Source of the DNA: Heteronotia binoei
Taxonomy: Eukaryota
Length of the DNA: 64,000 nt
Assembly (NCBI RefSeq): GCF_032191835.1
Contig: NC_083226.1
Coordinates: forward strand, 16,864,001 to 16,928,000
Reading direction: 5' to 3'
Part shown: in pieces, positions 1-64,000 of the stretch
How the letters are laid out: the number at the start of each line of letters is the position of its first letter
Position numbering within the stretch: position 1 is the stretch's first letter
Translations under genes and position numbers: made by a program
Notes under the pieces: generated by a model
What the model saw: only the letters and a program-made list of their open reading frames with translations
Told to the model about the DNA's origin: nothing
The model's database searches: none

Positions 1-846
1 TGAGAAGTGAGGAGAGACAGATCAGCCAGCCTTCCGGGGCCACAAACACTTTCCCCCTTGGCCTTGTGGAAGAACCGACCCAGGAGAATCTCCAGGGTTG
101 GGGTTGAGGAAGGTAGCTACGGCTTGGCTTTGCAGGTGGGTCACCAGGGTTGGCTTGATAGGTGGAGGTCAGAATTTGCCCCTGGTCATGCAGGATGTTT
201 GCAGTGGTCGCCTTGGCAGTTCTCTCTTCTGGGCAACCCCTGTGGCTTCCTCCCACCTGGCTTTCTCAGTCACTGTCCTGAATGCCTTCTCAGTTGTGCT
301 CCCTGTGCTGGGTGGTTCAGCCTCGGGGCTGTCCACTTCGCCCTCCCCGTTTCCTCACGTTCACTGCCCACACCCAGCATGGACACAAGTGTTCTGCCTT
401 CCTTGTGTGCTTTAAGGCTTGCCTCTTGTCAGCCAGGTCTGGACTGCTCTTCCCTCCCAGCGGATGCTGTCGTCCCTCCAGGCGTCTCCTCCATGTCATA
501 GTTGAAGAGGGGTGAATCCCAGGCCTTGTATCTCTGGTGCGCTGCCAGTTCTAAGCTTGCTTGAGGCATGGTGGTCACCAAACCCACACAGACCCTTGAT
601 CCCCAGCTTCAGACTCCTGCTCCAGCAAAAGAGTAGCTGCTGGTCTGGAGCCATTCAGGGGCCCTCTGGCTCCCAGATATTTGAGCTTAGGCCATCAGGG
701 GCCACCACATGTCACTTCACATGACTCCAATAGCAGAGTTCTGTCTAGATTGTCCTTCAGGTCCAAGGCAGTGGCTGCCAGTGAGGCTGCGGGGAACAAG
801 ATCGTTCCATTCCGTTTCTCTCCCTCTCTCTGTCCCCCTGTGGCAG

Positions 847-982
847 GGGACGCTGGTGGCCGGCTGCTTCCACGACGTGCTGCTGCTGTATCTCAAGGCC
901 CTGAACGAGACGCTGCAGGAAGGTGGAACCAAGCAGAACACCAGCCGCATCCTGGAGAAGATGAGGGGCCTGAAATTCCAGG
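847..982 (+). CDS. NPR2-like ectodomain gene, copy 1, exon 4 (exons 1-3 lie left of the window)
   Basis: cag|GGG...CAG G|gt, 136 nt; GTLVAGCFHDVLLLYLKALNETLQEGGTKQNTSRILEKMRGLKFQ matches NPR2 exon 4 ([24 protein letters not shown]..KMQG). Confidence 0.93.
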
Positions 983-1631
983 GTATTGGAGGCTTGGCTT
1001 AGGGGAAAGAGTGGCCGGGGGTTGGGGGACGGGGAGGTTGCCAGGAATTTGGGACTGGGGTTGGGGGGAGGCAGGAAGTTGGTGCCCTGGGCTGAGACAG
1101 ATCAGGCCAGGAGGGGGTGGGAATGGCAGAAGGGGGCTGGCTTTAGAGAGGAGCTGCCCCAGAGCCCGTCCAAGAGGTTAACTCAGCCATGGGTCACGAA
1201 TGACAGCGGATGCTGGGATCCTCAAAGAAGAAGAAGAGTTGTTTCATGCCCCACCCTTCACTACCCGGAGGAGCCTTGGAGAGGCTTTCAATCACCTTCC
1301 CTTCCTCTTCACACAACAGGCACCCTGTGAGGTAGGTGGGTGGGGCCGAAACTAGGCAGGGGCCGTGGGGGCATCGCCCTCTCCCAAATCTGCCAGACAC
1401 ACCCACTCCTGATCCCCTGACCCCCCTCTCCTCTTGTTTATGCTGCTTTAATTAAATCAACGCCCCCTGGAGCCCCCTCCAGAAAAAAATCCTAGATATG
1501 CGCCTGTGGCTGAGAGAGCTTTGAGGGAACTATGGCTGGCCCTGGGTCACCCAGCTGGCTTCATGTGGGAGAGGACTAGAGAATCGAACCCGGTTCTCCA
1601 GATTAGAGTCCACTGCTCTTAACCACTACAC

Positions 1632-1767
1632 CAGGGGTAGGGAACGTTGGCTCTCCAGATGTTTTTTTGCCTACAACTTCCATCAGCACCAGCCATTGGC
1701 CATGCTGGCTGGGGCTGATGGGAGTTGTAGGCAAAAAACATCTGGAAAGCCAATGTTCCTACCCCTG
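1632..1767. mobile_element. Palindromic hAT-type MITE inserted in a reverse-strand tRNA-SINE (paralogous copy at about 21953-22089)
   Basis: caggggtag...ctacccctg TIRs; 8-bp TSD cactacac (perfect in copy 2, one mismatch in copy 1). Confidence 0.85.
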
Positions 1768-1810
1768 CAGTACACCAAACTGCCTCTCCCTCCCTGCCCC
1801 CCCCTTCCAG

Positions 1811-1905
1811 GTGTCACTGGGACGGTGAGCCTCAATAGACACAATGACCGAGAGATGGATTTTGACCTGTGGGCCATGAGGGATGTGGAGAGCGGAGAAT
1901 TCCAG
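1811..1905 (+). CDS. NPR2-like copy 1, exon 5
   Basis: ccag|GT...CAG|gt, 95 nt, phase 1 to 0; GVTGTVSLNRHNDREMDFDLWAMRDVESGEFQ vs NPR2 [32 protein letters not shown]. Confidence 0.93.
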
Positions 1906-2161
1906 GTGTGTGTATGGGGGGGGGGAGGTGTCTGCCACAATAGGTGGGGGAGAGTCCCCAAGCAGCCCCACTGGGTCTCTGAATGGGCTGGTATGCCCCA
2001 AAAAGCTACTAGAGAGACCTGAGTGGGAGTAGGGGACCTGAAGGTGGTGGGAGGTGGAACGCCAGGGCCTCCATTGGGAGGGGGTTCTGGGAAGTTGTAA
2101 CAGACATGGAGGAAGGTGCCCCCTGGGTCTGTGGTCTGAATCCAGCCCCTTCTTCCCACAG

Positions 2162-2344
2162 GTGGTGGCTCAATTTGTGGGCACAGAGAATCAGATGAAC
2201 TGGCTGGGGCCCATCCACTGGAAGAAGGGGAGCCCTCCTCTCGACAACCCGCCCTGTGTCTTCGACATGGATGACCCCTCCTGTGGTAAGAGTGGGCGTG
2301 TCCAAGGGTTAGAGGGACTTCATCTCACTGTCCTGCCACAGTAG
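2162..2344 (+). CDS. NPR2-like copy 1, exon 6 (ancestral donor probably at 2291; read-through stop ends 2344)
   Basis: acag|GTG; VVAQFVGTENQMNWLGPIHWKKGSPPLDNPPCVFDMDDPSCGK vs NPR2 [26 protein letters not shown]; read-through adds SGRVQGLEGLHLTVLPQ then TAG. Confidence 0.88.
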   Translation: MVAQFVGTENQMNWLGPIHWKKGSPPLDNPPCVFDMDDPSCGKSGRVQGLEGLHLTVLPQ

Positions 2345-3407
2345 CCGTTCCTAAACCCTTTCATCCCCTCTGCCACCCCCAGTGGTGATAAGTCTGCCAG
2401 GCAGGACAGCTCAGAGTAGGAATGTTCAAACGCCTGCCATTTTGCCTCACGTTCTGCTCTCTGGTTGGGAGCACAGAGCTGGTTCTTCACCAAACGGTTT
2501 GGCGATTCACAAGCTGCCGACATCTTTTTATTGGGTAAGTTTGTGCATATCCATACAGTACGGTTGGCATTATTCCACATCTGTGTGCTCTCACACATCT
2601 GAATGGGAGTTCTGGTTTCCTCCTCTCGTGTAGACCCGCTGTCACTGCTCCTGCATGGCAGCCGATCCTAAAAACAGACAGCAAATTGTTCAGTCTGATA
2701 GTAATGATGGTTTATTTCTTACCATTTGGTGCTCATTTTATTGCTGGTGATCATTGGAGGTTTTCACACATGCACATTTTTGCTCAGCCTTATGGGATTT
2801 TAGTTGTCTCTCCATGTCATTTAATCATCTGAAGGAGCCTCAGTTTCCCCAGCTGCACAGAGGCAAGAGACGCTGGAAAGAGAGAAGGAAATGAAACCGA
2901 AGCCCCACAGCTTGTGCCCTTCTCTCCATCCCCACCGCTGAGTCGCTTTTGGGTGGTTTCTGATAGAGCGCTTAGCCAGTTGGACGCATTTGTCTTCAGA
3001 ACAAGACACTGAGCCAATCCAGATTGGAAAGTGAAGCCTGAGTAATTTACAGTGCTTTGTGATGGGCATTCATGTTGCCATCCCCAGTGTGCCCTTCCAC
3101 CCACACTCTGCAGGCTGAAGTGGGGGTTCCGATCAGAGAGGATGGTCCTCTCCCCCCCCCCCCCAAGTAGGGATGTTCTAACACTTCTCAGTTCATCTCA
3201 TGATCTGCTTCCTGATTGGAGGAGGGAACTGGTGGATTGCCAATCAGTTTGGCCATACCAGAGAATCTCAGGCCTCTGTCCCAGGTAAGTTTTTGCATAT
3301 GCAAACGATATAATGCAGTCAGCAGAATTTTGTACATCCCAGTGGAAGTCCTGCCTACACCCAAGATACTTGTTATCTCTGCTCCCTGCTCAGCAGTGAG
3401 TCATAAA

Positions 3408-3413
3408 AATAAA
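3408..3413 (+). terminator. Candidate poly(A) signal of copy 1 (copy 2 equivalent at 23713-23718)
   Basis: AATAAA about 1.05 kb after the read-through stop in both copies, followed by a GT/T-rich stretch. Confidence 0.4.
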
Positions 3414-5294
3414 CGTTGAGAAAATGAATTGGTTGAACAATGATTATAAATTTTGTAGTGGTTTTAATGTTTGGTCGTGATCTCATTGAGAACTGGAGGG
3501 CATAGTGCACAGAGCTCAAATTGGCACAGGTTGTGTGGTTGTGACCTCTTGTGAAGCCAAGTTGTGTGGGCAACCCCATCGGTGACCCCACAAGCACCAT
3601 CCCAGATCCCCTTGGGGATTCATGTTCCCATCAAGTCTCCTCCTGGGGCCAGCTGTGGGCCTGCCTCAGCAGAAGTGACGCTCTCCTGCCCGGCTCCAGA
3701 TGCGAGACATCCCATTGCCTGGTTCAGCAGGGTCTGCATCGACCCACCCGGAATGGATGCTGCCCCCCCCAGCAGCTTACAGGTGAGGAAGGGGCTTGGG
3801 AAACTCCTCCACACAAACAGAAGCCTTGTGCCTGCACACTGGGGGGGGGATTCACAAGAAGGCTGGTTGGGGTCACTCTGGGAAGGGACTGCCCTCTCTG
3901 GGTGGCTCCTGGGCAGCTGGATGTCCTCAATGGGTCCTCCTTCATTTGGGGATCACTCCTTTTCTAGAGGGACAAGGCTGCATGACCATGACTCTCCCCT
4001 CCCCCTCCAGCCAGGCACTCAGAAGGAGAACTTCAGTGGAGACTCCAGTTCCTGCGACTAGCTCATCGGTGACCTTGTGGAGGTGAAGGATTGTGAGGAA
4101 GGACCAGGGAGAGGTGTGTGTGTGTGTAGAGCTGGTGGGCATTGTGAGGTCAAAGAGGGAGGGGCAGTTGCTAAAGACAGCTGAGAGACCCCCCACTGAA
4201 AGCCCAAGGGGGATTCCTTCTCTCTCTACCACTGATGTTCTCCCTCCAGATCTCAGAAGCTCTTTCATAGCTAGAGGGAGAGGTGAGCCTTGCTGGGCAC
4301 CAGGCCTGTAACCTCTCAGGGGTCTTTTCTCAGCCACCCCTGTGAATTTGACAGAGGTGGGCTTGCTCTCCAGTGGGCTAACACATCTTCCATGCTTTCG
4401 GGGGCTTTCTCAGTGGCCTCTTCCATTCCCTTCACAGCATCATTGGGTACCATGACTGCCTCAAGTCTTCTGACTCTTGGTGAACAGTGGCTGGGCACTC
4501 AAGATCTCCAGTGGTGGGCTGGTCAGTTTCCAGCAGAGCAGGAAAAGTGAGTGAAACCAGGCTTTTTCCATGCACCACCCCACAATGGCAGTACCTTTCC
4601 CATTGGCGAGGCCTTCCTTCCTCCCCATCCCCCCAAAAAGGAGAGCCCCCGTGACATCACTCAGCCTTGCTATTCCTGAGCCCATTTGAAGTGGTCCTCT
4701 GTATGCTGCACTTTTGCAGGATCCCCTTCTGACCTTTCTCTCTTTCTCCATCCCTTGCTTTCTCCTCCCTGCCCCTCCGAAGAAGCTGCCACCTTGCAGA
4801 GGCAAGAAGCGGAAGAGAAGTTTTGGGATCATCTCAAGAGAGACCGACAGCTGTGTGCAGCGGTGCTTTCTCTGTGGAGGGCAGTGACCTCAGCCACAAG
4901 GAGGAAGAAGGAAGAGCTCCATTGGCTTGCAAGAAGCCAAAACCTGCCTTGTTGTAGCTGCATTTTTGAGCCCCCACCTGGTTCCTCTCTTCTCATTCCC
5001 CCCATGCCAGGCATTTCACGACTGAGTGCTGGAAGCAGACCTTTGGCTCTTGTGGCATCTCCAGGAGGGGGTGGAACCTCCAGTGGACAAGGGGCCTCCC
5101 TCTCAGTCACTTGGCTGTGGGCTGCTTTGGGGAACACCTTGTTCCTCACGTCAGGAGGTCTCTCGGCATCGTGTGAACCCGCCCTTGCCAAAGGCACATT
5201 CACCCAGCAGCCCGAAAGCTGCATTTCCAGAGGCAGTGGAGGGGGGCGCATGCCCAGGGGATGTGGATCTCCATGCCTGTGAGGGAAGTCACCT

Positions 5295-5700
5295 CTTCTC
5301 CAGCAATAGAGGACTGGTGGTCGAGATGGTGGAACTTGCAGAGATGGCCAAACTTCCGTCTTTGACAAAAGAGAAGACTTCATTTTATACCTTTATGGAT
5401 TTCTTGTGTGAAGAGCAAAAAAGGTGAACTGATGACTTATGGTTTTGAAGGTTAAAAGGCAAATACGTTTCTGCAGAAAGGTGATAAATTTCCCCTGGTC
5501 TGATACCAGGCAAAAGGTGTAATGAGGAAATGTATGGTTTTTTGTAACTGAGATCATTGGATATTCCTTCCTTCTTTTTAACTGTAGTATCTGAATTGCT
5601 ATTTTCCCTCTTTTTTGCAGGGGTTAAAGTTGTAATGAGGAAATGTATGGTTTTTGGTAACTGAGATCATTGGATATCATTCCTTCTTTTTAATTGCACA
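5295..5700 (+). mobile_element. L1-type LINE 3' end with a roughly 110-bp duplicated tail (paralogue about 25600-26090)
   Basis: LVEMVELAEMAKLPSLTKEKTSFYTFMDFL resembles the squamate L1 ORF2 C-terminus. Confidence 0.65.
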
Positions 5701-6689
5701 TGTTGTGTCCATACCTAACACCCTCTCTTAGCTGGTTTTTATAGCCATATGCTTAAGGGTAATGCTTGCAGCCAGCTGCTTGGGACTAATCCTGCAACTA
5801 CTCATCTTTGTTGTCAGCAAGCAGCTGATGATCATTTCTCTGCCTTTAGGCTAAGATAAAATGTGTGGCAAGCAGCTGGCACTGGGCTAGGAGGTGTGCG
5901 CTTTGCCATCTCTTCTGTAGGTCGGTCCTTAGCCTCCATCCGCTGCCATCTAAAGGTGTGGTTGATGCTGGAAGGTTAGAAACAACCAACTGCCTAGGGT
6001 GCCAGGAGGGGGGGGGGCGCCAAATTGGCTGCCTAATTTGCGGGGGGGGGGCCTGGTACACTGAGAGGAACCACGCTGGCCTCTCCTTACCCGTTTTGAT
6101 GCGGGCGTCTCCTTAAAATGTTCTTGTATGAGAGCGCAGGACACAACGAGGCGTCACTCACCCCTCCTGGAGAACGCTTTACGTAGACGCGCACATCGAA
6201 GCTGTAAGGGGAGGCTGGCATCGCTCCTCTCAGCAAACTGGGGGGGGGAGGGCGGAAGGTGGCCATCCCCCCCCCCTACATGCTCAGAGGAGAGTACCAG
6301 CCTCCCCTTACCTGGGCCATTTCGACCCGGGCATTTCAGTAAAGTGTTCTCTTAAGAGAACGTGCAATGCAGAGGCTTTGCTCCTGAGTGAACACTTGTT
6401 GTGTTGTGCTTTCTCTTAAGAGAACGCATTACAGAAATACAGAAGTGGCCTGGGTAAGGGGAGGTTGGCTCGCTCCTGTGAGCGCACCCGGGGGCTGGAA
6501 CTGAAGCCCGGCGCTGCATTGCGGTACTGCAAATAAGACAACAAGGGAGGGAGGGGTGTGGGTGGGCGGAGGGGAGAGTCGGTGGGGCTTGGCACTGCAT
6601 GGCGCTGCCGCAAAAAGGGCATCATGGCGTAACTTTGCCTGGACTTTATGGCATAATATCGTGCTGATTACATCTTGCATTTGGGATGT

Positions 6690-7075
6690 TCTTCCTCTGC
6701 TGATACACCACATGATCACATAGCCTTTTTGTCACTGCATCACATGACGGGCTTATGTTTAACTTACCCGTACCCCAAGATCTTCTTCACACACACCGCT
6801 ATCCATCTACTGTGTGCGTTGCTCATTTTTGTTAGCCACTTATCCTTGTTAAATTGCATCTTGTTCCCATCTGCGCACTTTCCCAGCATGTTCAGATCTC
6901 GTTGAATTCTATCTCTTATCTTCTGGTACGTTCGCTGCTCCTCCCAATTTGGTGTCATCTGCCAGTTTAATGAGTAGCCGCTCCACACCCTCATCCAGAT
7001 CACTGATAAAAGTAGCGGAAAGTATCGGGCCTTGAACCAAGCCCTGTGGCACCCCTCTGGACACCTCCTCCATTC
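6690..7075 (-). mobile_element. CR1 LINE fragment
   Basis: Reverse-strand CR1 RT-like text (RIQRDLNMLGKCADGNKMQFNKDK). Confidence 0.75.
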
Positions 7076-7088
7076 AGATGAAATGCCA

Positions 7089-7300
7089 GGGGAGGGACGG
7101 TGGCTCAGTGGTAGAGCATCTGCTTGGGAAGCAGAAGGTCCCAGGTTCAATCCCTGGCATCTCCAAAAAAGGGTCCAGGCAAGTAGGTGTGAAAAACCTC
7201 CGCTTGAGACCCTGGAGAGCCGCTGTCAGTCTGAGAAGACAATACTGACTTTGATGGACCAAGGGTCTGATTCAGTATAACGCAGCTTCATATGTTCATA
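7089..7300 (+). mobile_element. tRNA-derived SINE (Squam2-type); other copies at 48555-48770, 51180-51390 and 51395-51610
   Basis: gtggctcagtggtagagc A-box, ggttcaatccc B-box, shared tail agacaatactgactttgatggacc...gcagcttcatatgttc. Confidence 0.85.
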
Positions 7301-8116
7301 TGCCATGGACAACCATGCTTTGGGTGCGGTTCTCCAGCCAGTGCCCTATCCACCTCAGCCTCCTAGAGTCCAATCCACAGTCCCCTTGCTTACCCATCAG
7401 AACACCATGGGGGAACCCTGTCAAAAGCTTTACTGAAATCCAGGTAATTCCTCCTCCACAGCAGACGAGAGGCATGTGGAGGAAACAGTGAGTAGAAGCA
7501 CCATCAGTAACACCCTGGAAAAACAGGATAAAGCTAGATGGATGCTTAACACATGATAAAAGACACAGAGATTTTTATCTTATCAAGAGTTCAGCTTTAC
7601 TGTTATCTTGTAAAGGATTATTTAAGTACCCAGTTTGTTTGATTCTTGTCATTGACACTCAGGACTCTCTCTGCCTTCCTTCTGGCAACTGTCCTTGTCC
7701 TCAAGAAGCCAGGTCAGGGGGCCTGTCCTAAAGGTGCTCTTGAGTCCAGCTCGGCTGCCCAGAGGCAGAAACCCCCCACCATCCTCCCTGTTTCACAAGC
7801 CGGTTCCTCAGAGGGGGGCCCAGGGGAGGGAGGCCGTGGGGGCAGCCCTTCTGGGGCTCTGAGTCTTTGGCCCTGCCTGTAAGATCTCCCGACACTGCCC
7901 TGCCTGCAGTGCTGCTGCTGACTGTCCAGGGAGGCCTGTTCTGTGTCCCTCCATCCCTGTTGCCAGGATTCTCCTGCCCACCCACAGCGTCTCTCTGGCC
8001 CTGGCCTTCTCTCCCTCCATCACCATCTCACCACATCTTGTCCCATGCGGTCAGTCTGTGCTTGTTATTCCTGTTTGGTTCTTGGATCTGTTAACTGTCT
8101 TCATTATGCCATATGT

Positions 8117-8252
8117 CAGGGGTGGCCAACAGTAGCTCTCCAGATGTTTTTTGCCTACAACTCCCATCAGCCCCAGCCAGCATGACCAATGGCTGGGGCT
8201 GATGGGAGTTGTAAGCAAAAGACATCTGGAGAGCTACCGTTGGCCACCCCTG
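8117..8252. mobile_element. Palindromic hAT MITE
   Basis: caggggtggccaac...gttggccacccctg; TSD c/acatatgt (7/8). Confidence 0.88.
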
Positions 8253-8289
8253 ACATATGTTAATGTAATGCTCACCTTCTATATGTATG

Positions 8290-8400
8290 GACTGATCATT
8301 TCCATTTTAATGTATCTGAAGTCTGCATGCACACAAAAGCTTACACTTTGAATAAAACTCTGTTGGTCTTAAAGGTGCCACTGAACTCAAACTTTGTTTA
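8290..8400 (+). mobile_element. Penelope-like element terminal fragment
   Basis: gcacacaaaagcttacac..aataaaactctgttggtcttaaaggtgccactgaactc, a typical squamate Penelope end. Confidence 0.55.
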
Positions 8401-9624
8401 GGAAAAGATCTCTCAACTCCTCAATCTTTCCAACCTATTTCTTTAATAAAATAAATCTTTCTATCTATTATGACAGATAGGTTAAATTTAATTATCGCTA
8501 TATAGATATCCAAGAAGATTTATTAAGAGATGTCATATAGCTGATGGTGTAAGGAGATTGTTAAATATTATTGAACATGCCCAGAAATTTGAAATTGCCT
8601 CATCTGAAATTGCGTCATTGATCCTATCTGTTGTTGCAGCAAAGGCCTTTGATAGATTGGAATGAACTTTGATAGATTGGAATGAGTGGATCCTAAAATA
8701 TCTCTTGACAGCAGTGGAGTTTGGAGAAAGTTCTGTAGAATTATAGATTCATTATATTCTGATTCAAAAGCTTTTGTGTATGTTAATAGGTACACATTGG
8801 CATAATTTGATTGGACAAGATTTGCATTATCACTTGAATCTATATCTAATGTAATCAGGCAGCATAAAGATATTAAAAGAGTTTGGATTGGACAACAACA
8901 ACACAAAATAGGATTATATACAGATGACATAATTTTGTTTGTTATCAATGCAGAACAAACTACCTGCAGGTATACAGGAATTCACTCTGTCCTGGTTTTA
9001 AGATAAATGTCGATAAAACTGAAGTTCTTAAAATGCATCTGTCATAAGGACCAATAGAGCACATAGAACACCATTTTGCATTCAAGTGGGTAACTGAAGA
9101 ATAGAAATATTTAGGAGTGCAGATTACAACTTAGTTATCACAACTGTTTAGGTATAATTATGACTCATTGCTGAAGCATATTAATAAAGAACTCAAAGTG
9201 GTCTAGGCGAAACCTCTCCTAGCTTAGGAAAGCAGCTGCAATTGAATGGATGGTGACACCCCGCTTTTAATATTTGTTTCAAACTCTCCCCATAATGATT
9301 TCAGATCAGTTTTTGCAGAACAGGCAGAGAAAATGCTTAGATTTCATTTGGAATAATAAAAGGCCTCAAGTCCAAGCTTAGGGTGGCCAGACCGTCCCGG
9401 TCTCCCGGGACATTCCCGGTTCTGGCCAACCAATCCCGGCTCCCGGGCTGCCTATACCGGGACCATTAAAGGTCCCGGTTTAGGCAGCCCCGGAGCCGGT
9501 GGGCCGCGGGCGCCGGCGGGGACAGGGGCGAGTGAGGGAGCGTCCCTGCGCACGCGCAGGGACGCTCCCTCACTCGCCGCCTTCCCCGCCCGCGCGCGGG
9601 GCCCGGCGGCAGTGGTGGAGGCCT

Positions 9625-10770
9625 CACCGTGGCCTCCGCTGGTCGCTGGAAGCCCTCCAGAGACTCTGGAGGGCCTCCAGTGACCAGCGGAGGCCGCGGA
9701 GAGGCCGCGGGGCACCCGGCGCTGGTCCCGGAAGGCCTTCCAGAGCCTCTGAAAGGCCTTCGGGGACCAGCGCCGGCCAGCGAAGGCTTCCCCGCGGCCT
9801 CCGCTGGTCCCTGGAGGCCCTCCAGAGTCTCTGGAGGGCCTCCAGGGACCAGCGGAGGCCGCGGGGAGGCCGCGGGGCACCCGGCGCTGGTCCCGGAAGG
9901 CCTTCCAGAGCCTCTGGAAGGCCTTCGGGGACCAGCGCCGGCCAGCGAAGGCTTCCCCGCGGCCTCCGCTGGTCCCTGGAGGCCCTCCAGAGTCTCTGGA
10001 GTGCCTCCAGGGACCAGCGGAGGCCGCGGGGAGGCCGCGGGGCACCCGGCGCTGGTCCCGGAAGGCCTTCCAGAGCCTCTGGAAGGCCTTCGGGGACCAG
10101 CGCCGGCCAGCGAAGGCTTCCCCGCGGCCTCCGCTGGTCCCTGGAGGCCCTCCAGAGTCTCTGGAGGGCCTCCAGGGACCAGCGGAGGCCGCGGGGAGGC
10201 CGCGGGGCACCCGGCGCTGGTCCTGGAAGGCCTTCCAGAGCCTCTGGAAGGCCTTCCGGGACCAGCGCCGGCCAGCGAAGGCTTCCCCGCGGCCTCCGCT
10301 GGTCCCTGGAGGCCCTCCAGAGTCTCTGGAGGGCCTCCAGGGACCAGCGGAGGCCGCGGGGCACCCGGCGCTGGTCCCGGAAGGCCTTCCAGAGCCTCTG
10401 GAAGGCCTTCCGGGACCAGCGCCGGCCAGCGAAGGCTTCCCCGCGGCCTCCGCTGGTCCCTGGAGGCCTTCCAGAGTCTCTGGAGGGCCTCCAGGGACCA
10501 GCGGAGGCCGCAGGGAGGCCGCGGGGCACCCGGCGCTGGTCCTGGAAGGCCTTCCGGGACCAGCGCCGGCCAGCGAAGGCTTCCCCGCGGCCTCCGCTGG
10601 TCCCTGGAGGCCCTCCAGAGTCTCTGGAGGGCCTCCAGGGACCAGCGGAGGCCGCGGGGAAGCCGCAGAGCAGCCGGCGCTCGTCCCTGGAGGCCTCCAG
10701 AGGCCAGCGCCGGTAGCGGAGAGGCCCGGCGCTGGTCCCTGGAGGCCTCCAGAGGCCAGCGCCGGCAGCT
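9625..10770. repeat. GC-rich 165-bp minisatellite built from two palindromes, about 6.5 units
   Basis: gcgaaggcttcccc recurs at 9780, 9945, 10110 and 10275, then at 10429 and 10573. Confidence 0.95.
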
Positions 10771-10877
10771 CCCTCCCTCCCTCGCCGCGAGGCCGCCGCC
10801 GCAGGACTCCCCGCCGCCGCCGCCGCTGGATGCCGCCCTGGAATCAGGTAAGGGGGCCGAAAGCGGGGGGGCGGCCT

Positions 10878-11264
10878 NNNNNNNNNNNNNNNNNNNNNNN
10901 NNNNNNNNNNNNNNNNNNNNNNNNNNNNNNNNNNNNNNNNNNNNNNNNNNNNNNNNNNNNNNNNNNNNNNNNNNNNNNNNNNNNNNNNNNNNNNNNNNNN
11001 NNNNNNNNNNNNNNNNNNNNNNNNNNNNNNNNNNNNNNNNNNNNNNNNNNNNNNNNNNNNNNNNNNNNNNNNNNNNNNNNNNNNNNNNNNNNNNNNNNNN
11101 NNNNNNNNNNNNNNNNNNNNNNNNNNNNNNNNNNNNNNNNNNNNNNNNNNNNNNNNNNNNNNNNNNNNNNNNNNNNNNNNNNNNNNNNNNNNNNNNNNNN
11201 NNNNNNNNNNNNNNNNNNNNNNNNNNNNNNNNNNNNNNNNNNNNNNNNNNNNNNNNNNNNNNNN
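10878..11264. other. Assembly gap (387 N)
   Basis: Run of N. Confidence 1.
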
Positions 11265-11926
11265 CACAGAGTGTTGGACTGGATGGACCACTGGCCTGAT
11301 CCAACAGGGCTTCTCTTATGTTCTTATGTGACGCAGAGTGTTGGACTGGATGGGCCACTGGCCTGATCCAACAGGGCTTCTCTTATGTTGTTATGTGACG
11401 CAGAGTGTTGGACTGGATGGGCCACTGGCCTGATCCAACAGGGCTTCTCTTATGTTGTTATGTGAGGCAGAGTGTTGGACTGGATGGGCCACTGGCCTGA
11501 TCCAACAGGGCTTCTCTTATGTTGTTATGTGACGCAGAGTGTTGGACTGGATGGGCCACTGGCCTGATCCAACAGGGCTTCTCTTATGTTGTTATGTGAC
11601 GCAGAGTGTTGGACTGGATGGGCCACTGGCCTGATCCAACAGGGCTTCTCTTATGTTCTTATGTGACGCAGAGTGTTGGACTGGATGGGCCACTGGCCTG
11701 ATCCAACAGGGCTTCTCTTATGTTCTTATGTGACGCAGAGTGTTGGACTGGATGGGCCACTGGCCTGATCCAACAGGGCTTCTCTTATGTTCTTATGTGA
11801 CGCAGAGTGTTGGACTGGATGGGCCACTGGCCTGATCCAACAGGGCTTCTCTTATGTTCTTATGTGACGCAGAGTGTTGGACAGGATGGGCCACTGGCCT
11901 GATCCAACAGGGCTTCTCTTATGTGA
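11265..11926 (+). repeat. 67-bp tandem array (at least 10 copies) of the CR1 LINE 3' terminus
   Basis: Unit gcagagtgttggactggatgggccactggcctgatccaacagggcttctcttatgttnttatgtgac matches the CR1 ends at about 35065-35123 and 47565-47625. Confidence 0.92.
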
Positions 11927-12055
11927 CAATACTGACTTTGGTGGACCCAAGCACTGATTCAGTGTAAGGGAGCTTTGTGTTTGTGACTGGAGTAGACAAT
12001 ACTGACTTTGGTGGACCCAAGCACTGATTCAGTGTAAGGGAGCTTTGTGTTTGTG
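11925..12055 (+). repeat. 70-bp duplication of a Squam2-like SINE tail
   Basis: gacaatactgactttggtggacccaagcactgattcagtgtaagggagctttgtgtttgtg at 11925 and 11995. Confidence 0.8.
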
Positions 12056-13055
12056 TCTTCTAGTGCAATTTTGTTCTCAGATCCTGTATTTACTTCATCA
12101 GTATATGGGATAAGGCACTTTCTCAACTGTGCTGCATAATGCAGCCTATTTATTTTGTCCTGTTGGCTCTGTTGGCTCTATCTGCGCCACCTTCATCACT
12201 TTCGGGGTGTGGATCCCCCAGTGGAGTGGTCTCCCGACTCCCTCCGCCGGCTGTTTCTGATAGCCCTGCGCCCCCTCTTTCATTTGATATGTGTCCCGTG
12301 CGGGTGCCACCCTCCCGCCGGGAGATGCCGCAAAATGAGCCCCCTTGAGGCTTATGGCGGCAGGGCTCGGGGAAGCGAGCTAGACTGCTGTTCTTTTGAG
12401 GGGTTATAGAGTGTTTCGAGCCCGTCCCTGTGGCATCGGTCCCATCATTGTGGGGCGAGGGGGCCGGCGCAGCGGCACGCTGAAGCAGCCTGTCGGTCAC
12501 TTCCAGGTTCCTGTCCTGCATCTTGACCGGTGTTATTAGTGACAGGCTGCTTCGGCACCCCCCCAGTGTCCCTGGCTGGCCTTCAGACATTATGGTCACC
12601 CTATCCAAGCTATAGCTCTATACAGAAAGACAACAGATGGGGGAATAGTGATGCCAAACTTGCCATATTCTAAATTGAAAAAAAATGAACAAATATTGGA
12701 CAATATTTTTATATTGATGCTATTAAAATATTTTGGCAGTAATGTGCGCAGGCGGTGGGGTGGGGGAGGGACAGAACTGGATATTTTGTGGTAGTTTTGG
12801 ATTTTCTTGTTCTTCTGTTTCTACTGTTAATAAACAATGGGGGAAAGTTTTTAAAATGCTTCTAACTAGAAACCGTAGAACTAAAGTAAGGAGCAGAAGG
12901 ACTTTTTGCCTCGGGTTCAGGCAGGTCTGTAGCTACGAGTGGGCCTGTTGGGGCATAGCCCCCTGACTACTAAGCAGGGCCCCCTGACTTGGGCCCCCTA
13001 ACCAGCCTCCAGTTCCTTGGCTGCATCCTTCTCCATTCTGCCGTCCTCATACACA

Positions 13056-13456
13056 GTTGCTTCTGCTTGGTTAGGGGCCGGAAGAATTCTCTGACCCCTC
13101 AGTAAGCAGAAACAACAGGCCACTTTCAGAGCCCAGGACTGAAAGTTAAGCTCCGAGTTGCTTCTGCTTGCTTAGGGGTTGGACGAATTCTCTGACCCCT
13201 CAGCAAGCAGAAACAACAGGGCACTTTCAGCCCCCAGGACTGAAAGTTAAGCTCCCAGTTGCCTCTGCTTGCTCAGGGGTTGGAAGAATTCTCTGACCCC
13301 TCAGCAAGCAGAAACAAGGGGGCACTTTCGGAGCCCAGGACTGAAAGTTAAGCGCCACCTTGCTTCTGCTTGCTTAGGGGCTGGAAGAAATCGCTGACCC
13401 CTCAGCAAGCAGAAACAACGGGGGACTTTCAGCGCCCAGGCTGAAAGTTAAGCTCC
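13056..13456. repeat. 4 x 101-bp tandem repeat, each unit containing two hairpins
   Basis: Units start at 13056, 13157, 13258 and 13359. Confidence 0.92.
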
Positions 13457-14914
13457 ACATTGGGCTGACGTTGGGCTAGAGGGCGCGTGCAAGAAGAGGC
13501 CGTTCTGGCCCTCAAGTGGGGCGGTGGGGGTAGGGGTGGTGGAGGGCTCCATTGCAGACAGGGCAGGGTAGGGTAGACTGGCGCACACAAGTGAAGGTCC
13601 CGGCTGCAGTCCGGGGCTGGGGATCAGTGGAGAGGTGATGTTCACCTGACAGGAAGAAATCGGAATTGGAGGTCTTGTAGCCCCAGAAGTCAGTTGTGAC
13701 TTGGTGGCGCCTTTCACCGCCCCCCCCTTGTTCCGCTGGGCTTGTCTAGCTGGATCATGCTACAGGTAAGGGCAGGAGACCGTGCGGCACATATCTAAAC
13801 CTCTGAGTGGATCCCCACCAGAGCTGCTTTGAGGAGGGGTGGAAAGGAATCACCTTAGGGCAGCTGTGGGAGCGGGGAGGCTGTATGGCAGCGAGCTGTC
13901 AGCTTTCCTCCTCAGCGGTGGTAGGAGAGAAGGCCATGGAGGTTGGGGCCACTATGTGCCCCCTGAAAGCCATCAGGGCCCCCCAATTCTTCAAATCTTG
14001 GCTACGGGACTGGGTTCAGGGTCAGTGGCTACGGCTTTCTGTTTTCTAGGAGGACGGCCGACTCTGGGCAGGGTCCTCCCCAGAAGCCTGTAGAACAGAA
14101 AGAGGGGGGGGGAGGCAGTGGAATGGTTACAAATTGTACTTTTACACCTGGGAGATCTTGCACATTTTGTGTGGATCCCTTTAGCGTGGCTGCAGCTTCC
14201 TGTGCTCTAGGAGGATGGCCACTCTCCACAGCATTTCCCAAGAAGCCTGGGGAACAGGAAGGGGGGGGGGGGTTAAGGGCTTCAAAGGGTACTTTCCAGC
14301 GTCTTCACCGAGGACAAAGAGGGGGGCTCCGGTGGGACAACCTGAAGCTCATATGAGAGAATATTTTGCATTAAGGGTTGCCTCCCTAGGAACTCCGCTG
14401 CCTCTTCACAACACAGGCACGCTGGGCATGGCTTTGTGCCACTAGCACCTGCCTGGCATCCTCGTGCCGGTGCAGCCGGAGAGAAGCAGCAGCCGGCAGA
14501 GGGCAGGCCCCTCCACTCCCTCATCACTTCTCTTGGAAGGACTGAGCTGCAGGGGCATCTCCTGTGTGGAGACTCAAATCGACCTTTCCCACCTTCACAT
14601 CTGGGGCAGGGGGATTGTTCTGAATCTTTTTTTCCAGGCTAATTGTACTGACGAGCAGGCTCCGAGTATCAGGAACCAGAAGAATGCCTGGATGGAGCCG
14701 TCCAGTCCAAAGGTCCAGATTCCAGAAAGGCAGACCAGGCAGCTTCAGTGGTTGACCAAGGAAGGCGGGGAATGTTGAGGAAGCAGCGATGGCTGGGCTA
14801 ATAAATAGGGGCGCCAGCGCTGGTTTTGGGAAATACTGGGAAACTGGTGGATGGAAACTGGGCAGGGTGGGCTTTGGCCACGGAGGAACCTCAGCACGGT
14901 ATAATGCCATAGAG

Positions 14915-15050
14915 CAGGGGTGGCCGACGGTAGCTCTCCAGATGTTTTTTGCCTGCTACTCCCATCAGCCTCAGCCATTGGTCATGCTGGCTGGGGCTGA
15001 TGGGAGTTGTATGCAAAAAACATCTGGAGAGCTACCGCTGGCCACCCCTG
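14915..15050. mobile_element. Palindromic hAT MITE
   Basis: caggggtggcc TIRs; perfect TSD ccatagag. Confidence 0.9.
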
Positions 15051-15819
15051 CCATAGAGCCCATCTTTCAGAACAGCCACTTTCTCCAGAACAGATCGCTG
15101 TCTGTAGACCACTTATAATTCTGGGCACTCACCCCCCCCCCCTTAAGGCTGGCAACCCTTCTAATGGAGCTCAATCTAGTCCAGACAGGTGCTCTTGACT
15201 GGTTTGGGCACTGATCAGAGGTCTGGAAGACAGCCTCCTTCAGCAGGACAGTTAGGGGGGACTCGGAGACGGGAAGGCAGATCTCTGCTGCAGTGGCTGG
15301 ATAGCACCTTTCCTCCTGCTTCCGCCAATTCCCCATGGGTGGCTCTTCCCTGAGAAACGGGGTCCAATCTCTGGCCGTTGTAAGCCTTCTGCAAGGGAGT
15401 GGGGATGGGGGTGCAGAGGAAGGGATGCATGGGGGGAGATTCAGAACTAGCAGGGGGACAGAGGTTGGGATTTTTGGGGGTCCCATTGTGCATCACTTTA
15501 ATACTTACCAACCCTGAACTTCCTTTGCCACATTGTCACCTGCTCACCCAGTTTGTGGCCACCCTCTGGTGTGATCGAGGCTTGGTGGGTTTCTGTTCAG
15601 ACTCAGGTTTTCTCCCCCAGTGCAGTGGGGGAGGCACGACTTTGTGAGGAAATCCTGCCCCATGGCACCTGCTCCCCCTCCTCCTCAAAGTGGGGCTTTG
15701 GGAAGAGGGGTTGAGATCCAGGCTTCAATTCAAACGTGGTTGTGGAGGGCGACTTGAGGATAAACTGGAGGGGGCTTGATGCCCGTTTCCTAACCGGGGA
15801 GGGGGGGATTCATCTAGAA

Positions 15820-15943
15820 CAGGGGTGGCCAACGGTAGCTCTCCAGATGTTTTTTTGCCTACAACTCCCATTGGCCATGCTGGCTGGGGCTGATGGGAGT
15901 TGTAGGCAAAAAACATCTGGAGAGCTACCACTGGCCACCCCTG
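15820..15943. mobile_element. Palindromic hAT MITE
   Basis: caggggtggcc TIRs; perfect TSD atctagaa. Confidence 0.9.
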
Positions 15944-15959
15944 ATCTAGAAGAGCTGGA

Positions 15960-17100
15960 TCACCGCCAGGCGCGGAGCTGCCAATGATGGAGGTGTGGGG
16001 CTGTTGCTTTGGGGGCAATCGGGGGCTCAGGAGGGCCCACCGGCAATCCCTGGCAGCCCACCGGGAGAAGCGGGCAGCATTCAGCTCTAGTTCCCGCCTG
16101 GTTCCTCCCACCTGCGGCCAGGAGAGGTGTGCGCGGGAGGGCGCAGAGGGGCGGCCCCCCCGACTTCCCCCCGCCCCCGAGGAGGCCTCTGGAGGGAGGG
16201 AGGGCCGTGCAGGGGCGCCTTTTCCGAGGGAGCGCAGCGCGGCCGCCCCACAGACGGGCTCTCCCTGCCTTCTGCTGCCGCCCAGAGCTCCTCGCCCGCC
16301 CCGTCCATGGCGCCACCGCCCCTCCTGCTGCTGCTGCTGCCGCCAGCCCTGCTGGGGGTGCCCTCCGCCGCCTCCTCCGCCCAGGCCAGCGCCGCCCCGT
16401 CGGGGGACCTGACTTTGGGGGTGCTGCTGCCGGGGCGCAACGTGAGCTACCCCTGGGCCTGGCACCGCATCAAACCCGCCCTGAGCCTGGCGCTGGAGGC
16501 CCAGCTGCGCCCCCCAGGCCTCGCCCTCCGCACCGCCTTCGCCTCCACCGAGGGCCGGGATGGCGACTGCAACCGCTATGTGGCCCTGTGGGAGGCCGCG
16601 AAGCTGAAGTGCTTCCACGACCCGGACGTGCTGCTGGGGCCGGGCTGCGGCCACCCAGGCTACTCAGTGGGGCGCTTAGCCCAGCACTGGCAGCTGCCGC
16701 TCCTTCGAGCCGGGGCCTATGCAAGAAGACGCGCAGATCTCGGCAGCGCGGTGGTGTACGCCGGTCCCCTGGGGCCTGCCCTATTCGCCTTCGTGCCCCG
16801 GCTGCACCGGCGCTTCAACTGGACCTCCCGCGCCGTCCTTGTGTACGCTGAGAAGCTCCATGACTGGCAATACCATTACGCCTTCTTCAAGCGACTTGAA
16901 GAGGCCGTCTGGATCGCCGACTTCCACCGATATGGGCAGCCCGAGGAGACGGTCCGGTTCATCCGGGCCAAGGGGCGAGGTAAGCCAGCCCCCCCCGCCC
17001 CGCCCGCCCATCCGGAGCCGCCTCTCCCGCCCTGGGAGCGGCCCCTGCCCCCACCCCTCTGGGGCACCGATCCAGGGCTTTCTTTCTGCGGGGAAACGCG
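15960..17100 (+). promoter_or_regulatory. CpG island / promoter of NPR2-like copy 2
   Basis: Very high GC and CpG density around ATG 16307 (Kozak ccgtccATGG); GC boxes upstream. Confidence 0.75.
16307..16979 (+). CDS. NPR2-like copy 2, exon 1 (signal peptide plus ANF-receptor ligand-binding domain)
   Basis: MAPPPLLLLLLPPALLG signal peptide; LTLGVLLP, YPWAWHRIKPALSLALE, HDPDVLLGPGC, HWQLPLL, FNWTSRA and FIRAKGR match NPR2/NPR1 exon 1; donor G|gtaagc, 673 nt. Confidence 0.95.
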
Positions 17101-17167
17101 GCTGAACGGAGTTCCTGGACCTCTTGGGGGAAACAAGATTATTATTTTTTTAAATGTCCAAATGTCG

Positions 17168-17425
17168 GGACCAGTTTGGTGCAGTGGTTGAGCCTGCCCA
17201 CTCTTATCTGGGAGAACCGGGTTTGATCCCCACTCCTCCACTGGCACCTGCTGGAATGGCCTTGGGTCAGCCATAGCTCTCATAGGAGTTGTCCCTGAAA
17301 GGGCAGCTGCTGTGAGAGCCCTCTCAGCCCCACCCACCTCACAGGGTGTCTGTTGTGGAGGGGGGGGGGGAGATTGTGGCTGCTCTGAGATTGAGAGAAA
17401 AGGGCAGGATATAAATCCAATCTCA
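17168..17425 (+). mobile_element. tRNA-derived SINE with L2-like tail (Squam3-type); further copies at 38755-38965(-), 48088-48365, 49820-50085(-), 55730-56000 and 57868-58155
   Basis: cagtttggtgtagtggtt A-box, gggtttgattcccc B-box, tail cccacctcacagggtgtctgttgtgggg...gatataaat. Confidence 0.85.
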
Positions 17426-19836
17426 TCTTCATTTCCCTCTGGAGACTTCTGGCCCCTCTTTTTCGGAGGGGGGACCCTGACAGCCCCTCTCCCAATCTTC
17501 AAGAGAGGAGGGAAGGCCGTGGGTGAGGAAGGCATGTTGTGGAGGGCGAGAAGGCAGTGGGCCTAGAGATGCACATCGAACAGAAGGGGGCAGTCAGTGT
17601 CTTCTGGGAAGGGAGCCCCTCCCCCAGGCCTCCCTCCAGCCTCAGCTCCCTCCTCCCACACTTAAGAAAAAGCTGGTGTACTTCTTGCAGTGGCTGTAGG
17701 ACATAATTTTCACTCACAAATCCACAGAGGTTCGTTGCCTCTGAATGTATTCCAGTATTTTCTCTGTTATTTTCCCAATTTTTTTTAGACCTGGAAAACA
17801 GGTATTTTGTGAGTTTGCGGCAACTGTGGTGTGGACTTGCCCAGTGCTCTGGAGGCTTCTTGCCTCAAGCTGATTCTTGGCTTCATGAGGTTTTTCTCGC
17901 TCACCTCATGGTAGCTCACTGGGGGTTTTTCGTAGAAATAATTATAGGGAAACATTAAAAAAAAAACAATTGCAGTGGCCTTAGGGAACAATTCAAGCCC
18001 CTCTCCCTTTTAGGGAACAACTTGATTTTATTTACTTTACTGATTCCACCTCTTTACCCCCAGTGAGGACCTCCAGCATCTGACCTGTTTCTTCCGTCAC
18101 CCATGTTATGTCTCACAACAGCCCTGTGAGGGAGGCTAGGCTGAGAGTGTGGGACTGGGCCAAGGTCTCTCAACGAGCTTCTGTGGTGTGGGGGGAGCGG
18201 GTTTGAACCTTGGATTCCCAGAACCTTCTCTAGGAATACAACCTTTTTATTAAAGGCGGAGCTTGGTAGAATGCGTACACAAATTCTAAAGCTATGGAAG
18301 GATCCATATTTTTAATGAATTTTGTACCACTGAAGCACCATGAAATATGTGGTTTTTGTGATGAAGTTCATTGACAAGAGTGTGATATGTGTTCAGAATT
18401 TGGACTGGGATGGAGTCCAAGTGAAATAAGAACACCAAAAGGGCACCCACTTTTTTATACCATGGCAGCGCTATGAAATGCTGGATCCATGATTTTGATG
18501 GTTTTGTTCGCGGCAAGCTGTGATACAACCGATGTACTCTGTTGTTTCAGTAGCCCTGTACATCTCTGTGGTATAAATGTGTGTCCAGCCCATTGTACAG
18601 GCATACATCCATCTCTAAGGAAGATTTGGGGAACTAGTACTGGATAAACCTAGAGTTTGTACCACACGTTCAGCTATGGATCCGATAAGTGTAACACAAG
18701 ACTTACTCAGCACACTTACAAAGAACAATCAGGTACACTCTGCATTAGGATTGTAAGTGTGTCCGGGGTGACTTGTGAGCAGGACTTGAGTAAAAATAGT
18801 ATGAATTCATGAAGATCCGTCCCCTGAATCCATGTTTTTTCACCATGATGCTGACCACAGAACTGGATACGTGTTTTCCTTTGTGCAGTTTGTGGACATC
18901 AGTGGATTCTGTACACTTTTTGTGTGTGTTGTGGGGTCTGATGTAAAAATCATGAAGAAACGTCAAGATTTCTACCTTGACTCCATTTTTTTGGCTCGAT
19001 GGTGGTGTCAGGAAGTGTTGGATCTTTATTATCTCATGTTCCGTCTATAGACTTTGAGATATAGACCTTTGCAGTGAATTTCAGTAGAGTCAGGGGCCCC
19101 ACCATGCCCCCCCTCCGCAGCACCCTCACAGTCCCACCACCCACACCCTTCTGCCCCCCCACCGAGGGCGTGTGCCACATAGGGGGGTGGGGAGGGTGTG
19201 CGCGGCAGCCATGCGACGGCCAGGCAACGTTCTGAGCCCACAGAGGCTGCACGCCATCCAGCTACTGTCGCTCCGCGGAGGCAGAGGTGGAGGGACAGCG
19301 ATCGGACAGTGTGTGGGCCTCTGCAGTGCTCAGAGTCTTGCTGGGGCCCGTGGAGGTTGGAAGGGTGCATGCGACTGGACAGAGAGGGTGCCACAGAGGA
19401 GGTTGGCAGGGTAACGGATGGCGAGTGGCTCTCCTCCCGGGTGATATCAATCACCGGGGGGGCAATTGGGTCCCCCCGCACCCCAGGCATGTGCCTAATT
19501 TGCCTACAGGTGGGTCACCACCGAGTGCAGCCCACGTAAAAGTGATGAGAATCCATCCACCATGGCGCCATGAATTGCTCGGTCCATGAGCTTTAAAGTG
19601 CAGTCTGGGAAAATGTCCTCCTTGATTGACGCGGGTGAGGAGGACACCTGGCTGCCAGCACTGGGGAGGGGGGACTGCAACACAATGCTCATGTGACAAG
19701 GAGCCAACGAGCCAGATAATGCAGAGCATCCTAAGTCAAACCTTGCGCTTCATGCTCATTGCCCCTCACTGCCTGCCCTCTGCTCCTTGCTTGCGTCTGA
19801 CACACACTCCTCTGGGTGGGGGTGGTTTCTCCTTAG

Positions 19837-20039
19837 TGGTCTACATCTTGGGGCCCCATAAGATGTTGCAGGAGATCATGCACCAGGCACAGGCTCAGAA
19901 CATGACCAGCGGTGACTACGTCTTCATCTACCTGGACATTTGGGGGGGAAGCCTGAGAGCTGAGGGGCATCGTGAGGCCAAGAAGCCCTGGCAGAGCATG
20001 GAGAGCCAAGATACAGGAGTCCTCCGAGAGGCCTTCCAG
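19837..20039 (+). CDS. NPR2-like copy 2, exon 2
   Basis: ttag|TG...CAG|gtaaga, phase 1 to 0; VVYILGPHKMLQEIMHQAQAQNMTSGDYVFIYLD...LREAFQ. Confidence 0.95.
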
Positions 20040-20142
20040 GTAAGACCAGGACTCTGCTGCAGGGAGGGAAGGAAGGAAAGGGAGACTTGGGAGCAGAGTT
20101 CCAACCAGCTGGAGCTCCCTTGACCTTTTCCTCTAATTGCAG

Positions 20143-20256
20143 ACGGTGCTGGTGGTCGCTGCTCATGAGCCCCAAACCCCTGAATACCGGCGTTTCCAGA
20201 GCCAGCTGGTCCAGCGTGCCCAGAGGGACTTTGGTGTGGCTGTGAATGACTCCGTG
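20143..20256 (+). CDS. NPR2-like copy 2, exon 3
   Basis: gcag|ACG...GTG|gtaaat, 114 nt; TVLVVAAHEPQTPEYRRFQSQLVQRAQRDFGV. Confidence 0.95.
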
Positions 20257-21174
20257 GTAAATCTACACACCCCTGCTTGCATGCCTTCTTCTGCACTCTT
20301 ATTATGGGAGGGAGTGAAGAGCCCTTTATGAGAAGTGAGGAGAGACAGATCAGCCAGCCTTCCGGGGCCACAAACACTTTCCCCCTTGGCCTTGTGGAAG
20401 AAACGACCCAGGAGAATCCCCAGGGTTGGGGTTGAGGAAGGCAGCTACGGCTTGGCTTTGCAGGTGGGTCACCAGGGTTGGCTTGATAGGTGGAGGTCAG
20501 AATTTGCCCCTGGTCATGCAGGATGTTTGCAGTGGTCGCCTTGGCAGTTCTCTCTTCTGGGCAACCCCTGTGGCTTCCTCCCACCTGGCTTTCTCAGTCA
20601 CTGTCCTGAGTGCCTTCTCAGTTGTGCTCCCTGTGCTGGGTGGTTCAGTCTCGGGGCTGTCCACTTCGCCCTCCCCGTTTCCTCACATTCACTGCCCACA
20701 CCCAGCATGGACACAAGTGTTCTGCCTTCCTTGTGTGCTTTAAGGCTTGCCTCTTGTCAGCCAGGTCTGGACTGCTCTTCCCTCCCAGCGGATGCTGTCG
20801 TCCCTCCAGGCGTCTCCTCCATGTCATAGTTGAAGAGGGGTGAATCCCAGGCCTTGTATCTCTGGTGGGCTGCCAGTTCTAAGCTTGCTTGAGGCATGGT
20901 GGTCACCAAACCCACACAGACCCTTGATTCCCAGCTTCAGACCCCTGCCCCAGCTAAAGAGTAGCTGCTGGTCTGGAGCCATTCAGGGGCCCTCTGGCTC
21001 CCAGATATTTGAGCTTAGACCATCAGGGGCCACCACATGTCACTTCACATGACTCCAATAGCAGAGTTCTGTCTAGATTGTCCTTCAGGTCCAAGGCAGT
21101 GGCTGCCAGTGAGGCTGCGGGGAACAAGATCGTTCCATTCCGTTTCTCTCCCTCTCTCTCTCCCCCTGTGGCAG

Positions 21175-21310
21175 GGGACGCTGGTGGCCGGCTGCTTCCA
21201 CGACGTGCTGCTGCTGTATCTCAAGGCCCTGAACGAGACGCTGCAGGAAGGTGGAACCAAGCGGAACACCAGCCACATCCTGGAGAAGATGAGGGGACTG
21301 AAATTCCAGG
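21175..21310 (+). CDS. NPR2-like copy 2, exon 4
   Basis: 136 nt, phase 0 to 1; GTLVAGCFHDVLLLYLKALNETLQEGGTKRNTSHILEKMRGLKFQ. Confidence 0.95.
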
Positions 21311-22132
21311 GTATTGGAGGCTTGCCATGGGGGAAAGAGTGGCTGGGGGTTGGGGGACGGGGAGGTTGCCAGGAATTTGGGACTGGGGGTTGGGGGGAGG
21401 CAGCAAGTGGGTGCCCTGGGCTGAGACAGATCAGGCCAGGAGGGGGTGGGAATGGCAGAAGGGGGCTGGCTTTAGAGAGGAGCTGCCCCAGAGCCCGTCC
21501 AAGAGGTTAACTCAGCCATGGGTCACGAATGACAATGGATGCTGGGATCCTCAAAGAAGAAGAGTTTTTTCATGCCCCGCCCTTCACTACCCGGAGGAGC
21601 CTCGAAGGGGCTTCCAATCACCTTCCCTTCCTCTTCACACAACAGGCACTCTGTGAAGTAGGTGGGCGGGGCTGAAACTAGGCAGGGGCCGTGGGGGCAG
21701 CGCCCTCTCCCAAATCTGCCAGACACGCCCACTCCTGATCCCCTGACCCCCCTCTCGTTTATGCTCCTTTAATTAAATTAGCACCCCCTGGAGCCCCCTC
21801 CAGAAAAAAAATCCTAGATACGGGCCTGTGGCTGAGAGAACTCTGAGGGAACTATGGCTGGCCCTGGGTCACCCAGCTGGCTTCATGTGGGAGAGGACTA
21901 GAGAATCGAACCCGGTTCTCCAGATTAGAGTCCACTGGTCTTAACCACTACACCAGGGGTAGGGAACGTTGGCTCTCCAGATGTTTTTTTGCCTACAACT
22001 TTCATCAGCACCAGCCATTGGCCATGCTGGCTGGGGCTGATGGGAGTTGTAGGCGAAAAACATCTGGAAAGCCAATGTTCCTACCCCTGCACTACACCAA
22101 ACTGCCTCTCCCTCCCTGCCCCCCCCTTCCAG

Positions 22133-22227
22133 GTGTCACTGGGACAGTGAGCCTCAATGGAGACAATGAACGAGAGATGGATTTTGACCTGTGGGCCATG
22201 AGGGATGTGGAGAGCGGAGAATTCCAG
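22133..22227 (+). CDS. NPR2-like copy 2, exon 5
   Basis: 95 nt, phase 1 to 0; GVTGTVSLNGDNEREMDFDLWAMRDVESGEFQ. Confidence 0.95.
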
Positions 22228-22482
22228 GTGTGTGTATGGTGGGGGGAGGTGTCTGCCACAATAGGTGGGGGAGAGTCCCCAAGCAGCCCCACTGGGTCTC
22301 TGAATGGGCTGGTATGCCCCAAAAAGCTACTAGAGAGACCTGAGTGGGAGTAGGGGACCTGAAGGTGGAGGGAGGTGGGACGCCAGGGCCTCCATTGGGA
22401 GGGGGTTCTGGGAAGTTGTAACAGACATGGAGGAAGGTGCCCCCTGGGTCTGTGGTCTGAATCCAGCCCCTTCTTCCCACAG

Positions 22483-22665
22483 GTGGTGGCTCATTTTGTG
22501 GGCTCAGAGAACCAGACGAACTGGCTGGGGCCCATCCACTGGAAGAAGGGGAGCCCTCCTCTCAACGACCCGCCCTGTGTCTTCGACATGGATGACCCCT
22601 CCTGTGGTAAGAGTGGGTGTGTCCAAGGGTTAGAGGGACTTCATCTCACTGTCCTGCCACGGTAG
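22483..22665 (+). CDS. NPR2-like copy 2, exon 6 (ancestral donor probably at 22612; read-through stop ends 22665, giving a 467-aa precursor)
   Basis: VVAHFVGSENQTNWLGPIHWKKGSPPLNDPPCVFDMDDPSCGK, then SGCVQGLEGLHLTVLPR and TAG. Confidence 0.88.
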   Translation: MVAHFVGSENQTNWLGPIHWKKGSPPLNDPPCVFDMDDPSCGKSGCVQGLEGLHLTVLPR

Positions 22666-25600
22666 CCGTTCCTAAACCCTTTAATCCCCTCTGCCACCCC
22701 AGTGGTGATAAGTCTGCCAGGCTGGACAGCTCAGAATAGGAATGTTCAAACGCCTGCCATTTTGCCTCACGTTCTGCTCTCTGGTTGGGAGCACAGAGTG
22801 AGTCTTCACCAAACGGTTTGGCGATTCACAAGCCGCTGACATCTTTTTATTGGGTAAGTTTGTGCATATCCATACAGTACGGTTGGCATTATTCCACATC
22901 TGTGTGTTCTCACACATCTGAATGGGAGTTCTGGTTTCCTCCTCTCGCGTAGACCCGCCGTCACTGCTCGCTGCATGGCAGCCGATCCTAAAAACAGACA
23001 GAGAGCAAATTGTTCAGCCTGATAGTAATGATGGTTTATTTCTTACCATTTGGTGCTCATTTTATTGCTGGTGATCATTGGAGGTTTTCACACATGCACG
23101 TTTTTGCTCAGCCTTATGGGATTTTAGTTGTCTCTCCATGTCATTTAATCACCTGGATGAGCCTCACTTTCCCCTGCTGCACAGAGGCAAAAGATGCTGG
23201 AAAGAGAGAAGGAAATGAAACCGAAGCCCCACAGCTTGTGCCCTTCTCTCCATCCCCACCGCTGAGTCGCTTTTGGGTGGTTTCTGATAGAGTGCTTAGC
23301 CAGTTGGACGCATTTGTCTTCAGAACAAGACACTGAGCCAATCCAGAGTAATTTACAGTGCTTTGTGATGGGCAGTCATGATGCCATCCCCAGTGTACCC
23401 TTCCATCCACACTCTGCAGCCTGAAGTGGGGGTTCCGATCAGAGAGGATGGTCCTCTCCCCCCCACCCCAAGTAGGGATGTTCTAACACTTCTCAGTTCA
23501 TCTCATGATCTGCTTGCTGATTGGAGGAGGGAACTGGTGGATTGCCAATCAGTTTGGCCATACCAGAGAATCTCAGGCCTCTGTCCCAGGTAAGTTTTTG
23601 CATATGCAAACGATATAATGCAGTCTGCAGAATTTTGCACATCCCAGTGGGAGTCCTGCCTCCACCCAAGATACTTGTTATCTCTGCTTCCTGCTCAGCA
23701 GCCAGCCATAAAAATAAACATTGAGAAAATTAATTGGTTGAACAATGATTATAAATTATTGTAGTGGTTTTGATGTTTGGTCGTGATCTCATTGAGAACT
23801 GGAGGGCATAGTGCACAGAGCTCAAACTGGCACAGGTTGTGTGGTTGTGACCTCTTGTGAAGCCGAGTGGTGTGGGCAACTCCATCGGTGACCCCAGGAG
23901 CACCATCCCAGATCCCCTTGGGGATTCATGTTCCCATCAAGTCTCCTCTCGGGGCCAGCCGTGGGCCTGCCTCAGCAGAAGTGACGCTCTCCTGCCCGGC
24001 TCCAGATGCGAGACATCCCGTGGCCTGGTTCAGCAGGGTCTGCATCGACCCACCCGGAATGGATGCTGCCCCTCCAGCAGCTTACAGGTGAGGAAGGGGC
24101 TTGGGAAACTCTTCCACACAAACAGAAGCCTTGTGCCTGCACACTGGGGGGGTGGGATTCACAAGGGGGCTGATTGGGGTCAGTATGGAAAGGGACTACC
24201 CTCTCTGGGTGGATCCTGGGCGGCTTGATGTCCTCAATGGGTCCTCCGTTATTTGTGGATCACTCCTTTTCTAGAGGGACAAGGCTGCATGACCATGACT
24301 CTCCCCTCCCCCTCCAGCCAGGCACTCAGAAGGAGAACTTCAGTGGAGACTCCAGTTCCTGCAACTAGCTCATCGGTGACCTTGTGGAGGTGAAGGATTG
24401 TGAGGAAGGACCAGGGAGAGGTGTGTGTGTGTGTAGAGCTGGTGGGCATTGTGAGGTCAAAGAGGGAGGGGCAGTTGCTAAAGACACCTGAGAGACCCCC
24501 CACTGAAAGCCCAAGGGGGATTCCTTCTCTCTCTACCACTGATGTTGTCCCTCCAGAGCTCATAAGCTCTTTCACAGCTAGAGGGAGAGGTCAGCCTTGG
24601 TGGGCACCAGGCCTGTAACCTCTCAGGGGTCTTTTTTCAGCCAACCCTGTGAATTTGACAGAGGTGGGCTTGCTCTCCAGTGGGCTAGCACATCTCCTTT
24701 CATGCTCTCAGGGGTTTTCTCAACGGCATCATCATCTTCCATTCCGTTCACGGCATCATTGGGCACCATGACAGCCTCAAGTCTTCTGACTCTTGGTGAA
24801 CAGTGGCTGGGCACTCAAGATCTCCAGTGGTGGGCTAGTCAGTTTCCAGCAGAGCAGGAAAAGTGAGTGAAACCAGGCTTTTTCCACACACCACCCCACA
24901 ATGGCAGTACCTTTCCCAATGGCAAGGCCTTCCTTCCACCCCATCCCCAGAAAAAGGAGAGCCCCCGTGACAGCACTCAGCCTTGCTATTCCTGAGCCCA
25001 TTTGAAGTGGTCCTCTGTTTGCTGCACTTTTGCAGGATCCCCTTCTGACCTTTCTCTCTTTCTCCATCCCTTGCTTTCTCCTCCTTGCCTCTCCGAAGAA
25101 GCTGCCACCTTACAGAGGCAAGAAGCGGAAGAGTAGTTTTGGGATCATCTCAAGAGTGACAGACAGCTGTGTGCAGCTCAGCCGCAAGGAGGAGGAAGGA
25201 AGAGCTCCATTGGCTTGCAAGAAGCCAAAACCTGCCTTGTTGTAGCTGCATTTTTGAGTCCCCACCTGGTTCCTCTCTTCTCATTCCCCCATGCCAGGCA
25301 TTTCACGACTGAGTGGTGGAAGCAGACCTTTGGCTCTTGTGGCATCTCCAGGAGGGGGTGTGGAACCTCCAGTGGACAAGGGGCCTCCCTCTCAGTCACT
25401 TGGCTGTGGGCTGCTTTGGGGAGCACCTTGTTCCTCACATCAGGAGGTTTCTCGGTATCGTGTGAACCTGCCCTTGCCAAAGGCCCCTTCACCCAGCAGC
25501 CCGAAAGCTGCATTTCCAGAGGCAGTGGAGGAGGGCGCATGCCCAGGGGATATGGATCTCCATGCCTGTGAGGGGAAGTCACCTCTTCTCCAGCAATAGA

Positions 25601-26099
25601 GGACTGGTGGTCAAGATGATGGAACTTACAGAGATAGCCAAACCTACGTCTTTGACGAAAGAGAAGACTTAATTTTATACCTTTATGGATTTCTTGTGTG
25701 AAGAGCAAAAAAGATGAACTGATGACTTATGGTTTTGAAGGTTAAAAGGCAAATACATTTCTGCAGAAAGGTGATAAATGTCCCTTGGTCTGATACCAGG
25801 CAAAAGGTGTAATGAGGAAATGTATGGTTTTTGGTAACTGAGATCATCGGATAGCATTCCTTCTTTTCAACTATAGTATCTGAATTACAATTTTCCCTCT
25901 TTTTTGCAGGGGTTAAAGTTGTAATGAGGAAATGTATGGTTTTTGGTAACTGAGATAATCGGATTCCTTCTTTTTAATTGTGGTATCTGAATTACAATTT
26001 CCCCTCTTTTTTGCAGGGGTTAATCTGTTTACTTTTGTTTCTTTGTTCTTCCTCCCTTATTATCTGTATTTAAAACTCTCATGAAATGTTTTTAAAAAA

Positions 26100-27295
26100 C
26101 AGCACCTGTGCTTCCCTGCAGGTTCACACAATCACAGAACTGGCAGGGGCCCTAGAGGCCATTTAGTCCAACCTCCTGCTCAATGCAGGATCAGCCTGGA
26201 GCATCCCGGACAAGTGTTAGTCCAGCTGCTGCTTCAAGACTGCCAATGAGGGGGAGCTCACCACCTCTGTTGCCGGTGAGGGGTTGCTAATTCCTCTGTT
26301 GAACAGTGCTTACTGGAGAAAAGGTTTTTCCTAATATCCAGCTGGTACCTCCCGATCCTTAGTTTTAACCCAGTGTTGTGAGTCCTCTCCTCTGCTGCCA
26401 ACAGGAACAGCTCCCTGCCCTCCTCTAAGTGACAGCCCTTCAAATGCTTCAAGAGAGCTATCATGTTCCCCCTCAGCCTCCTCTTCTCCAGACTGAACTC
26501 TAGACCTCCAGGCTCTTGGTCTCCAGACCCCCGATCATCTTCCTCGCTCTCCTCTGCACCTGCTGCATTCTGTCCACATCCTTTGTGAAGTGAGGCCTCC
26601 AGAACTGCACACAACAGGGCTTTTTTTGAGCAGGAACACACAGGAACGCAGATCTGGCTGGCTTGGCATCAGGCGGAGTGGCCTGATATGCAAGTGAGCT
26701 GATAGGCCTTCAGTATAAAGAGCCCTGTGCGAAACAATGGTGATGTCACTGGGTGTGGCCTGATATGCAAATGAGTCCCTGCTGGACTTTTTCTGCAAAA
26801 AAAAGCCCTGGCACACGATACTCCAGGTGCACCTGACCAATGCTGTGTACAGTGGGACTATGATGTCTTGTAATTTGGATGTTCTGCCTGTGTTGATACA
26901 CCACAAGATGGCATTAGCCTTTTTTCTCACTCTATCACACTGGCTGCTCATCTTTAACTTCCTGTCCACCCAAGATCTTCTTCACACACACCACTACCCA
27001 GGGGCCGTTTTGTAGGGAAAAAAGCGGTGGAGCTCATCCAGGGCTTGTTATGCAGCTGCACCTACTATTCAGTGGACAAGGTGGGAAGGAGGAGGTGGAG
27101 TTGCCAGAAAGGTCCAGGAGCTGTGCTCCTGCGAGCTCCCGCTGAATCCGAGGTCTGCCACTGCCCATCCAGTGTGCGTGTTGCTCATTTTTGTTACCCG
27201 CATGTAAAACTCAGCGCTTATCCTTGTTGAGCTGCATCTTATTCACATCTGCCCACTTTTCCAGTGTGTTCAGATCTCGCTGAATTCTATCTCGG
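26100..27295 (-). mobile_element. CR1 fragments with nested hAT MITEs (about 26615-26810 and 27000-27155)
   Basis: Reverse-strand KLKMSSQCD..KKANAILWCI and FSLEKRRLRGNMI; cagggcttttt...aaaaaagccctg TIRs. Confidence 0.75.
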
Positions 27296-28730
27296 TTTTT
27301 GCCAAATCTTGTAAAACCTGCAAATGGCTCTTCGATGGGAAAGTAATAGAACAGGTTAGGCATTTCAAATGCCTAGGTCTCCACTGTAGCTGCGACATGG
27401 CTTGGTCATGTCATCGCAAATCTATCATTAACTTAGCAGCCTTTAGTGCATCAGCCATTTCTCTGTTTTGCTTTAATAGAGGCAACCAGTTTGTCTCAGC
27501 AGCTTTGAAAATCTGTAAGGCAGAAGTGATCCCACAGTTACTGTGTGGTATTGCAAGATGGATTAGTGCAGGGGTGTCGAACTCAAGAGAGCCGGATCTG
27601 CCATAAATGAGATCTTGTCGGGCTGAGCCCTGTGTGCCTATTTAAGATTTGGTAGCAGAGATATAAACTTTTTAAAGGACACAGACAAACACAACTCAAG
27701 ATGTTTTTTTAAAAAACAACAACCTTAAAACATGCTTAAAACATTAACACTTGTTGATCTTAGAGGTGCTTTCTTTGTATTTCTCCCCGGGGATCCAGGG
27801 AACTGGGCAAAGGAAGCTCTGGCTCTTTCCCTCCCTCCCCAGGGGACCTGGAGGGGGAGGAGCCTCAACCAATGGAGAAAATTGAGATTTTGCTCTGTAA
27901 CTCCTGTGTGGTTGAGCAAGCCTGGCAAAGCAAGCTGAGATGCAGAAGGAAGCCAGAGAGAGGGAGAAGGAAGCAGATAAGAGCCAGTTGCTTGGGGGCC
28001 TGATTCAGCCCCCAGGCCACATGTTTGACACTCCTGGATTAGTGCCTTTCAAGAGTTCAATCCAAATTTATAAAGAAAATCATGAATTTACCACATTGTG
28101 TCCCATATGCCACTTTTTGTCTAGAACAGTCCTCAACATGTTAGAAACTAGGATGGCTTATATCTATCAAATATTGGCTATGTGTGCACTATTCCGCTGA
28201 CTGTGGGAGCTATTTATACCAGATGCTGTCTGAATCCTCATCGTCCAAATGGATTGCCTGCATGGAGAAGAAGATACCCACCTTAGGTTTGTCTGTGGAT
28301 TCTCTCTACCTGCTCCCTCTTACAAATGCATATTATCTAATTAAACATAGAATTTTAGATATTGAATTGCAAAAACGAATCAGTGCTGCAAATACGTCTT
28401 GCTCCCCTTTGAATTTTGGAATTTCCCCCATTATTGGTCATCTGCCTTCTTATCTACCAGCTCTTCACGTTCCACAATTGCACAGAGCATCAGCAGTTAC
28501 CTATGGGAGGTATAAAAAAAAATCCCACTTTGTACATGCAACTTAAAATAAGTTGATTCATTGTCCCATATTCTTCTTTACTGCTCCCAATATGAGACTA
28601 GATGCCTTCAGTTTCTAGACCCAGTTCTGCTCAATATGGCAAGTTGCTCAGATGCGGCAAAGGTGTGCCGTCTTCTGAATGGTTTGTCATCTGAAATAAC
28701 TAAAAGGTTGCTTTATTCTTGAGTCTGGTA
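27295..28730 (+). mobile_element. Degraded RTE-X-like LINE ORF2 3' region, interrupted by a hAT MITE (27568-28036; related copy about 55088-55611)
   Basis: VIEQVRHFKCLGL...RGNQFVSAALKICKAEVIPQLLCG and GRYKK..SHILLYCSQY motifs. Confidence 0.55.
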
Positions 28731-28844
28731 ATCAAGGATCAATTGTCCAATCTGTAGCTGTATATGACTGGTTTATTCTGTTACTTCTGTATTTCTTTCT
28801 TGCCTTATTGATAATCTGATATATGCCAATAAAGGCTGACGTGT

Positions 28845-29627
28845 GGGTGAATTCTCTCTCCTGGTGCGTTTGCTGCTCCTCCCAGTTTGGTGTCATCTGC
28901 AGATTTAATGAGTAGCCCCTCCACACCTTCATCCGGATCATTTACAAAAGTATTGAAAAGTCCCAGGCCCAGAACCGAGCCGCTGTTCACTCTCCTCCAT
29001 TCAGATGAGAGGCTGTTGACAACCCGTTCCCTGTCCACCTAACTCTCTGAGATTCCAGTCCTCTGCCCATCAGAACATCTTGGGGAACCCTGTCAAAAGC
29101 TTTACTGAAATCCGGGCAATTCTTCCTCCTCAGCAGACAAGAGAGAGGCATGTGGATGAAACGGCTGGCAGAAGACTATCAATGACACCGTGGAAAAGCA
29201 GGATAAAGCTAGATGGATGATTAACACACGATAAAAGGCACAAGGCTTTTATCTCATCGCGTATTCATCATGCGCTCAGCTTTATCATTATCTTGCAAAA
29301 GGCTTTTAAGTACCCGGTTTGTTGGATTCCTGTCAGTTCCACCCCTGACTCCCTGGGCCTCCCTTTCGCCCGCTGTCCCCCCCCCCCCAGGTGATCCCGA
29401 ATCCAGGTCAGGGGGCCTGTCCTAAAGGTGCTCTTGAGTCCACCTCGGCTGCCCAGAGGCCGAAACCCCCCGCCAGCCACCCTCCCTGTTTCACCAGCCG
29501 GTTCCTCAGAGGGGGGCCCGGGGGAGGGAGGCCGTGGGGGCAGCCCTTCTGGGGCTCGGAGTCTTTGGCCCTGCCTGTAAGATCCCCCAGCGCTGGTCTG
29601 CGCTGCTGCTGCTGCTGACTGTCCAGG
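28845..29627 (+). repeat. Older, more diverged part of the segmental duplication (paralogue about 6900-7930)
   Basis: Shared CR1 relic and downstream unique sequence; about 80% identity by eye, rising to about 95% over the first ~170 bp of the final ~220-bp block. Confidence 0.85.
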
Positions 29628-32051
29628 GGTCAAGAATAACTGGAGAGAGGTCACAGCGGAACAATGTAAAGAAACAACCAACAGGTTATAGTGACCAATT
29701 AACTGTGTTGTAACAATACCAATAACTGTGAAACGTTAACATACAACAAGGATCAAAATTCTTATGAGACGGAGTCCCGACGTGAAGGAAGTCGGCTTGA
29801 CCAGTCCTGCTTCGGTTCTTCTTCTAGCATAGCTGCAAGGAAAATTCTAACCAGGCACTTGAGCATTTTTTGAGCGTAGCACCCAGTTAGAATTTAGTTG
29901 GAGACTTTCTGGTCCCTTTGGGATTTTGTGGACATTTTCCTGCAGTTTTGGGAACACGAGTAAAGAATTGGATGTAATTGACTTTGAACTTTTACGTGTT
30001 TACTAACAAGTTTTCTGTGGAGCCCCCTATGCTAGAAGAAGAATCGAAGCCGCACTGGTCAAGCCAATTTCCTGTACTTCGGGACTCCGTCTCATAAGAA
30101 TTTTGATCATTGTTGTATGTTAATGTTTCACAGTTATTTGTATTCTTTTTTTTTAAAAGGTAGTCCCCTGTGCAAGCACCAGTCGTTTCTGACTTGGGAG
30201 TGATGTTGCTTTCACAGCATTTTCACGGCAGACTTTTTACGGGGTGGTAGATCACCTGCCTCCCATGTTTCGGTTTTGCCCCCACTCAAAAAAATGTCCA
30301 TCTGGCCCAGATTCATTGTATTTCTGACTCCTCAAAAAGTAAAAGGGGGTTGCTCTTCTCTGGGAATAGGATTGCCCTATTCTGTGTAAAGAGCTCTGCA
30401 AATATCAATATCTGTATACTTCTTCTTGTTGGGGGTGTTTTAAAATGACCACATGTGTTGTGTGGATGTGTGAAGCCTGCCCAAATAAATGCTTCTCCTG
30501 TTGCACCAAGATATTTCTAGAGCCTCAGGACTCTCTTTATTTCCTGCACGGATGTCTCTCCAGAGGCCAAGGCATCCTCTCTATGTCCGTCCCCCCCCCC
30601 CAGCTGGCAAGGCACAAGTCTAGCAGCTGCCCCCACTTCAAGCCAGACCGCTCTGTGGCAGAAGCAGAGGACGCTCACTAGACTCTGCGCTCTCTCAGAG
30701 GCCCAGAGCTGCAGAGTCCGACTCCACTCGCCAACGGCTGAAGCCCTAAAAGCCCTTTGCTGTGCAGAGCGGCCTTCCTTCAGGAGAGGCATGGAGGTCT
30801 CCCGGAATGGCAGGACCCCCAGCTCAGGCCCCCTGGAAGAAACCTTTACATGCAACCCCCACCGCTCTCAAAACGTCCCTCCCTCTTTATGTGCCATTCA
30901 TGTATTTCAAGTATTGCACAATTATCGCATGCACGAGTCCACGTATTCTCAGAACCATGTGTGCAGTCCTGGGTGCAATCGTTGTGTTTGTGGTTTATGT
31001 CACGGCAATGAGCAAAGGATAGTCCTTGCGCAGCTTGGTGGTTGTCTTGGGCACATAGCAACAGAGATAAGACTATGGACAACTTTATAGACTGAGTTTT
31101 GTATCAAGATATTTTTTGTACAGTCGAGATAAGTTCATACTATGAAGACATGAATGGTACATGAACAGGGAGAAACATTTTGAGAGCAGTGGGGTCGCAG
31201 GTAATCATTACTTTGTATCCCACCATGGCTCCAGGCTTGAAATTTTCCAGTCCCCTGGAGGAAACGGCCGCTTTAGAAGGGGGAGGGGGGCTGCAGGGCA
31301 CCAGAGCCCCCCCGAGTCCCCTCCCCTCCCCAACTCCCACCCTCAAGTCTCCAGGAATTTCCCAACCCAGAGTTGGCAACCCAAGTCCAGCACTGCAGCC
31401 GCTCAGCCCAGGGAGATGTGTGGACACTGGGCTCTCTGGCTGTCTGCTGTGAGGCCTCGGAGAAGGTTCCTGATGCAAGACTGGGGGAACTGGGAGGAAA
31501 GTGCAGCGTTGCCGGAGGGGTGCAGACCTTGCGAGTGGGATTTCCCTGCCTGGTTGCTTCTCTGCAGGGCAGGCAGAAGACAGGAAGGAGGAGGGGGAGG
31601 AGGAGTCTGGTCCAAAGGCCTCCCTTTGTGGCTCTTTCTGGCTGCGGAAGGGAGTCAGGGACGCTGCCAGGGGGGTTTTGAACAAGGTCTATACCTGGAC
31701 AGGTCACAAGGGGTTCCTCTGACATAAAACATTCTCTCAGATCTGAGGCAAAAGCATGGATTTAGCAAGGCTTTTGTCGGCCAGCTGGTGGCGCTGTTTC
31801 CCCGTTGCTGGGGTCACCAGCGGCATCATTCCGTTCTAGCACATAGGACCAGTGGATCCTTCCTAGCCTTTTTGGTGTGGTGGCCCACGAGTCCAGATTT
31901 CCCTGGTATGTTGACCCACTGAAAAGAGCAGAGCATGCAGCAAATCCACGAAAGCTGTAGAAGCCCCAAGGCCCACTTTCACAGGCTTCACGGCCCACTT
32001 TGGGACTGGGAGACACATTTGAGAGGGGCTGAGTCAGGAGCCAGGCTGTGA

Positions 32052-32245
32052 CCAGTGTCCCCTCTAAGCTGAGTTAGTGTGAGCTAGCTCACAATTTTTT
32101 AGCCTCCAGCTCACACATTTTTGTCTCAGCTCAGGAAACATGGCCCCAGAGCAGACTAGTTTATGCAGGAGCTCACCTTTAATGCCAGTAGCTCACTAAA
32201 TAGAATTTTTGCTCACAAGACTCCACAGCTTAGAGAGAGCACTGA
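32052..32245. mobile_element. MITE family with cagtgttccctctaagct TIRs; copies at 32780-32985, 33575-33768, 43618-43808, 59860-60020 and 62598-62770
   Basis: Shared body and agcttagagggaaca right ends. Confidence 0.8.
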
Positions 32246-33131
32246 TTGGGGGTATATAAACTTTCGAATGTCAAATCTCCTTCTGCCAGAGACAAATCCC
32301 TTCACAACTTACACAGAGTGACATTGACCAATACAAACACACATACAAAATGAATAGTCAGTTTCTTGACAATTTGATACGGAGTTCTCTTTAACACTCG
32401 GATGGCGCATGAGGAAACAGGCTGTTGCTGACCTGGCCAAATGCTGTTGTTTTGTTGTTGCTGTTTTTTCTTAGCCCCGTAGCACCTTCCAGGCCAGGGG
32501 TGGCCACCTGTGGCTCTTTCACACACATTGTGTGGCTCTTGAAGCTCCCACCACCCTGTTGGCCAGCCTGGAGAAGGCATTTCTCTCTTTAAAGAAAGCC
32601 ACTTTGCCAGTGGCTTGGAGAATGCAATTAAAGTTGCTTTCTTTCTGCCTCTCCTTCCCTTCTCCCTATCTATTTGCCTTCGTTCCTTCCTGCTCTCAAA
32701 CATTTGACATTTATTCTGTGTGACTCTTAAGTTAAGCAAGTTTGGCCACCCCAGTTGGAGGCCAACAAAACGTTGGGGGCAGTGCTCCCTCTAAGCTGAG
32801 TTAGTGTGAGCCAGGCTCACAGTTTTTTAGGCTCCCGCTCACATTTTGTCTTAGCTCAGGAAGGATGACCCCAGACCACAATAATTTATGCAGTAGTCAA
32901 GTTGCTTGCTCACAGCTTTAATGCCACTAGCTCACAAAATAGATTTTTCCCCCCTCACAAGACTTCACAGCTTAGAGGGAGCACTGATTGGGGGTATATA
33001 AACTTTCGAGTGTCAAATCTCCTTCTGCCAGAGACCTTGCAGCTCTTCTGAAAGAATGCAATCCAAGCACATCTATGTTTGCCTGAATGCAAAAGTTAAG
33101 TGTTTTTATAAGGTCCTAATTACACTGGTAA

Positions 33132-33427
33132 GAGCCCCGTGGCGCAGAGTGTTAAAGCTACAGTACTGCAGTCCTAAGCTCTGCTCATGACCTGAGTTCA
33201 ATCCTTGGTGGAAGCTGGGTTTTCAGGTAGCCAGCTCGAGGTTGACTCAGCCTTCCATCCTTCCGAGGTAGGTAAAAGGAGTACCCAGCTTGCTGGGGGG
33301 AAAGTGTAGATGACTGGGGAAGGCAATGGCAAACCACCCCGTAAAAAGTCTGCTGTGAAAACGTTGTGAAAGCAATGTCACCCCAGAGTTGGAAACGACT
33401 GGTGCTTGCACAGGGGACCTTTCCTTT
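33132..33427 (+). mobile_element. Sauria SINE, full length; other copies at 41387-41683 and 44161-44440, partial at about 30160-30250(-)
   Basis: gagccccgtggcgcagagtg head, BovB-like tail, 15-bp TSD cctaattacactggt. Confidence 0.92.
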
Positions 33428-34072
33428 CCTAATTACACTGGTGCCATTTTCCTTCGGTTAGTTTTTCACATGGCCTGCATTTTCACCACTGTTCCACTAG
33501 AGGGCTTTACAAAGGTGTTCCCAAATTTGATATACCGATTTCTTTAAAGGTCTTTACCCAGATGACTTGGTCGCAGTGTTCCCTCTAAGCTGAGTCAATG
33601 TGAGCTAGCTCATAGATTTTTACCCTCCAGCTCACACATTTTTGTCTTAGCTCAGGAAGGATGACCCCAGAGCACACTATAATTCATGCAGTAGCTCACC
33701 ACTGTAATGCCAGTAGCTCACAAAGCAGAATTCTTGCTCACAAGACACTGCAGCTTAGAGGGAACATAGCTTGGCTGGTGTAGGGATATGCAATCAGATG
33801 GACTGAATAAAGCGGTCCTGGGAGAAATTCTGTGTAGGTGTGCATGCTTGAAGTCTAAAAGAATTTCTCTGGCCTTTATTTCACTGGAAAAGTTCAAGTT
33901 ACTACTCCCTTCCCTAGATCACATGGATTGCCTCTAGCCAGAATACAGGAGCACAAAGTACAGCTGGTGTTAGCTGGTTGCTGCCTTAGAAAGTGTGGGA
34001 TCTGAGTATCTGCAGCCCTCATGCACTGGGGCAGACAGAGGGTTGCCATCTCCAAGTTGGGAAGTTCCTAGA

Positions 34073-34343
34073 GCAGGGGTGGCCAAACTGCGGCTCTTTC
34101 ACACCCATTGTGTGGCTCTTGAAGCGCTCCTCCCCCCAATCAGCCAGCTTGGAGCAGCAGCCATTTGTCACTTTAAATGACTTCTCCAAGCCAAGCCAGC
34201 TGGTGGCTTGGAAAATGCATTCAAAGTTGCTTCCTTTCCACCTCTCCCTTCCCATCTAGTTGCCTTCCTGTCTTGCGGCTCTCAAAACATCTGACATTCG
34301 TTCTGGTGGTGGCTGTTAACGTTAAGCAAGTTTGGCCACCCCT
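34073..34343. mobile_element. hAT MITE family caggggtggccaaact; copies at about 32495-32752, 37010-37422, 42475-42672 and 51625-51908
   Basis: TIRs caggggtggccaaact / agtttggccacccctg. Confidence 0.75.
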
Positions 34344-34629
34344 GGTCTAGCCCTACATGAGGGGACCAGCCGGCCTAGACGACCCTGTCAGAGTCTTTTC
34401 CTGCCTTTCCAAAACAAAAAAAACAGCGCACACAGCAGAAAAGCAACTCGTTTAGAAAGACCAAGGATTGTGTATCAGTATCATTATTTGTATCGACATA
34501 CTCAAAATAGGGATATTGGCTGTATATCTCATTACATGCAGCAGAAAAGCAACTCGTTTCGTTCAGAAAGAGGGCCTAACGCCAGGCTTCTGCCTGCGGA
34601 GCTGGATTCCAATTCGCACGGCGTTTGAA

Positions 34630-35123
34630 GCAGAGGCCAACTAGAATGATTACAGGTTTGGAGCACTTTCCCTATGAAGAAAGGTTAAAACGCTTGGGGC
34701 TCTTTAGCTTGGAGAAACGTCAACTGCGGGGTGACATGATAGAGGTTTACAAGATTATGCATGAGATGGAGAAAGTAGAGAAAGAAGTCCTTTTCTCCCT
34801 TTCTCACAATACAAGAACTCGGGGGCATTCAATGAAATTGCTGAGCAGTCGGGTTAGAATGGATAAAAGGAAGTCCTTCTTCACCCAAAGGGTGATTAAC
34901 ATGTGGAATTCACTGCCACAGGAGATGGTGGTGGCCGCAAGCATAGCCAGCTTCAAGAGGGGGTTAGATAAAAATATGGAGCAGAGGTCCATCAGTGGCT
35001 ATTAGCCACAGTGTGTATATATGTGTATGTGTGTATATATATAAATTTTTGGCCACTGTGTGACAGAGTGTCGGACTGGATGGGCCATTGGCCTGATCCA
35101 ACATGGCTTCTCTTATGTTCTTA
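34630..35123 (+). mobile_element. CR1 LINE 3' end; similar ends at 47205-47625, 62790-63237 and 52262-52630(-)
   Basis: EHFPYEERLKRLGLFSLEKRQLRGDMIEVYKI; tail ggcctgatccaacatggcttctcttatgttctta. Confidence 0.92.
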
Positions 35124-35659
35124 ATAGGGTTGCCAAGTCCAATTCAAGAAATATCTGGGGACTTTGGGGGTGGAGCCGGGAGACTTTGGGGGTGGAGTCA
35201 GGAGACATTGGGGTGGAGCCAAGATCAAGGCTGTGACAAGCATAATTGAACTCCATAGGGAGTTCTGGCCATCACATTTAAAGGGACGGCACACCTTTTC
35301 AATGCCTTCCTTCCATAGGAAATAGTGAAAGATAGGGGCACCTTCTTTTGGGGCTCATAGAATTGGACTCCCTGGTCCATTCTTTTTTAAACTTGGGGGG
35401 GTATTTTGGGGAGAGGCACTAGATGCTATACCAAAAATTTGGTGCCTCTATCCCAAAAAACAGCCCCCCCCCAAAGCCCCAGATACCCATGGATCAATTC
35501 TCCATGATTTTCTATGGGAATAAATCTCCATAGGGAATAACAGAGTTCCCAGCAGACATTCCCCTCCCCTCCCCCGCCGCTTTCTGACGACCCTGAAGTG
35601 GGGGGGGGGGCCTCCAAACCGGGGGATCCCCTGCCCCCACCTGGGGATTGGCAACCCTA
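35124..35659. mobile_element. hAT MITE (tagggttgccaa TIR); partial copy at about 38270-38730
   Basis: tagggttgccaa...ttggcaacccta. Confidence 0.8.
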
Positions 35660-35689
35660 GTTCTTAAGGACATCTGCGCTTCCTCCCCT

Positions 35690-36130
35690 CTTACGGCCGT
35701 ACGACGCGACGCGACGCAAAGCCAATCCCGCGCTCAGCTTGAAGCGCGGCCCCGTTTGGCGACAGTGGGCAGGGCTGGCGGAGCGAGGCCGCCCCGGGCT
35801 AGGCGGGGTTTCCTAGGCGACGCGCGGGCCAGAGCGTGGCGGCGCGTTTGAGGCCTGCTCGCTGTTTGTCTCGACATGTCCCTGGTAAGAGGCAGCCGCT
35901 TCCTGACGCCGGCCGGGAGGAAGCCGCCCAAAGGCCGAAGGAAGAAGCCGCCGGCCAAGCAGGAGTGGGACGTAAGTCCGGGCGTGTGAATGGGGCCGCC
36001 TCGCTCCGAATTAGTCCAGAATCAGAATCCCCCCTCTCGCGCCCTTCATTCCGTCCCAGGAGACCTCCTCCCCCGGTGGAGACTGACGGGCGCCGCTTTG
36101 CACGGAAACCAGCGCGAATCTGTGCAAACA
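35690..36130 (+). promoter_or_regulatory. SPICE1 CpG-island promoter with CCAAT box (35722) and RFX X-box-like site GTTTCCTAGGCGAC (35808-35821)
   Basis: CpG-dense region spanning the first coding exon; motifs read directly. Confidence 0.7.
35876..35971 (+). CDS. SPICE1: SPICE1 coding exon 1
   Basis: MSLVRGSRFLTPAGRKPPKGRRKKPPAKQEWD|gtaagt vs human MSFVRV...KKKKTSVKQEWD. Confidence 0.9.
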
Positions 36131-37896
36131 ATTGCTACCTGCGGCTGCTAATGGGCAGATTCCTTGGAGACTTACAGGGAAATGTTGTTTCTTTGCGCTT
36201 GCACTGATGGAAGAGTGGATGTTTTGCTGGTCTTGTGGAATAGCATTGGAAGGCACAGGACAGAACCAAAAATAAGCATGTTGCTTATTTAGTCCGTTTT
36301 GATCCCCCCCCCCTCCCCAGCTCTGCAAGGAACTGCAAGAAAATTTCTAGGGTATATAAACTAGAGCCTCTAGTTCTCCCCCCACCTCAATTCTTGCCTG
36401 TTGAGACCCTTCCCTGTGGGTGGAATTTGGATTGTTTGCCAGCCATTCTAGCTAAATTGTGAGATAGGTATGCAGCCCCATCCAATAGCAGAGCAGACTT
36501 TTAAATATTCATGGGAGTTAATGTATTGTATGTGTTGTATGATGTGTCGCTGTATATCTGTGTTGTGTGCTGCCCCGAGTCCTGCTTGCAGGAAATGGGG
36601 CGGGTAGAAATCAAATAAACTAAACATGTTTCACTCCTTTCTCTTGTCTTCCCAAGAGCCCTTGAGGTAGGTGAGACTCAAAGAGCGTGGGGGTTGGGTG
36701 AGCTTGGTCTCAGATCTGACACTTGGACCCCGTTTTTATTATAATTTTTGCACGGTGTTGTAAATTCAGGGATCGAATTGCAAGACACAACGCTATTTAA
36801 AAAAATTTAAAAATACAAGCATGGATTGGGAAGGATGAATAATTCCTGTTTGAATGCAGTTTATAGCCATCTACAGCAGACCCCTCAAGAGAGTCTCTGT
36901 TTAAAGAGTTTCTGGTGAGTCGGTTTGCACAGAAGAGCCAAATTTGAGTCCAGTTGCACCATAAAGACCAACAGAATTTCTAAGGTTATATAAACTTTTT
37001 TCTAATTCAGGGATGGCCAAACTGTGGCCCAGGAGCCACGTATGGCTCTTATCACACAAATTGTGTGGCCAGGCCTGGCGCATGGGGTTCTGCCGCTCCA
37101 GGCAGCTCCCTGTGCCACGCCTCCGCCCCCCAGCTCTGGTCAATTTTGTGCGTGTGGGGCACAATCACCCCATTGGCCAGCTTGGAGAAGGCATTTGTCC
37201 CTTTAAATCACTTCAGCAAGCCACATCAGCCAGTGTCTTGGAGAATGCATTTAAAGTTAAAGTTGCTTTCTTTCCACCTCTTCCTCTCTCCTGTCTATCG
37301 TCTGCCTGTCCATCTATCATTTCCTTCCTTCCTTCCTTCCTCTGATGTTCTTGTGTTGTGGCTCTCAAACATCTGACATTTACTCCGTGTGGCTCTTATG
37401 TTAAGCAATTTTGGCCACCCCTGTTCTACTGCAAGAAGTTAATGTTGTGATTTTTTTTTTTACAAAAAAAACCCACCTTGCTCAAAGAACAGTATGTAAA
37501 TCCCACGCCTCAGATTCAGTGGGAGCTCACAGGAGCACAGCTCCTGAACCTTTCTGAGAGTTCCTCCTCCTCCTTCTGAGAGTTCCACCTCCTTATCCAT
37601 TGAATAGTATGTGCAGCTGCATAACAATCCCTGGATGAGCTCCACCACCTATTTTTCTACAAAACGACCTCTGTCTGGCAAATCCTAAAACTCCGTGATG
37701 TTTGTCGGGAAAGCAGCCCTGTTTGGTTAGTTCATTTTACGGATGACTTTCTATTAAGCATTTGTGACTGTGATTTGGTTTCTAATCTTATTGAAGTGCA
37801 GCTGGGTGTTGGGAAGTGGCATGCTGGGAAAATAATATTCCTTGGCTGTTCTCGGGCTTTGCTTTCTGCTCTTACGTGTGATGTCTTTTGTGGCAG

Positions 37897-37944
37897 GCCA
37901 CTGTTCAGGACCTCACCGTGCACCGTGCGACTCCTGAGGAACTG
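37897..37944 (+). CDS. SPICE1: SPICE1 exon 2
   Basis: ATVQDLTVHRATPEEL vs human NTVTDLTVHRATPEDL; ag/gt flanks. Confidence 0.93.
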
Positions 37945-39539
37945 GTAAGGCGGACCTCTAACTTCATGCGCACGTTAGAATGATGTGTTGTGGTTTGTGC
38001 TTAGCAGGGGCTGTCCTGTAATAAACCTTCCCTGTGCCTGCTGCCCGTTCCACTTTTTCGTTTCTCTCCCCTCACACTTCTTGTCGATCACTTCTGTTCT
38101 CTGAGCTTAGCTGAGGAGAAAAGCAGCCAGTGATCAAACTGGGAAGATTCAGTAACCTTGTCTCCATGCCCCTTTCTCTGTTGAATAAGCCACTTACTTA
38201 CCTGGCCCTTAATTTATGGTAGTTCCTTTGCGGAGGGAATTATCAGGGCGTGGTTTCTGTCTGTATTGAAACCAATTCAAGAAATATCTGGGGACTTTGG
38301 GGGTGGAGCCAGAAGACTGGGGGTGGAGCCAGAAGCAGGGTTGTGACAAGCATAACTGAACTCCAAAGGGAGTTCTGGCCATCACATTTAGAGGGACCAC
38401 ACACCTTTTAAATGCCCTCCCTCCTTAGGGAATAATGAAGGATAGGGGCTCCTAGAATTGGACCCTCCCCCGTCCAATCTTTTTGAAATGCGGAGGGTCT
38501 TTTGGGGAGAGGAACTGGATGGTACGCTGCAAATTTGGTGCCTCTACCTCAAAAAACAGCCTCCCCAGAGCCCGAGAAACTCGCAGGTCAATTCTCCATT
38601 GTACCCTAGGGGATTCGGTCTCCATAGGGAACAATGGAGTGCCCAGCAGACATTTCTCCCCCCCCTTTCTGATTTCCCTGCAGCGGGGGGAGAGCGATCC
38701 CCTGCCCCCACCTGGGGATTGGCAGCTCTAACTGAAACAGATGTATCCCGCCCTCCATGCTGAATCTCAGAGCAGCTCACAATTTCCTTTCCCTTCCTCC
38801 CCCACAACAAACACCCTGTGAGGTGGGTGGGGCTGAGAGGACTCTCACAGCAGCTGCCCTTTCAAGGACAACCTCTGCCAGAGCTCTGGCTGACCCAAGG
38901 CCATTCCAGCAGGTGCAAGTGGAGGAGTGGGGAATCAAACCCAGTACTCTCAGATAAGAGTCCACACAATGGCTCTCCCTGGTTCATGGTGATGTTTGTG
39001 CCCCGGTTCAGAAAAGAGACGCTGCTTGGCAGGACTTCTTTGTTGGTCATCTCATCTCATTTCTTCTTATTCTTCTCTCTGTTCCTCAAGTGCATGGAGT
39101 TTGATTTAAATTGAATAACTTATTCTGAGCACAATAGTTGTGGCGCCAAGCATCCATTTCTTTTAAGGGCCGAGAACACCACCGGGAGGATTTCCCTTCA
39201 AGGTTATATTTTCATTTTAGAAGTGTCTGTTCTGAAGGTTTCATAGTAATCAAACTTCATCCAATTGTGTACTTTTCCCCCCAGTATAAATTAATCTTGA
39301 ACTGCAAAATTGTTTGAGCAATGCTGGGATGATGGGACAGGCTATTTTGTCTGTTCCTTGGCTGGTGGTGTTGAGCTTTTTGCTTTCAAATGCCACTGAC
39401 CACAATGTCTCTACCCGCCAACTGGATTCTAGTTCCTAAAATATCAACCAGTCGATATAGGAAGCCACCTAGCTGTAGCATTGCCGCAACGTGTCCCTTG
39501 GGTTAGCTGTTTGAGAAGAGCATCCTTTACCCCATCCAG

Positions 39540-39686
39540 GTGCGGCGCCATGAGATGCATAAGTCAAAGAACAAAGCCCTGGTACGTTCGGAATTGCAAG
39601 AGAAGGCGTTAAAGAGCAAATGGAAGAAACAGAAGGCAAGAGTTCCTGAGTCTTTGGAAAGAAGAAAACTGGCCCTAATGAGAGAG
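39540..39686 (+). CDS. SPICE1: SPICE1 exon 3
   Basis: [32 protein letters not shown]...LALMRE. Confidence 0.95.
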
Positions 39687-39814
39687 GTAAGATCTCTGTG
39701 GCTTCCATCATTAACAGCTTCTTTCAAAATGCACAATATATTTTCTGTGCGCCGCAATCTTGTGGGTCTCGGCTCTTAGTAGACCAGTAGCGTTCACTCT
39801 GAATTGTGGAGAGC

Positions 39815-40327
39815 CATGTTTGCAGAACTTGGCCTGGATGAAGCACAAGCTTCATTGATTGGAGGGAAAAACATCAACAACCTCAGATATGCAGGTGATG
39901 ATACTCTAATGGCAGAAAGTGAGGAGGACCTAAAGAACCTCTTGTCGAGGGTGAAAGAGGAGAGCACAAAAGTAGGCTTGAAACTCAACATCAAAAAAAC
40001 TAAGTTCATGGCATCCGGCCCCATCACTCCTTGGCAAATAGAAGGGGAAGACATGGAAGTCGTGACAGACTTAAATTTCTGGGATCCAAGATCACTGCAC
40101 ATGGTGACTGTAGCCATGAAATTAAAAGACGCTTGCTCCTTGGGAGGACAGCTATGGCAAACCTAGGCAGTATAATAAAAAGTAGAGACATCACCGTGCC
40201 AACGAAAGTCCATATAGTCAAAGCCATGGTATTCCCAGTAGTAAGGTATGGCTTTGAGAGTTGGACCATAAGGAAGACTGAGTGCAGAAAAATAGATGCT
40301 TTTGAGCTGTGGTGCTGGAGAAGACTC
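39815..40327 (+). mobile_element. RTE-BovB LINE RT fragment
   Basis: NINNLRYAGDDTLMAESEEDLKNLLSRVKEESTKVGLKLNIKKTK; FELWCWRRL. Confidence 0.92.
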
Positions 40328-41250
40328 AGAGACAGGTCCTCTTGTGGATCAAAAACTGGCTGATTAACAGGAAGCAGAGAGTGAGCATAAATGGGCAGTC
40401 TTTGCAGTGGAGGACGGTAAGCAGTGGGGTGTTGCAGGGCTCAGTCCTGGGTTCCATGCTCTTTAACTTGTTCATAAATGATTTGGAGTTGGGAGTAAGC
40501 AGTGAAGTGGCCAAGTTTGCAGATGACACTAAATTGTTCAGGGTGGTGAGAACCAGAGAGGATTGTGAGGCACTCCAAAGGGAACTGTTGAGGCTGGGTG
40601 AGTGGGCGTCAATGTGGCAGATGAGGTTCAATGTGGCCAAGTGCAAAGTAATGCACATTGGGGCCAAGAATCCCAGCTACAAATACAAGTTGATGGGGTG
40701 TGAACTGGCAGAGACTGACCAAGAGAGAGATCTTAGGGTCGTGGTAGATAACTCATTGAAAATGTCAAGACAGTGTGCGATTGCAATAAAAAAGGCCAAC
40801 GCCATGCTGGGAATTATTAGGAAGGGAATTGATAACAAATCAGCCAGTATCATAATGCCCCTGTATAAATCGATGGTGCGGTCTCATTTAGAGTACTGTG
40901 TGCAGTTCTGGTCACCACACCTCAAAAAGGATATTATAGCATTGGAGAAAGTCCAGAAAAGGGCAACTAGAATGATTAAAGGGTTGGAACACTTTCCCTA
41001 TGAAGAAAGGTTGAAACGCTTGGGGCTCTTTAGCTTGGAGTAACGTTGACTGTGGGGTGACATGATAGAGGTTTACAAGATAATGCATGGGATGGAAAAA
41101 GTAGAGAAATAAGTACTTTTCTCCCTTTCTCACAATACAAGAACTCGTGGGCATTCAATGAAATTGCTGAGCAGACAGGTTAAAACGGATAAAAGGAAGT
41201 ACTTCTTCACCCAAAGGGTGATTAACATGTGGAATTCACTGCCACAGGAG
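40328..41250 (+). mobile_element. 5'-truncated CR1 LINE ORF2 (RT to 3' region) abutting the BovB fragment
   Basis: QVLLWIKNWL...VLQGSVLG..LFNLFINDL...KFADDTKLF...HLEYCVQFWSPH. Confidence 0.95.
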
Positions 41251-41855
41251 ACCCCTTACGCCAACCAGCCGGAACTGTGTTCCTGTGCATTCCTGTTCAA
41301 AAAAACCCCTCTTTGTGGGACATGCAAGACAAATTTGTGTGTTTGTGCATGTGTTTATTATTAAACTAGTTGTATGGTTGCAATTTGAGCCCCATGGCAC
41401 AGAGTGGTAGAGCTGTAGTACTGCAGTCAGAGCCCTCTGCTCACAACCTGAGTTCGATCCCAGCAGAAGCTGGTTCAGGTAGCCAGCTTAGGTTGACTCA
41501 GCCTTCCATCCTTCCGAGGTCGGTAAAATGAGTCCCCAGCTTACTGGGGGGGGGGGGGGGAGTGTAAATGACTGCGGAAGGCAATGGCAAACCACCCCGT
41601 AAAAAGTCTGCCGTGAAAACGTTGTGAAAGCAACATCACCCCAGAGTTGGAAACGACTGGTGCTTACAAAGGGGACTACCTTTATGGTTGCAACCTGCAT
41701 TTTGAAAATTGGCTGGTCAGAATAAAACGTAGCTTTTCATGGATGCTGTCGCCAAAGGTCCGCACGTTCCTATGAGTGACTGCATAAAGGAGAAAGGAAG
41801 AAATAAACTGAAAGCGCAGTGTATGACTTTCCCCTCTGCGATCTATCCCTTTTAG

Positions 41856-41958
41856 ATCCTTTCTGACCAGTACCATATGCAGGATGTCCTGGAGAGATCC
41901 GATCGGGCCATGGCTGTGGTGAAGGACCTGTTCGGAGATGCCCCTCGCAGGCACATAG
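41856..41958 (+). CDS. SPICE1: SPICE1 exon 4
   Basis: ILSDQYHMQDVLERSDRAMAVVKDLFGDAPRRHI, phase 0 to 1. Confidence 0.95.
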
Positions 41959-44833
41959 GTGAAGTTTGCTAAGTGAAATTAGTCTTAGCTATTAATACAG
42001 TACAATTTTATAGTGCAAACCCCAGACAACAAACTTGCAAAGTTATATGCCGGAAATGCTTTTTTCATGTCGCTTGGTATGATAGGAAAGACGTGGGCCT
42101 TCTGAGTAGCTTTGGGATGCTGACACGGCCAGCTGGACAGCTTCTTTAGCATGGTATAAGTAGAGACCTGTTATAAAGTGATTTCTGTAAGCAGAACAGT
42201 CTTCAGTAATGGTGGATTTAAATAATGTTGCAGAGTGTATTTCATTGTGCACGGTTATCTCCGGGTCTTCAGCCTCCAGGTGGGGCCTGGAGATCTCCTG
42301 CTTTTATAACTGATCTCCAGCTGGCAGAGATCAGCTTCCCTGGAGGAAACGGCTGCTTTGAAGGGTGGGCTCTAGGCCATTGTTCCCTGCTGAGGCCCCT
42401 CCTCTCCCCAAACCCTACCTTCTCCTGGATTCATCCCCAAAATCTCTAGGTATTTTCCAGCACTGACCTGGCAGTCCTAGGAAGGCAGGAAAATAGGTGG
42501 GAGGGAGAGGTGAAAGAAAGCAACTTCCACTTTAAATGTATTCTCCAAGCCGCCAGCTGGCTCAGTTCGGAGACGTAATTTGAAAAGGGAAATGCCTTCT
42601 CCAAGGCGGTGGGGGCTTCGAGAGCCACGCAATACGTGTGAAAGAGCCACATGTGGCAGTGTGGCCACCCCTGGGCTAGATGGTCATCTGACAGCCATGC
42701 CAATTCTGTAAATATACTTTTCAACGTAATTTTGAAAATTTCAACCTTCTGTTATCATACAAAATATTTCACAAGTCATGCCCTGAGAAACAAACACCCA
42801 TACTTTGTGCAAAAGAAGGACATGAATGAGTACGACCAGTCCAGTCCTGGAAATATACCAAAAGAGTCCTTCTACTGAAAAAGGAATCCCCGTTCCGGTT
42901 CCTGAGGACACGAGGTGATAGTAAGAATTCCGCAGCGTTCAGTTGTCTTGTACAGTGATCTTGAAACGCAGCAAACACAGCGACGAGGCAGTACTTTCAT
43001 CTTTCCTCGTTTCGATAGAAGCTTTCGCCAGCTGCGTTAAAAATACAACATACTTGTGAAATATTTTGTATGAGAGTGATGACAGAATGTTGACATTTTC
43101 TAAATTATGTTAAAAAGTCTTTTCTGTGTGAGGCTGGTTATCACAGAACCCTGGGGGGGGGGGTTCTTTTGCCGCTCTCAGCCATGATTCTCTGTTTGGG
43201 TTGCAGAGTTCTGTAAATATGGGCAGACTGTGAGGGAGGGGGGGGGGCAGGAAGGGATACCCGAGGGAATGCTGATCACTGCCCCGGGGTCAGAAAGGAA
43301 TTTTTCTCCAGGCCAAATTGGCTCAGGGATCCAGAAGGGTTGTGTATTTTTTTTTTTTTTGCCTTCCTCTGGATATAGAGCAGCGGGGTCAGTGGGTGGT
43401 TAGTGAGGTAGCTGTGAATTTCGTGCTTTGTGCAGAGAGATGGACTAGATAACCCTTGATGTTCCGTCCGTTCCTGTGTTTCTATGAGCTAGAAACCCAC
43501 GGCCATTGTTTGTGCTTTGGAATCCCAGCGTGCATCTCCCCATCCCAGAACCGGCCAGCTACCCACTCAGTGAATCATGAGAAAATCCATTCTCTTTCAC
43601 CTTCTTCCCTGTGTCCAGTGTTCCCTTGAAGCGGAGTTAGCTTGAGCCGGCTCACAGATTTTTAGCCTCCGGCTCGCACATTTTCGTCTTAGCTCAGGAA
43701 GGGTGACCCCAGAGCACGCTAGTTTATGCAGTAGCTCACGACTTTTAATGCCAGCAGCTCGCAAAGTAGATTTTTTGCTCACAAGACTCTGCAGCTTAGA
43801 GGGAACATCGCCTGCATCTCTTCCCTTGTCTCCAGTACCTTCCCGCTCTTTTCTCTGGCGTATTTATTTCCTCTCCTGTGCCTCTTCCCCGCTAAGTAAC
43901 TTTGGCACATGTGCTGTTTGTGGTGAGGCTTCACTGCCAGAAGAACAGCACAACCCATACATATTTTGTTTATTAAAATGGTTATCTCTGATCTTTCCTC
44001 ATGTCTTGAGATCACTTTTCTATCGCAGCTAAAACATGAGAATCAGTAGAATAAAGCCCCAGATATCCTCACTCCCAAGGATATATTTCTCTTTTCATGC
44101 ATCTGATGGAAGTGGTCTGCAATAAATAGGTTTTTATACCCTGCTTTTCTCTACCTTAAGGAGCCCCGTGGCGCAGAGTGTTAAAGTTGCAGTACTGCAG
44201 TCCTAAGCTCTGCTCATGACCTGCGTTCGATCCCCTGCGGAAGCTGGGTTTTCAGGTAGCCGGCTCGAGGTTGACTCAGCCTTCCATCCTTCCGAGATGG
44301 GTAAAATGAGTCCCCAGCTTGCTGGGGGGAAAGTGTAGATGACTGGAGAAGGCAATGGCAAACCACCCCGTAAAAAGTGAAAGCAACATCACCCCAGAGT
44401 CGAAAACGACTGGTGCTTGCACAGGGGACCTTTCCTTCCTTCCTCTACCTTAAGGAGTCTCAAAGCAAATCACAATTGCCTCCCTTCCTCTCCCCACAAC
44501 AGGCACTTAGTGAGGTACGTGGGGCTGAGAGAGCTCGGAGAGGACTGTGACTGGCCCAAGATCAGCCAGCTAGCTGTACGTGGAGGAGGAGTGGAGGAAT
44601 CAAACACGGCTCTCCAGACTCCACCACACCACTCTTGCTCTTTATGTGCCGCAGACTCGGTTCCCCTTCTGAAATTTCATGCGCTGTTTCTCTGCACATC
44701 TGAGGAAGACAACTAAGGCTTCCTTGGCAGCAGTGTGTTCTTTTGTGTCCCCAGTCCAGTGTAATAAGCGTAACTTCCGTGATTCATCCTAACACTTTTT
44801 ATGGCCTTGTGGTCTTCCTTTGCCATTTCCCAG

Positions 44834-44955
44834 GCTTCCCGAATGTGACGGTGGCTCCTGACTGTGACGCAGAATCCACTCAAGGACCCATTGCACAACA
44901 GCGGGATCCCCCTACGCAGCTCTCCGTTCTTAGTGAGTCCATCATGGATCCCCAG
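44834..44955 (+). CDS. SPICE1: SPICE1 exon 5
   Basis: GFPNVTVAPDCDAESTQGPI...SESIMDPQ, phase 1 to 0. Confidence 0.95.
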
Positions 44956-45074
44956 GTAACAGGATTTCGGGGTTTAAGATGTGTCATAATGCTGTGATCC
45001 TGTGCAGTTACGCTGCTCTAAGCTCACTGAAAAACAGGCTTAGATTGGAGTGACTCTGCATAGGCTTGCACTGA

Positions 45075-45675
45075 GAGCCGGTTGGGTGGAGTGGTTAAGT
45101 GTGCAGACTCTTATCTGGGAGAACCGGGTTTGATTCCCCACTCCTCCACTTGCAGCTACTGCAATGGCCTTGGGTCAGCCATAGGCAGTTTGGCGTAGTG
45201 GTTAAGTGCGCGGACTCTTATCTGGGAGAACTGGGTTTGATTCCTCACTCCTCCCCTTGCAGCTGCTGGAATGGCCTTGGGTCAGCCATAGGCAGTTTGG
45301 TGTAGTGGTTAAGTGTGCGGACTCTTATCTGGAAGAACCGGGTTTGATTCCCTACTCCTCCACTTGCAGTTGCCGGAATGGGCTTGGGTCAACTATAGGC
45401 AGTTTGATGTCGTGGTTAAATGCGCAGACTCTTATCTGGGAGAACCGGGTTTGATTCCCTACTCCTCCACTTGCAGCTGCTGAAATGGCCTTGGGTCAGC
45501 CATAGCTCTCGTAGGAGTTGTCCTTGAAAGGGCAGCTGCTGTGAGAGCCCTCTCAGCCCCACCTACCTCACAGGGTGTCTGTTGTGGGGGGAGAAGATAT
45601 AGGAGATTGTGAGCCGCTCTGAGTCTCTGATTCAGAGAGAAGGGCAGGGTATAAATCTGCAGTCTTCTTCTTCTT
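45075..45675 (+). mobile_element. Squam3-type SINE with four tandem 107-bp tRNA-like heads
   Basis: Heads at about 45077, 45185, 45292 and 45399, then a single body. Confidence 0.9.
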
Positions 45676-47931
45676 CACTGGAAGCGAGGTAGGCTGCCCA
45701 AGAGCTGAATTGCTCCTTGTGGTCGAGATGGGGGTGTGGGTGGGGGCCGGAGGTGTGTGTCTTGATTGTCAGTCATTGTCAGTGGAACGAGTCAAACAGT
45801 GGTTGTGGAACGGTCATGCTTTTGCTGGTTGTGATAAAAAAAAGTGTGCTGAGAAAATGTCAGCCTTAAATAGGCGTTTTAGAGTTCTTGTGCAATAATT
45901 GCCCAGATCGGAAGATGCAGTATTGTTTCATGGGAAAGTGGGTCAAAAAGAAATGGGAGCTCAACGCTGAAAACATATCAGAGAGCCAAAAAAAGGTTCA
46001 TCAGGCAAACCTTTGAATGCATATAATTTTTGGAAAAAACTTTTAAATGAGTTTTAGCTTTCTGCAGGGCTCTTCTTCCAGGGCCTACTGTAAGCTCTCG
46101 GAGGATTGACTACATCGGGGGGGGCGGGGTGCAGCCAAATAAGCAAAGGAGTTCCTGCTACAAAAAAAGGCCTGCTTTTCTGTAAATTATACAAACGCCT
46201 TAACAGTTGCTCTACTATGCGCATACAGCTGGTCAAAGAATATGACAAAAAACGCCAAATGCATTTCGGCTCACGGCCTTCCTCAGTGGTGCAATAAAAC
46301 AACTTTGTGATGAACATCAGGGTAATCAGGAGTCATTTTGCAGAAAAATAGGTGGTGGAGCTCATCCAGGGATTGCTATGCAGCTGCACCTACTATTCAA
46401 TGGACAAGGAGGTGGAACTCTCCGAAGGAGGAGGTGAAACTCTCAGGAAGGTTCAGGAGCTGTGCTCGTGTGAGCTCCCACTGAATCTGAGGCCTATATC
46501 CAAATATGTATCCAAATATGTACCGGAAAACCTCCTCATGCTTTGCGTGTATTGTAGACTTGTAATCTAGTTGGAAGTGAGAATTCGTACAGTCTGTATT
46601 TCTGATAAGCCTTTCTTGAAGTCCTGTCACTAATATATGGGGTGTAGGCACATAACCCAGTCAAAAAAAGGATAGTTTACTATTTGTACGAGCATCCAAC
46701 AGCATTCAAGACCGACTGGAAGAATTCTGGTTTTTTAAATCATATGTATTCAGAGGTTTGTATAGTTTTTTGGGCTATTTTATTCCTAGGAATGCACCAA
46801 TATCCTTCAAAGGCATGGTATAAGGAGCAAGAAAACCTGGGTTTTCTTTACTGATGGCTTAGCCTTAGGCAGCTCTCAAAGTTGGGAAGTAAAATGCAGT
46901 TCTTTCCCACGTGTTTCAAAAGCGCACTACATTAATTTAAGGTTGTGTTGAGATTTTCTTTTAAATTATGTGTTTGGTCAGTTGGAATTACTTGATTGAA
47001 CTCGCAAAGATGTGGATAGTGTGTCTGTAATCTTTATCAAAGGTCATTTTCGTTGCCAATCGCAGCTGACTTATAGCACCCCCCGGTGGCATTTTCAAGG
47101 CAAGAACCTAACAGGTGGTTCGCCGTTGCCTGCCTCTACATAACAACCCTGGTATTCCTTGGGTCGCCCTTCCAAATACTAGCCAAGGCTGACCCTGCTT
47201 AGTTTCTCCCTTTCTCACAATACAAGAACTCGTGGGCATTCAATGAAATCGCTGAGCAGTCGGGTTAAAACGGATAAAAGGAAGTCCTTCTTCACCCAAA
47301 GGGTGATCAACATGTGGAATTCACTGCCGCAGGAGGTGGCGGCGGCTACAAGCATAGCCAGCTTCAAGAGGGGAATGGATAAGCATATGGAGCAGAGGTG
47401 CATCAGTGGCTATTAGCTACAGCTTATCTTTGGAACTCTCTGTCTGAAGCAGAAATGCTCTGTATTCTTGGTGCTTGGGGGGGTCACAGTGGGAGGGCTT
47501 CCAGTACTCCTCGCCCCACTGCTGGACCTCCTGATGGCACTTGGATTTTTTGGCCGCTGTGTGCCACAGAATGTTGGACTGGATGGGCCACTGGCCTGAT
47601 CCAACATGGCTTCTCTTATGTTCTTTCTGACATCAGGGTAGCCTGGTCAGAGCATCAAAGGTTATACATCCCAGTCGATGCAGGCTTAGCTCTATTCAAG
47701 CTGAATCCCTCAAAAGCAATGTTTAGACATTTAGTATACTCCAGCGCTGAGCTGGGTTTTCTCTGCAGTTACATGGTAGGTGAGATATCTTCCCCGCCCG
47801 TCAGCTGGGCCATCTGGTAGGGATTGAGCTAGATCAGTTTCCATCTTGTGAAATACAGCTGTAAAAAAATAATATCAGATTTGTAATGCTCCCCCGCAAC
47901 GTTTTATGATGTTCCATATGTTTTTTGGAAG

Positions 47932-48032
47932 GCTCTCAATGAAGTAGGGGAGAGCTCTTCTGGCTTCCCGCTTGAGGGTGAGAACATCCAAGATGCGTCT
48001 TTCAACTCCGGATCCATCACTGACGGAAGCAG
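47932..48032 (+). CDS. SPICE1: SPICE1 exon 6
   Basis: ALNEVGESSSGFPLEGENIQDASFNSGSITDGS(R), phase 0 to 2; starts ALN as in human. Confidence 0.8.
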
Positions 48033-50772
48033 GTCTGTGCGTGTGTCCTCTTTTTTGCGTCTGTTGTCTGTTGTATAAATTTGTTGAGAGCCAGTCTGGT
48101 GTGGTGGTTAAGTGTGCGCACTCTTATCTGGGAGAACGGGGTTTGATTCCCCACTCCTTCACTTGCAGCTGCTGGAATGGCCTTGGGTCAGCCATAGCTC
48201 TCGCAGAGTTGTCCTTGAAAGGGCAGCTGCTGTGAGAGCCCTCTCAGCCCCACCTACCTCACAGGGTGTCTGTTGTGGGGGGAGAAGATACAGGCGATTG
48301 GAAGCCGCTCTGAGTCTCTGATTCAGAGAGAAGGGCAGGGTATAAATCTGTAGTCGTCGTCTTCTTGCCAGTGGTTCTGTAATATCTAAATCTGTTATTT
48401 CAGCTCTTCTGAGTTCCTCCTCTGCTCTTTGTCTCATGCTTTGGAATTGCTGCCTGTAAATCCCCACAATGCTACTACAGTTAATACAGTTCTCTGCCTA
48501 AGCTGTGCAGGTTAGAGAGACTGCTTTCTTCCTTGTGAACCTCCCTGCAAATGGAGAGGGACGGTGGCTCAGTGGTAGAGCATCTGCTTGGTAAACAGAA
48601 GGTCCCAGGTTCAATCCCTGGCATCTCCAACTAAAAGGGTTCAGGCAAATAGGTGTGAAAAACCTCACCTTGAGACCCTGGAGAGCCACTGCCAGTCTGA
48701 GTAGACAATACTGGCTTTGATGGACCGAGGGTCTGATTCAGTATAAGGCAGCTTCATATGTTCATATGAGAGATGCAAGTTTCGCTCTGGTGAGAGGTCC
48801 AGTTTTCCTTGATGGTTGAATCTGGAGGCAGGTGGGCTTCATGCTGAGGATCTCTCTTGGGACCGAAGCCCTACAGCCCTTCATATTTGACTGTTAAGAA
48901 ACTTGGACGACCAACAGGAAGAGCTCTACCTGAGACCCTGAAGAGCTGCTGCCAGTCTGAGTAGACCAGTGATCTGATACCATGTGAAGCAGCCTTATGC
49001 CTTCGTGTGCACTTTGTATGGTGGCTGTTCTCGTGGCATCTTTTGTAGTCTAACAGCTTGCTGCTTTTATTTTATTTGTTTGGCTCTTTTTTTATTGCTT
49101 AATAGCATTTCTTAATGCTGTGGTTTGGTGAAGAAAGGTTGAAGGAGCTGGGCATGTTTAGCCTGGAGAGGAGGCAGCTGAGAGGTGAGATATGATCACC
49201 ATCTTCAAGTACTTGAAGAGTTGTCATATAGAGCAGGGGTCTGTCAAGCATCGATATTTCTCAATAATCAGTCTTTTGTTATTGAATCAAAAGTGGCTTT
49301 ATTGTTGAAGCTCCATAGCTTTGCCAAGGACAGGATCCTTGGAAGTAATGACGTATACAGATGCGAATAGTTACTTTATAGGATAGCTTCAAAGGATAAC
49401 ATACAGATGCAATTTGAGTCACGGGTTCAAAGGCTACTACATCCTATCTCTTTTATTGCTAAGGAATGCAAGCTAATAAAAACATCTCCCTTTCTCACAC
49501 TTTCTCTGAGAGCAGATAAGACCTGGCTGTGTGAATCTGGGGGAGAGGCACGTTGCACCGTTACAAGCAAGGCTAACCTAAACGTCCTTGGGCCAGATGG
49601 ATTTATGATGCACCCTTCGGTTGTAAAGGAGGGGGAAGCAGACTAAGGTGTTGTTCTGCTGTGTGTCTTGTGGACTATCATGGCACACAGAAATATGCAT
49701 GCTTGACAGGGTCCTCAACCCCCGGGCCATGGCCTGGTACCGGTCCGTGGCCTGTTAGCAACTGGGCTGTGAGTTGTATAATTATTTCATTTTATATTAC
49801 AATGGAGGAGGAGGAGGAAAAAAAGACCGCAGATTTATATCCTGCTCTTCTCTCTGAATCAGAGTCTCAGAGCGGCTTACAATATCCTTTGTCCCCTTCC
49901 CCCACAACAGACATCCTGTGAGGTGGGTGGGGCTGAGAGAGCTCTCCACAGAAGCTGGCCTTTCCAGGGCAATCTCTGCCGGAGCTATGGCTAATCCAAG
50001 GCCATTCCAGCAGCTGCAAGTGGAGGAGTGGGAAATCAAACCCGGTTCTCCCAAATAAGAGTGCACGCTTAACCACAACACCAAACTAGTAAAAATAAAG
50101 TGCACGATGGTATCATCCCAAAATCATCCCCTCTATCTGTGGAAAAATTGTCTTCCACAAAACTGATTCATGGTGCCAATAAGGTTGGGGACAGCTGATA
50201 TAGAGAGTGGTGTGGAATTGTTTTCTGTGGGCCCAGAAGGTAGGACCAGAACCAATGGGTTGAAATTAAATCAAAAGAGTTTCTGGTTCAACATTAGGAA
50301 GAACTTCGTGACTGTTAGAGCGGTTTCTCAGTGGGACAGGCTTCTTCAGGAGGTGGTGGGCTCTCCTTCCTTGGAGGTTTTTAAGCAGAAGTTAGAAGGC
50401 CATCTGACAGCACTGCTGTGAATTTAGGGGGAGGTGTTTGTGAGTTTCCTACATTGTGCTGGGGGTTGGACTAGATGACCTTGGAGGTCTCTTCTGATTC
50501 TAGGATTATAACTGTGCACCTAGTTTTGGTGCTTTTAACATTTTGGATGACTTTGGACAGAGCAGGCCTGCAGTAAATTCCATTTGTTCTAACACAAGTC
50601 TGTTGCCCGACGCGCCTGTTTGGTGCAGAGCTATTTGTACGGCAAAAGCCGTTGCGTAACTTTTGGGAGTTAGAAAGGGTTTGTTGAAACGGGTATCTAT
50701 AGGAAATAGCGCCTTCCCCACTCGACGACTCATCCTCCTATATTCACTCCGCATCTTTATCCTTGTACATAG

Positions 50773-50915
50773 GGCGTCCCACCTTCCGAAAGAGAAGGGC
50801 TCCCTGGCCAGTTGCCACGGAAAGGCTATTAAACAGCGAGCAGACGCCACCTCGACGCAGGAAGCAAATGCGCTTGCGACTCCAGCAGCAGACCATCCGT
50901 CGCTGGACTGTACAG
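50773..50915 (+). CDS. SPICE1: SPICE1 exon 7 (diverged)
   Basis: Phase 2 to 1 bridges exons 6 and 8; ASHLPKEKGSLASCHGKAIKQRADATSTQEANALATPAADHPSLDCT; weak donor gttcac. Confidence 0.65.
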
Positions 50916-52066
50916 GTTCACTTTAGTTCTGTTACCTTGAACCTTCCTCCATCTGCAAGAAAGTGTGCAAGGGTTAATGGATCTAGGGGAAAGAATGGGC
51001 TGGAGGCTGGGTTGCCAGTCTCCAGATGGCATCTGGAGATATGCGGCTATTATAATTGATCTCCAGGCGATAAAGGTCAGTTCTGGAGAAAATGGCTACT
51101 TTGGAAGATGGACTCTACAGCCTTATGCTCTGCTGAGGCTCCTCCCCTCCCAAGCCCTGCCCTCCCCAAGCTTCCCCAAGGGAAGGAGGGTGGCTCAGTG
51201 GTAGAGCATCTGCTTCGTAAGCAGAAGGTCCCAGGTTCAATCCCCGGCATCTCCAACTCTAAAGGGTCCAGGCAAATAGGCGTGAAAAACCTCCACTTGA
51301 AACCCTGGAGAGCCACTGCCAGTCTGAGAAGACAATACTGACTTTGATGTACCAAAGGTCTGATTCAGTAGAAGGCAGCTTCATATGTCCCATTGGGGAG
51401 AGACGGTGGCTCAGTGGTAGAGCATCTGCTTGGTAAGCAGAAGGTCCCAGGTTCAATCCCCGGCATCTCCAACTCAAAAGGGTCCAGGCAAATAGGCGTG
51501 AAAATCCTCCGCTTGAAACCCTGGAGAGCCGCTGCCAGTCTGAGTAGACAAGACTGACTTTGATGGACCCAGGGCCTGATTCAGTAGAAGGCAGCTTCAT
51601 AGGTTCACTCCCTAGAACCTCCAGATCACGTTGGGGGGCCAAACTCAATGTAAGAGCCACATAGAATAAGCATCAGATATTTGAGAGCTGCAAAGCCTGA
51701 ACGTCAGACATTTGAGAGCAGAAAGGAAGATGGGGGCGGGAGGGAGAGGTGGACAGAAAGCAACTTTAACTCTAAATGCATTCTCCAAGCTGTTGGCTTG
51801 GCTTGGAGAAGCGATTTAAGGAGACAGATGCCTTCTCCATAGTGGGGAGTTTGGAGAGCCAGTTTGAAAGATTTCATGTGGCTCCCAAGCCACAGTTTGG
51901 CCACCCTGGCTGGTATTTCCCCACCGGAGCTGGCAACCCTAACTGGAGGTTATAACTAAACTAACGCGATCAAAGCAGTTAGCATCTCCCTTCCCGCCCC
52001 CATGACACGCTGGAGCGTTTTAGCCTTCCAACCGAGCTCTCTTGCATCGTTTTGAAAAACCTCTAG

Positions 52067-52201
52067 CCCTTAATGCCACCAACGCTGTGAGGAGAGTCCA
52101 CTCAAGACTCGAGAACGAGGAGCAGATTGCTGACATCACGTACATAGTGCAGCAGGTCCTGAGTGCCAGCCTGAAGAAGCAGAAGCAGATTTCAGCCAAA
52201 G
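52067..52201 (+). CDS. SPICE1: SPICE1 exon 8
   Basis: ALNATNAVRRVHSRLENEEQ...KKQKQISAK vs human ALNATNAVKRLQTRLQPEE. Confidence 0.93.
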
Positions 52202-53217
52202 GTAGCGTGCTCATAAGACGGCCCCTCCTTCCTCTCAGCTAACCCGGGTTTCTGAAAGCATCTGTGCCTTCTCCCATAAGAGAAGCCATGTCGGATCAGG
52301 CCAGTGGCCCCTCCAGTCCAGCACTCTGTGCCACACAGTGGCCAAAAAACCCAGGTGCCATCAGGAGGTCCATCAGTGGGGCCACGACACTAGAAGCCCT
52401 CCCAATATTGACCCTCCCAGGCACCAAGAATACAGAGCGTCACGTGCCCCAGACAGCGTTCCATCTGTACCTTGTGGCTCATAACCACTGACGGACCTCT
52501 GCTCCATGTGTTTATCCAATCCCCTCCTGAAGCCGTCTGTGCTTGTTTGCGCCACCACTTCCTTCCGCAGTGAATTCCATGTGTGAATTACTCTTTGGGT
52601 GAAGAAGGACTTCCTTTTATCTGTTCTAATGCGGCATCTGCTTAGTGGCCCTGGTCCCGTAGCCTGGCGCAGTGATGGGCGCTCAATCAGCGCATTGAAA
52701 AGCAGTGAATTAGCTTTGTCGTGTTTCTGAAGAATAGTGTTTGCAAAGTCACCTGTTGGCATCATAAAAACTTTGCTTCAGCAGCAAGGCTTTCCAAGGG
52801 CTGCAGCAGCCCTTAACTCCTGCCGGTCCCGGTTGTTCCATGGGTGGGCCGGTTTGTTTAAATTGCCACCTCTTGCCCTTTTCCCAAGTTTGGGGTTTTG
52901 AAGGAATAAATTTTGGACTCTTCTTCCACGATCTTGATGCGTTCCGGTTCAGAAGCCCGGGAAGGAAAACTAAACATTTATCTTTTTTCTGTTTCTTCTC
53001 AGATTTCGAGAACATTTTTTCTGTTTCTTCTCAGATTTTGAGAACATTTCGATAGCATCGTTAACATTCGATAAAGATGCTATGTCAGAGGTGCTTGACA
53101 CCGCACAAAATAGCAAAAATTTGTACAAAAAAGTATGGCACATGTTGGTATTGCATGCTATCAAATGCAAACATTTTCATACATCAAAGATTTCAGGTTT
53201 TCACGGCTGGCAACATC

Positions 53218-53592
53218 ATTAGGGTTTGTAGAATCTTTCGGTATCAAGTGCCGTGTTTTACTGGAGAAAGTTTTCCTTCCAGATGTTTCGTTCTCGGCTG
53301 CGGAGAACATCCTCAGTGGCGTTGCAGCCGGAGCAGGCGCTCTGACCTTCTTGGCTGCTGTGCATTGAGTGAGGCCAGGGCTGCTGGAGAGCTAGAAATT
53401 CCAGCCTAGAAATAGCAGCTCTCCAGCAGCCCTGGCCTCACTCAATGCACAGCAGCCAAGAAGGTCAGAGCGCCTGCTCGGGCTGCAACGCCACTGAGGA
53501 TGTTCTCCGCAGCTGAGAACGAAACGTCTGGAAGGAAAACTTTCTCCAGTAGAACACGGCACTTGATCCCGAAAGATTCTACAAACCCTAAT
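53218..53592. repeat. 176-bp-arm inverted repeat (fold-back MITE)
   Basis: Arms 53218-53393 and 53417-53592; 5 mismatches counted; 23-nt loop. Confidence 0.95.
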
Positions 53593-53984
53593 TTTCATAC
53601 ATGGTGAACATGCGGTTGGGCTGAAAATACCAGTTATTGGGTGTAGAGATTATGAAATGCCGATGAGGTATAGATTTCCCCTATTCCTCCAAGTTTGTTT
53701 TGTTAACCTCTATGCCTTTGTTTCTAAAATAATTTCAAACTATGATAACAGCAACTAGAATCCGTTTCATGAGATAGGGGAAGTCAGATAACATTCCACG
53801 AATAGAAGAATGGATCGTGAAATGTAAAGGAAACCTTTTTGGTAATCAAGCTGACCTTAAAAAGTGGGGAGGATATATTTCAACTGAATAGTTTGGCAAA
53901 CCTTTTCCCCGCCCCAGTTGCTCAACTGGTATGATTAAATGTAAATGTATTAATCGTACTGCTACAGCACCAACCCCAAATCAG

Positions 53985-54115
53985 ACTTTTCCTTGCAGCC
54001 ACTGTGGCCGGACCTGCCTGTCCCGCATTGGTCTTGTCAGCCACCAGCGAGCCTGCAGCAGACGTGGACTACTGCACCCTTCTTAAATCTTCGTTCGCGA
54101 AATCAAGCCGAGAGA
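53985..54115 (+). mobile_element. RTE-clade LINE 3' end
   Basis: FPCSHCGRTCLSRIGLVSHQRAC zinc-finger-like terminus. Confidence 0.75.
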
Positions 54116-54614
54116 TTTATAATTAAGTAATTAATTAAGCAAATATACATAATCAGGGCTTTTTTTTACAGCAGGAAGGCCTTTGCATATTAGGCCACAC
54201 ACCCCTGATGTAGCCAGTCCTCCTGGACTTTACAGTGGGCCCTGTACTAAGAGCCCTGCAAGCTCCAGGATTGGCTACATCAGGGGGTGTGGCCTAATAT
54301 GCAAAGGAGCTCCTGCTATACAAAAAAAAGCCCTGCTTATGATTAATAAAGATTTCAGTCAAATGTTATTTCAGATGTTTCTGGTGATTTATATTTTAAT
54401 TTCTTATGTTATCTTAATTGATAAAGTACTGTTAAAAAAAAGAGAGATAAAGCACTCCTGACTGCATGATTGTTTTTAATTGTGTTGCGGTTTTACTCAA
54501 AAGCTGCCTCGAGCAAGACTCTGGCGAGGCGGCGACAAAGTTTTCGAGTCCTTTATTAAATAGAGCCCTGACTTGTGCAGCGCTGATGAGGATAAAAACG
54601 TTTCCTCCCTCCAG

Positions 54615-54868
54615 TGAAGAAAACTCCCACCGCGCTGACGCCAGCCAGACAGAAGAAGGCTCGCTTGAACTCCGCCCCCATTCCGAGCGGCCGCGTGTCC
54701 AGCCTCGATGTCTTGAACCAGATGATGCGTGACGTGGAGCAGGAAATGGACGACTACGAGCGGTGGACGGGGCAGGAGGTCCAGCAAGCGCCCAGCAGCC
54801 ACGGGCTCTCTGGATTTACTTACTCGCTGGTGAACGCTCTGTGTCGGGTGATGCGCTTTTTGAAAGAG
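54615..54868 (+). CDS. SPICE1: SPICE1 exon 9
   Basis: SLDVLNQMMRDVEQEMDDYERWTGQEV...GLSGFTYSLVNALCRVMRFLKE vs human [26 protein letters not shown]. Confidence 0.96.
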
Positions 54869-56492
54869 GTGGGAAAGCTGCGGGCGACCGCAATGACAAC
54901 TTGTGCGGCTTTGACAGCCGTTGTGCCTTAGCACTATGCTTGTTCGGGGGTGTTGTCTCCTATCAGGAGAGGCCTCGAATTGGGAGACTTTTAAATATGT
55001 GTTCACAAGATTAACGATCAAATACAGGCTTGTCTTTTCCCCCCACCCCGCCAATCAAGTTGGAGCCAACTTATGGCAACCCTATAGGGGGGTGTCAAAC
55101 ATGCGGCCCAGGGTCTGAATCAAGCCCCTCCCCCCCGGAGGGCCCCTATCAGGCCCCCGAGCAACTGGCTCTAGTCTGCTTCCTTCTCCCTCTCTCTTGC
55201 TTCCTTCTGCATCTCAGCTTGCTTTGCCAGGCTTGCTCAACCGCACAGGAGTTACAGAGCAAAATCTCAATTTTCTCCATTGGTTGAGGCTCCTCCCCCT
55301 CCAGGTCCCCTGGGGAGGGAGGGAAAGAGCCAGAGCTTCCTTTGCCCAGTTCCCTGGATCCCCTGGGAGAGATACGAAGAAAGCACCTTTAAGACAAACA
55401 ACCGCTAATGTTTTAAGCGTGTTTTATTTAAAGTTTTTTTTTTTAAAAAAAATCTTGAGTCGTGTTTGTCTGTGTCTTTTAAAAAGTTTATATCTCTGTT
55501 GCCTAATCTTAAATAGATACACACGTGGCCCAACCCGACGTAGTCCAGCCCAACTAGGTCTCATTTATGTCAGATCTGGCCCTCAAAACAAATGAGTTTG
55601 ACACCCCTGCTATAGGGTTTTCAAGGTAAGAGAGGAGCAGAGGTAGTTTGCTGTTGCCTCTCTCTGCAGAGCAACCCTGGGCTTCCTTGATGGGCTCCCA
55701 TCCAAGCAATAACCCAGAGTGACCCCACTTAGCCAGTTTGGTGTAGTGGTTAAGCATGCGGACTCTTATCTGGGAGAACCGGGTTTGATTCCCCACTCCT
55801 CCACTTGCACCTGCTGGAATGGCCTTGAGTCAGCCGTAGCTCTGACAGAGGTTGTCCTTGAAAGGGCAGCTGCTGAGAGAGCCCTCCCACCTCACAGGGT
55901 GTCTGTTGTGGGGGAGGAAAGTAAAGGAGATAGTGAGCCACTCTGAGACTCTTCGGAGTGGAAGGCGGGATATAAATCCAATATCTTCTTCTTCTTCTGA
56001 GATCACGCTAGCCTGGATTCTCCAGGTCAGGGCCTTGTCCTTTTGGGTACTTAGAGTCCCGTCTCAGAACGTCAGTTTGCAGTGTGTGCAGTTTTTATAA
56101 CTGGACGGTCTGGGGCCAGCAACACACCTTAGGGCAGCTCCTCCATCCATCATCCATTTTTTTCCAAGTCTCTGGATGCTTCGTTGCCCTCTGGGCCATC
56201 CTTCAGGAATGTGTGATGAACGGATCAGGGTTTTCCCGGTAGCGGCATCCACATTGTCGAGTAATATACGCTTTCCGTTTCCCGTTATTTGCTGTGTCGG
56301 TCAAAGGGGTGACTATTTGAAAGCATTTCCAGGTGGCTGCGATGTGTGAGGAGAACTGGATGTGATCCTCCTTGTCCCTCCTCCACCATCAGCTTCAGAA
56401 CACTCCGTGTTCTCTTTCCTCCTTAACTACTGGAAGGTTTTGAGTCCCCAGCCAAGATGCAGGAGGGCAGGCTGCCACCTCCAGCTCTGAAA

Positions 56493-57205
56493 AACAATGC
56501 AAAAGAACAGTGGCAGCACAATATGTAAAATACAAAATATTGTGCAAAAACAAACCCTCTTGACTAGTGTATACAAAATTCTATCGACATGAAATGAACA
56601 GCCTACAACAGTGGGCATGCATTCATACAGTATAAATAGAAGACAAACAAAAGTCTCAAAACAATATTCCAGGGAGGACCCCACACAGTCTCTTAATTTT
56701 CCAAACAGAGTACTAAGACTCAACAATAAAGTTCCACAGGAGTCCCTCCGTTGCTTGTTGACTTCTGAAGGAAAAATTTTTGCCTTCACGCAAACCCCGG
56801 CTTTGTTTGCGTCCCGCTGCTCCTGCAGCTTCCTCATAAGTCAACTGAAACTTCCAGCCAAGTTCTCTCTCAAATGCCCATTTTGGTATCTTAATTTGCG
56901 GCTTGGGCTCAGTGGAACGCAATCAAAGCCGGGGTTTGCGGGAAGGCTAGAATTTTTCCTTCAGAAGCCAACAAGCAACGGAGGGACTCCTGTGGAACTT
57001 TATTATTGAGTCTTAGTACTCAGTTGGGAAAACTCAGAGACTGTGTGGGGTCCTCCCTGGAATATTATTTTGAGACTTTCGTTTGTCTTCTATTTATACT
57101 GTATGAATGTATTCCCACTGTTGTAGGCTGTTCATTTCATGTCAATAGAATTTTGTATACACTAGTCAAGAGGGTTTGTTTTTGCACAATATTTTGTAAT
57201 TTTGT
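56493..57205. repeat. Inverted repeat with roughly 290-bp arms, flanked by a 16-bp direct repeat
   Basis: Arms about 56530-56819 and 56910-57199; acctccagctctgaaa at 56477-56492 and 57206-57221. Confidence 0.92.
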
Positions 57206-57325
57206 ACCTCCAGCTCTGAAAGCTGACCTCCACTCCAGAGCTTATTGGTAGCGCTAAAACTTTTGCATATGTTTCACAATGCAATTTTTGCTGATGGTCA
57301 CCCTCTGTCGCCCGTACATGCCAAG

Positions 57326-57457
57326 GGCGAGGCAAGACTGCGCCAGGAAGTGCTGAGCAGGCAGCAGCTCGAAGGGGAAGTGAATGAACAGAGAGCGCTC
57401 ATCGACGCCCTGACGGCTGAAATCCTCCTTGTGAGAGAAGAGAATCTCATGTTACAG
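57326..57457 (+). CDS. SPICE1: SPICE1 exon 10
   Basis: GEARLRQEVLSRQQLEGEVNEQRALIDALTAEILLVREENLMLQ. Confidence 0.95.
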
Positions 57458-58598
57458 GTAGGTCAGATGCAACTGTGAAATCCCAGGCTGGGGAATTCAA
57501 TGCCAGCCTATGTTACGGTCTCTTTGTTGAGCAATTTAATATTTTTAGTAGAGGCTGCAGATGTGAATGTCCAGATTTGGGATCTGCAGGTGCAGAGAGG
57601 TCTGTGGCGGAGAGGTGAGCGTGTGACAATTGCCGCTGCCATCTATATGGATTCAGATTCCTGTTGTGACACACAGTATGGTCCTTCTTTACCTGCACCT
57701 CTGGTGTTAAAAAAGGCTTTTCTGATTTGCTCCCATCAGAGCTGTACATTCCAGCTCCAGAATTGGCATGATCTTACCCTGCAAAGACTAGAAAGGGATT
57801 TGAGAGCCATTTTGTCTTTGTGGAGGTACAGTCCATGCCTACGTAGCAGAACAGCATTAAAAACTTATACACAGTTTGGTGTAGTGGTTAAGTGTGTGGA
57901 CTCTTATCTGGAAGAACCAGGTTTGGTTCCCCACTCCTCCACTTGAACCTGCTGGCATGGCCTTGGGTCAGCCATAGCTCTCGTAGGAGTTGTCCTTGAA
58001 AGGGCAGCTATGTGAGAGCCCTCTCAGCCCCACCCACCTCACAGGGTGTCTGTTGTGGGGGAGGAAGGGAAAGGAGATTGTGAGCCGCTCTGAGACTCTT
58101 CGGAGTGGAGGGCGGGATATAAATCCAATATCTTCTCTTCTTCTTCTTCTTCTTGGTACTGGCCTTTAGCTTACAAAATAAGCCACTGATTTTGTAAGAT
58201 TTCTAGAAATAGTATCATCGTCATCGTCATCATATGGCATTGTGTGTGGTGTAGCTAGGAGATCCTAAGATTGTCTGGCAGCCCGAAGTTCTAGCTCTTT
58301 CAGTATTACATACTACTAGATGATGCGCTAGACTTGTTTTTAAGACGAGAGTCCAGCCAAGAAATGTTTCAGAGCCGGTTTGCCATTGCCTCCTTGTGTG
58401 CCACAGCCCTGGTATTCCTTGCACGTTGCCCTTCCAAAATCTAGCCAAGGCTGACCCTGCTTAACTTCTGACAAGATTAGGCTATCCAGGGCTATCCAGG
58501 TCAGAGCTGGAAATAATAAATTATCGGAGACACCATCGGCGCTTTTTGTAGTTGAGTGAATGCTGATCAGCGTCTCTCTTGCTCCTCTCTCCTCCTAG

Positions 58599-58749
58599 AG
58601 CAAACTTCAGCAGTACATGTTTGTCACCGATGAACAGCTGACTTCGCTCACACGCACACTTAAAGGGCTCCCCCCCTCAGAATCTAATGGAACGAGAAGC
58701 CCAGGGGAGACCGGAGGGCTTTCGATCCGGAGTCCAGAGGCTGCTCAGG
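58599..58749 (+). CDS. SPICE1: SPICE1 exon 11
   Basis: SKLQQYMFVTDEQLTSLTRTLKGLPP..., phase 0 to 1. Confidence 0.93.
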
Positions 58750-59118
58750 GTACGAGTCTTATTTCTCTGCATATGAGACAGTTTGGGGAATCGGCCCCAG
58801 AACAGTTTGCAGGCCGTTAGCAGCGGCAGTTGACTTATTTGTCTCTGAAAAGGCTTGGAGAAGCTGTGGGTGCGGTGGGGGGGGGGGCGCAGGATGCAGC
58901 GTCCTTGCTGAAGCAGAGCAGGCGTGGGGGTACTCAGGGTGGGGATCCCTTAATGTGCTGTCAGGGACGAGGCACATCCCTGACAGGCTCTCTTTGCTTG
59001 TTGAGGAAGGAACAGAGTCATGGGGACGGCAGATTTTGGCTGTCTACCAAGATCAACCAAAAAGTATGCATTCTGTCAGAAGCCCATGGGCTGAGAATTA
59101 ATGGGAGTGCAAATAGGG

Positions 59119-59715
59119 AGAGCCAGTTTGGTGTAGTGGTTAAGTGTGCAGACTCTTATCTGGGAGAACCGGCTTTGATTCCCCACTCCTCCACTTGCAG
59201 CTGCTGGCATGGCCTTGGGTTAGCCATAAGCAGTTTGGTGTAGTGGTTAAGTGTGCAGACTCTTATCTGGGAGAACTGGGTTTGATTCCCCACTCCTCCA
59301 CTTGCAGCTGCTGGAATGGCCTTGAGTCAGCCATAGGCAGTTTGGCATAGTGGTGAAGTGTGCGGACTCTTATCTGGGAGAACTGGGTTTGATTCCCCAC
59401 TCCTCCACTTGCAGCTGCTGGAATGGCCTTGGATCAGCCATAGGCAGTTTGGTGTTGTGGTTAAGTGTGTGGACTCTTATCTGGTAGAACCAGCTTTGAT
59501 TCCCCACTCCTCCACTTGCAGCTGCTGGAATGGCCTTGGGTCAGCCACAGCTCTGGTAGGAGTTCTCCTTGAAAGGTCAGCTTCTGGGAGAGCCCTCTCA
59601 GCTCCACCCACCTCACAGGGTGTCTGTTGCAGGGCGGGGGAGGTAAAGGAAGTGAGCCACTCTGGGATTCAGAATGGAGGGCGGGATATAAATCCAAGGT
59701 CGTCATCTTCTTCTC
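59119..59715 (+). mobile_element. Second Squam3-type SINE with four tandem heads
   Basis: Heads at about 59121, 59230, 59337 and 59444, then a single body. Confidence 0.9.
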
Positions 59716-60447
59716 ATAAAAGAGACTTCTGAGTCATCTCCCCGGTCTCCCCACGCACTGACTGTTCTTGAGGGTTGGGGACCTCCCGGGTACAGCATAG
59801 TAAGCAGCTCAAGGGCTGCAGCCGGAAAGGGGATCCACAGAAACTGAGCGCCCCTGCCCAGTGTTCCCTCTAAGCTGAGTGAGCGTGAGCTAGCTCACAG
59901 GTTTTTTTGTCTCAGCTCAGGAGTAATGGCCCCCAAGCACACTTAATTTATGCAGGAGCTCACAACTTTCACGCCGGTAGAATTGCTGCTCACAAGACTC
60001 CGCAGTTTAGGGAGAGAGCATTGCCCCTGCCTCTCCCAGGTACAGCTTCATAGGATCTGGCCCACATTTTAAATCAAGGAGAAGAAGGGTTGGTTTTTAT
60101 ACCTCACTTTTCTCGACCTCATGGAGTCTCAAAGCGGCTTACAACCACCTTCCCTTCCTCTTCCCTCAACAGGCACCGTCTGAGACTGGTGGGGCTGAGA
60201 GAGTACTGGGACTAGCCCAGGGTCACCCAGCAGGCTTCATGGGGGGGGGGAATCAAACCTGCCGCTTTTAACCACTATATCACACTGGCTCTGATGGACT
60301 TGCAATTCATTGTGTTTGTGATTCATCCTTCTCTTTTGACCGGAAGCCCTCTTTGAAATTATGTTGGGCCAAAGACAGATACCTTTGAAGGGGAAAAGAT
60401 GCCAGAGTTCTCACAAAGAGACCTCCCCGTTTTGACCATTCTGACAG

Positions 60448-60672
60448 GAGGCCCTCGTTTAAATTATGTCGGGCCAAAGACCGATACCTTCAGAGGTGAA
60501 AAGATGCCGGAGCCCTCGCAAAGAGATCTTCCCAGTCGAGGCCCAATGATGCCGAATCCTTCAGGCCTCGCAGAAGTTGACCAGGTTTTATCAGCTCCTC
60601 CAATCCAGCCCGCCATCTTGCTTTCTCCGCCTCAGCAAAAGAACAGCCAGACATCGCCGCCTCCTCAGGATG
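60448..60672 (+). CDS. SPICE1: SPICE1 exon 12
   Basis: ctgacag|GA, phase 1 to 1; ends IQPAILLSPPQQKNSQTSPPPQD vs human [23 protein letters not shown]. Confidence 0.85.
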
Positions 60673-61468
60673 GTAAGAAGGCCGCTTGAACAGTGTGTGG
60701 ATTCCTGGCTCTCAGTAAACCTTCATGAGTCTGACTCTCTGCAATTCTATAAATTCTATAAATATTTTCAGCCACTGTAATGCCAGTCTAGTGCTGCGTC
60801 TGGGCCTAAAGTCATTTTGACGATGGGAACGGTATGATTGTGGCCCTTACCCATTTTGAAGTGCAGTGCAGTTCTTTTGGCCTCCTCAGCCAGAGCACTT
60901 CTGCCTTAGTTACATGCAAGCAGAGAGAGAGGACCCAGGGATACTAGAAAGAAGGATAGGAAAGAGAGGATGAACGGGGGAAGGAGGAGCCCTTGGGGGC
61001 AAATACTAGGCGCCAGCAAACATCTGTGTAGTCTTGTTTTCCTCTCACCCAGTTGCGTGAGTTTTTGTTCTGTTTTGGCACCGCGTCTTTAAGCCGGCTT
61101 TAAGGGACGACAGCTGTGCTATTTGAAATGGGTTGCCTTTCCTCGCTGATAATGTACCAACTCCATCCTCTGAGGAAAATGAAGGCCTATCAAAACGGCA
61201 ATAGGAATTATGAACTCTGTTCAGAAAACTGGAATGACTTTATGCAGATAAAGCTTACTTGCCGTCTGTCTGCAGTGGGGAACCCCCTGCACACCAGCCC
61301 ATTTTGCTTAGTATCCAGGGCTGTTCTCAGCCCAAGTAACTGAGGTGTTTTGAGGCGCTTATTCCTCCTCGTCCACACAGCCACCAGCTGAGTCTGAGGT
61401 GAGGTTCTTGGTAGCGTTGCATGGTTCAGCTTGGCTCTCCATGTGGCCAAGTACAATCCTTGTCTCTT

Positions 61469-61640
61469 TCCCTTACACACACACCCTTTTGTGTGCCGGC
61501 CAGGTCAAGTGTTGCGTTGTCTATTCTCCCTTACACACACACCCTTTTGTGTGCCGGCCAGGTCAAGTGTTGCGTTGTCTATTCTCCCTTACACACACAC
61601 CCTTTTGTGTGCCGGCCAGGTCAAGTGTTGCGTTGTCTAT
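61469..61640. repeat. 3 x 58-bp tandem repeat
   Basis: tcccttacacacacacccttttgtgtgccggccaggtcaagtgttgcgttgtctattc. Confidence 0.95.
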
Positions 61641-62069
61641 CCTCCGACATCAGAGACTAAATGGCAGCTTAGCTGTGGTGAGGAGCTAATGTATTGTTTC
61701 AAATGTCAGCAGTTTTTGAGTCTTGTAGCGCTCTGGAGAACTGCAGGGCCTACCAGTCAGCGTATCCTCAAAGCAAACTGCTGCTTTGGTGAAATAATGA
61801 ACATACCTCTGCAAATCCAAAGAGCCTGTTCCTATGGAGTTTGGAGTGCATCTCCTTCTCTAGAAAAAAGAAATACTAGGAAGTAGTGACCCCCAAAAGG
61901 ATCTGTTTTCCTCCTCCAAAGTCTTCTCAAGCAGACAATTCTGGCTTGATGATAGGTGTTGAGTATAAACGAAGAAATGATACTCAGCTATTATAACCCC
62001 CCCCCGTCCCCTTTTCCAGACCATAGCCCCTTTCTCCCCTGCATTTTGGGCCAGACAGATGACACACTG

Positions 62070-62570
62070 AACAAAGGAGTCAAGGAGCACCTTTAAGACT
62101 AACAAACTTTTATTCAGAATGTGCTCTTAAGCACACTTCTTCAGACGAGGAATGAGGTACAGTAAGCAGAGCTACATATAGCTGGTGGGGTTTAGAATGC
62201 AAAGTGGTACAAAGTGAAAATCCAAAAGCAGAATTGTAAAATGAACAAATTCAGAAAACCTTTGATCTGGGTTGCATTAGCATGGGAAACCAATAAAACA
62301 GTAACACGTGAGAATGTCTGTTAGTTATTCTATTGCTAATAAGTCTGGGTCAAAACGAGGGCATTTCTTTCCCAGAAGTTTTTCCTGTCCAACATTTACC
62401 TTTTGACATGTAGCAAATATAGACATCATTCTAGTTTGCCATTAGAAAAAAAAATAAAATATCGTGGAAGATGGGTTTAGTATATGTAATGAGAAAAACA
62501 GCCAATATCCCTTGTTGGAGTATGTTAATACAAAAACAATATTCTATGATCAGAGAGCTTCCATTGTACA
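62070..62570 (-). mobile_element. Penelope-like element fragment
   Basis: agcacctttaagactaacaaactttattc...cacttcttcagac, the reverse of the Penelope-type end at 8290-8400. Confidence 0.55.
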
Positions 62571-63945
62571 GGTTTTTGGCCTGCGTTGCCTTTTGAGCAG
62601 CGTTCCCTCTAAGCTGAGTTAGTGTGAGCTAACTCATAGTTTTTTAACTTCCGGCTCACATGTTTTTTGTCGCAGTTCAGGAAAAATGGCCCCCGAGCAA
62701 ATGCAGCAGGTCACAGCTTTAATACTAGTAGCCAACAAAGTAGAATTTTTGCTCACAAGACTCCAAGACTTAAAAGGTTTGCAGGATTATGCATGGGATA
62801 GAGAAGAGAGAGAAAGAAGTACTTTTCTCCCTTTCTCACAATACGAGAACTCGTGGGCATTCCATGAAATTGCTGAGCAGTCGGGTTAGAACGGATAAAA
62901 GGAAGTCCTTCTTCACCCAAAGGGTGATTAACATGTGGAATTCACTGCCACAGGAGGTGGTGGCAGCTGCAAGCAGAGATGGCTTCAAGAGGGGATTGGA
63001 TAAACATATGGAGCAGAGGTCCATCAGTGGCTATTAGCAGCAGCGTATTGTTGGAACTCTCTGTCTGGGGCAAGTGATGCTCTGTATTCTTGCTTGGGAG
63101 GGGCAACAGTGCGAGGACTTCTAGTGTCCTGGCCTCACTGATGGGCCTCCTGATGGCACCTGGTGGGTTTTTTTGGCCACTGTGTGACAGTGTTTGACTG
63201 GATGGGCCATTGACCTGATCCTAGCTTCTCTTATGTTCACGTTAGAGGGAGTGTTGATTCAGAGTGAGGCAGCAGGGAGGGCTATGAGTGAGATAAGCTT
63301 CCTCGTCACAATTTTTCTGAACTTGAAAGGACTGGTGGGTGGGGAGGCTGCTGTTTGGAGAAAGCAACAGATGCCGGATCACAGGAGGTCAGCACGTGGT
63401 CCCTTTTGGCCTTCACGGAGGCTGGTTAAAGCACCCTGGTAGCCCTCATATTCGAAGGGCGTTTATGTTAGGCCGTTTTAATGTGCTTCCTTCTGCCGTG
63501 TTATAGGGAGGTTTAAAAAAATACCATTCTTCGATAGGCTATGTCCCTGTGGGCTGAAGGAAACTGAAGGAACAGACCATGTACTTTTATCCTGTAGATT
63601 CTACTGTGATTTACGTGCATCTTATCCGGATCCCATATTGCAATCCCTGGAGGGGATGAAAGCAAGATAGGGATTCCCATATTGAATCCCTGGATGAAAG
63701 CAAGATAGTGAGTCTAGTAGCCTCAAAGAAGGCTGAAACCATCGAAGTGGTGGCAAACTTCCTTTTACTGCGCTTACAGGAGGAGAAGTCTGTTTAGAAT
63801 ATTTAATTTAACCACCTTTTTCCCTGCTTCCTTGATTTGATACTGCTGTTGTTATGCCAATAAAGGTTCTGTGACTGAGAACCCTGGTAGGCGATAAAAG
63901 GCGGCCAGATCAAGGTGCTTCCTGCCTCTCTTTTCTTCCCCGCAG

Positions 63946-64000
63946 AATCCACCAGGAGAGAGCCGGATCACAAAGAGAGGTCTTCTGTCTCGGGCAAACC
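63946..64000 (+). CDS. SPICE1: Probable SPICE1 exon 13 start (runs off the window)
   Basis: Strong polypyrimidine tract and cgcag acceptor; phase-1 frame open (ESTRREPDHKERSSVSGK); no recognisable homology in so short a piece. Confidence 0.5.

What the first reader, a model, noticed from the sequence alone, without database searches (positions are those of the whole stretch)
1..5700. The truncated gene is tandemly amplified and both copies stop at the same point
Seen: copy 1 has intact exons 4-6, a read-through stop at the homologous position, the same AATAAA, and about 3.4 kb of shared non-receptor sequence downstream. The truncation therefore predates the duplication. All three visible exons stayed frameshift-free while the introns took indels. 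Inference: a multi-copy family that probably extends left of the window, which fits function better than a single decaying fragment.
Basis: partly seen in the sequence, partly recalled or inferred. Interest (0 to 1): 0.75.

Follow-up and report, generated by a model that had tools for sequence, protein, structure and literature searches.

The report
Tandem truncated NPR2 receptor genes, gecko
Two neighbouring gecko genes that encode only the hormone-binding outer half of the NPR2 receptor are real sister copies at the right-hand end of a larger tandem array, and the decayed remains of the lost inner half lie behind both.

Summary
Window 1-5696 is a head-to-tail duplicate of 20329-25980, with 3.5% substitutions and 22 indels. 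Exons 4-6, their splice sites, the read-through stop (TAG 2342-2344 / 22663-22665) and the only AATAAA (3408 / 23713) sit at homologous places.

The genome is Heteronotia binoei.
- Copy 2 is NCBI model P0001. Copy 1 is P0031, whose exons 1-3 are open, so that refuter fails.
- Haplotigs are excluded: exon 1 is only 76% identical in protein, and the flanks differ.
- The "non-receptor" 3.4 kb downstream is not foreign. It holds colinear, decayed NPR2 kinase-homology exons, with a frameshift and a stop shared by both copies. No membrane-anchor or cyclase relic was found. The truncation therefore predates the duplication.
- P0031's first exons come from a third downstream block, so the array continues to the left. 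It ends on the right in this window.

Weak points:
- Exons 4-6 differ as much as the introns do (dN/dS 0.94).
- Zero exonic indels is not significant (P about 0.25).
- RNA does not show ends at the AATAAA.
- No DNA reads were available for depth.

The scan noted this family before on this same window (s1-333634). I found no paper on it.

The parts
1..5696 (+). Copy 1, right-hand part of the repeat unit: end of intron 3, exons 4-6 and the downstream block D. The window edge cuts it on the left.
   Evidence: Aligned to 20329-25980 at 94.98%. Identity profile.
847..982 (+). Copy 1 exon 4 (136 nt)
   Evidence: AG/GT sites and open frame. Exact match to P0031. The E4-to-E5 junction 981>1810 is seen in RNA.
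1811..1905 (+). Copy 1 exon 5 (95 nt)
2162..2285 (+). Copy 1 exon 6, ending at the canonical donor G|GTAAGA
2286..2344 (+). Read-through tail (19 codons counted from 2285) and stop TAG 2342-2344
   Evidence: ORF 2054..2344. Alignment. RNA-library contig 2279-2465 has 1 difference from copy 1, against 5 substitutions plus 1 gap column for copy 2.
3408..3413 (+). The only AATAAA of copy 1; homologous to 23713
   Evidence: RNA depth does not drop here.
3558..3782 (+). Probable relic of the kinase-homology exon carrying the VAIK...CIDPP motifs (VPIK...CIDPP here, spacing 33 against 34 residues)
   Evidence: Judged by eye from the ORFs against NPR2 protein P0038. Below BLAST significance.
4409..4563 (+). 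Relic kinase-homology exon (..FLH..IIG.H..LKSS. then .V.S...LKI...GL.SF.QS), broken by a 1-nt frameshift at 4475-4476 and a stop. Both lesions are shared with copy 2.
   Evidence: tblastn against 8 full-length NPR2 proteins, HMM, 0 of 100 shuffles reach the score. RNA junctions 4111>4436 and 4546>4783.
4850..5047 (+). Relic of the next kinase-homology exons (A...GAF.VEG.DLS.KE ... ECW.Q)
5510..5696 (+). Minisatellite of roughly 113 bp where the 95% homology ends
6673..7931 (+). Spacer element S. It has older, colinear 75-82% homology to 26866-29628. It includes 7407-7493, which resembles the first coding exon of paralogue P0004.
10878..11264 (.). Run of N between the two copies, flanked by 165-bp and 67-bp satellites. 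It was not filled. The spacing of the copies and their adjacency rest on this scaffold join.
16307..16979 (+). Copy 2 exon 1, with start codon and a hydrophobic leader
   Evidence: PDB NPR1 ectodomain E = 4e-30.
19837..20256 (+). Copy 2 exons 2 (19837-20039) and 3 (20143-20256)
20329..25980 (+). Copy 2 counterpart of 1-5696: E4 21175-21310, E5 22133-22227, E6 22483-22606, TAG 22663-22665, AATAAA 23713, relics 24698-24879
26866..29628 (+). Old, gene-less spacer remnant (S') after the last unit: the right-hand edge of the array
   Evidence: No family exon lies to its right.

Best explanation
The window holds the last two head-to-tail units of a tandem array in the gecko Heteronotia binoei. The array genes descend from a duplicate of NPR2 (guanylyl cyclase B). 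Each unit has four parts: a spacer, six ectodomain exons, a 3.4-kb block D, and a short minisatellite. D is the decayed rest of the old gene: kinase-homology exons that are now broken, with the membrane-anchor exon and the cyclase part not detectable. The loss of the anchor and kinase part happened once, in an ancestor of the family, and every later duplication copied it. That is why both copies 'stop at the same point'. Copy 1 (model P0031) and copy 2 (P0001) are each other's closest relatives. Most likely they arose by one in-register unequal crossover that duplicated a whole unit of about 20.3 kb. Since then neutral sequence has diverged by about 3.5%. Exons 2-6 have drifted at roughly that rate. 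Exon 1, which forms much of the hormone pocket, has changed about three to four times faster. Transcripts either read through the exon-6 donor (19 extra residues, then a stop) or splice on into the relic exons of D. Either way the product has no membrane anchor, so with the exon-1 leader it should be a secreted binding domain. Shown: the duplication, the exon structure, the relics and their shared lesions, the sister relation, spliced RNA. Inferred: the crossover mechanism, secretion, ligand binding, and faster-than-neutral change in exon 1.
For: Duplication and coordinates. Identity of the genes: P0001 is 100% identical to copy 2's exon 1, and P0031 contains copy 1's exons 4-6 exactly and matches D of copy 1 at 100% in its last exon. 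Origin from NPR2: full-length squamate NPR2 proteins are 64-70% identical over exons 3-6 and are the nearest proteins with kinase and cyclase domains; PDB NPR1 gives 4e-30 against 3e-12 for NPR-C. Relics: three colinear plus-strand hits covering consecutive NPR2 positions (HMM 417-432, 434-499, 501-519) in both copies, with the same frameshift and stop; 0 of 100 shuffles reach 32.3 bits. Sister status: in the exon-1 tree P0001 and P0031 pair with 96/88 support inside a six-member H. binoei clade with 100/99 support. More units to the left. Right-hand edge. RNA: the E4-to-E5 junction, a read-through contig closest to copy 1, and GT..AG junctions inside D. Tandem order in another gecko: Paroedura models fuse E1-E6 to a second E2-E6.
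Against: Adjacency of the two copies crosses a 387-N run and could not be checked with long reads. No genomic DNA run was available for depth. Divergence is uneven (1.2-1.5% at the left, 5% at the right), which a single event does not predict. P0002 and P0004 are sisters in exon 1 (99/93), but P0004 falls outside the other five in exons 2-6, so paralogues do exchange sequence. Most RNA reads on D carry copy-2 letters (33 of the 40 best sites), so expression of copy 1 rests on a few contigs from RNA libraries that may contain DNA. dN/dS in E4-E6 is 0.94.
Confidence: 0.6

Rival explanations
1. The duplicates are older and their 3' parts were homogenised. Under this reading the two units separated long ago, as their 75-82% identical spacers would suggest. 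Gene conversion or repeated unequal crossover then made exons 2-6 plus D nearly identical among several paralogues, while exon 1 escaped or was kept different by selection.
For: Identity drops sharply from 95% to none, and then to about 80%, at 5696/25980. There is a divergence gradient inside the tract. Exon 1 is 76% identical in protein against 88-96% for exons 2-6. The five paralogues form an unresolved short-branched group in exons 2-6, and P0002/P0004 change place between partitions. Some differences between copy 1 and copy 2 are shared in a patchwork with other paralogues.
Against: The exon-1 to exons-2-6 divergence ratio for this pair (0.35 against 0.09, about 3.9) is close to the family-wide ratio of end-branch lengths (0.28 against 0.085). 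It is also close to the Heteronotia-Gekko ratio (46% against about 18% protein divergence). So exon 1 may simply evolve faster everywhere. The two copies are sisters in exon 1 as well. The 80% spacer after copy 2 is equally expected if it is just the old flank of the last unit.
Confidence: 0.3
2. Copy 1, or both copies, is a drifting gene on its way to becoming a pseudogene. Its frames are still open only because the duplication is young.
For: E4-E6 change at the intron rate, dN/dS is 0.94, and there are changes at positions conserved in the family and in NPR2 (R>Q and H>Q in copy 1; R>H and DN>ND in copy 2). Zero exonic indels is not significant. The C-terminal tails differ in frame between paralogue models. 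Little copy-1-specific RNA was seen.
Against: The family's indel rate is 18 frameshifting events per 5.7 kb. I assume about 4% of substitutions create a stop. On those figures, two 1344-nt coding regions would both stay open with a probability of about 0.002 if the whole gene drifted. Yet P0031 and P0001 are open through all six exons, including the fast exon 1. Thirteen H. binoei models, and relatives in four other geckos, keep the ectodomain open. Exon contigs are very abundant in two RNA libraries, though summed over paralogues.
Confidence: 0.15
3. The duplication is an assembly artefact: two haplotypes of one locus placed in tandem on either side of a gap.
For: An N run lies between the copies, flanked by satellites. 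No DNA read depth could be obtained.
Against: Divergence is 3.5% in substitutions plus 22 indels. The sequences after the two copies are unrelated for about 0.9 kb and then only about 80% alike. The duplicate does not abut the gap: 5.2 kb of other sequence lies between. The two annotated proteins differ at 24% of exon-1 residues and by a 3-residue indel. RNA-library contigs match copy 1 in some places and copy 2 in others.
Confidence: 0.03

Closest known systems
NPR2 / guanylyl cyclase B (the parent gene)
   Same: It is the nearest full-length relative (64-70% identity over exons 3-6). The six-exon ectodomain layout is the same, with a perfect donor after exon 6. The kinase-homology exons are still recognisable as relics in the original order and on the original strand.
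   Different: There is no membrane anchor, no working kinase-homology domain and no cyclase, so it cannot signal through cGMP. It is present in many tandem copies instead of one.
NPR3 / NPR-C clearance receptor (and, from my own knowledge, eel NPR-D)
   Same: It is a natriuretic-peptide-receptor ectodomain without a cyclase, and it acts by binding rather than signalling.
   Different: NPR-C keeps a membrane anchor and a short tail and is an old, single-copy lineage. By sequence these genes are much nearer NPR1/NPR2 than NPR-C (4e-30 against 3e-12).
Soluble receptors made by intron read-through, such as sFLT1 (from my own knowledge)
   Same: The product is an ectodomain followed by a short intron-encoded tail and a stop, giving a secreted ligand trap.
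   Different: sFLT1 is an alternative transcript of an intact receptor gene. Here the membrane and inner parts are gone from the gene itself, and the gene is amplified.
Tandem arrays of fast-evolving binding proteins shaped by unequal crossover (a general class)
   Same: Units are head to tail and in register. The array edge is less homogenised than the interior. The binding part varies most, and there are predicted read-through fusions between neighbouring units.
   Different: A natriuretic-peptide-receptor ectodomain has not, in the papers I could search, been described as the unit of such an array.

Membership tests
Natriuretic peptide receptor guanylyl cyclases (NPR1/NPR2) | Extracellular ANF_receptor-type ligand-binding domain | tested here: met
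   Pfam PF01094 on the exon-1 and exon-2 ORFs (weak, because single exons were scanned). PF01094 is precomputed for all the models. PDB NPR1 ectodomain E = 4e-30.
Natriuretic peptide receptor guanylyl cyclases (NPR1/NPR2) | Single membrane-spanning segment after the ectodomain | tested here: not met
   tblastn and an HMM of 8 NPR2 proteins found no relic of the anchor or juxtamembrane exon in 2286-8000 or 22607-30000. By eye, none of the predicted tails of the gecko ectodomain-only models shows a membrane-spanning hydrophobic stretch; P0050, a 513-aa Logan protein of unknown species, does carry one.
Natriuretic peptide receptor guanylyl cyclases (NPR1/NPR2) | Intact kinase-homology domain | tested here: not met
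   Only broken relics remain, with a frameshift and a stop shared by both copies.
Natriuretic peptide receptor guanylyl cyclases (NPR1/NPR2) | Guanylate cyclase catalytic domain | tested here: not met
   No hit anywhere in the 64-kb window at E up to 10.
NPR3 / NPR-C type clearance receptors | Membership of the NPR-C sequence lineage, with a membrane anchor and a short cytoplasmic tail | tested here: not met
   Closer to NPR1/NPR2 than to NPR-C. No anchor.
Tandem gene array (segmental, head to tail) | Two or more units in the same orientation, with homology covering both genic and intergenic sequence | tested here: met
   1-5696 matches 20329-25980 on the same strand, through introns and 3.35 kb downstream. 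An older homologous spacer lies after each copy.
Tandem gene array (segmental, head to tail) | Further units beyond the two seen | tested here: inconclusive
   A third D block upstream of copy 1 is inferred from the 5' exons of P0031. Nine models sit on the same chromosome.
Tandem gene array (segmental, head to tail) | Real in the genome: normal read depth and reads that span the units | not testable with these tools
   No whole-genome DNA run was offered. Only RNA libraries were laid.
Secreted decoy or binding protein | Signal peptide, secretion and ligand binding | not tested
   Copy 2 has a start codon followed by a leucine-rich leader, which I did not run through a predictor. Copy 1's start lies outside the window. 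Several NCBI models splice past the leader.

The most novel reading that the evidence does not exclude
The array is a gecko-specific repertoire of secreted binding proteins built on the NPR2 ectodomain. After each whole-unit duplication, the pocket-forming exon 1 changes about three times faster than neutral sequence (24% protein divergence beside 3.5% intron divergence), while the rest of the unit merely drifts or is homogenised. That would make it a diversifying recognition system for peptides other than the animal's own natriuretic hormones, rather than a single hormone decoy.
Probability: 0.3. Interest if true: 0.8.

Novelty: new variant of a known kind. Interest (0 to 1): 0.55.

Why it matters
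Cyclase-less natriuretic-peptide receptors are known as a single anchored gene (NPR-C). Here a cyclase receptor lost its anchor and inner half, and the remaining binding domain was then amplified in tandem. The relics behind each copy show how the truncation came about: by decay of a longer duplicate, not by a clean break after exon 6. They also give a marker, the shared frameshift and stop, for tracing the family's origin in other geckos. The contrast between a fast exon 1 and a drifting remainder in a young sister pair gives a simple test of whether the family is under diversifying selection. For annotation, it explains why the automatic models have such varied and probably meaningless N- and C-termini: exons are borrowed from the neighbouring unit's relic block.

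Tried and rejected
Copy 1's exons 1-3 are therefore known only from the NCBI protein P0031.
- The AATAAA as the 3' end: RNA depth goes on past it, and no cluster of molecule ends lies there. Its conservation is expected by chance.
- The frameshift-free exons as evidence of constraint: 1.4 events expected, P(0) = 0.25.
- Loose-end sequences of RNA contigs (for example after 2289) were looked for in the window and not found. Where the abundant transcripts continue after exon 6 stays open.
- The HMM search for relics gave only weak E-values on its own (0.007-0.98). The case rests on colinearity, both copies agreeing, tblastn (1.6e-5 in the 13-kb set of both downstream blocks) and the shuffles.
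- Three literature searches found nothing on this family.
Searches used single ORFs by reference or database protein ids. The joined E4-E6 codons were used only inside local scripts for counting.
- The N run was not filled.


Full report
**What is there.** A self-comparison shows one long direct repeat. Window 1-5696 aligns to 20329-25980 on the same strand, at 94.98% over 5718 columns with 88 gap columns. Without gaps, identity is 98.8% at the left edge of the window and falls gradually to about 95% near 5696. The window edge cuts the repeat on the left, so its true left end is unknown. A run of 387 N (10878-11264), flanked by 165-bp and 67-bp satellites, lies between the copies. I did not fill it. 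The 20.3-kb spacing and the adjacency of the copies depend on that scaffold join.

**The genes.**
- The exon-1 ORF of copy 2 matches the natriuretic-peptide-receptor ectodomain. PDB NPR1 gives E = 4e-30 and NPR-C gives 3e-12. Pfam ANF_receptor matches are weak because single exons were scanned.
- The word search identifies the genome as Heteronotia binoei. Copy 2 is the NCBI model P0001, 'atrial natriuretic peptide receptor 2-like'.
- A second search with exons 3-6 shows that the nearest proteins with kinase and cyclase domains are squamate NPR2, at 64-70% identity.
- Fitting P0001 to the DNA gives copy 2's exons: E1 from ATG 16307 to 16979, E2 19837-20039, E3 20143-20256, E4 21175-21310, E5 22133-22227, and E6 22483-22606 up to the canonical donor.
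- The homologous copy-1 exons are 847-982, 1811-1905 and 2162-2285. Their splice sites are identical and their frames are open.
- Read-through of the exon-6 donor gives 19 codons and then TAG at 2342-2344 and 22663-22665. The single AATAAA of each copy is at 3408 and 23713.

**Copy 1 is annotated and complete.** The peptides of copy 1's exons 4-6 occur exactly in one database protein, P0031 (671 aa, same chromosome). Its last exon matches 5100-5424 of the window at 100%. P0031 has open exons 1-3 that align to the other family members with only a 3-residue deletion, which P0004 shares. This removes the refuter 'copy 1 exons 1-3 are disabled', as far as an automatic model can.

**Not haplotigs.**
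- The copies differ by 3.5% in substitutions and by 22 indels.
- The sequence after each copy is unrelated for about 0.9 kb and then only 75-82% alike.
- The two proteins differ at 24% of exon-1 residues.
- RNA-library contigs match copy 1 in some stretches and copy 2 in others.
- Read depth could not be tested, because no genomic DNA run was offered.

**The downstream block is the wreck of the receptor's inner half.** tblastn with eight full-length NPR2 proteins finds colinear matches on the plus strand in both copies:
- the FLH..IIGHHGSLKSSN segment at 4409-4474 and 24698-24790;
- the VVDSRFVLKITDYGLASFRQS segment at 4477-4563 and 24793-24879;
- the ALRNGAFYVEGMDLSPKE...ERCWAQ segment at 4850-5047, found by tblastn in copy 1 only.

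The first two segments are contiguous in NPR2. Here they are two bases apart, which is a 1-nt loss, and an in-frame stop follows. Both lesions are identical in the two copies. An HMM of NPR2 places the pieces at consecutive model positions (417-432, 434-499, 501-519), with weak E-values taken one at a time. None of 100 shuffles of the block reaches the observed 32.3 bits; the best shuffle gives 28.9. By eye, 3558-3782 and 23863-24087 look like the preceding exon: VPIK and CIDPP at the spacing of VAIK and CIDPP in NPR2. That is a reading, not a test.

No trace of the membrane-anchor exon or the cyclase domain was found. The truncation was therefore not a clean break after exon 6. A longer NPR2 duplicate lost its anchor and let its kinase part decay, and that state was then copied. 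This is stronger support for 'truncation predates duplication' than the shared stop. It also agrees with the family at large: all gecko relatives of under 700 aa (Heteronotia, two Gekko species, Sphaerodactylus, Paroedura) end just after exon 6. Many share the first read-through codons (GKS.C.QG), and one Gekko model ends in the same relic exon.

**Extent of the array.** P0031 begins with about 110 residues that match D-block sequence at only 57-70% (3212-3283, 4386-4523 and 4850-4948, and their copy-2 counterparts). These residues therefore come from a third D block upstream of copy 1's exon 1, so at least one more unit, or its D block, lies to the left. My two searches found 13 H. binoei models, nine on the same 186.7-Mb chromosome and four on a 0.5-Mb scaffold. 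An earlier follow-up on this window (s1-333634) speaks of forty or more copies in geckos only. I can confirm only that ectodomain-only forms came from geckos alone in these two searches, and that non-gecko hits were full-length NPR2.

On the right, the spacer after copy 1 (6673-7931) has an old, interrupted counterpart after copy 2 (26866-29628). No family exon follows it. The array ends in this window. In Paroedura, three automatic models join E1-E6 to a second E2-E6, which implies the same head-to-tail order there. The phases of exon 6 and exon 2 are compatible.

**How the two copies relate.** Per exon, the P0031-to-P0001 protein identities are:

| Exon | Identity |
|---|---|
| E1 | 76% |
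| E2 | 90% |
| E3 | 92% |
| E4 | 96% |
| E5 | 91% |
| E6 | 88% |

In a tree of exon 1, the two are sisters (96/88) within a six-member H. binoei clade (100/99). In exons 2-6, five of the six form an unresolved short-branched group (this second tree is the quick search, because the careful one did not finish).

The exon-1 to exons-2-6 distance ratio for this pair is about 3.9. That is close to the family-wide ratio of end-branch lengths (about 3.3) and to the Heteronotia-Gekko ratio. I therefore prefer a single whole-unit duplication followed by fast change in exon 1.

Later homogenisation of the 3' part is a serious rival. Divergence is graded within the tract. P0002 and P0004 change place between the two partitions. 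Several differences between copy 1 and copy 2 are shared in a patchwork with other paralogues. Only the DNA of copy 1's 5' half can decide.

**Selection.** In E4-E6 there are 13 differences in 354 nt, of which 10 are replacements and 3 are silent. That gives dN 0.037, dS 0.039 and a ratio of 0.94, against 3.5% divergence outside exons. With 22 indel events in 5.7 kb, 1.4 are expected in the exons, so seeing none has P = 0.25. These three exons give no evidence of constraint.

The better argument for function is that all six exons are open in both copies, including the fast exon 1. From the local indel rate and an assumed 4% of substitutions creating stops, I estimate about 0.002 for two drifting 1344-nt frames to stay open. 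That figure is an inference, not a tool result.

**RNA (one call, 6000 bases).**
- The E4-to-E5 junction (981>1810, GT..AG) is seen in two raw-read runs and in one contig run.
- Exon contigs reach summed word depths of 750-1440 in two metatranscriptomic libraries. Paralogues are pooled in those figures.
- A contig covering 2279-2465 crosses the exon-6 donor unspliced. It differs from copy 1 at one site and from copy 2 at five sites plus one gap column.
- Inside D there are plus-strand GT..AG junctions (4111>4436, 4546>4783) that coincide with the relic exons.
- Depth in D (10-38x in one run) falls to nothing after about 5600, close to the end of the repeat. D therefore belongs to a transcription unit.
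- Depth does not fall at the AATAAA.
- Of the 40 best-supported differing letters in D, 33 are copy 2's letters. Most of those reads therefore come from copy 2 or other paralogues, not from copy 1.
- The sequence that abundant transcripts carry after exon 6 (the loose end at 2289) is not in the window.

**Gene models.** The NCBI models take their ends from three sources: cryptic donors 11 or 21 nt past the canonical one, relic exons, and the previous unit's D block spliced into an internal acceptor just after the leader. These tails differ in frame between paralogues, and I regard them as incidental.

**Comparison with what is known.** In action this should resemble NPR-C or intron-read-through decoys such as sFLT1 (my own knowledge). 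By descent it is a truncated NPR2. It fails the membership features of a receptor cyclase (anchor, kinase-homology domain, cyclase) and is not of the NPR-C lineage. Three literature searches found no description of the family.

**Verdict.** The finding is real and mostly rightly read. It adds the array context to a family the scan had already noted on this same window.

Noticed in passing
window 1663-1750, 8147-8234, 14945-15032, 15838-15925, 21985-22072: A palindromic element of about 88 bp that looks like a MITE, with terminal inverted repeats. It lies in intron 4 of both copies and in the spacer. It attracts very high RNA depth (about 14,000 summed word depth in two libraries), with opposite-strand and 'goes back' joints, as an abundant genome-wide hairpin repeat would.
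   Followed up: partly
window 9454-10711, 11200-12035, 13054-13440: Three satellites (165-bp, 67-bp and 101-bp units) fill the spacer between the two gene copies. The N run starts inside the 67-bp array.
   Followed up: no
window 2297 and 22618 (fifth read-through codon): The read-through tail has Cys in copy 2 and in many relatives (GKSGC / GKSEC), but Arg in copy 1 and in P0004. A free cysteine just after the ectodomain recalls the juxtamembrane disulfide of the NPR-C dimer (my own knowledge). It is not needed in every copy.
   Followed up: no
proteins P0001, P0004, P0005, P0031 (exon 1 near window 16382): Several NCBI models enter exon 1 through an internal acceptor just after the leader, from upstream exons in the spacer (7407-7493-like) or in the previous unit's D block. 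Such products would lack a signal peptide. They are either annotation noise or read-through transcripts between units.
   Followed up: partly
proteins P0026, P0029, P0030 (Paroedura picta): Automatic models join a complete ectodomain (E1-E6) to a second E2-E6. This points to tandem neighbours and phase-compatible splicing from exon 6 to the next unit's exon 2.
   Followed up: partly
window 26258-26969 (-), 34625-35005 (+), 39804-41043 (+), 52373-52765 (-): Fragments of LINE reverse-transcriptase ORFs. The first sits directly after the end of copy 2's D block, where homology to copy 1's flank is missing.
   Followed up: no
window 44966-45676 and 59011-59714: Arrays of 107-bp repeats, 14 kb apart, with related single units at 17167-17430 (intron 1 of copy 2), 48088, 55730 and 57868. 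This is a dispersed repeat family, not part of the gene duplication.
   Followed up: no
ORFs of 110 aa or more in this part look like transposon or low-complexity sequence.
   Followed up: no

Follow-up and report, generated by a model that had tools for sequence, protein, structure and literature searches.

An ectodomain-only NPR2-like gene of Heteronotia binoei belongs to a large gecko tandem family that varies most at hormone-contact positions

The genome of Bynoe's gecko (Heteronotia binoei) contains a gene that resembles the natriuretic peptide receptor NPR2 in its extracellular half only, which raises the question of what a hormone receptor does when it is cut down to its binding part. 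We analyzed the gene in a 64,000-nucleotide stretch (hereafter, the window; contig NC_083226.1, positions 16,864,001 to 16,928,000 of the forward strand, assembly GCF_032191835.1), and all unprefixed coordinates below are those of the window. An earlier note on this DNA had read the locus as a dedicated gene for a secreted natriuretic-peptide buffer or decoy.

Anatomy of the locus

The gene occupies 16307-22612 on the + strand, in six intact GT-AG exons with a continuous frame that encode 448 aa, a predicted signal peptide followed by a complete NPR2-type ectodomain. NCBI names it 'atrial natriuretic peptide receptor 2-like', an automatic Gnomon model. The features of the locus are as follows.

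1-5696, + strand: 3' part of a neighbouring paralogue, 95% identical to 20329-25980
16307-16979, + strand: exon 1, frame open, donor G/GTAAGC
19837-20039, + strand: exon 2, AG/GT borders; RNA joint 20039/20143 in run X5
20143-20256, + strand: exon 3, AG/GT borders; exon 3-4 joint in a paralogue's form in run X1
21175-21310, + strand: exon 4, AG/GT borders; RNA joint 21310/22133 in runs X4 and X5
22133-22227, + strand: exon 5, AG/GT borders
22483-22612, + strand: exon 6, ending with the juxtamembrane motif PPC..DPSC
22613-22665, + strand: read-through tail and TAG stop; protein ends GKSGCVQGLEGLHLTVLPR
22666-23740, + strand: probable 3' UTR, with AATAAA (23713-23718) close to its end
23866-24087, + strand: kinase-homology relic 1 (..VCIDPP.., then a frame shift, CPSSSLQ)
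24711-24862, + strand: kinase-homology relic 2 (HHDSLKSS .. LKISSGGL, interrupted by a frame shift and a stop)
25099-25215, + strand: kinase-homology relic 3 (approximate), mapped from the upstream copy's NPR2 match

Exon 1, the fast-evolving part of the gene, opens with the start codon (ATG at 16307) and a typical signal peptide and continues into the ectodomain for its first 224 codons, and nearly all positions homologous to the hormone contacts of NPR-A lie in it. Compared alone with solved ectodomains, it is much nearer to NPR-A/B (NPR-A, E = 3e-30) than to NPR-C (E = 3e-12). The true NPR2, on scaffold C58, shares 58-74% identity with exons 2-6, and exon 6 shares 85% DNA identity with exon 6 of the gecko's own NPR2; identity to NPR1 was 42-48%, with exons 4-5 being the only ones matched. 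Judged by its sequence, the gene descends from a duplicate of NPR2, an origin independent of NPR3. Exon 6 offers two donors, G/GTAAGA with its GT at 22606/22607 and, six bases further 3', A/GTGGGT at 22612/22613. The earlier note had used the first, which exists, but homology with the gecko's own NPR2 identifies the second as the ancestral donor.

The AlphaFold model of a paralogue (P0001, residues 1-455, 83% identical to the product of this gene) reached a pTM of 0.82 and superposed on the NPR-A ectodomain (1t34_A) with TM scores of 0.84/0.90 and an rmsd of 2.4 Å. By sequence and predicted structure, the product is an NPR-type ectodomain of periplasmic-binding-protein fold with conserved disulfides. 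A homodimer model scored 0.34, compared with 0.02 for the best of three controls, with at least 85% of contacts agreeing among runs and a partner pLDDT of at least 78. Among proteins solved as pairs of one chain, 21 of 30 attained this mark, and among single-chain proteins none of 23 did (17 of 29 and 0 of 30 for eukaryotes). Because NPR-A dimers have been solved, the score may reflect the model's memory. We consider it probable that the protein pairs head to head, as NPR ectodomains typically do.

Reading past the exon-6 donor adds 19 residues before a TAG at 22663-22665 and yields a product of 467 aa, and the AATAAA at 23713 is the sole canonical + strand signal from 22.6 to 26.2 kb. It is kept in five of the seven copies compared (this gene, the upstream copy and three of five distant paralogues). 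A contig from run X2 covers 22600-22785, across the boundary between exon 6 and the tail, run X5 has exon-like depth after exon 6 with introns 2-4 silent, and at NCBI an identical tail ends the models P0179 and P0182, which belong to two sister genes. Sequence and family RNA together make read-through of exon 6 to this stop the most likely 3' end of the gene. The NCBI model of the gene itself (P0180) is 100% identical over residues 26-448, lacks the signal peptide and joins exon 6 to relic exons, with an end at 532 aa.

A relic search of the locus found no trace of the NPR2 transmembrane (TM) exon and no conserved hydrophobic exon downstream; the sole nearby hydrophobic frame (23010) straddles a homology breakpoint between paralogues. 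In a profile search the cyclase domain (PF00211) was absent from 16-20 Mb of the H. binoei chromosome, its nearest match on that chromosome being at 40.9 Mb, 24 Mb away, and NPR1 residues 455-1057 had no matches in the same interval or in the arrays described below. The window contains a single N run (10878-11264), and 22.6-35.8 kb is therefore gap-free; SPICE1 exons follow at 39540-57460 on the + strand. What remains downstream of exon 6 are three kinase-homology exons, consecutive in NPR2 and still in its order, as decayed relics with broken frames, whose frame shifts and stops leave no working kinase-homology domain at the locus. The counterpart of relic 3 in the upstream copy (4819-4899) matches NPR2 at 73%. 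Spliced family transcripts pass through these relics: the ancestral donor of relic 1 (24087/24088) is still used in some of them, with an RNA joint from 24084(+3) to 24315 in run X1, and the acceptor at 25099 is used in a joint from 24862. The earlier note had described the signal peptide and exons, the 467-aa read-through, the AATAAA about 1 kb on, the gap-free 13 kb before SPICE1 and the missing TM and cyclase exons as we find them; its statement that no kinase-homology exons follow is incorrect in view of the three relics.

The family offers a wider sample of 3' ends. The tails of ~40 annotated relatives in five gecko species are 2-141 aa long and mutually unrelated, and none of them contains a 19-residue window with a Kyte-Doolittle mean above 1.65 or a TM-grade or GPI-like end. 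In the mRNA of a paralogue at C4:17.25 Mb, the ancestral donor is spliced to a private 3' exon, so that the protein ends DPSCGKG-stop, three codons past the juxtamembrane cysteine. The product could in principle be held at the membrane by a TM exon that escaped recognition, by a GPI signal or by stable pairing with full-length NPR2, in keeping with the preserved ancestral exon-6 donor, its use in that paralogue and the splicing of downstream exons in some transcripts. The paralogue's next exon brings an immediate stop, however, and the missing TM relic, the position of the hydrophobic frame and the annotated tails also count against a membrane-held form, which we regard as very improbable. An ectodomain-only, TM-less product would therefore be soluble, as the earlier note had proposed. 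We infer that the gene encodes a secreted, ectodomain-only protein, and it has the hallmarks of a soluble decoy receptor: a predicted signal peptide, a complete ligand-binding ectodomain and no membrane anchor.

A gecko family of tandem paralogues and its transcripts

The gene is not a lone, dedicated one, as had been thought, and is instead one of at least 40-50 tandem paralogues. The neighbouring copy that the earlier note had recognised in the window retains exons 4-6 (847-982, 1811-1905 and 2162-2291) followed by the same read-through tail and relics. Scoring 40 of 83 candidates gave ~40 exon-1 loci in the H. binoei genome, a number that is a lower bound, and at least 12 further loci were seen with a 3' probe only. 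The arrays lie on the gene's own chromosome and on small scaffolds, and the same tandem array is present in Paroedura picta. Proteins matching ANF_receptor only came from five gecko species exclusively, and each non-gecko match also contained kinase and cyclase domains; the gecko species that have the family live on different continents. The gene studied here shares the family's features of a six-exon ectodomain, location in tandem arrays, PF01094 as sole domain and gecko origin. We found no paper on this family in the literature searched; its members are known as automatic models ('NPR2-like', including P0180) with inconsistent ends.

Family members are transcribed and spliced. RNA joints between exons 2 and 3 and between exons 4 and 5 are exactly as predicted, and the exon 3-4 joint was found in a paralogue's form. 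In two small metatranscriptomes, exon k-mer depth was 190-1000, and intron bins had depths of 0-50, falling below 5 away from exon edges and a SINE. Matching of RNA runs to a published liver study suggested liver as the probable tissue, and at least some family members are probably made in this internal organ.

Transcription of the 16307 copy itself is less clear-cut, in that none of the RNA could be ascribed to it specifically, and one reading is that it is a young pseudogene or a silent spare within a functional family. The 31-letter words of its exon 1 occurred in none of the RNA runs screened, most variant letters in reads aligned after exon 6 were those of the sister copy, and its NCBI model is odd at both ends. 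Yet the signal peptide is intact, each of the six exons has an open frame and canonical splice sites, sister copies match the promoter and 5' UTR at 96-98% identity, 10-35% of aligned reads are at least 99% alike, and the public RNA runs may stem from divergent lineages of the species complex. We consider a silent copy improbable.

Selection and hormone-contact positions

None of the aligned exons of eight further paralogues contains a stop. Exons 2-6 evolve under purifying selection (omega 0.43-0.52), and exon 5 retains 75-85% amino-acid identity to six distant paralogues and 94% to the close paralogue P0001. For exon 1, omega was 0.89-1.63 relative to distant copies and 1.05-1.81 relative to three close paralogues, with dN exceeding dS at Z of 0.2-2.3 in pairwise bootstrap tests, moderately significant at most. 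Among close copies, exon 1 is 90-91% identical, the exon-1 flanks 92-98% and the 3' half 94-96%.

The variation is concentrated where the parent receptor grips its hormone. At the 11 positions homologous to hormone contacts of NPR-A, with the contacts taken from a preprint (bioRxiv 10.1101/2020.07.09.196394), entropy across the family was 2.59 bits, compared with 1.30 for the rest of exon 1 (Mann–Whitney, P = 3 × 10−5), a result that depends on the alignment of variable loops and on the contact list of that one preprint. The family thus does not keep the natriuretic-peptide contact residues conserved in NPR-A/NPR-B: Tyr88, Arg95, Tyr/Phe120 and Phe166, which hold the conserved core of the peptides, can be nearly any residue across the family. 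In NPR-A numbering, the 16307 copy keeps Arg95, Ala111 and Asp160 and has His88, Gly120, Gln162 and Ala166. C60 and C86 are invariant across the family, and the juxtamembrane cysteines are also kept in this gene.

These data bear on the idea that the soluble ectodomain buffers CNP, ANP, BNP or snake-venom natriuretic peptides. Descent from NPR2, retention of the whole fold with its structural cysteines and the three contact residues kept in this copy are what such a decoy would show, and a rapid turnover of contact residues might in principle follow the diversification of venom peptides. Opposed to this are the near-free variation of the peptide-core contacts, the presence of only five natriuretic-peptide genes in the H. 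binoei genome compared with at least 40 receptor-like genes, and the occurrence of the family in geckos of different continents. A hormone or venom natriuretic-peptide decoy seems unlikely to us, and the sequence of the 16307 product suggests that it is probably not a specific natriuretic-peptide buffer. Because the family is most variable where its parent grips the hormone, it is better seen as a diversified set of soluble binders than as a single hormone decoy. With exon 1 evolving at dN/dS of about 1 or more, the earlier note's main reading is not supported; of its scavenger proposal, the broader form (diversified binders of probably peptide ligands) survives and the form specific to natriuretic peptides does not.

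Proposed role and relation to known receptors

We propose, as the best and a fairly likely explanation, that the genes form a gecko-only, tandem, NPR2-derived repertoire of secreted ectodomains with a diversifying cleft and no signalling. NPR2 was duplicated, and the copy has lost the TM exon and the cyclase and kept three kinase-homology exons as frame-broken relics. Exon 6 would read past the old donor to a stop 17 codons on, followed by a 1.1-kb 3' UTR to the AATAAA at 23713, and translation would give a secreted 467-aa glycoprotein, probably assembled as a head-to-head dimer. Purifying selection maintains the scaffold (exons 2-6 and the structural cysteines) while the cleft-lining exon diversifies; the family would therefore be a repertoire of soluble binders with different pockets, probably for peptides. 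Such proteins would have no signalling activity, and binding of natriuretic peptides has probably been lost in most members.

More speculatively, geckos may possess a germline-encoded humoral repertoire of liver-secreted dimeric NPR2 ectodomains, its cleft diversity kept by positive selection, that captures foreign bioactive peptides in the blood, such as those of arthropod prey, of the venom of snake predators or of microbes; we put this forward tentatively. Another reading is a family of secreted chemosignals or reproductive proteins, as opposed to blood-borne binders, comparable to other rapidly evolving tandem families whose secreted products serve communication or fertilisation. Tandem expansion, lineage restriction and a binding lobe with dN/dS at or above about 1 are usual in such families, but the high-depth RNA runs are probably liver libraries, and we think this reading quite unlikely.

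The proposed repertoire differs from each of the systems it most resembles. Its direct ancestor, NPR2 (guanylyl cyclase-B, the CNP receptor), shares the six-exon ectodomain, the juxtamembrane cysteine motif and the exon-6 donor, whereas the gecko family lacks a TM helix, a cyclase and a functional kinase-homology domain, is hypervariable at contact positions that NPR2 conserves, and comprises tens of tandem copies in place of one gene. The clearance receptor NPR3 (NPR-C), a natriuretic-peptide receptor paralogue, has likewise lost the kinase and cyclase portions and works solely through binding, but it is a single conserved gene whose product retains a TM helix followed by a short signalling tail. 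Truncated NPR-B splice forms and shed or soluble receptor ectodomains also comprise the ligand-binding part without the cyclase, as minor isoforms of a full-length gene; in geckos the genome itself encodes the truncated form, and an entire gene family has inherited it. Decoy receptors such as osteoprotegerin are dedicated genes for secreted ectodomains that sequester a ligand, and such a receptor is usually a conserved one-copy gene whose product has retained the ligand of its parent, whereas the gecko family is large and diversifies at ligand contacts, and its sequences disfavour the parent ligand for most members.

In one vertebrate lineage a hormone receptor has been cut to its binding half, has multiplied to at least 40 copies and is diversifying where ligand is contacted, whereas soluble binders derived from receptors are otherwise known as single conserved genes. 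Should the proteins circulate, reptile plasma would contain a new family of binding proteins, and if the humoral-repertoire reading is true, these would represent a hitherto undescribed type of innate scavenger of toxins or peptides based on a hormone-receptor fold. The family would also be a natural experiment in re-specifying the NPR cleft that bears on the engineering of peptide traps. Lastly, our analysis corrects the annotation of these genes, in that relic exons, and transcription that runs from one tandem unit into the next, give rise to chimeric models and to models without a signal peptide.

Structure of the gene and the remains of its intracellular part

The six-exon gene at 16307–22612 (+) is genuine and intact; it derives from NPR2 and encodes a soluble ectodomain. 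Its ATG at 16307 (+) begins a typical signal peptide, and its exons, which together encode 448 residues, are followed by three remnants of the NPR2 kinase-homology region.

Exons of the ectodomain gene, all with canonical GT-AG borders and a continuous frame, and relics downstream of exon 6
16307–16979, +, exon 1
19837–20039, +, exon 2
20143–20256, +, exon 3
21175–21310, +, exon 4
22133–22227, +, exon 5
22483–22606/22612, +, exon 6
23866–24087, kinase-homology exon relic 1 (NPR2 FIGACIDPP..CPRGSLQ; here VCIDPP, a frame shift, then CPSSSLQ)
24711–24862, relic 2, the next NPR2 exon (NPR2 HGSLKSS..LKITDYGL; here a frame shift and a stop)
near 25100–25215, kinase-homology relic 3, following NPR2 order

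Reading on past the end of exon 6 adds 19 residues before a TAG at 22663–22665, giving a product of 467 aa; the ancestral exon-6 donor is A|GTGGGT at 22612|22613. Between 22.6 and 26.2 kb, the + strand has a single canonical AATAAA, at 23713. The six intact exons, the read-through product and this signal therefore bear out the coordinates and exon description of the earlier note. Exon 1 by itself matched solved NPR-A ectodomains with E = 3e-30 and NPR-C with E = 3e-12. The AlphaFold model of residues 1–455 of P0001, the NCBI protein model of a close paralogue, had a pTM of 0.82 and superposed on 1t34_A, the hormone-binding domain of NPR-A, with TM 0.84/0.90 and an rmsd of 2.4 Å.

The window is gap-free from this gene up to SPICE1, whose exons lie at 39540–57460. 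When the locus of the gecko's true NPR2 (scaffold C58; NPR1 is on C1) was compared with the window, the matches beyond exon 6 kept NPR2 order. The earlier note was right that the gene encodes only an ectodomain, but it overlooked the decayed, frame-broken relics downstream of exon 6, where it had reported no kinase-homology exons. Its statement that no transmembrane (TM) or cyclase exon lies downstream held: neither the TM exon nor the first kinase-homology exons left a trace downstream of exon 6, the NPR2 TM exon, aligned locally to 22607–24000, scored under shuffled controls, and no cyclase domain was found within 24 Mb on this chromosome. Relics in NPR2 order, with no trace of the TM exon and no cyclase, identify the gene as a truncated duplicate of NPR2 that has lost its intracellular part to decay. 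The sole hydrophobic open frame near the expected TM place, at 23010, was rejected as an exon because it spans a breakpoint in homology to several paralogues.

Several repeats and assembly features accompany the locus. LINE reverse-transcriptase-like fragments at 26144–27264 (−) and 34676–34900 (+), similar to fragments within an intron of the true NPR2, mark the start of homology break-up between two neighbouring units. A 135-base repeat in intron 4 (21954–22089) matches copies at 1632–1767, 8117–8252, 14910–15050 and 15797–15949 in both orientations, in a palindrome-like manner; its k-mer depth of ~13,000 in the public RNA runs X1 and X2 is far over that of the exons, and it is probably an abundant SINE-type element. 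The window's sole assembly gap (N, 10878–11264) is followed directly, at 11265–11924, by a tandem array of about ten 67-base units, which also occur in introns of several paralogues.

Transcripts and the 3′ end

RNA was mapped to 19800–25700 from four runs with the same species label: X1 and X2, both small and metatranscriptomic, and X4 and X5, both transcriptomic. The exon 2–3 and 4–5 joints were exactly as predicted and the 3–4 joint appeared in a paralogue's form, while k-mer depth in X1 and X2 was 190–1000 over exons and 0–50 in intron bins (<5 in bins clear of the SINE and of exon edges). Variant letters in these reads were mostly those of the sister copy, and an exon-1 search of public RNA listed no run with this copy's words; the data thus demonstrate expression of the subfamily rather than of this particular gene. 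A published liver virome study (PMC11160328) includes two H. binoei libraries and one from H. planiceps; the runs X1–X3 correspond to these in their number, species pattern, year and type of library, so that liver expression of the family is probable.

A terminal exon formed by read-through fits four observations: depth past exon 6 equals exon depth in X5, where introns 2–4 are empty; an X2 contig covers 22600–22785, across the exon-6 donor; the AATAAA is conserved in five of the seven copies compared (this gene, the upstream copy and three of five distant paralogues); and the NCBI models of two sister genes end with this gene's read-through tail. Direct evidence for an ectodomain-only mRNA in the family comes from an X1 contig of a paralogue at C4:17.25 Mb, in which the ancestral donor is joined to a private exon 2 kb downstream with an immediate stop, so that the protein ends DPSCGKG. 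This exon (C4:17245134–17245163 (−), loci L024/L025) has a strong acceptor; it was ruled out as the 3′ end of our gene because neither the window nor six other paralogues contain a counterpart of it.

Relic sequence is also spliced into some transcripts (24087 to 24318 and 24862 to 25099). P0180, the NCBI model of this gene, likewise splices exon 6 to the relics; it stops at 532 aa and has no signal peptide at its start. We regard this model as partly homology-driven. The TM segment is missing from all these transcript and model variants. Two further observations on 3′ sequence were set aside: the terminal exon of the P0001 model (window 25300–25568) is frame-shifted in this gene and not conserved as coding, and was treated as untranslated; and 3′ conservation between Heteronotia and Paroedura (~67%) does not exceed the level that could remain after neutral divergence. 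Another NCBI family model, P0007, takes its start from the preceding unit, in that unit's kinase-homology relic (window places 4403–4743 and 24713–25059), and the starts of P0007 and P0180 suggest either transcription running into the next tandem unit or homology-driven chimeric models.

X4 also contains a spliced minus-strand transcript (window 22755–25100) in which donors at 23851, 24085, 24200 and 25049 all splice to one acceptor at 22986 (and 22994), with CT..AC ends. It reaches 30-fold depth over 22755–22951, with molecules ending near 22854, and runs antisense to the relic exons and the probable 3′ UTR; it showed no convincing ORF.

A gecko-specific family with a diversifying ligand cleft

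The gene is one of a large family restricted to geckos, whose ligand cleft is diversifying, and is not the single dedicated gene of the earlier note. Across the 2.63 Gb scanned, an exon-1 probe matched about 40 loci at 72–90% identity (40 of 83 candidates scored), and a probe of exons 4–6 plus 1.2 kb downstream found at least 12 more, counts that are biased upward because identically scoring loci are likely to be haplotigs or mirrored segmental duplicates. Such identical scores occurred in pairs or triplets at C164, C51 and C4:19.486 Mb, and at C4:18.408 Mb and 17.275 Mb.

Exon-1 loci
C4 at 16.73–17.28 Mb, 18.4 Mb and 19.2–19.63 Mb
scaffolds C65, C164 and C51

Within the window, 1–5696 is the 3′ part of the neighbouring copy, which is 95% identical. 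Among 5.8 billion proteins searched, 51 matched at E 1e-30 or better; of these, those with the ANF_receptor domain only all came from geckos (H. binoei, Gekko kuhli, G. japonicus, Paroedura picta and Sphaerodactylus townsendi), and those from skink, agamid, iguanian, snake, bird, mammal, frog and fish each had kinase and cyclase domains too. Exon-1 matches in skink and other non-geckos were dismissed as ordinary NPR2. The Paroedura family genes are likewise arranged in tandem. Literature searches, within the library covered, found no relevant paper on the family.

The family genes are functional and their binding lobe is diversifying. We compared dN/dS with seven distant paralogues and the upstream copy, five of these eight aligning at all six exons, and every aligned exon was open. 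Against distant paralogues, this gene had dN/dS of 0.43–0.52 in exons 2–6 and 0.89–1.63 in exon 1; against three close paralogues the exon-1 ratio was 1.05–1.81, with ~52 nonsynonymous and ~12 synonymous changes relative to this gene. The bootstrap Z for dN > dS was as high as 2.3. Between close copies, identity was 90–91% in exon 1, 92–98% in its flanks and 94–96% in the 3′ half of the gene.

Aligning 18 family members to mammalian NPR-A exon 1, with the numbering of C60, W74, C86 and C164 reproduced, gave a mean entropy of 2.59 bits at the 11 hormone-contact positions of NPR-A (D62, Y88, R95, A111, E119, Y120, D160, R162, F165, F166 and E187, from a structural preprint, bioRxiv 10.1101/2020.07.09.196394) versus 1.30 at the other 181 positions (Mann–Whitney p = 3e-5), C60 and C86 being invariant among the aligned members. 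At Y88, R95, A111, R162 and F166, all kept in NPR2, the residues of this gene are His, Arg, Ala, Gln and Ala, respectively. The genome holds only five natriuretic-peptide genes (three clustered at C18:3047995–3086255, the others at C15:1552503 and C6:140425016), with no expansion matching that of the receptor-like family. The variable contacts and the few ligand genes make it unlikely, on these sequence comparisons, that most members bind natriuretic peptides, and the ligand pocket in the family is under re-specification. A role for this gene as a specific natriuretic-peptide decoy, one of the functions put forward earlier, is the less likely one.

Predicted dimer

Residues 30–452 of P0001 modelled as a homodimer scored 0.34 (best of three controls, 0.02). 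Among proteins whose solved structure is a pair of one chain, 21 of 30 attained this score, against 0 of 23 solved as single chains; in eukaryotes, 17 of 29 pairs and 0 of 30 single chains did so. Contact agreement across runs was at least 85%, with partner pLDDT at least 78, and the modelled interface was the membrane-distal helix pair, as in NPR-A. As solved structures of NPR-A dimers exist, this score may stem from the predictor having learned them. The closest contact in the model was Cys101 with Cys101, a residue that in this subfamily replaces the NPR-A dimer-interface residue Trp74, and this suggests a disulfide-linked dimer. The cysteine lies in LKC (window 16604–16625); four close copies and P0001 have this cysteine, and distant copies lack it.

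What the first reader, a model, noticed from the sequence alone, without database searches (positions are those of the whole stretch)
16604..16625. Natural cysteine at the NPR-A Trp74 dimer-interface position
Seen: KLKCFHDP. Established: NPR-A reads DLKWEHNP, Trp74 forms the membrane-distal dimer contact, and an engineered W74C NPR-A forms disulfide-linked dimers. Also seen: the YIC cysteine of exon 2 is lost (VYILG) while AGCF is kept, leaving a further unpaired Cys. Inference: a TM-less ectodomain could be held as a covalent homodimer, which preserves the 2:1 ligand-binding architecture without a membrane anchor.
Basis: partly seen in the sequence, partly recalled or inferred. Interest (0 to 1): 0.7.

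Follow-up and report, generated by a model that had tools for sequence, protein, structure and literature searches.

The report
Recurrent interface cysteine in gecko NPR2 decoys
A gecko gene for a secreted, anchor-less copy of the natriuretic-peptide receptor ectodomain carries a cysteine exactly where the receptor's two halves touch; the same cysteine arose repeatedly in this gene family, which fits, but does not prove, a disulfide-locked dimer.

Summary
KLKCFHDP is encoded at 16601-16624, 3 bases left of the stated start, and its Cys codon is TGC 16610-12. It aligns without gaps to Trp74 of rat and human NPR-A, between the conserved Cys60 and Cys86 equivalents.

The window comes from Heteronotia binoei (Bynoe's gecko). 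The gene is NCBI's "atrial natriuretic peptide receptor 2-like" model. It is one of at least 13 tandemly arrayed NPR2-derived genes in this species that encode only the ectodomain. The family was found only in geckos. All seven close copies keep a signal peptide and six intact exons. No model has a membrane-spanning segment. Exon 1 has dN/dS of 1.2-2.3, so these are not pseudogenes.

Position 74 is the 6th most variable of 417 columns, with 12 different residues, so the Cys is not conserved across the family. Even so, Cys occurs there in three separate lineages (7 of 37 members). Four of the column's 18 changes involve Cys, against 15 of 2281 elsewhere. One member has exactly the six canonical Cys plus this one.

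That pattern fits a symmetric interchain disulfide. It remains an inference: no dimer model or biochemistry was possible, and no RNA reads covered exon 1 of this copy. The first-stage reader noted the same gene and its tandem copy on this window.

The parts
16307..16979 (+). Exon 1 of the NPR2-like ectodomain-only gene (NCBI model P0163). It encodes the signal peptide (about 16307-16387) and most of the membrane-distal lobe.
   Evidence: ORF and GT donor at 16980. PDB hits to NPR-A at E = 3e-30. PF01094 hit at E = 3e-5, 23.6 bits, just under Pfam's 25.4-bit cutoff for this exon alone. 100% identical to P0163 residues 3-201.
16601..16624 (+). The KLKCFHDP motif. It corresponds to NPR-A DLKWEHNP and NPR-B DLKLYHDP.
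16610..16612 (+). TGC codon for Cys102 of the precursor, the equivalent of NPR-A Trp74.
   Evidence: Ungapped alignment to 1dp4 and 9bcl. Codon table of paralogues: TGC in 5, AGC in 1, GGC in the outgroup copy.
16574..16618 (+). Predicted helix that carries the Cys (model residues 65-79). It corresponds to the NPR-A interface helix that carries W74.
   Evidence: AlphaFold2 model with pLDDT about 95 in this block. Foldseek TM 0.87-0.90 to 1dp4, 1t34 and 9dzh.
16568..16570 (+). Cys equivalent to NPR-A Cys60. It is invariant in the family.
16646..16648 (+). Cys equivalent to NPR-A Cys86, the partner of Cys60. It is invariant in the family.
19837..20039 (+). Exon 2. Leu at 19848-50 replaces NPR-B Cys205 (VVYILG).
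   Evidence: Splice sites read. Column table.
20143..20256 (+). Exon 3.
21175..21310 (+). Exon 4. Cys at 21193-95 (AGCFHD) is the NPR-B Cys314 equivalent and has no partner here.
   Evidence: Kept in 35 of 38 family members.
22133..22227 (+). Exon 5.
22483..22616 (+). Exon 6, with the juxtamembrane Cys pair at 22576-78 and 22603-05. If the donor is not used, the frame reads on through one more Cys (22618-20) to a stop at 22663-65.
   Evidence: Read-through ends are annotated for paralogues P0162 and P0165.
23863..24799 (+). Two extra 3' coding exons of NCBI model P0163, at about 23863-24087 and 24712-24799. The second is a decayed piece of the NPR2 kinase-homology domain. Neither has a membrane-spanning segment.
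   Evidence: tblastn of P0163 and of gecko and skink NPR2. Boundaries read.
13757..13765 (+). Alternative 5' coding exon (MLQ) of model P0163. It is spliced to an acceptor inside exon 1 (AG at 16383-84), which skips the signal peptide.
1..5696 (+). The 3' part (exons 4-6 and the tail) of the upstream tandem copy, P0164. It is 95% identical to 20329-25980. Its exon 1, which lies off the window at L001:21004-21585, also has Cys at position 74.

Best explanation
The codon at 16610-12 puts a cysteine on the helix that makes the two-fold, membrane-distal contact in natriuretic-peptide-receptor dimers. The gene encodes a secreted, glycosylated, anchor-less ectodomain derived from NPR2. It belongs to a gecko-specific tandem family whose first exon is under diversifying selection.

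The most likely role of the cysteine is to pair with the same cysteine of a second chain in the ER. That second chain could be the same protein or another paralogue that also carries Cys74. The result would be a disulfide-linked dimer that holds the 2:1 receptor:peptide architecture without a membrane.

Shown here: the alignment, the fold, the absence of a membrane-spanning segment, the intact signal peptide, the selection pattern, and the recurrence of Cys at this column.

Inferred: that the family still forms head-to-head dimers, that the two Cys come within bonding distance, that the protein binds a natriuretic-type peptide, and that this particular copy is expressed.
For: (1) Exact, ungapped equivalence to NPR-A Trp74. 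W74 of both chains are in direct contact in GC-A (PMC13230927). The head-to-head dimer through the membrane-distal lobe is taken as the physiological one (PMC4049422).
(2) The scaffold is kept. The AF2 model has pLDDT 82.7 and pTM 0.86, and the Cys lies in helix 65-79. TM-scores to NPR-A ectodomains are 0.87-0.90. The spacing from C60 to position 74 to C86 is fixed at 27 residues in nearly all members.
(3) The protein looks secreted and soluble. The Kozak ATG and signal peptide are almost invariant in 7 of 7 copies. There are seven N-glycosylation sequons. No hydrophobic segment occurs in any family model, while NPR2 controls score positive. No TM, kinase-homology or cyclase exons are found.
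(4) The genes are not decaying. Six exons are intact in all 7 copies. dN/dS is 1.2-2.3 in exon 1, against 0.3 in exons 2-6 relative to the outgroup copy, with similar dS in both parts.
(5) Cys is recurrent at this column. It occurs in 7 of 37 members, in three lineages separated by branches with at least 95% support. Four of the column's 18 changes involve Cys, against 15 of 2281 at other non-canonical columns (binomial 5e-6). The 24 other most variable columns have none. A conservative figure, conditioning on the gain that drew attention, is about 0.005.
(6) P0170 has 7 Cys in the whole protein: the three canonical pairs plus Cys74. That leaves this Cys with no intramolecular partner.
Against: The Cys is not a family-wide feature. 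30 of 37 members have another residue there, and close paralogue P0162 has Ser. Covalent linkage at position 74 therefore cannot be required for function.

The neighbouring interface positions 71 and 75 are themselves hypervariable. The old dimer contact may therefore be remodelled or lost.

In the window gene the ectodomain has an even number of Cys (6), so parity does not force an interchain bond here.

No read at 97% identity or more covered exon 1 in four RNA runs. NCBI's model of this copy skips the signal peptide.

No coordinates or dimer prediction were available, so the Cys-Cys distance is unknown. The W74C precedent rests on memory, not on text I could read.
Confidence: 0.45

Rival explanations
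1. The Cys is one more substitution at a fast-evolving surface site and has no structural role. The thiol stays free or is capped by cysteine or glutathione after secretion.
For: The column is the 6th most variable of 417, with 12 residues. Exon 1 as a whole has dN/dS above 1. The column's codons are of the NNC type, so TGC is one step from several residents: GGC, AGC and presumably TAC or CGC. Single stray Cys occur at about 14 other columns, so free thiols are tolerated to some degree.
Against: Cys involvement at this column is about 30 times the family background, and no other comparably variable column has any Cys. Within the six-copy clade the Cys is kept in 5 of 6 while the flanking positions 71 and 75 vary freely.
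Confidence: 0.28
2. Cys102 pairs within the chain with the orphaned Cys314 equivalent (21193-95). This would restore an even, fully paired set of six cysteines.
For: In the window gene and its four Cys74-bearing close paralogues, Cys205 is lost and the ectodomain has exactly six Cys.
Against: P0170 and P0172 carry Cys74 together with an intact Cys205/Cys314 pair. The orphaned Cys314 is kept in most members that lack Cys74, so it does not need a partner. Cys314 pairs with Cys205 in NPR-B (PMC12394403). From my own knowledge of the NPR-A and NPR-C structures, that site lies in the membrane-proximal lobe, tens of Å from the distal interface helix. I did not measure this here.
Confidence: 0.07
3. 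This copy is silent or makes only a form without a signal peptide, so the cysteine has no consequence. The pattern then reflects its expressed paralogues.
For: Exon 1 has no depth in two metatranscriptome contig sets or in two raw RNA-seq runs. Contigs that do touch the gene continue into paralogue sequence. NCBI model P0163 starts at 13757 and enters exon 1 behind the signal peptide.
Against: The ORF, splice sites, Kozak ATG and signal peptide are all intact. Only about 6% of each raw run was read and the tissue is unknown. Excess non-synonymous change in exon 1 is hard to get in a silent copy.
Confidence: 0.2

Closest known systems
NPR-B / NPR2 (guanylyl cyclase B), the parent gene
   Same: The family is the sister group of squamate NPR2 (support 99). 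It keeps NPR2's intron positions, the Cys53-Cys79 and Cys417-Cys426 equivalents, the AGCF cysteine, and NPR2-like motifs in exons 2-6.
   Different: There is no transmembrane helix, kinase-homology domain or cyclase domain; only decayed fragments remain. Cys205 is lost. Exon 1 has dN/dS above 1. NPR2 has Leu at position 74.
Engineered NPR-A W74C (De Lean, McNicoll and Labrecque 2003, J Biol Chem 278:11159)
   Same: A cysteine at exactly the same aligned position of the same helix.
   Different: The gecko Cys is natural, sits in an NPR2-derived soluble protein, and has altered neighbouring residues. The paper's text was not available.
NPR-C / NPR3 clearance receptor
   Same: A natriuretic-peptide ectodomain without a cyclase, which acts as a ligand sink. 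From my own knowledge, it is a disulfide-linked homodimer.
   Different: NPR-C is a separate, ancient gene with a membrane anchor. From my own knowledge, its interchain bond is juxtamembrane, not at the distal interface. In sequence, the gecko exon 1 is much closer to NPR-A/B (E = 1e-30) than to NPR-C (E = 3e-12).

Membership tests
Natriuretic peptide receptor ectodomain (Pfam PF01094 ANF_receptor; NPR-A/B/C type) | Bilobed periplasmic-binding-protein type I fold | tested here: met
   The AF2 model has pTM 0.86. Foldseek gives TM 0.87-0.90 and rmsd 2.3-3.0 Å over about 427 columns to 1dp4, 1t34 and 9dzh. PF01094 is the precomputed domain for all family proteins.
Natriuretic peptide receptor ectodomain (Pfam PF01094 ANF_receptor; NPR-A/B/C type) | Conserved distal-lobe disulfide (NPR-A Cys60-Cys86) and juxtamembrane Cys pair | tested here: met
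   Cys are present at 16568-70, 16646-48, 22576-78 and 22603-05. The first pair is invariant in 37-38 members. Bond formation itself was not tested.
Natriuretic peptide receptor ectodomain (Pfam PF01094 ANF_receptor; NPR-A/B/C type) | Head-to-head dimer through the membrane-distal helices, binding one peptide per dimer | not testable with these tools
   The structure tool folds single chains and returns no coordinates.
Membrane guanylyl cyclase receptors NPR-A/NPR-B | Transmembrane helix, kinase-homology domain and guanylyl cyclase domain | tested here: not met
   tblastn with full-length NPR proteins finds no such exons in the 64 kb, apart from decayed KHD scraps at 24719-24790 and 4847-4903. 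No hydrophobic segment occurs in any family model.
NPR-C-type clearance receptor (NPR3) | Orthology to NPR3 and a single membrane anchor with a short tail | tested here: not met
   The family groups with NPR2, not NPR-C. There is no anchor.
Disulfide-locked NPR dimer of the W74C type | Cysteine at the Trp74-equivalent position | tested here: met
   Ungapped alignment.
Disulfide-locked NPR dimer of the W74C type | Interchain disulfide seen without reductant | not testable with these tools
   This needs protein chemistry. The indirect support is the recurrence of Cys at this column and the odd Cys count of P0170.

The most novel reading that the evidence does not exclude
Geckos have evolved a tandem family of secreted NPR2 ectodomains that act as circulating peptide traps. 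In the members that carry Cys74, the trap is locked as a disulfide-linked homo- or heterodimer. Exon 1, which in NPR-A carries ligand-contact and interface residues, is diversifying under selection. The targets could therefore be fast-changing peptides rather than the animal's own CNP, for example natriuretic peptides in the venom of snake predators, or species-specific signalling peptides. Mixing of Cys74-bearing paralogues (six in H. binoei) would give combinatorial binding sites.
Probability: 0.1. Interest if true: 0.85.

Novelty: new variant of a known kind. Interest (0 to 1): 0.58.

Why it matters
Soluble receptor ectodomains usually bind natriuretic peptides poorly, because binding needs two chains. 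A natural disulfide at the two-fold contact would solve that problem. It would also be an evolutionary replay of a mutant that was engineered to settle which NPR-A dimer is the physiological one. The repeated gain of Cys at one hypervariable column is independent evidence, from evolution, that this column faces its own copy in the native dimer. The surrounding family is gecko-specific, tandemly expanded, has no membrane anchor, and shows dN/dS above 1 in exon 1. It appears in databases only as automatic 'NPR2-like' annotation. I found no paper on it. It may offer ready-made scaffolds for natriuretic-peptide traps.

Tried and rejected
RNA support. One read-laying run on 16250-22249 with four runs gave no reads on exon 1 at 97% identity or more. 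Most depth fell on SINE-like repeats (17050-17449 and 21850-22249). The few exon contigs ran on into paralogue sequence.

Literature. 'W74C' with natriuretic peptide receptor gave nothing, and the 17 papers that hold 'W74C' anywhere, of which 10 were listed, gave nothing on NPR-A. The De Lean 2003 DOI is not held. 'gecko' with 'natriuretic peptide receptor' gave four irrelevant papers.

Pseudogene reading: rejected. All six exons are intact in seven copies, the signal peptide is conserved, and dN/dS differs between exon 1 and the other exons at similar dS.

Gene conversion as the cause of the contrast between exon 1 and the rest: rejected. dS is similar in both parts, and the flanking non-coding DNA is 94-95% identical on both sides.

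A link between the read-through tail Cys (22618-20) and Cys74: none. The tail has C or R regardless of the residue at position 74.

Dimer geometry. The structure tool gives no coordinates and folds single chains only, so no Cys-Cys distance could be obtained.

Full report
**Observation.** The window is vertebrate DNA. An ORF opens at ATG 16307 and runs to a GT donor at 16980. KLKCFHDP is encoded at 16601-24 and its Cys is TGC 16610-12, residue 102 of the precursor. The finding's coordinates are 3 nt off at the start.

phmmer against all PDB chains gives NPR-A ectodomains as best hits (E = 3e-30 to 5e-29) and NPR-C far behind (3e-12). Between the two conserved cysteines the alignment has no gap. 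Counting along rat 1dp4 puts the query Cys opposite Trp74, and human NPR-A reads DLKWEHNP there.

The second half is also correct. Exon 2 reads VVYILG, where NPR-B has its Cys205. Exon 4 keeps AGCF, the NPR-B Cys314 equivalent. The NPR-B pairing Cys205-Cys314 is stated in PMC12394403.

**What the gene is.** Exon 1 is 100% identical to residues 3-201 of P0163. P0163 is NCBI's model 'atrial natriuretic peptide receptor 2-like' of Heteronotia binoei. The window lies on CM063328.1 of GCA_032191835.1.

I read the six ectodomain exons and their splice sites directly: 16307-16979, 19837-20039, 20143-20256, 21175-21310, 22133-22227 and 22483-22616. I worked exon by exon and used NCBI's own model where a whole protein was needed.

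tblastn with full-length NPR proteins finds no transmembrane, kinase-homology or cyclase exon anywhere in the 64 kb. Two decayed kinase-homology scraps remain, at 24719-24790 and, in the upstream copy, at 4847-4903. The first of these is exonised in P0163. A hydropathy scan finds no membrane-like segment in any family model apart from signal peptides, while two NPR2 controls score positive.

An AlphaFold2 model of P0163:3-429 has pLDDT 82.7 and pTM 0.86. It matches 1dp4, 1t34 and 9dzh at TM 0.87-0.90. The Cys is model residue 77, inside helix 65-79, where pLDDT is about 95.

**The family.** A protein search with P0001 returns about 40 ectodomain-only relatives. All are from geckos: H. binoei (at least 13), Gekko kuhli (at least 12), G. 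japonicus, Paroedura picta and Sphaerodactylus townsendi. Full-length NPR2 proteins of other squamates, birds, mammals and frogs come next.

On a maximum-likelihood tree the family is one clade (support 99), sister to NPR2, with species-specific expansions. In H. binoei seven close copies lie within 0.4 Mb. Window 1-5696 is the 3' part of the upstream neighbour, P0164, and is 95% identical to 20329-25980.

**Are they live genes?** All six exons are open in all seven copies. The Kozak ATG and signal peptide are almost invariant. Seven N-glycosylation sequons are present.

Nei-Gojobori counts, done exon by exon, give dN/dS of 1.2-2.3 for exon 1 in all 15 pairs of the six closest copies. For this gene against its neighbour there are 55 non-synonymous and 9 synonymous differences (binomial p = 0.02). 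Exons 2-6 give 0.6-1.4 among close copies and 0.3 against the outgroup copy P0167. dS is similar in the two parts. Flanking non-coding DNA is 94-95% identical, while the exon-1 region is 89% identical.

This is diversifying selection on the distal lobe, not decay.

**The cysteine in its family context.** The column is hypervariable. It ranks 6th of 417 ectodomain columns, with 18 changes on the tree and 12 residues. NPR2 has Leu there.

But Cys is there in 7 of 37 members, in three lineages:
- five of the six closest H. binoei copies (codons TGC; Ser AGC in P0162; Gly GGC in the outgroup copy);
- P0170 of H. binoei, which is sister to a Leu-bearing copy (support 95);
- P0172 of G. kuhli.

The minimum number of changes involving Cys is 4 of the column's 18. 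At all other non-canonical columns it is 15 of 2281 (binomial 5e-6). The 24 other most variable columns have none.

P0170 has exactly seven Cys in the whole protein: the three canonical pairs plus this one. The only other recurrent extra-Cys column is the GH-R-E position of exon 2.

A surface position on a two-fold axis is one of the few places where a new Cys finds a partner automatically, namely its own copy in the other chain. W74 of the two chains are in direct contact in GC-A (PMC13230927). The head-to-head dimer through the distal lobe is taken as the physiological form (PMC4049422).

**What weakens it.**
- Most family members manage without this Cys.
- The neighbouring interface positions 71 and 75 vary freely, so the old contact may have changed.
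- In the window gene the ectodomain Cys count is even. The orphaned AGCF Cys is a family-wide trait (35 of 38 keep it, while 31 of 38 have lost its partner), so it adds nothing specific.
- No RNA read at 97% identity or more covered exon 1 in four runs. Contigs that touch the gene continue into paralogue sequence. Only about 6% of each raw run was read and the tissues are unknown.
- NCBI's model of this copy begins at 13757 and enters exon 1 at an internal acceptor (AG 16383-84), skipping the signal peptide. Three other models (P0162, P0164, P0165) do the same, probably from read-through between tandem copies.
- The W74C precedent could not be read. Only the paper's title is held, as a reference.
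- No dimer model or coordinates could be obtained.

**Verdict.** An interchain disulfide at the two-fold contact is the best single reading (about 0.45). It stands ahead of a free or capped thiol at a fast-evolving site (0.28), a silent copy or one made without a signal peptide (0.2), and an intramolecular bond to the orphaned Cys (0.07).

I class it as a new variant of a known kind. The wider family is the more surprising object; the first-stage reader noted it separately on this window.

Noticed in passing
window 16307-16979 against exons 2-6 (19837-22616); loci L001-L006: Exon 1 has dN/dS of 1.2-2.3 in every pair of the six closest paralogues. Exons 2-6 are near or below 1, and 0.3 against P0167. 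dS is similar in both parts. The most variable exon-1 site among the six is two residues after the Cys60 equivalent. From memory, that is NPR-A Asp62, a ligand contact.
   Followed up: partly
window 13757-13765 and 16383-16385: NCBI models of four of the seven close copies replace the signal peptide with unrelated 5' exons. These are spliced to an acceptor inside exon 1, just before the ASAAPSG sequence. In P0164 the added exons resemble the 3' tail exons annotated for paralogue P0167, which would fit read-through transcripts across the tandem array.
   Followed up: partly
window 22618-22620: If the exon-6 donor is not used, the frame adds SGCVQG...* with one more Cys three residues after the juxtamembrane pair. 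From memory, this is roughly where NPR-C has its interchain cysteines. In paralogues the tail residue is Cys or Arg, with no relation to the residue at position 74.
   Followed up: partly
window 19971-19973 (Arg in GHRE, exon 2): This is the second column where an extra Cys recurs in the family. Five members have it: three from Paroedura and two from G. kuhli. Its structural position was not examined.
   Followed up: no
window 24719-24790 and 4847-4903: Decayed fragments of NPR2 kinase-homology exons survive downstream of both copies. The first is used as the last coding exon of model P0163. The family therefore arose by DNA-level duplication of a whole NPR2 gene, followed by loss of the signalling half.
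   Followed up: partly
window 17050-17449 and 21850-22249: SINE-like repeats in introns 1 and 4 draw very high depth in all four RNA runs, with many back-joints and strand-switch joints. They also account for the repeated short ORF motif seen across the window.
   Followed up: no
window 9619-10754 and 11267-11924, flanking the N gap at 10878-11264: Two tandem-repeat arrays, with steps of about 165 bp and 67 bp, sit on either side of the assembly gap between the two gene copies. The gap was left untouched.
   Followed up: no
window 40309-41043: A 244-aa ORF that looks like a reverse-transcriptase fragment of a LINE. No other gene-like ORF was seen in 26-64 kb. No further family member lies within 38 kb downstream.
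   Followed up: no
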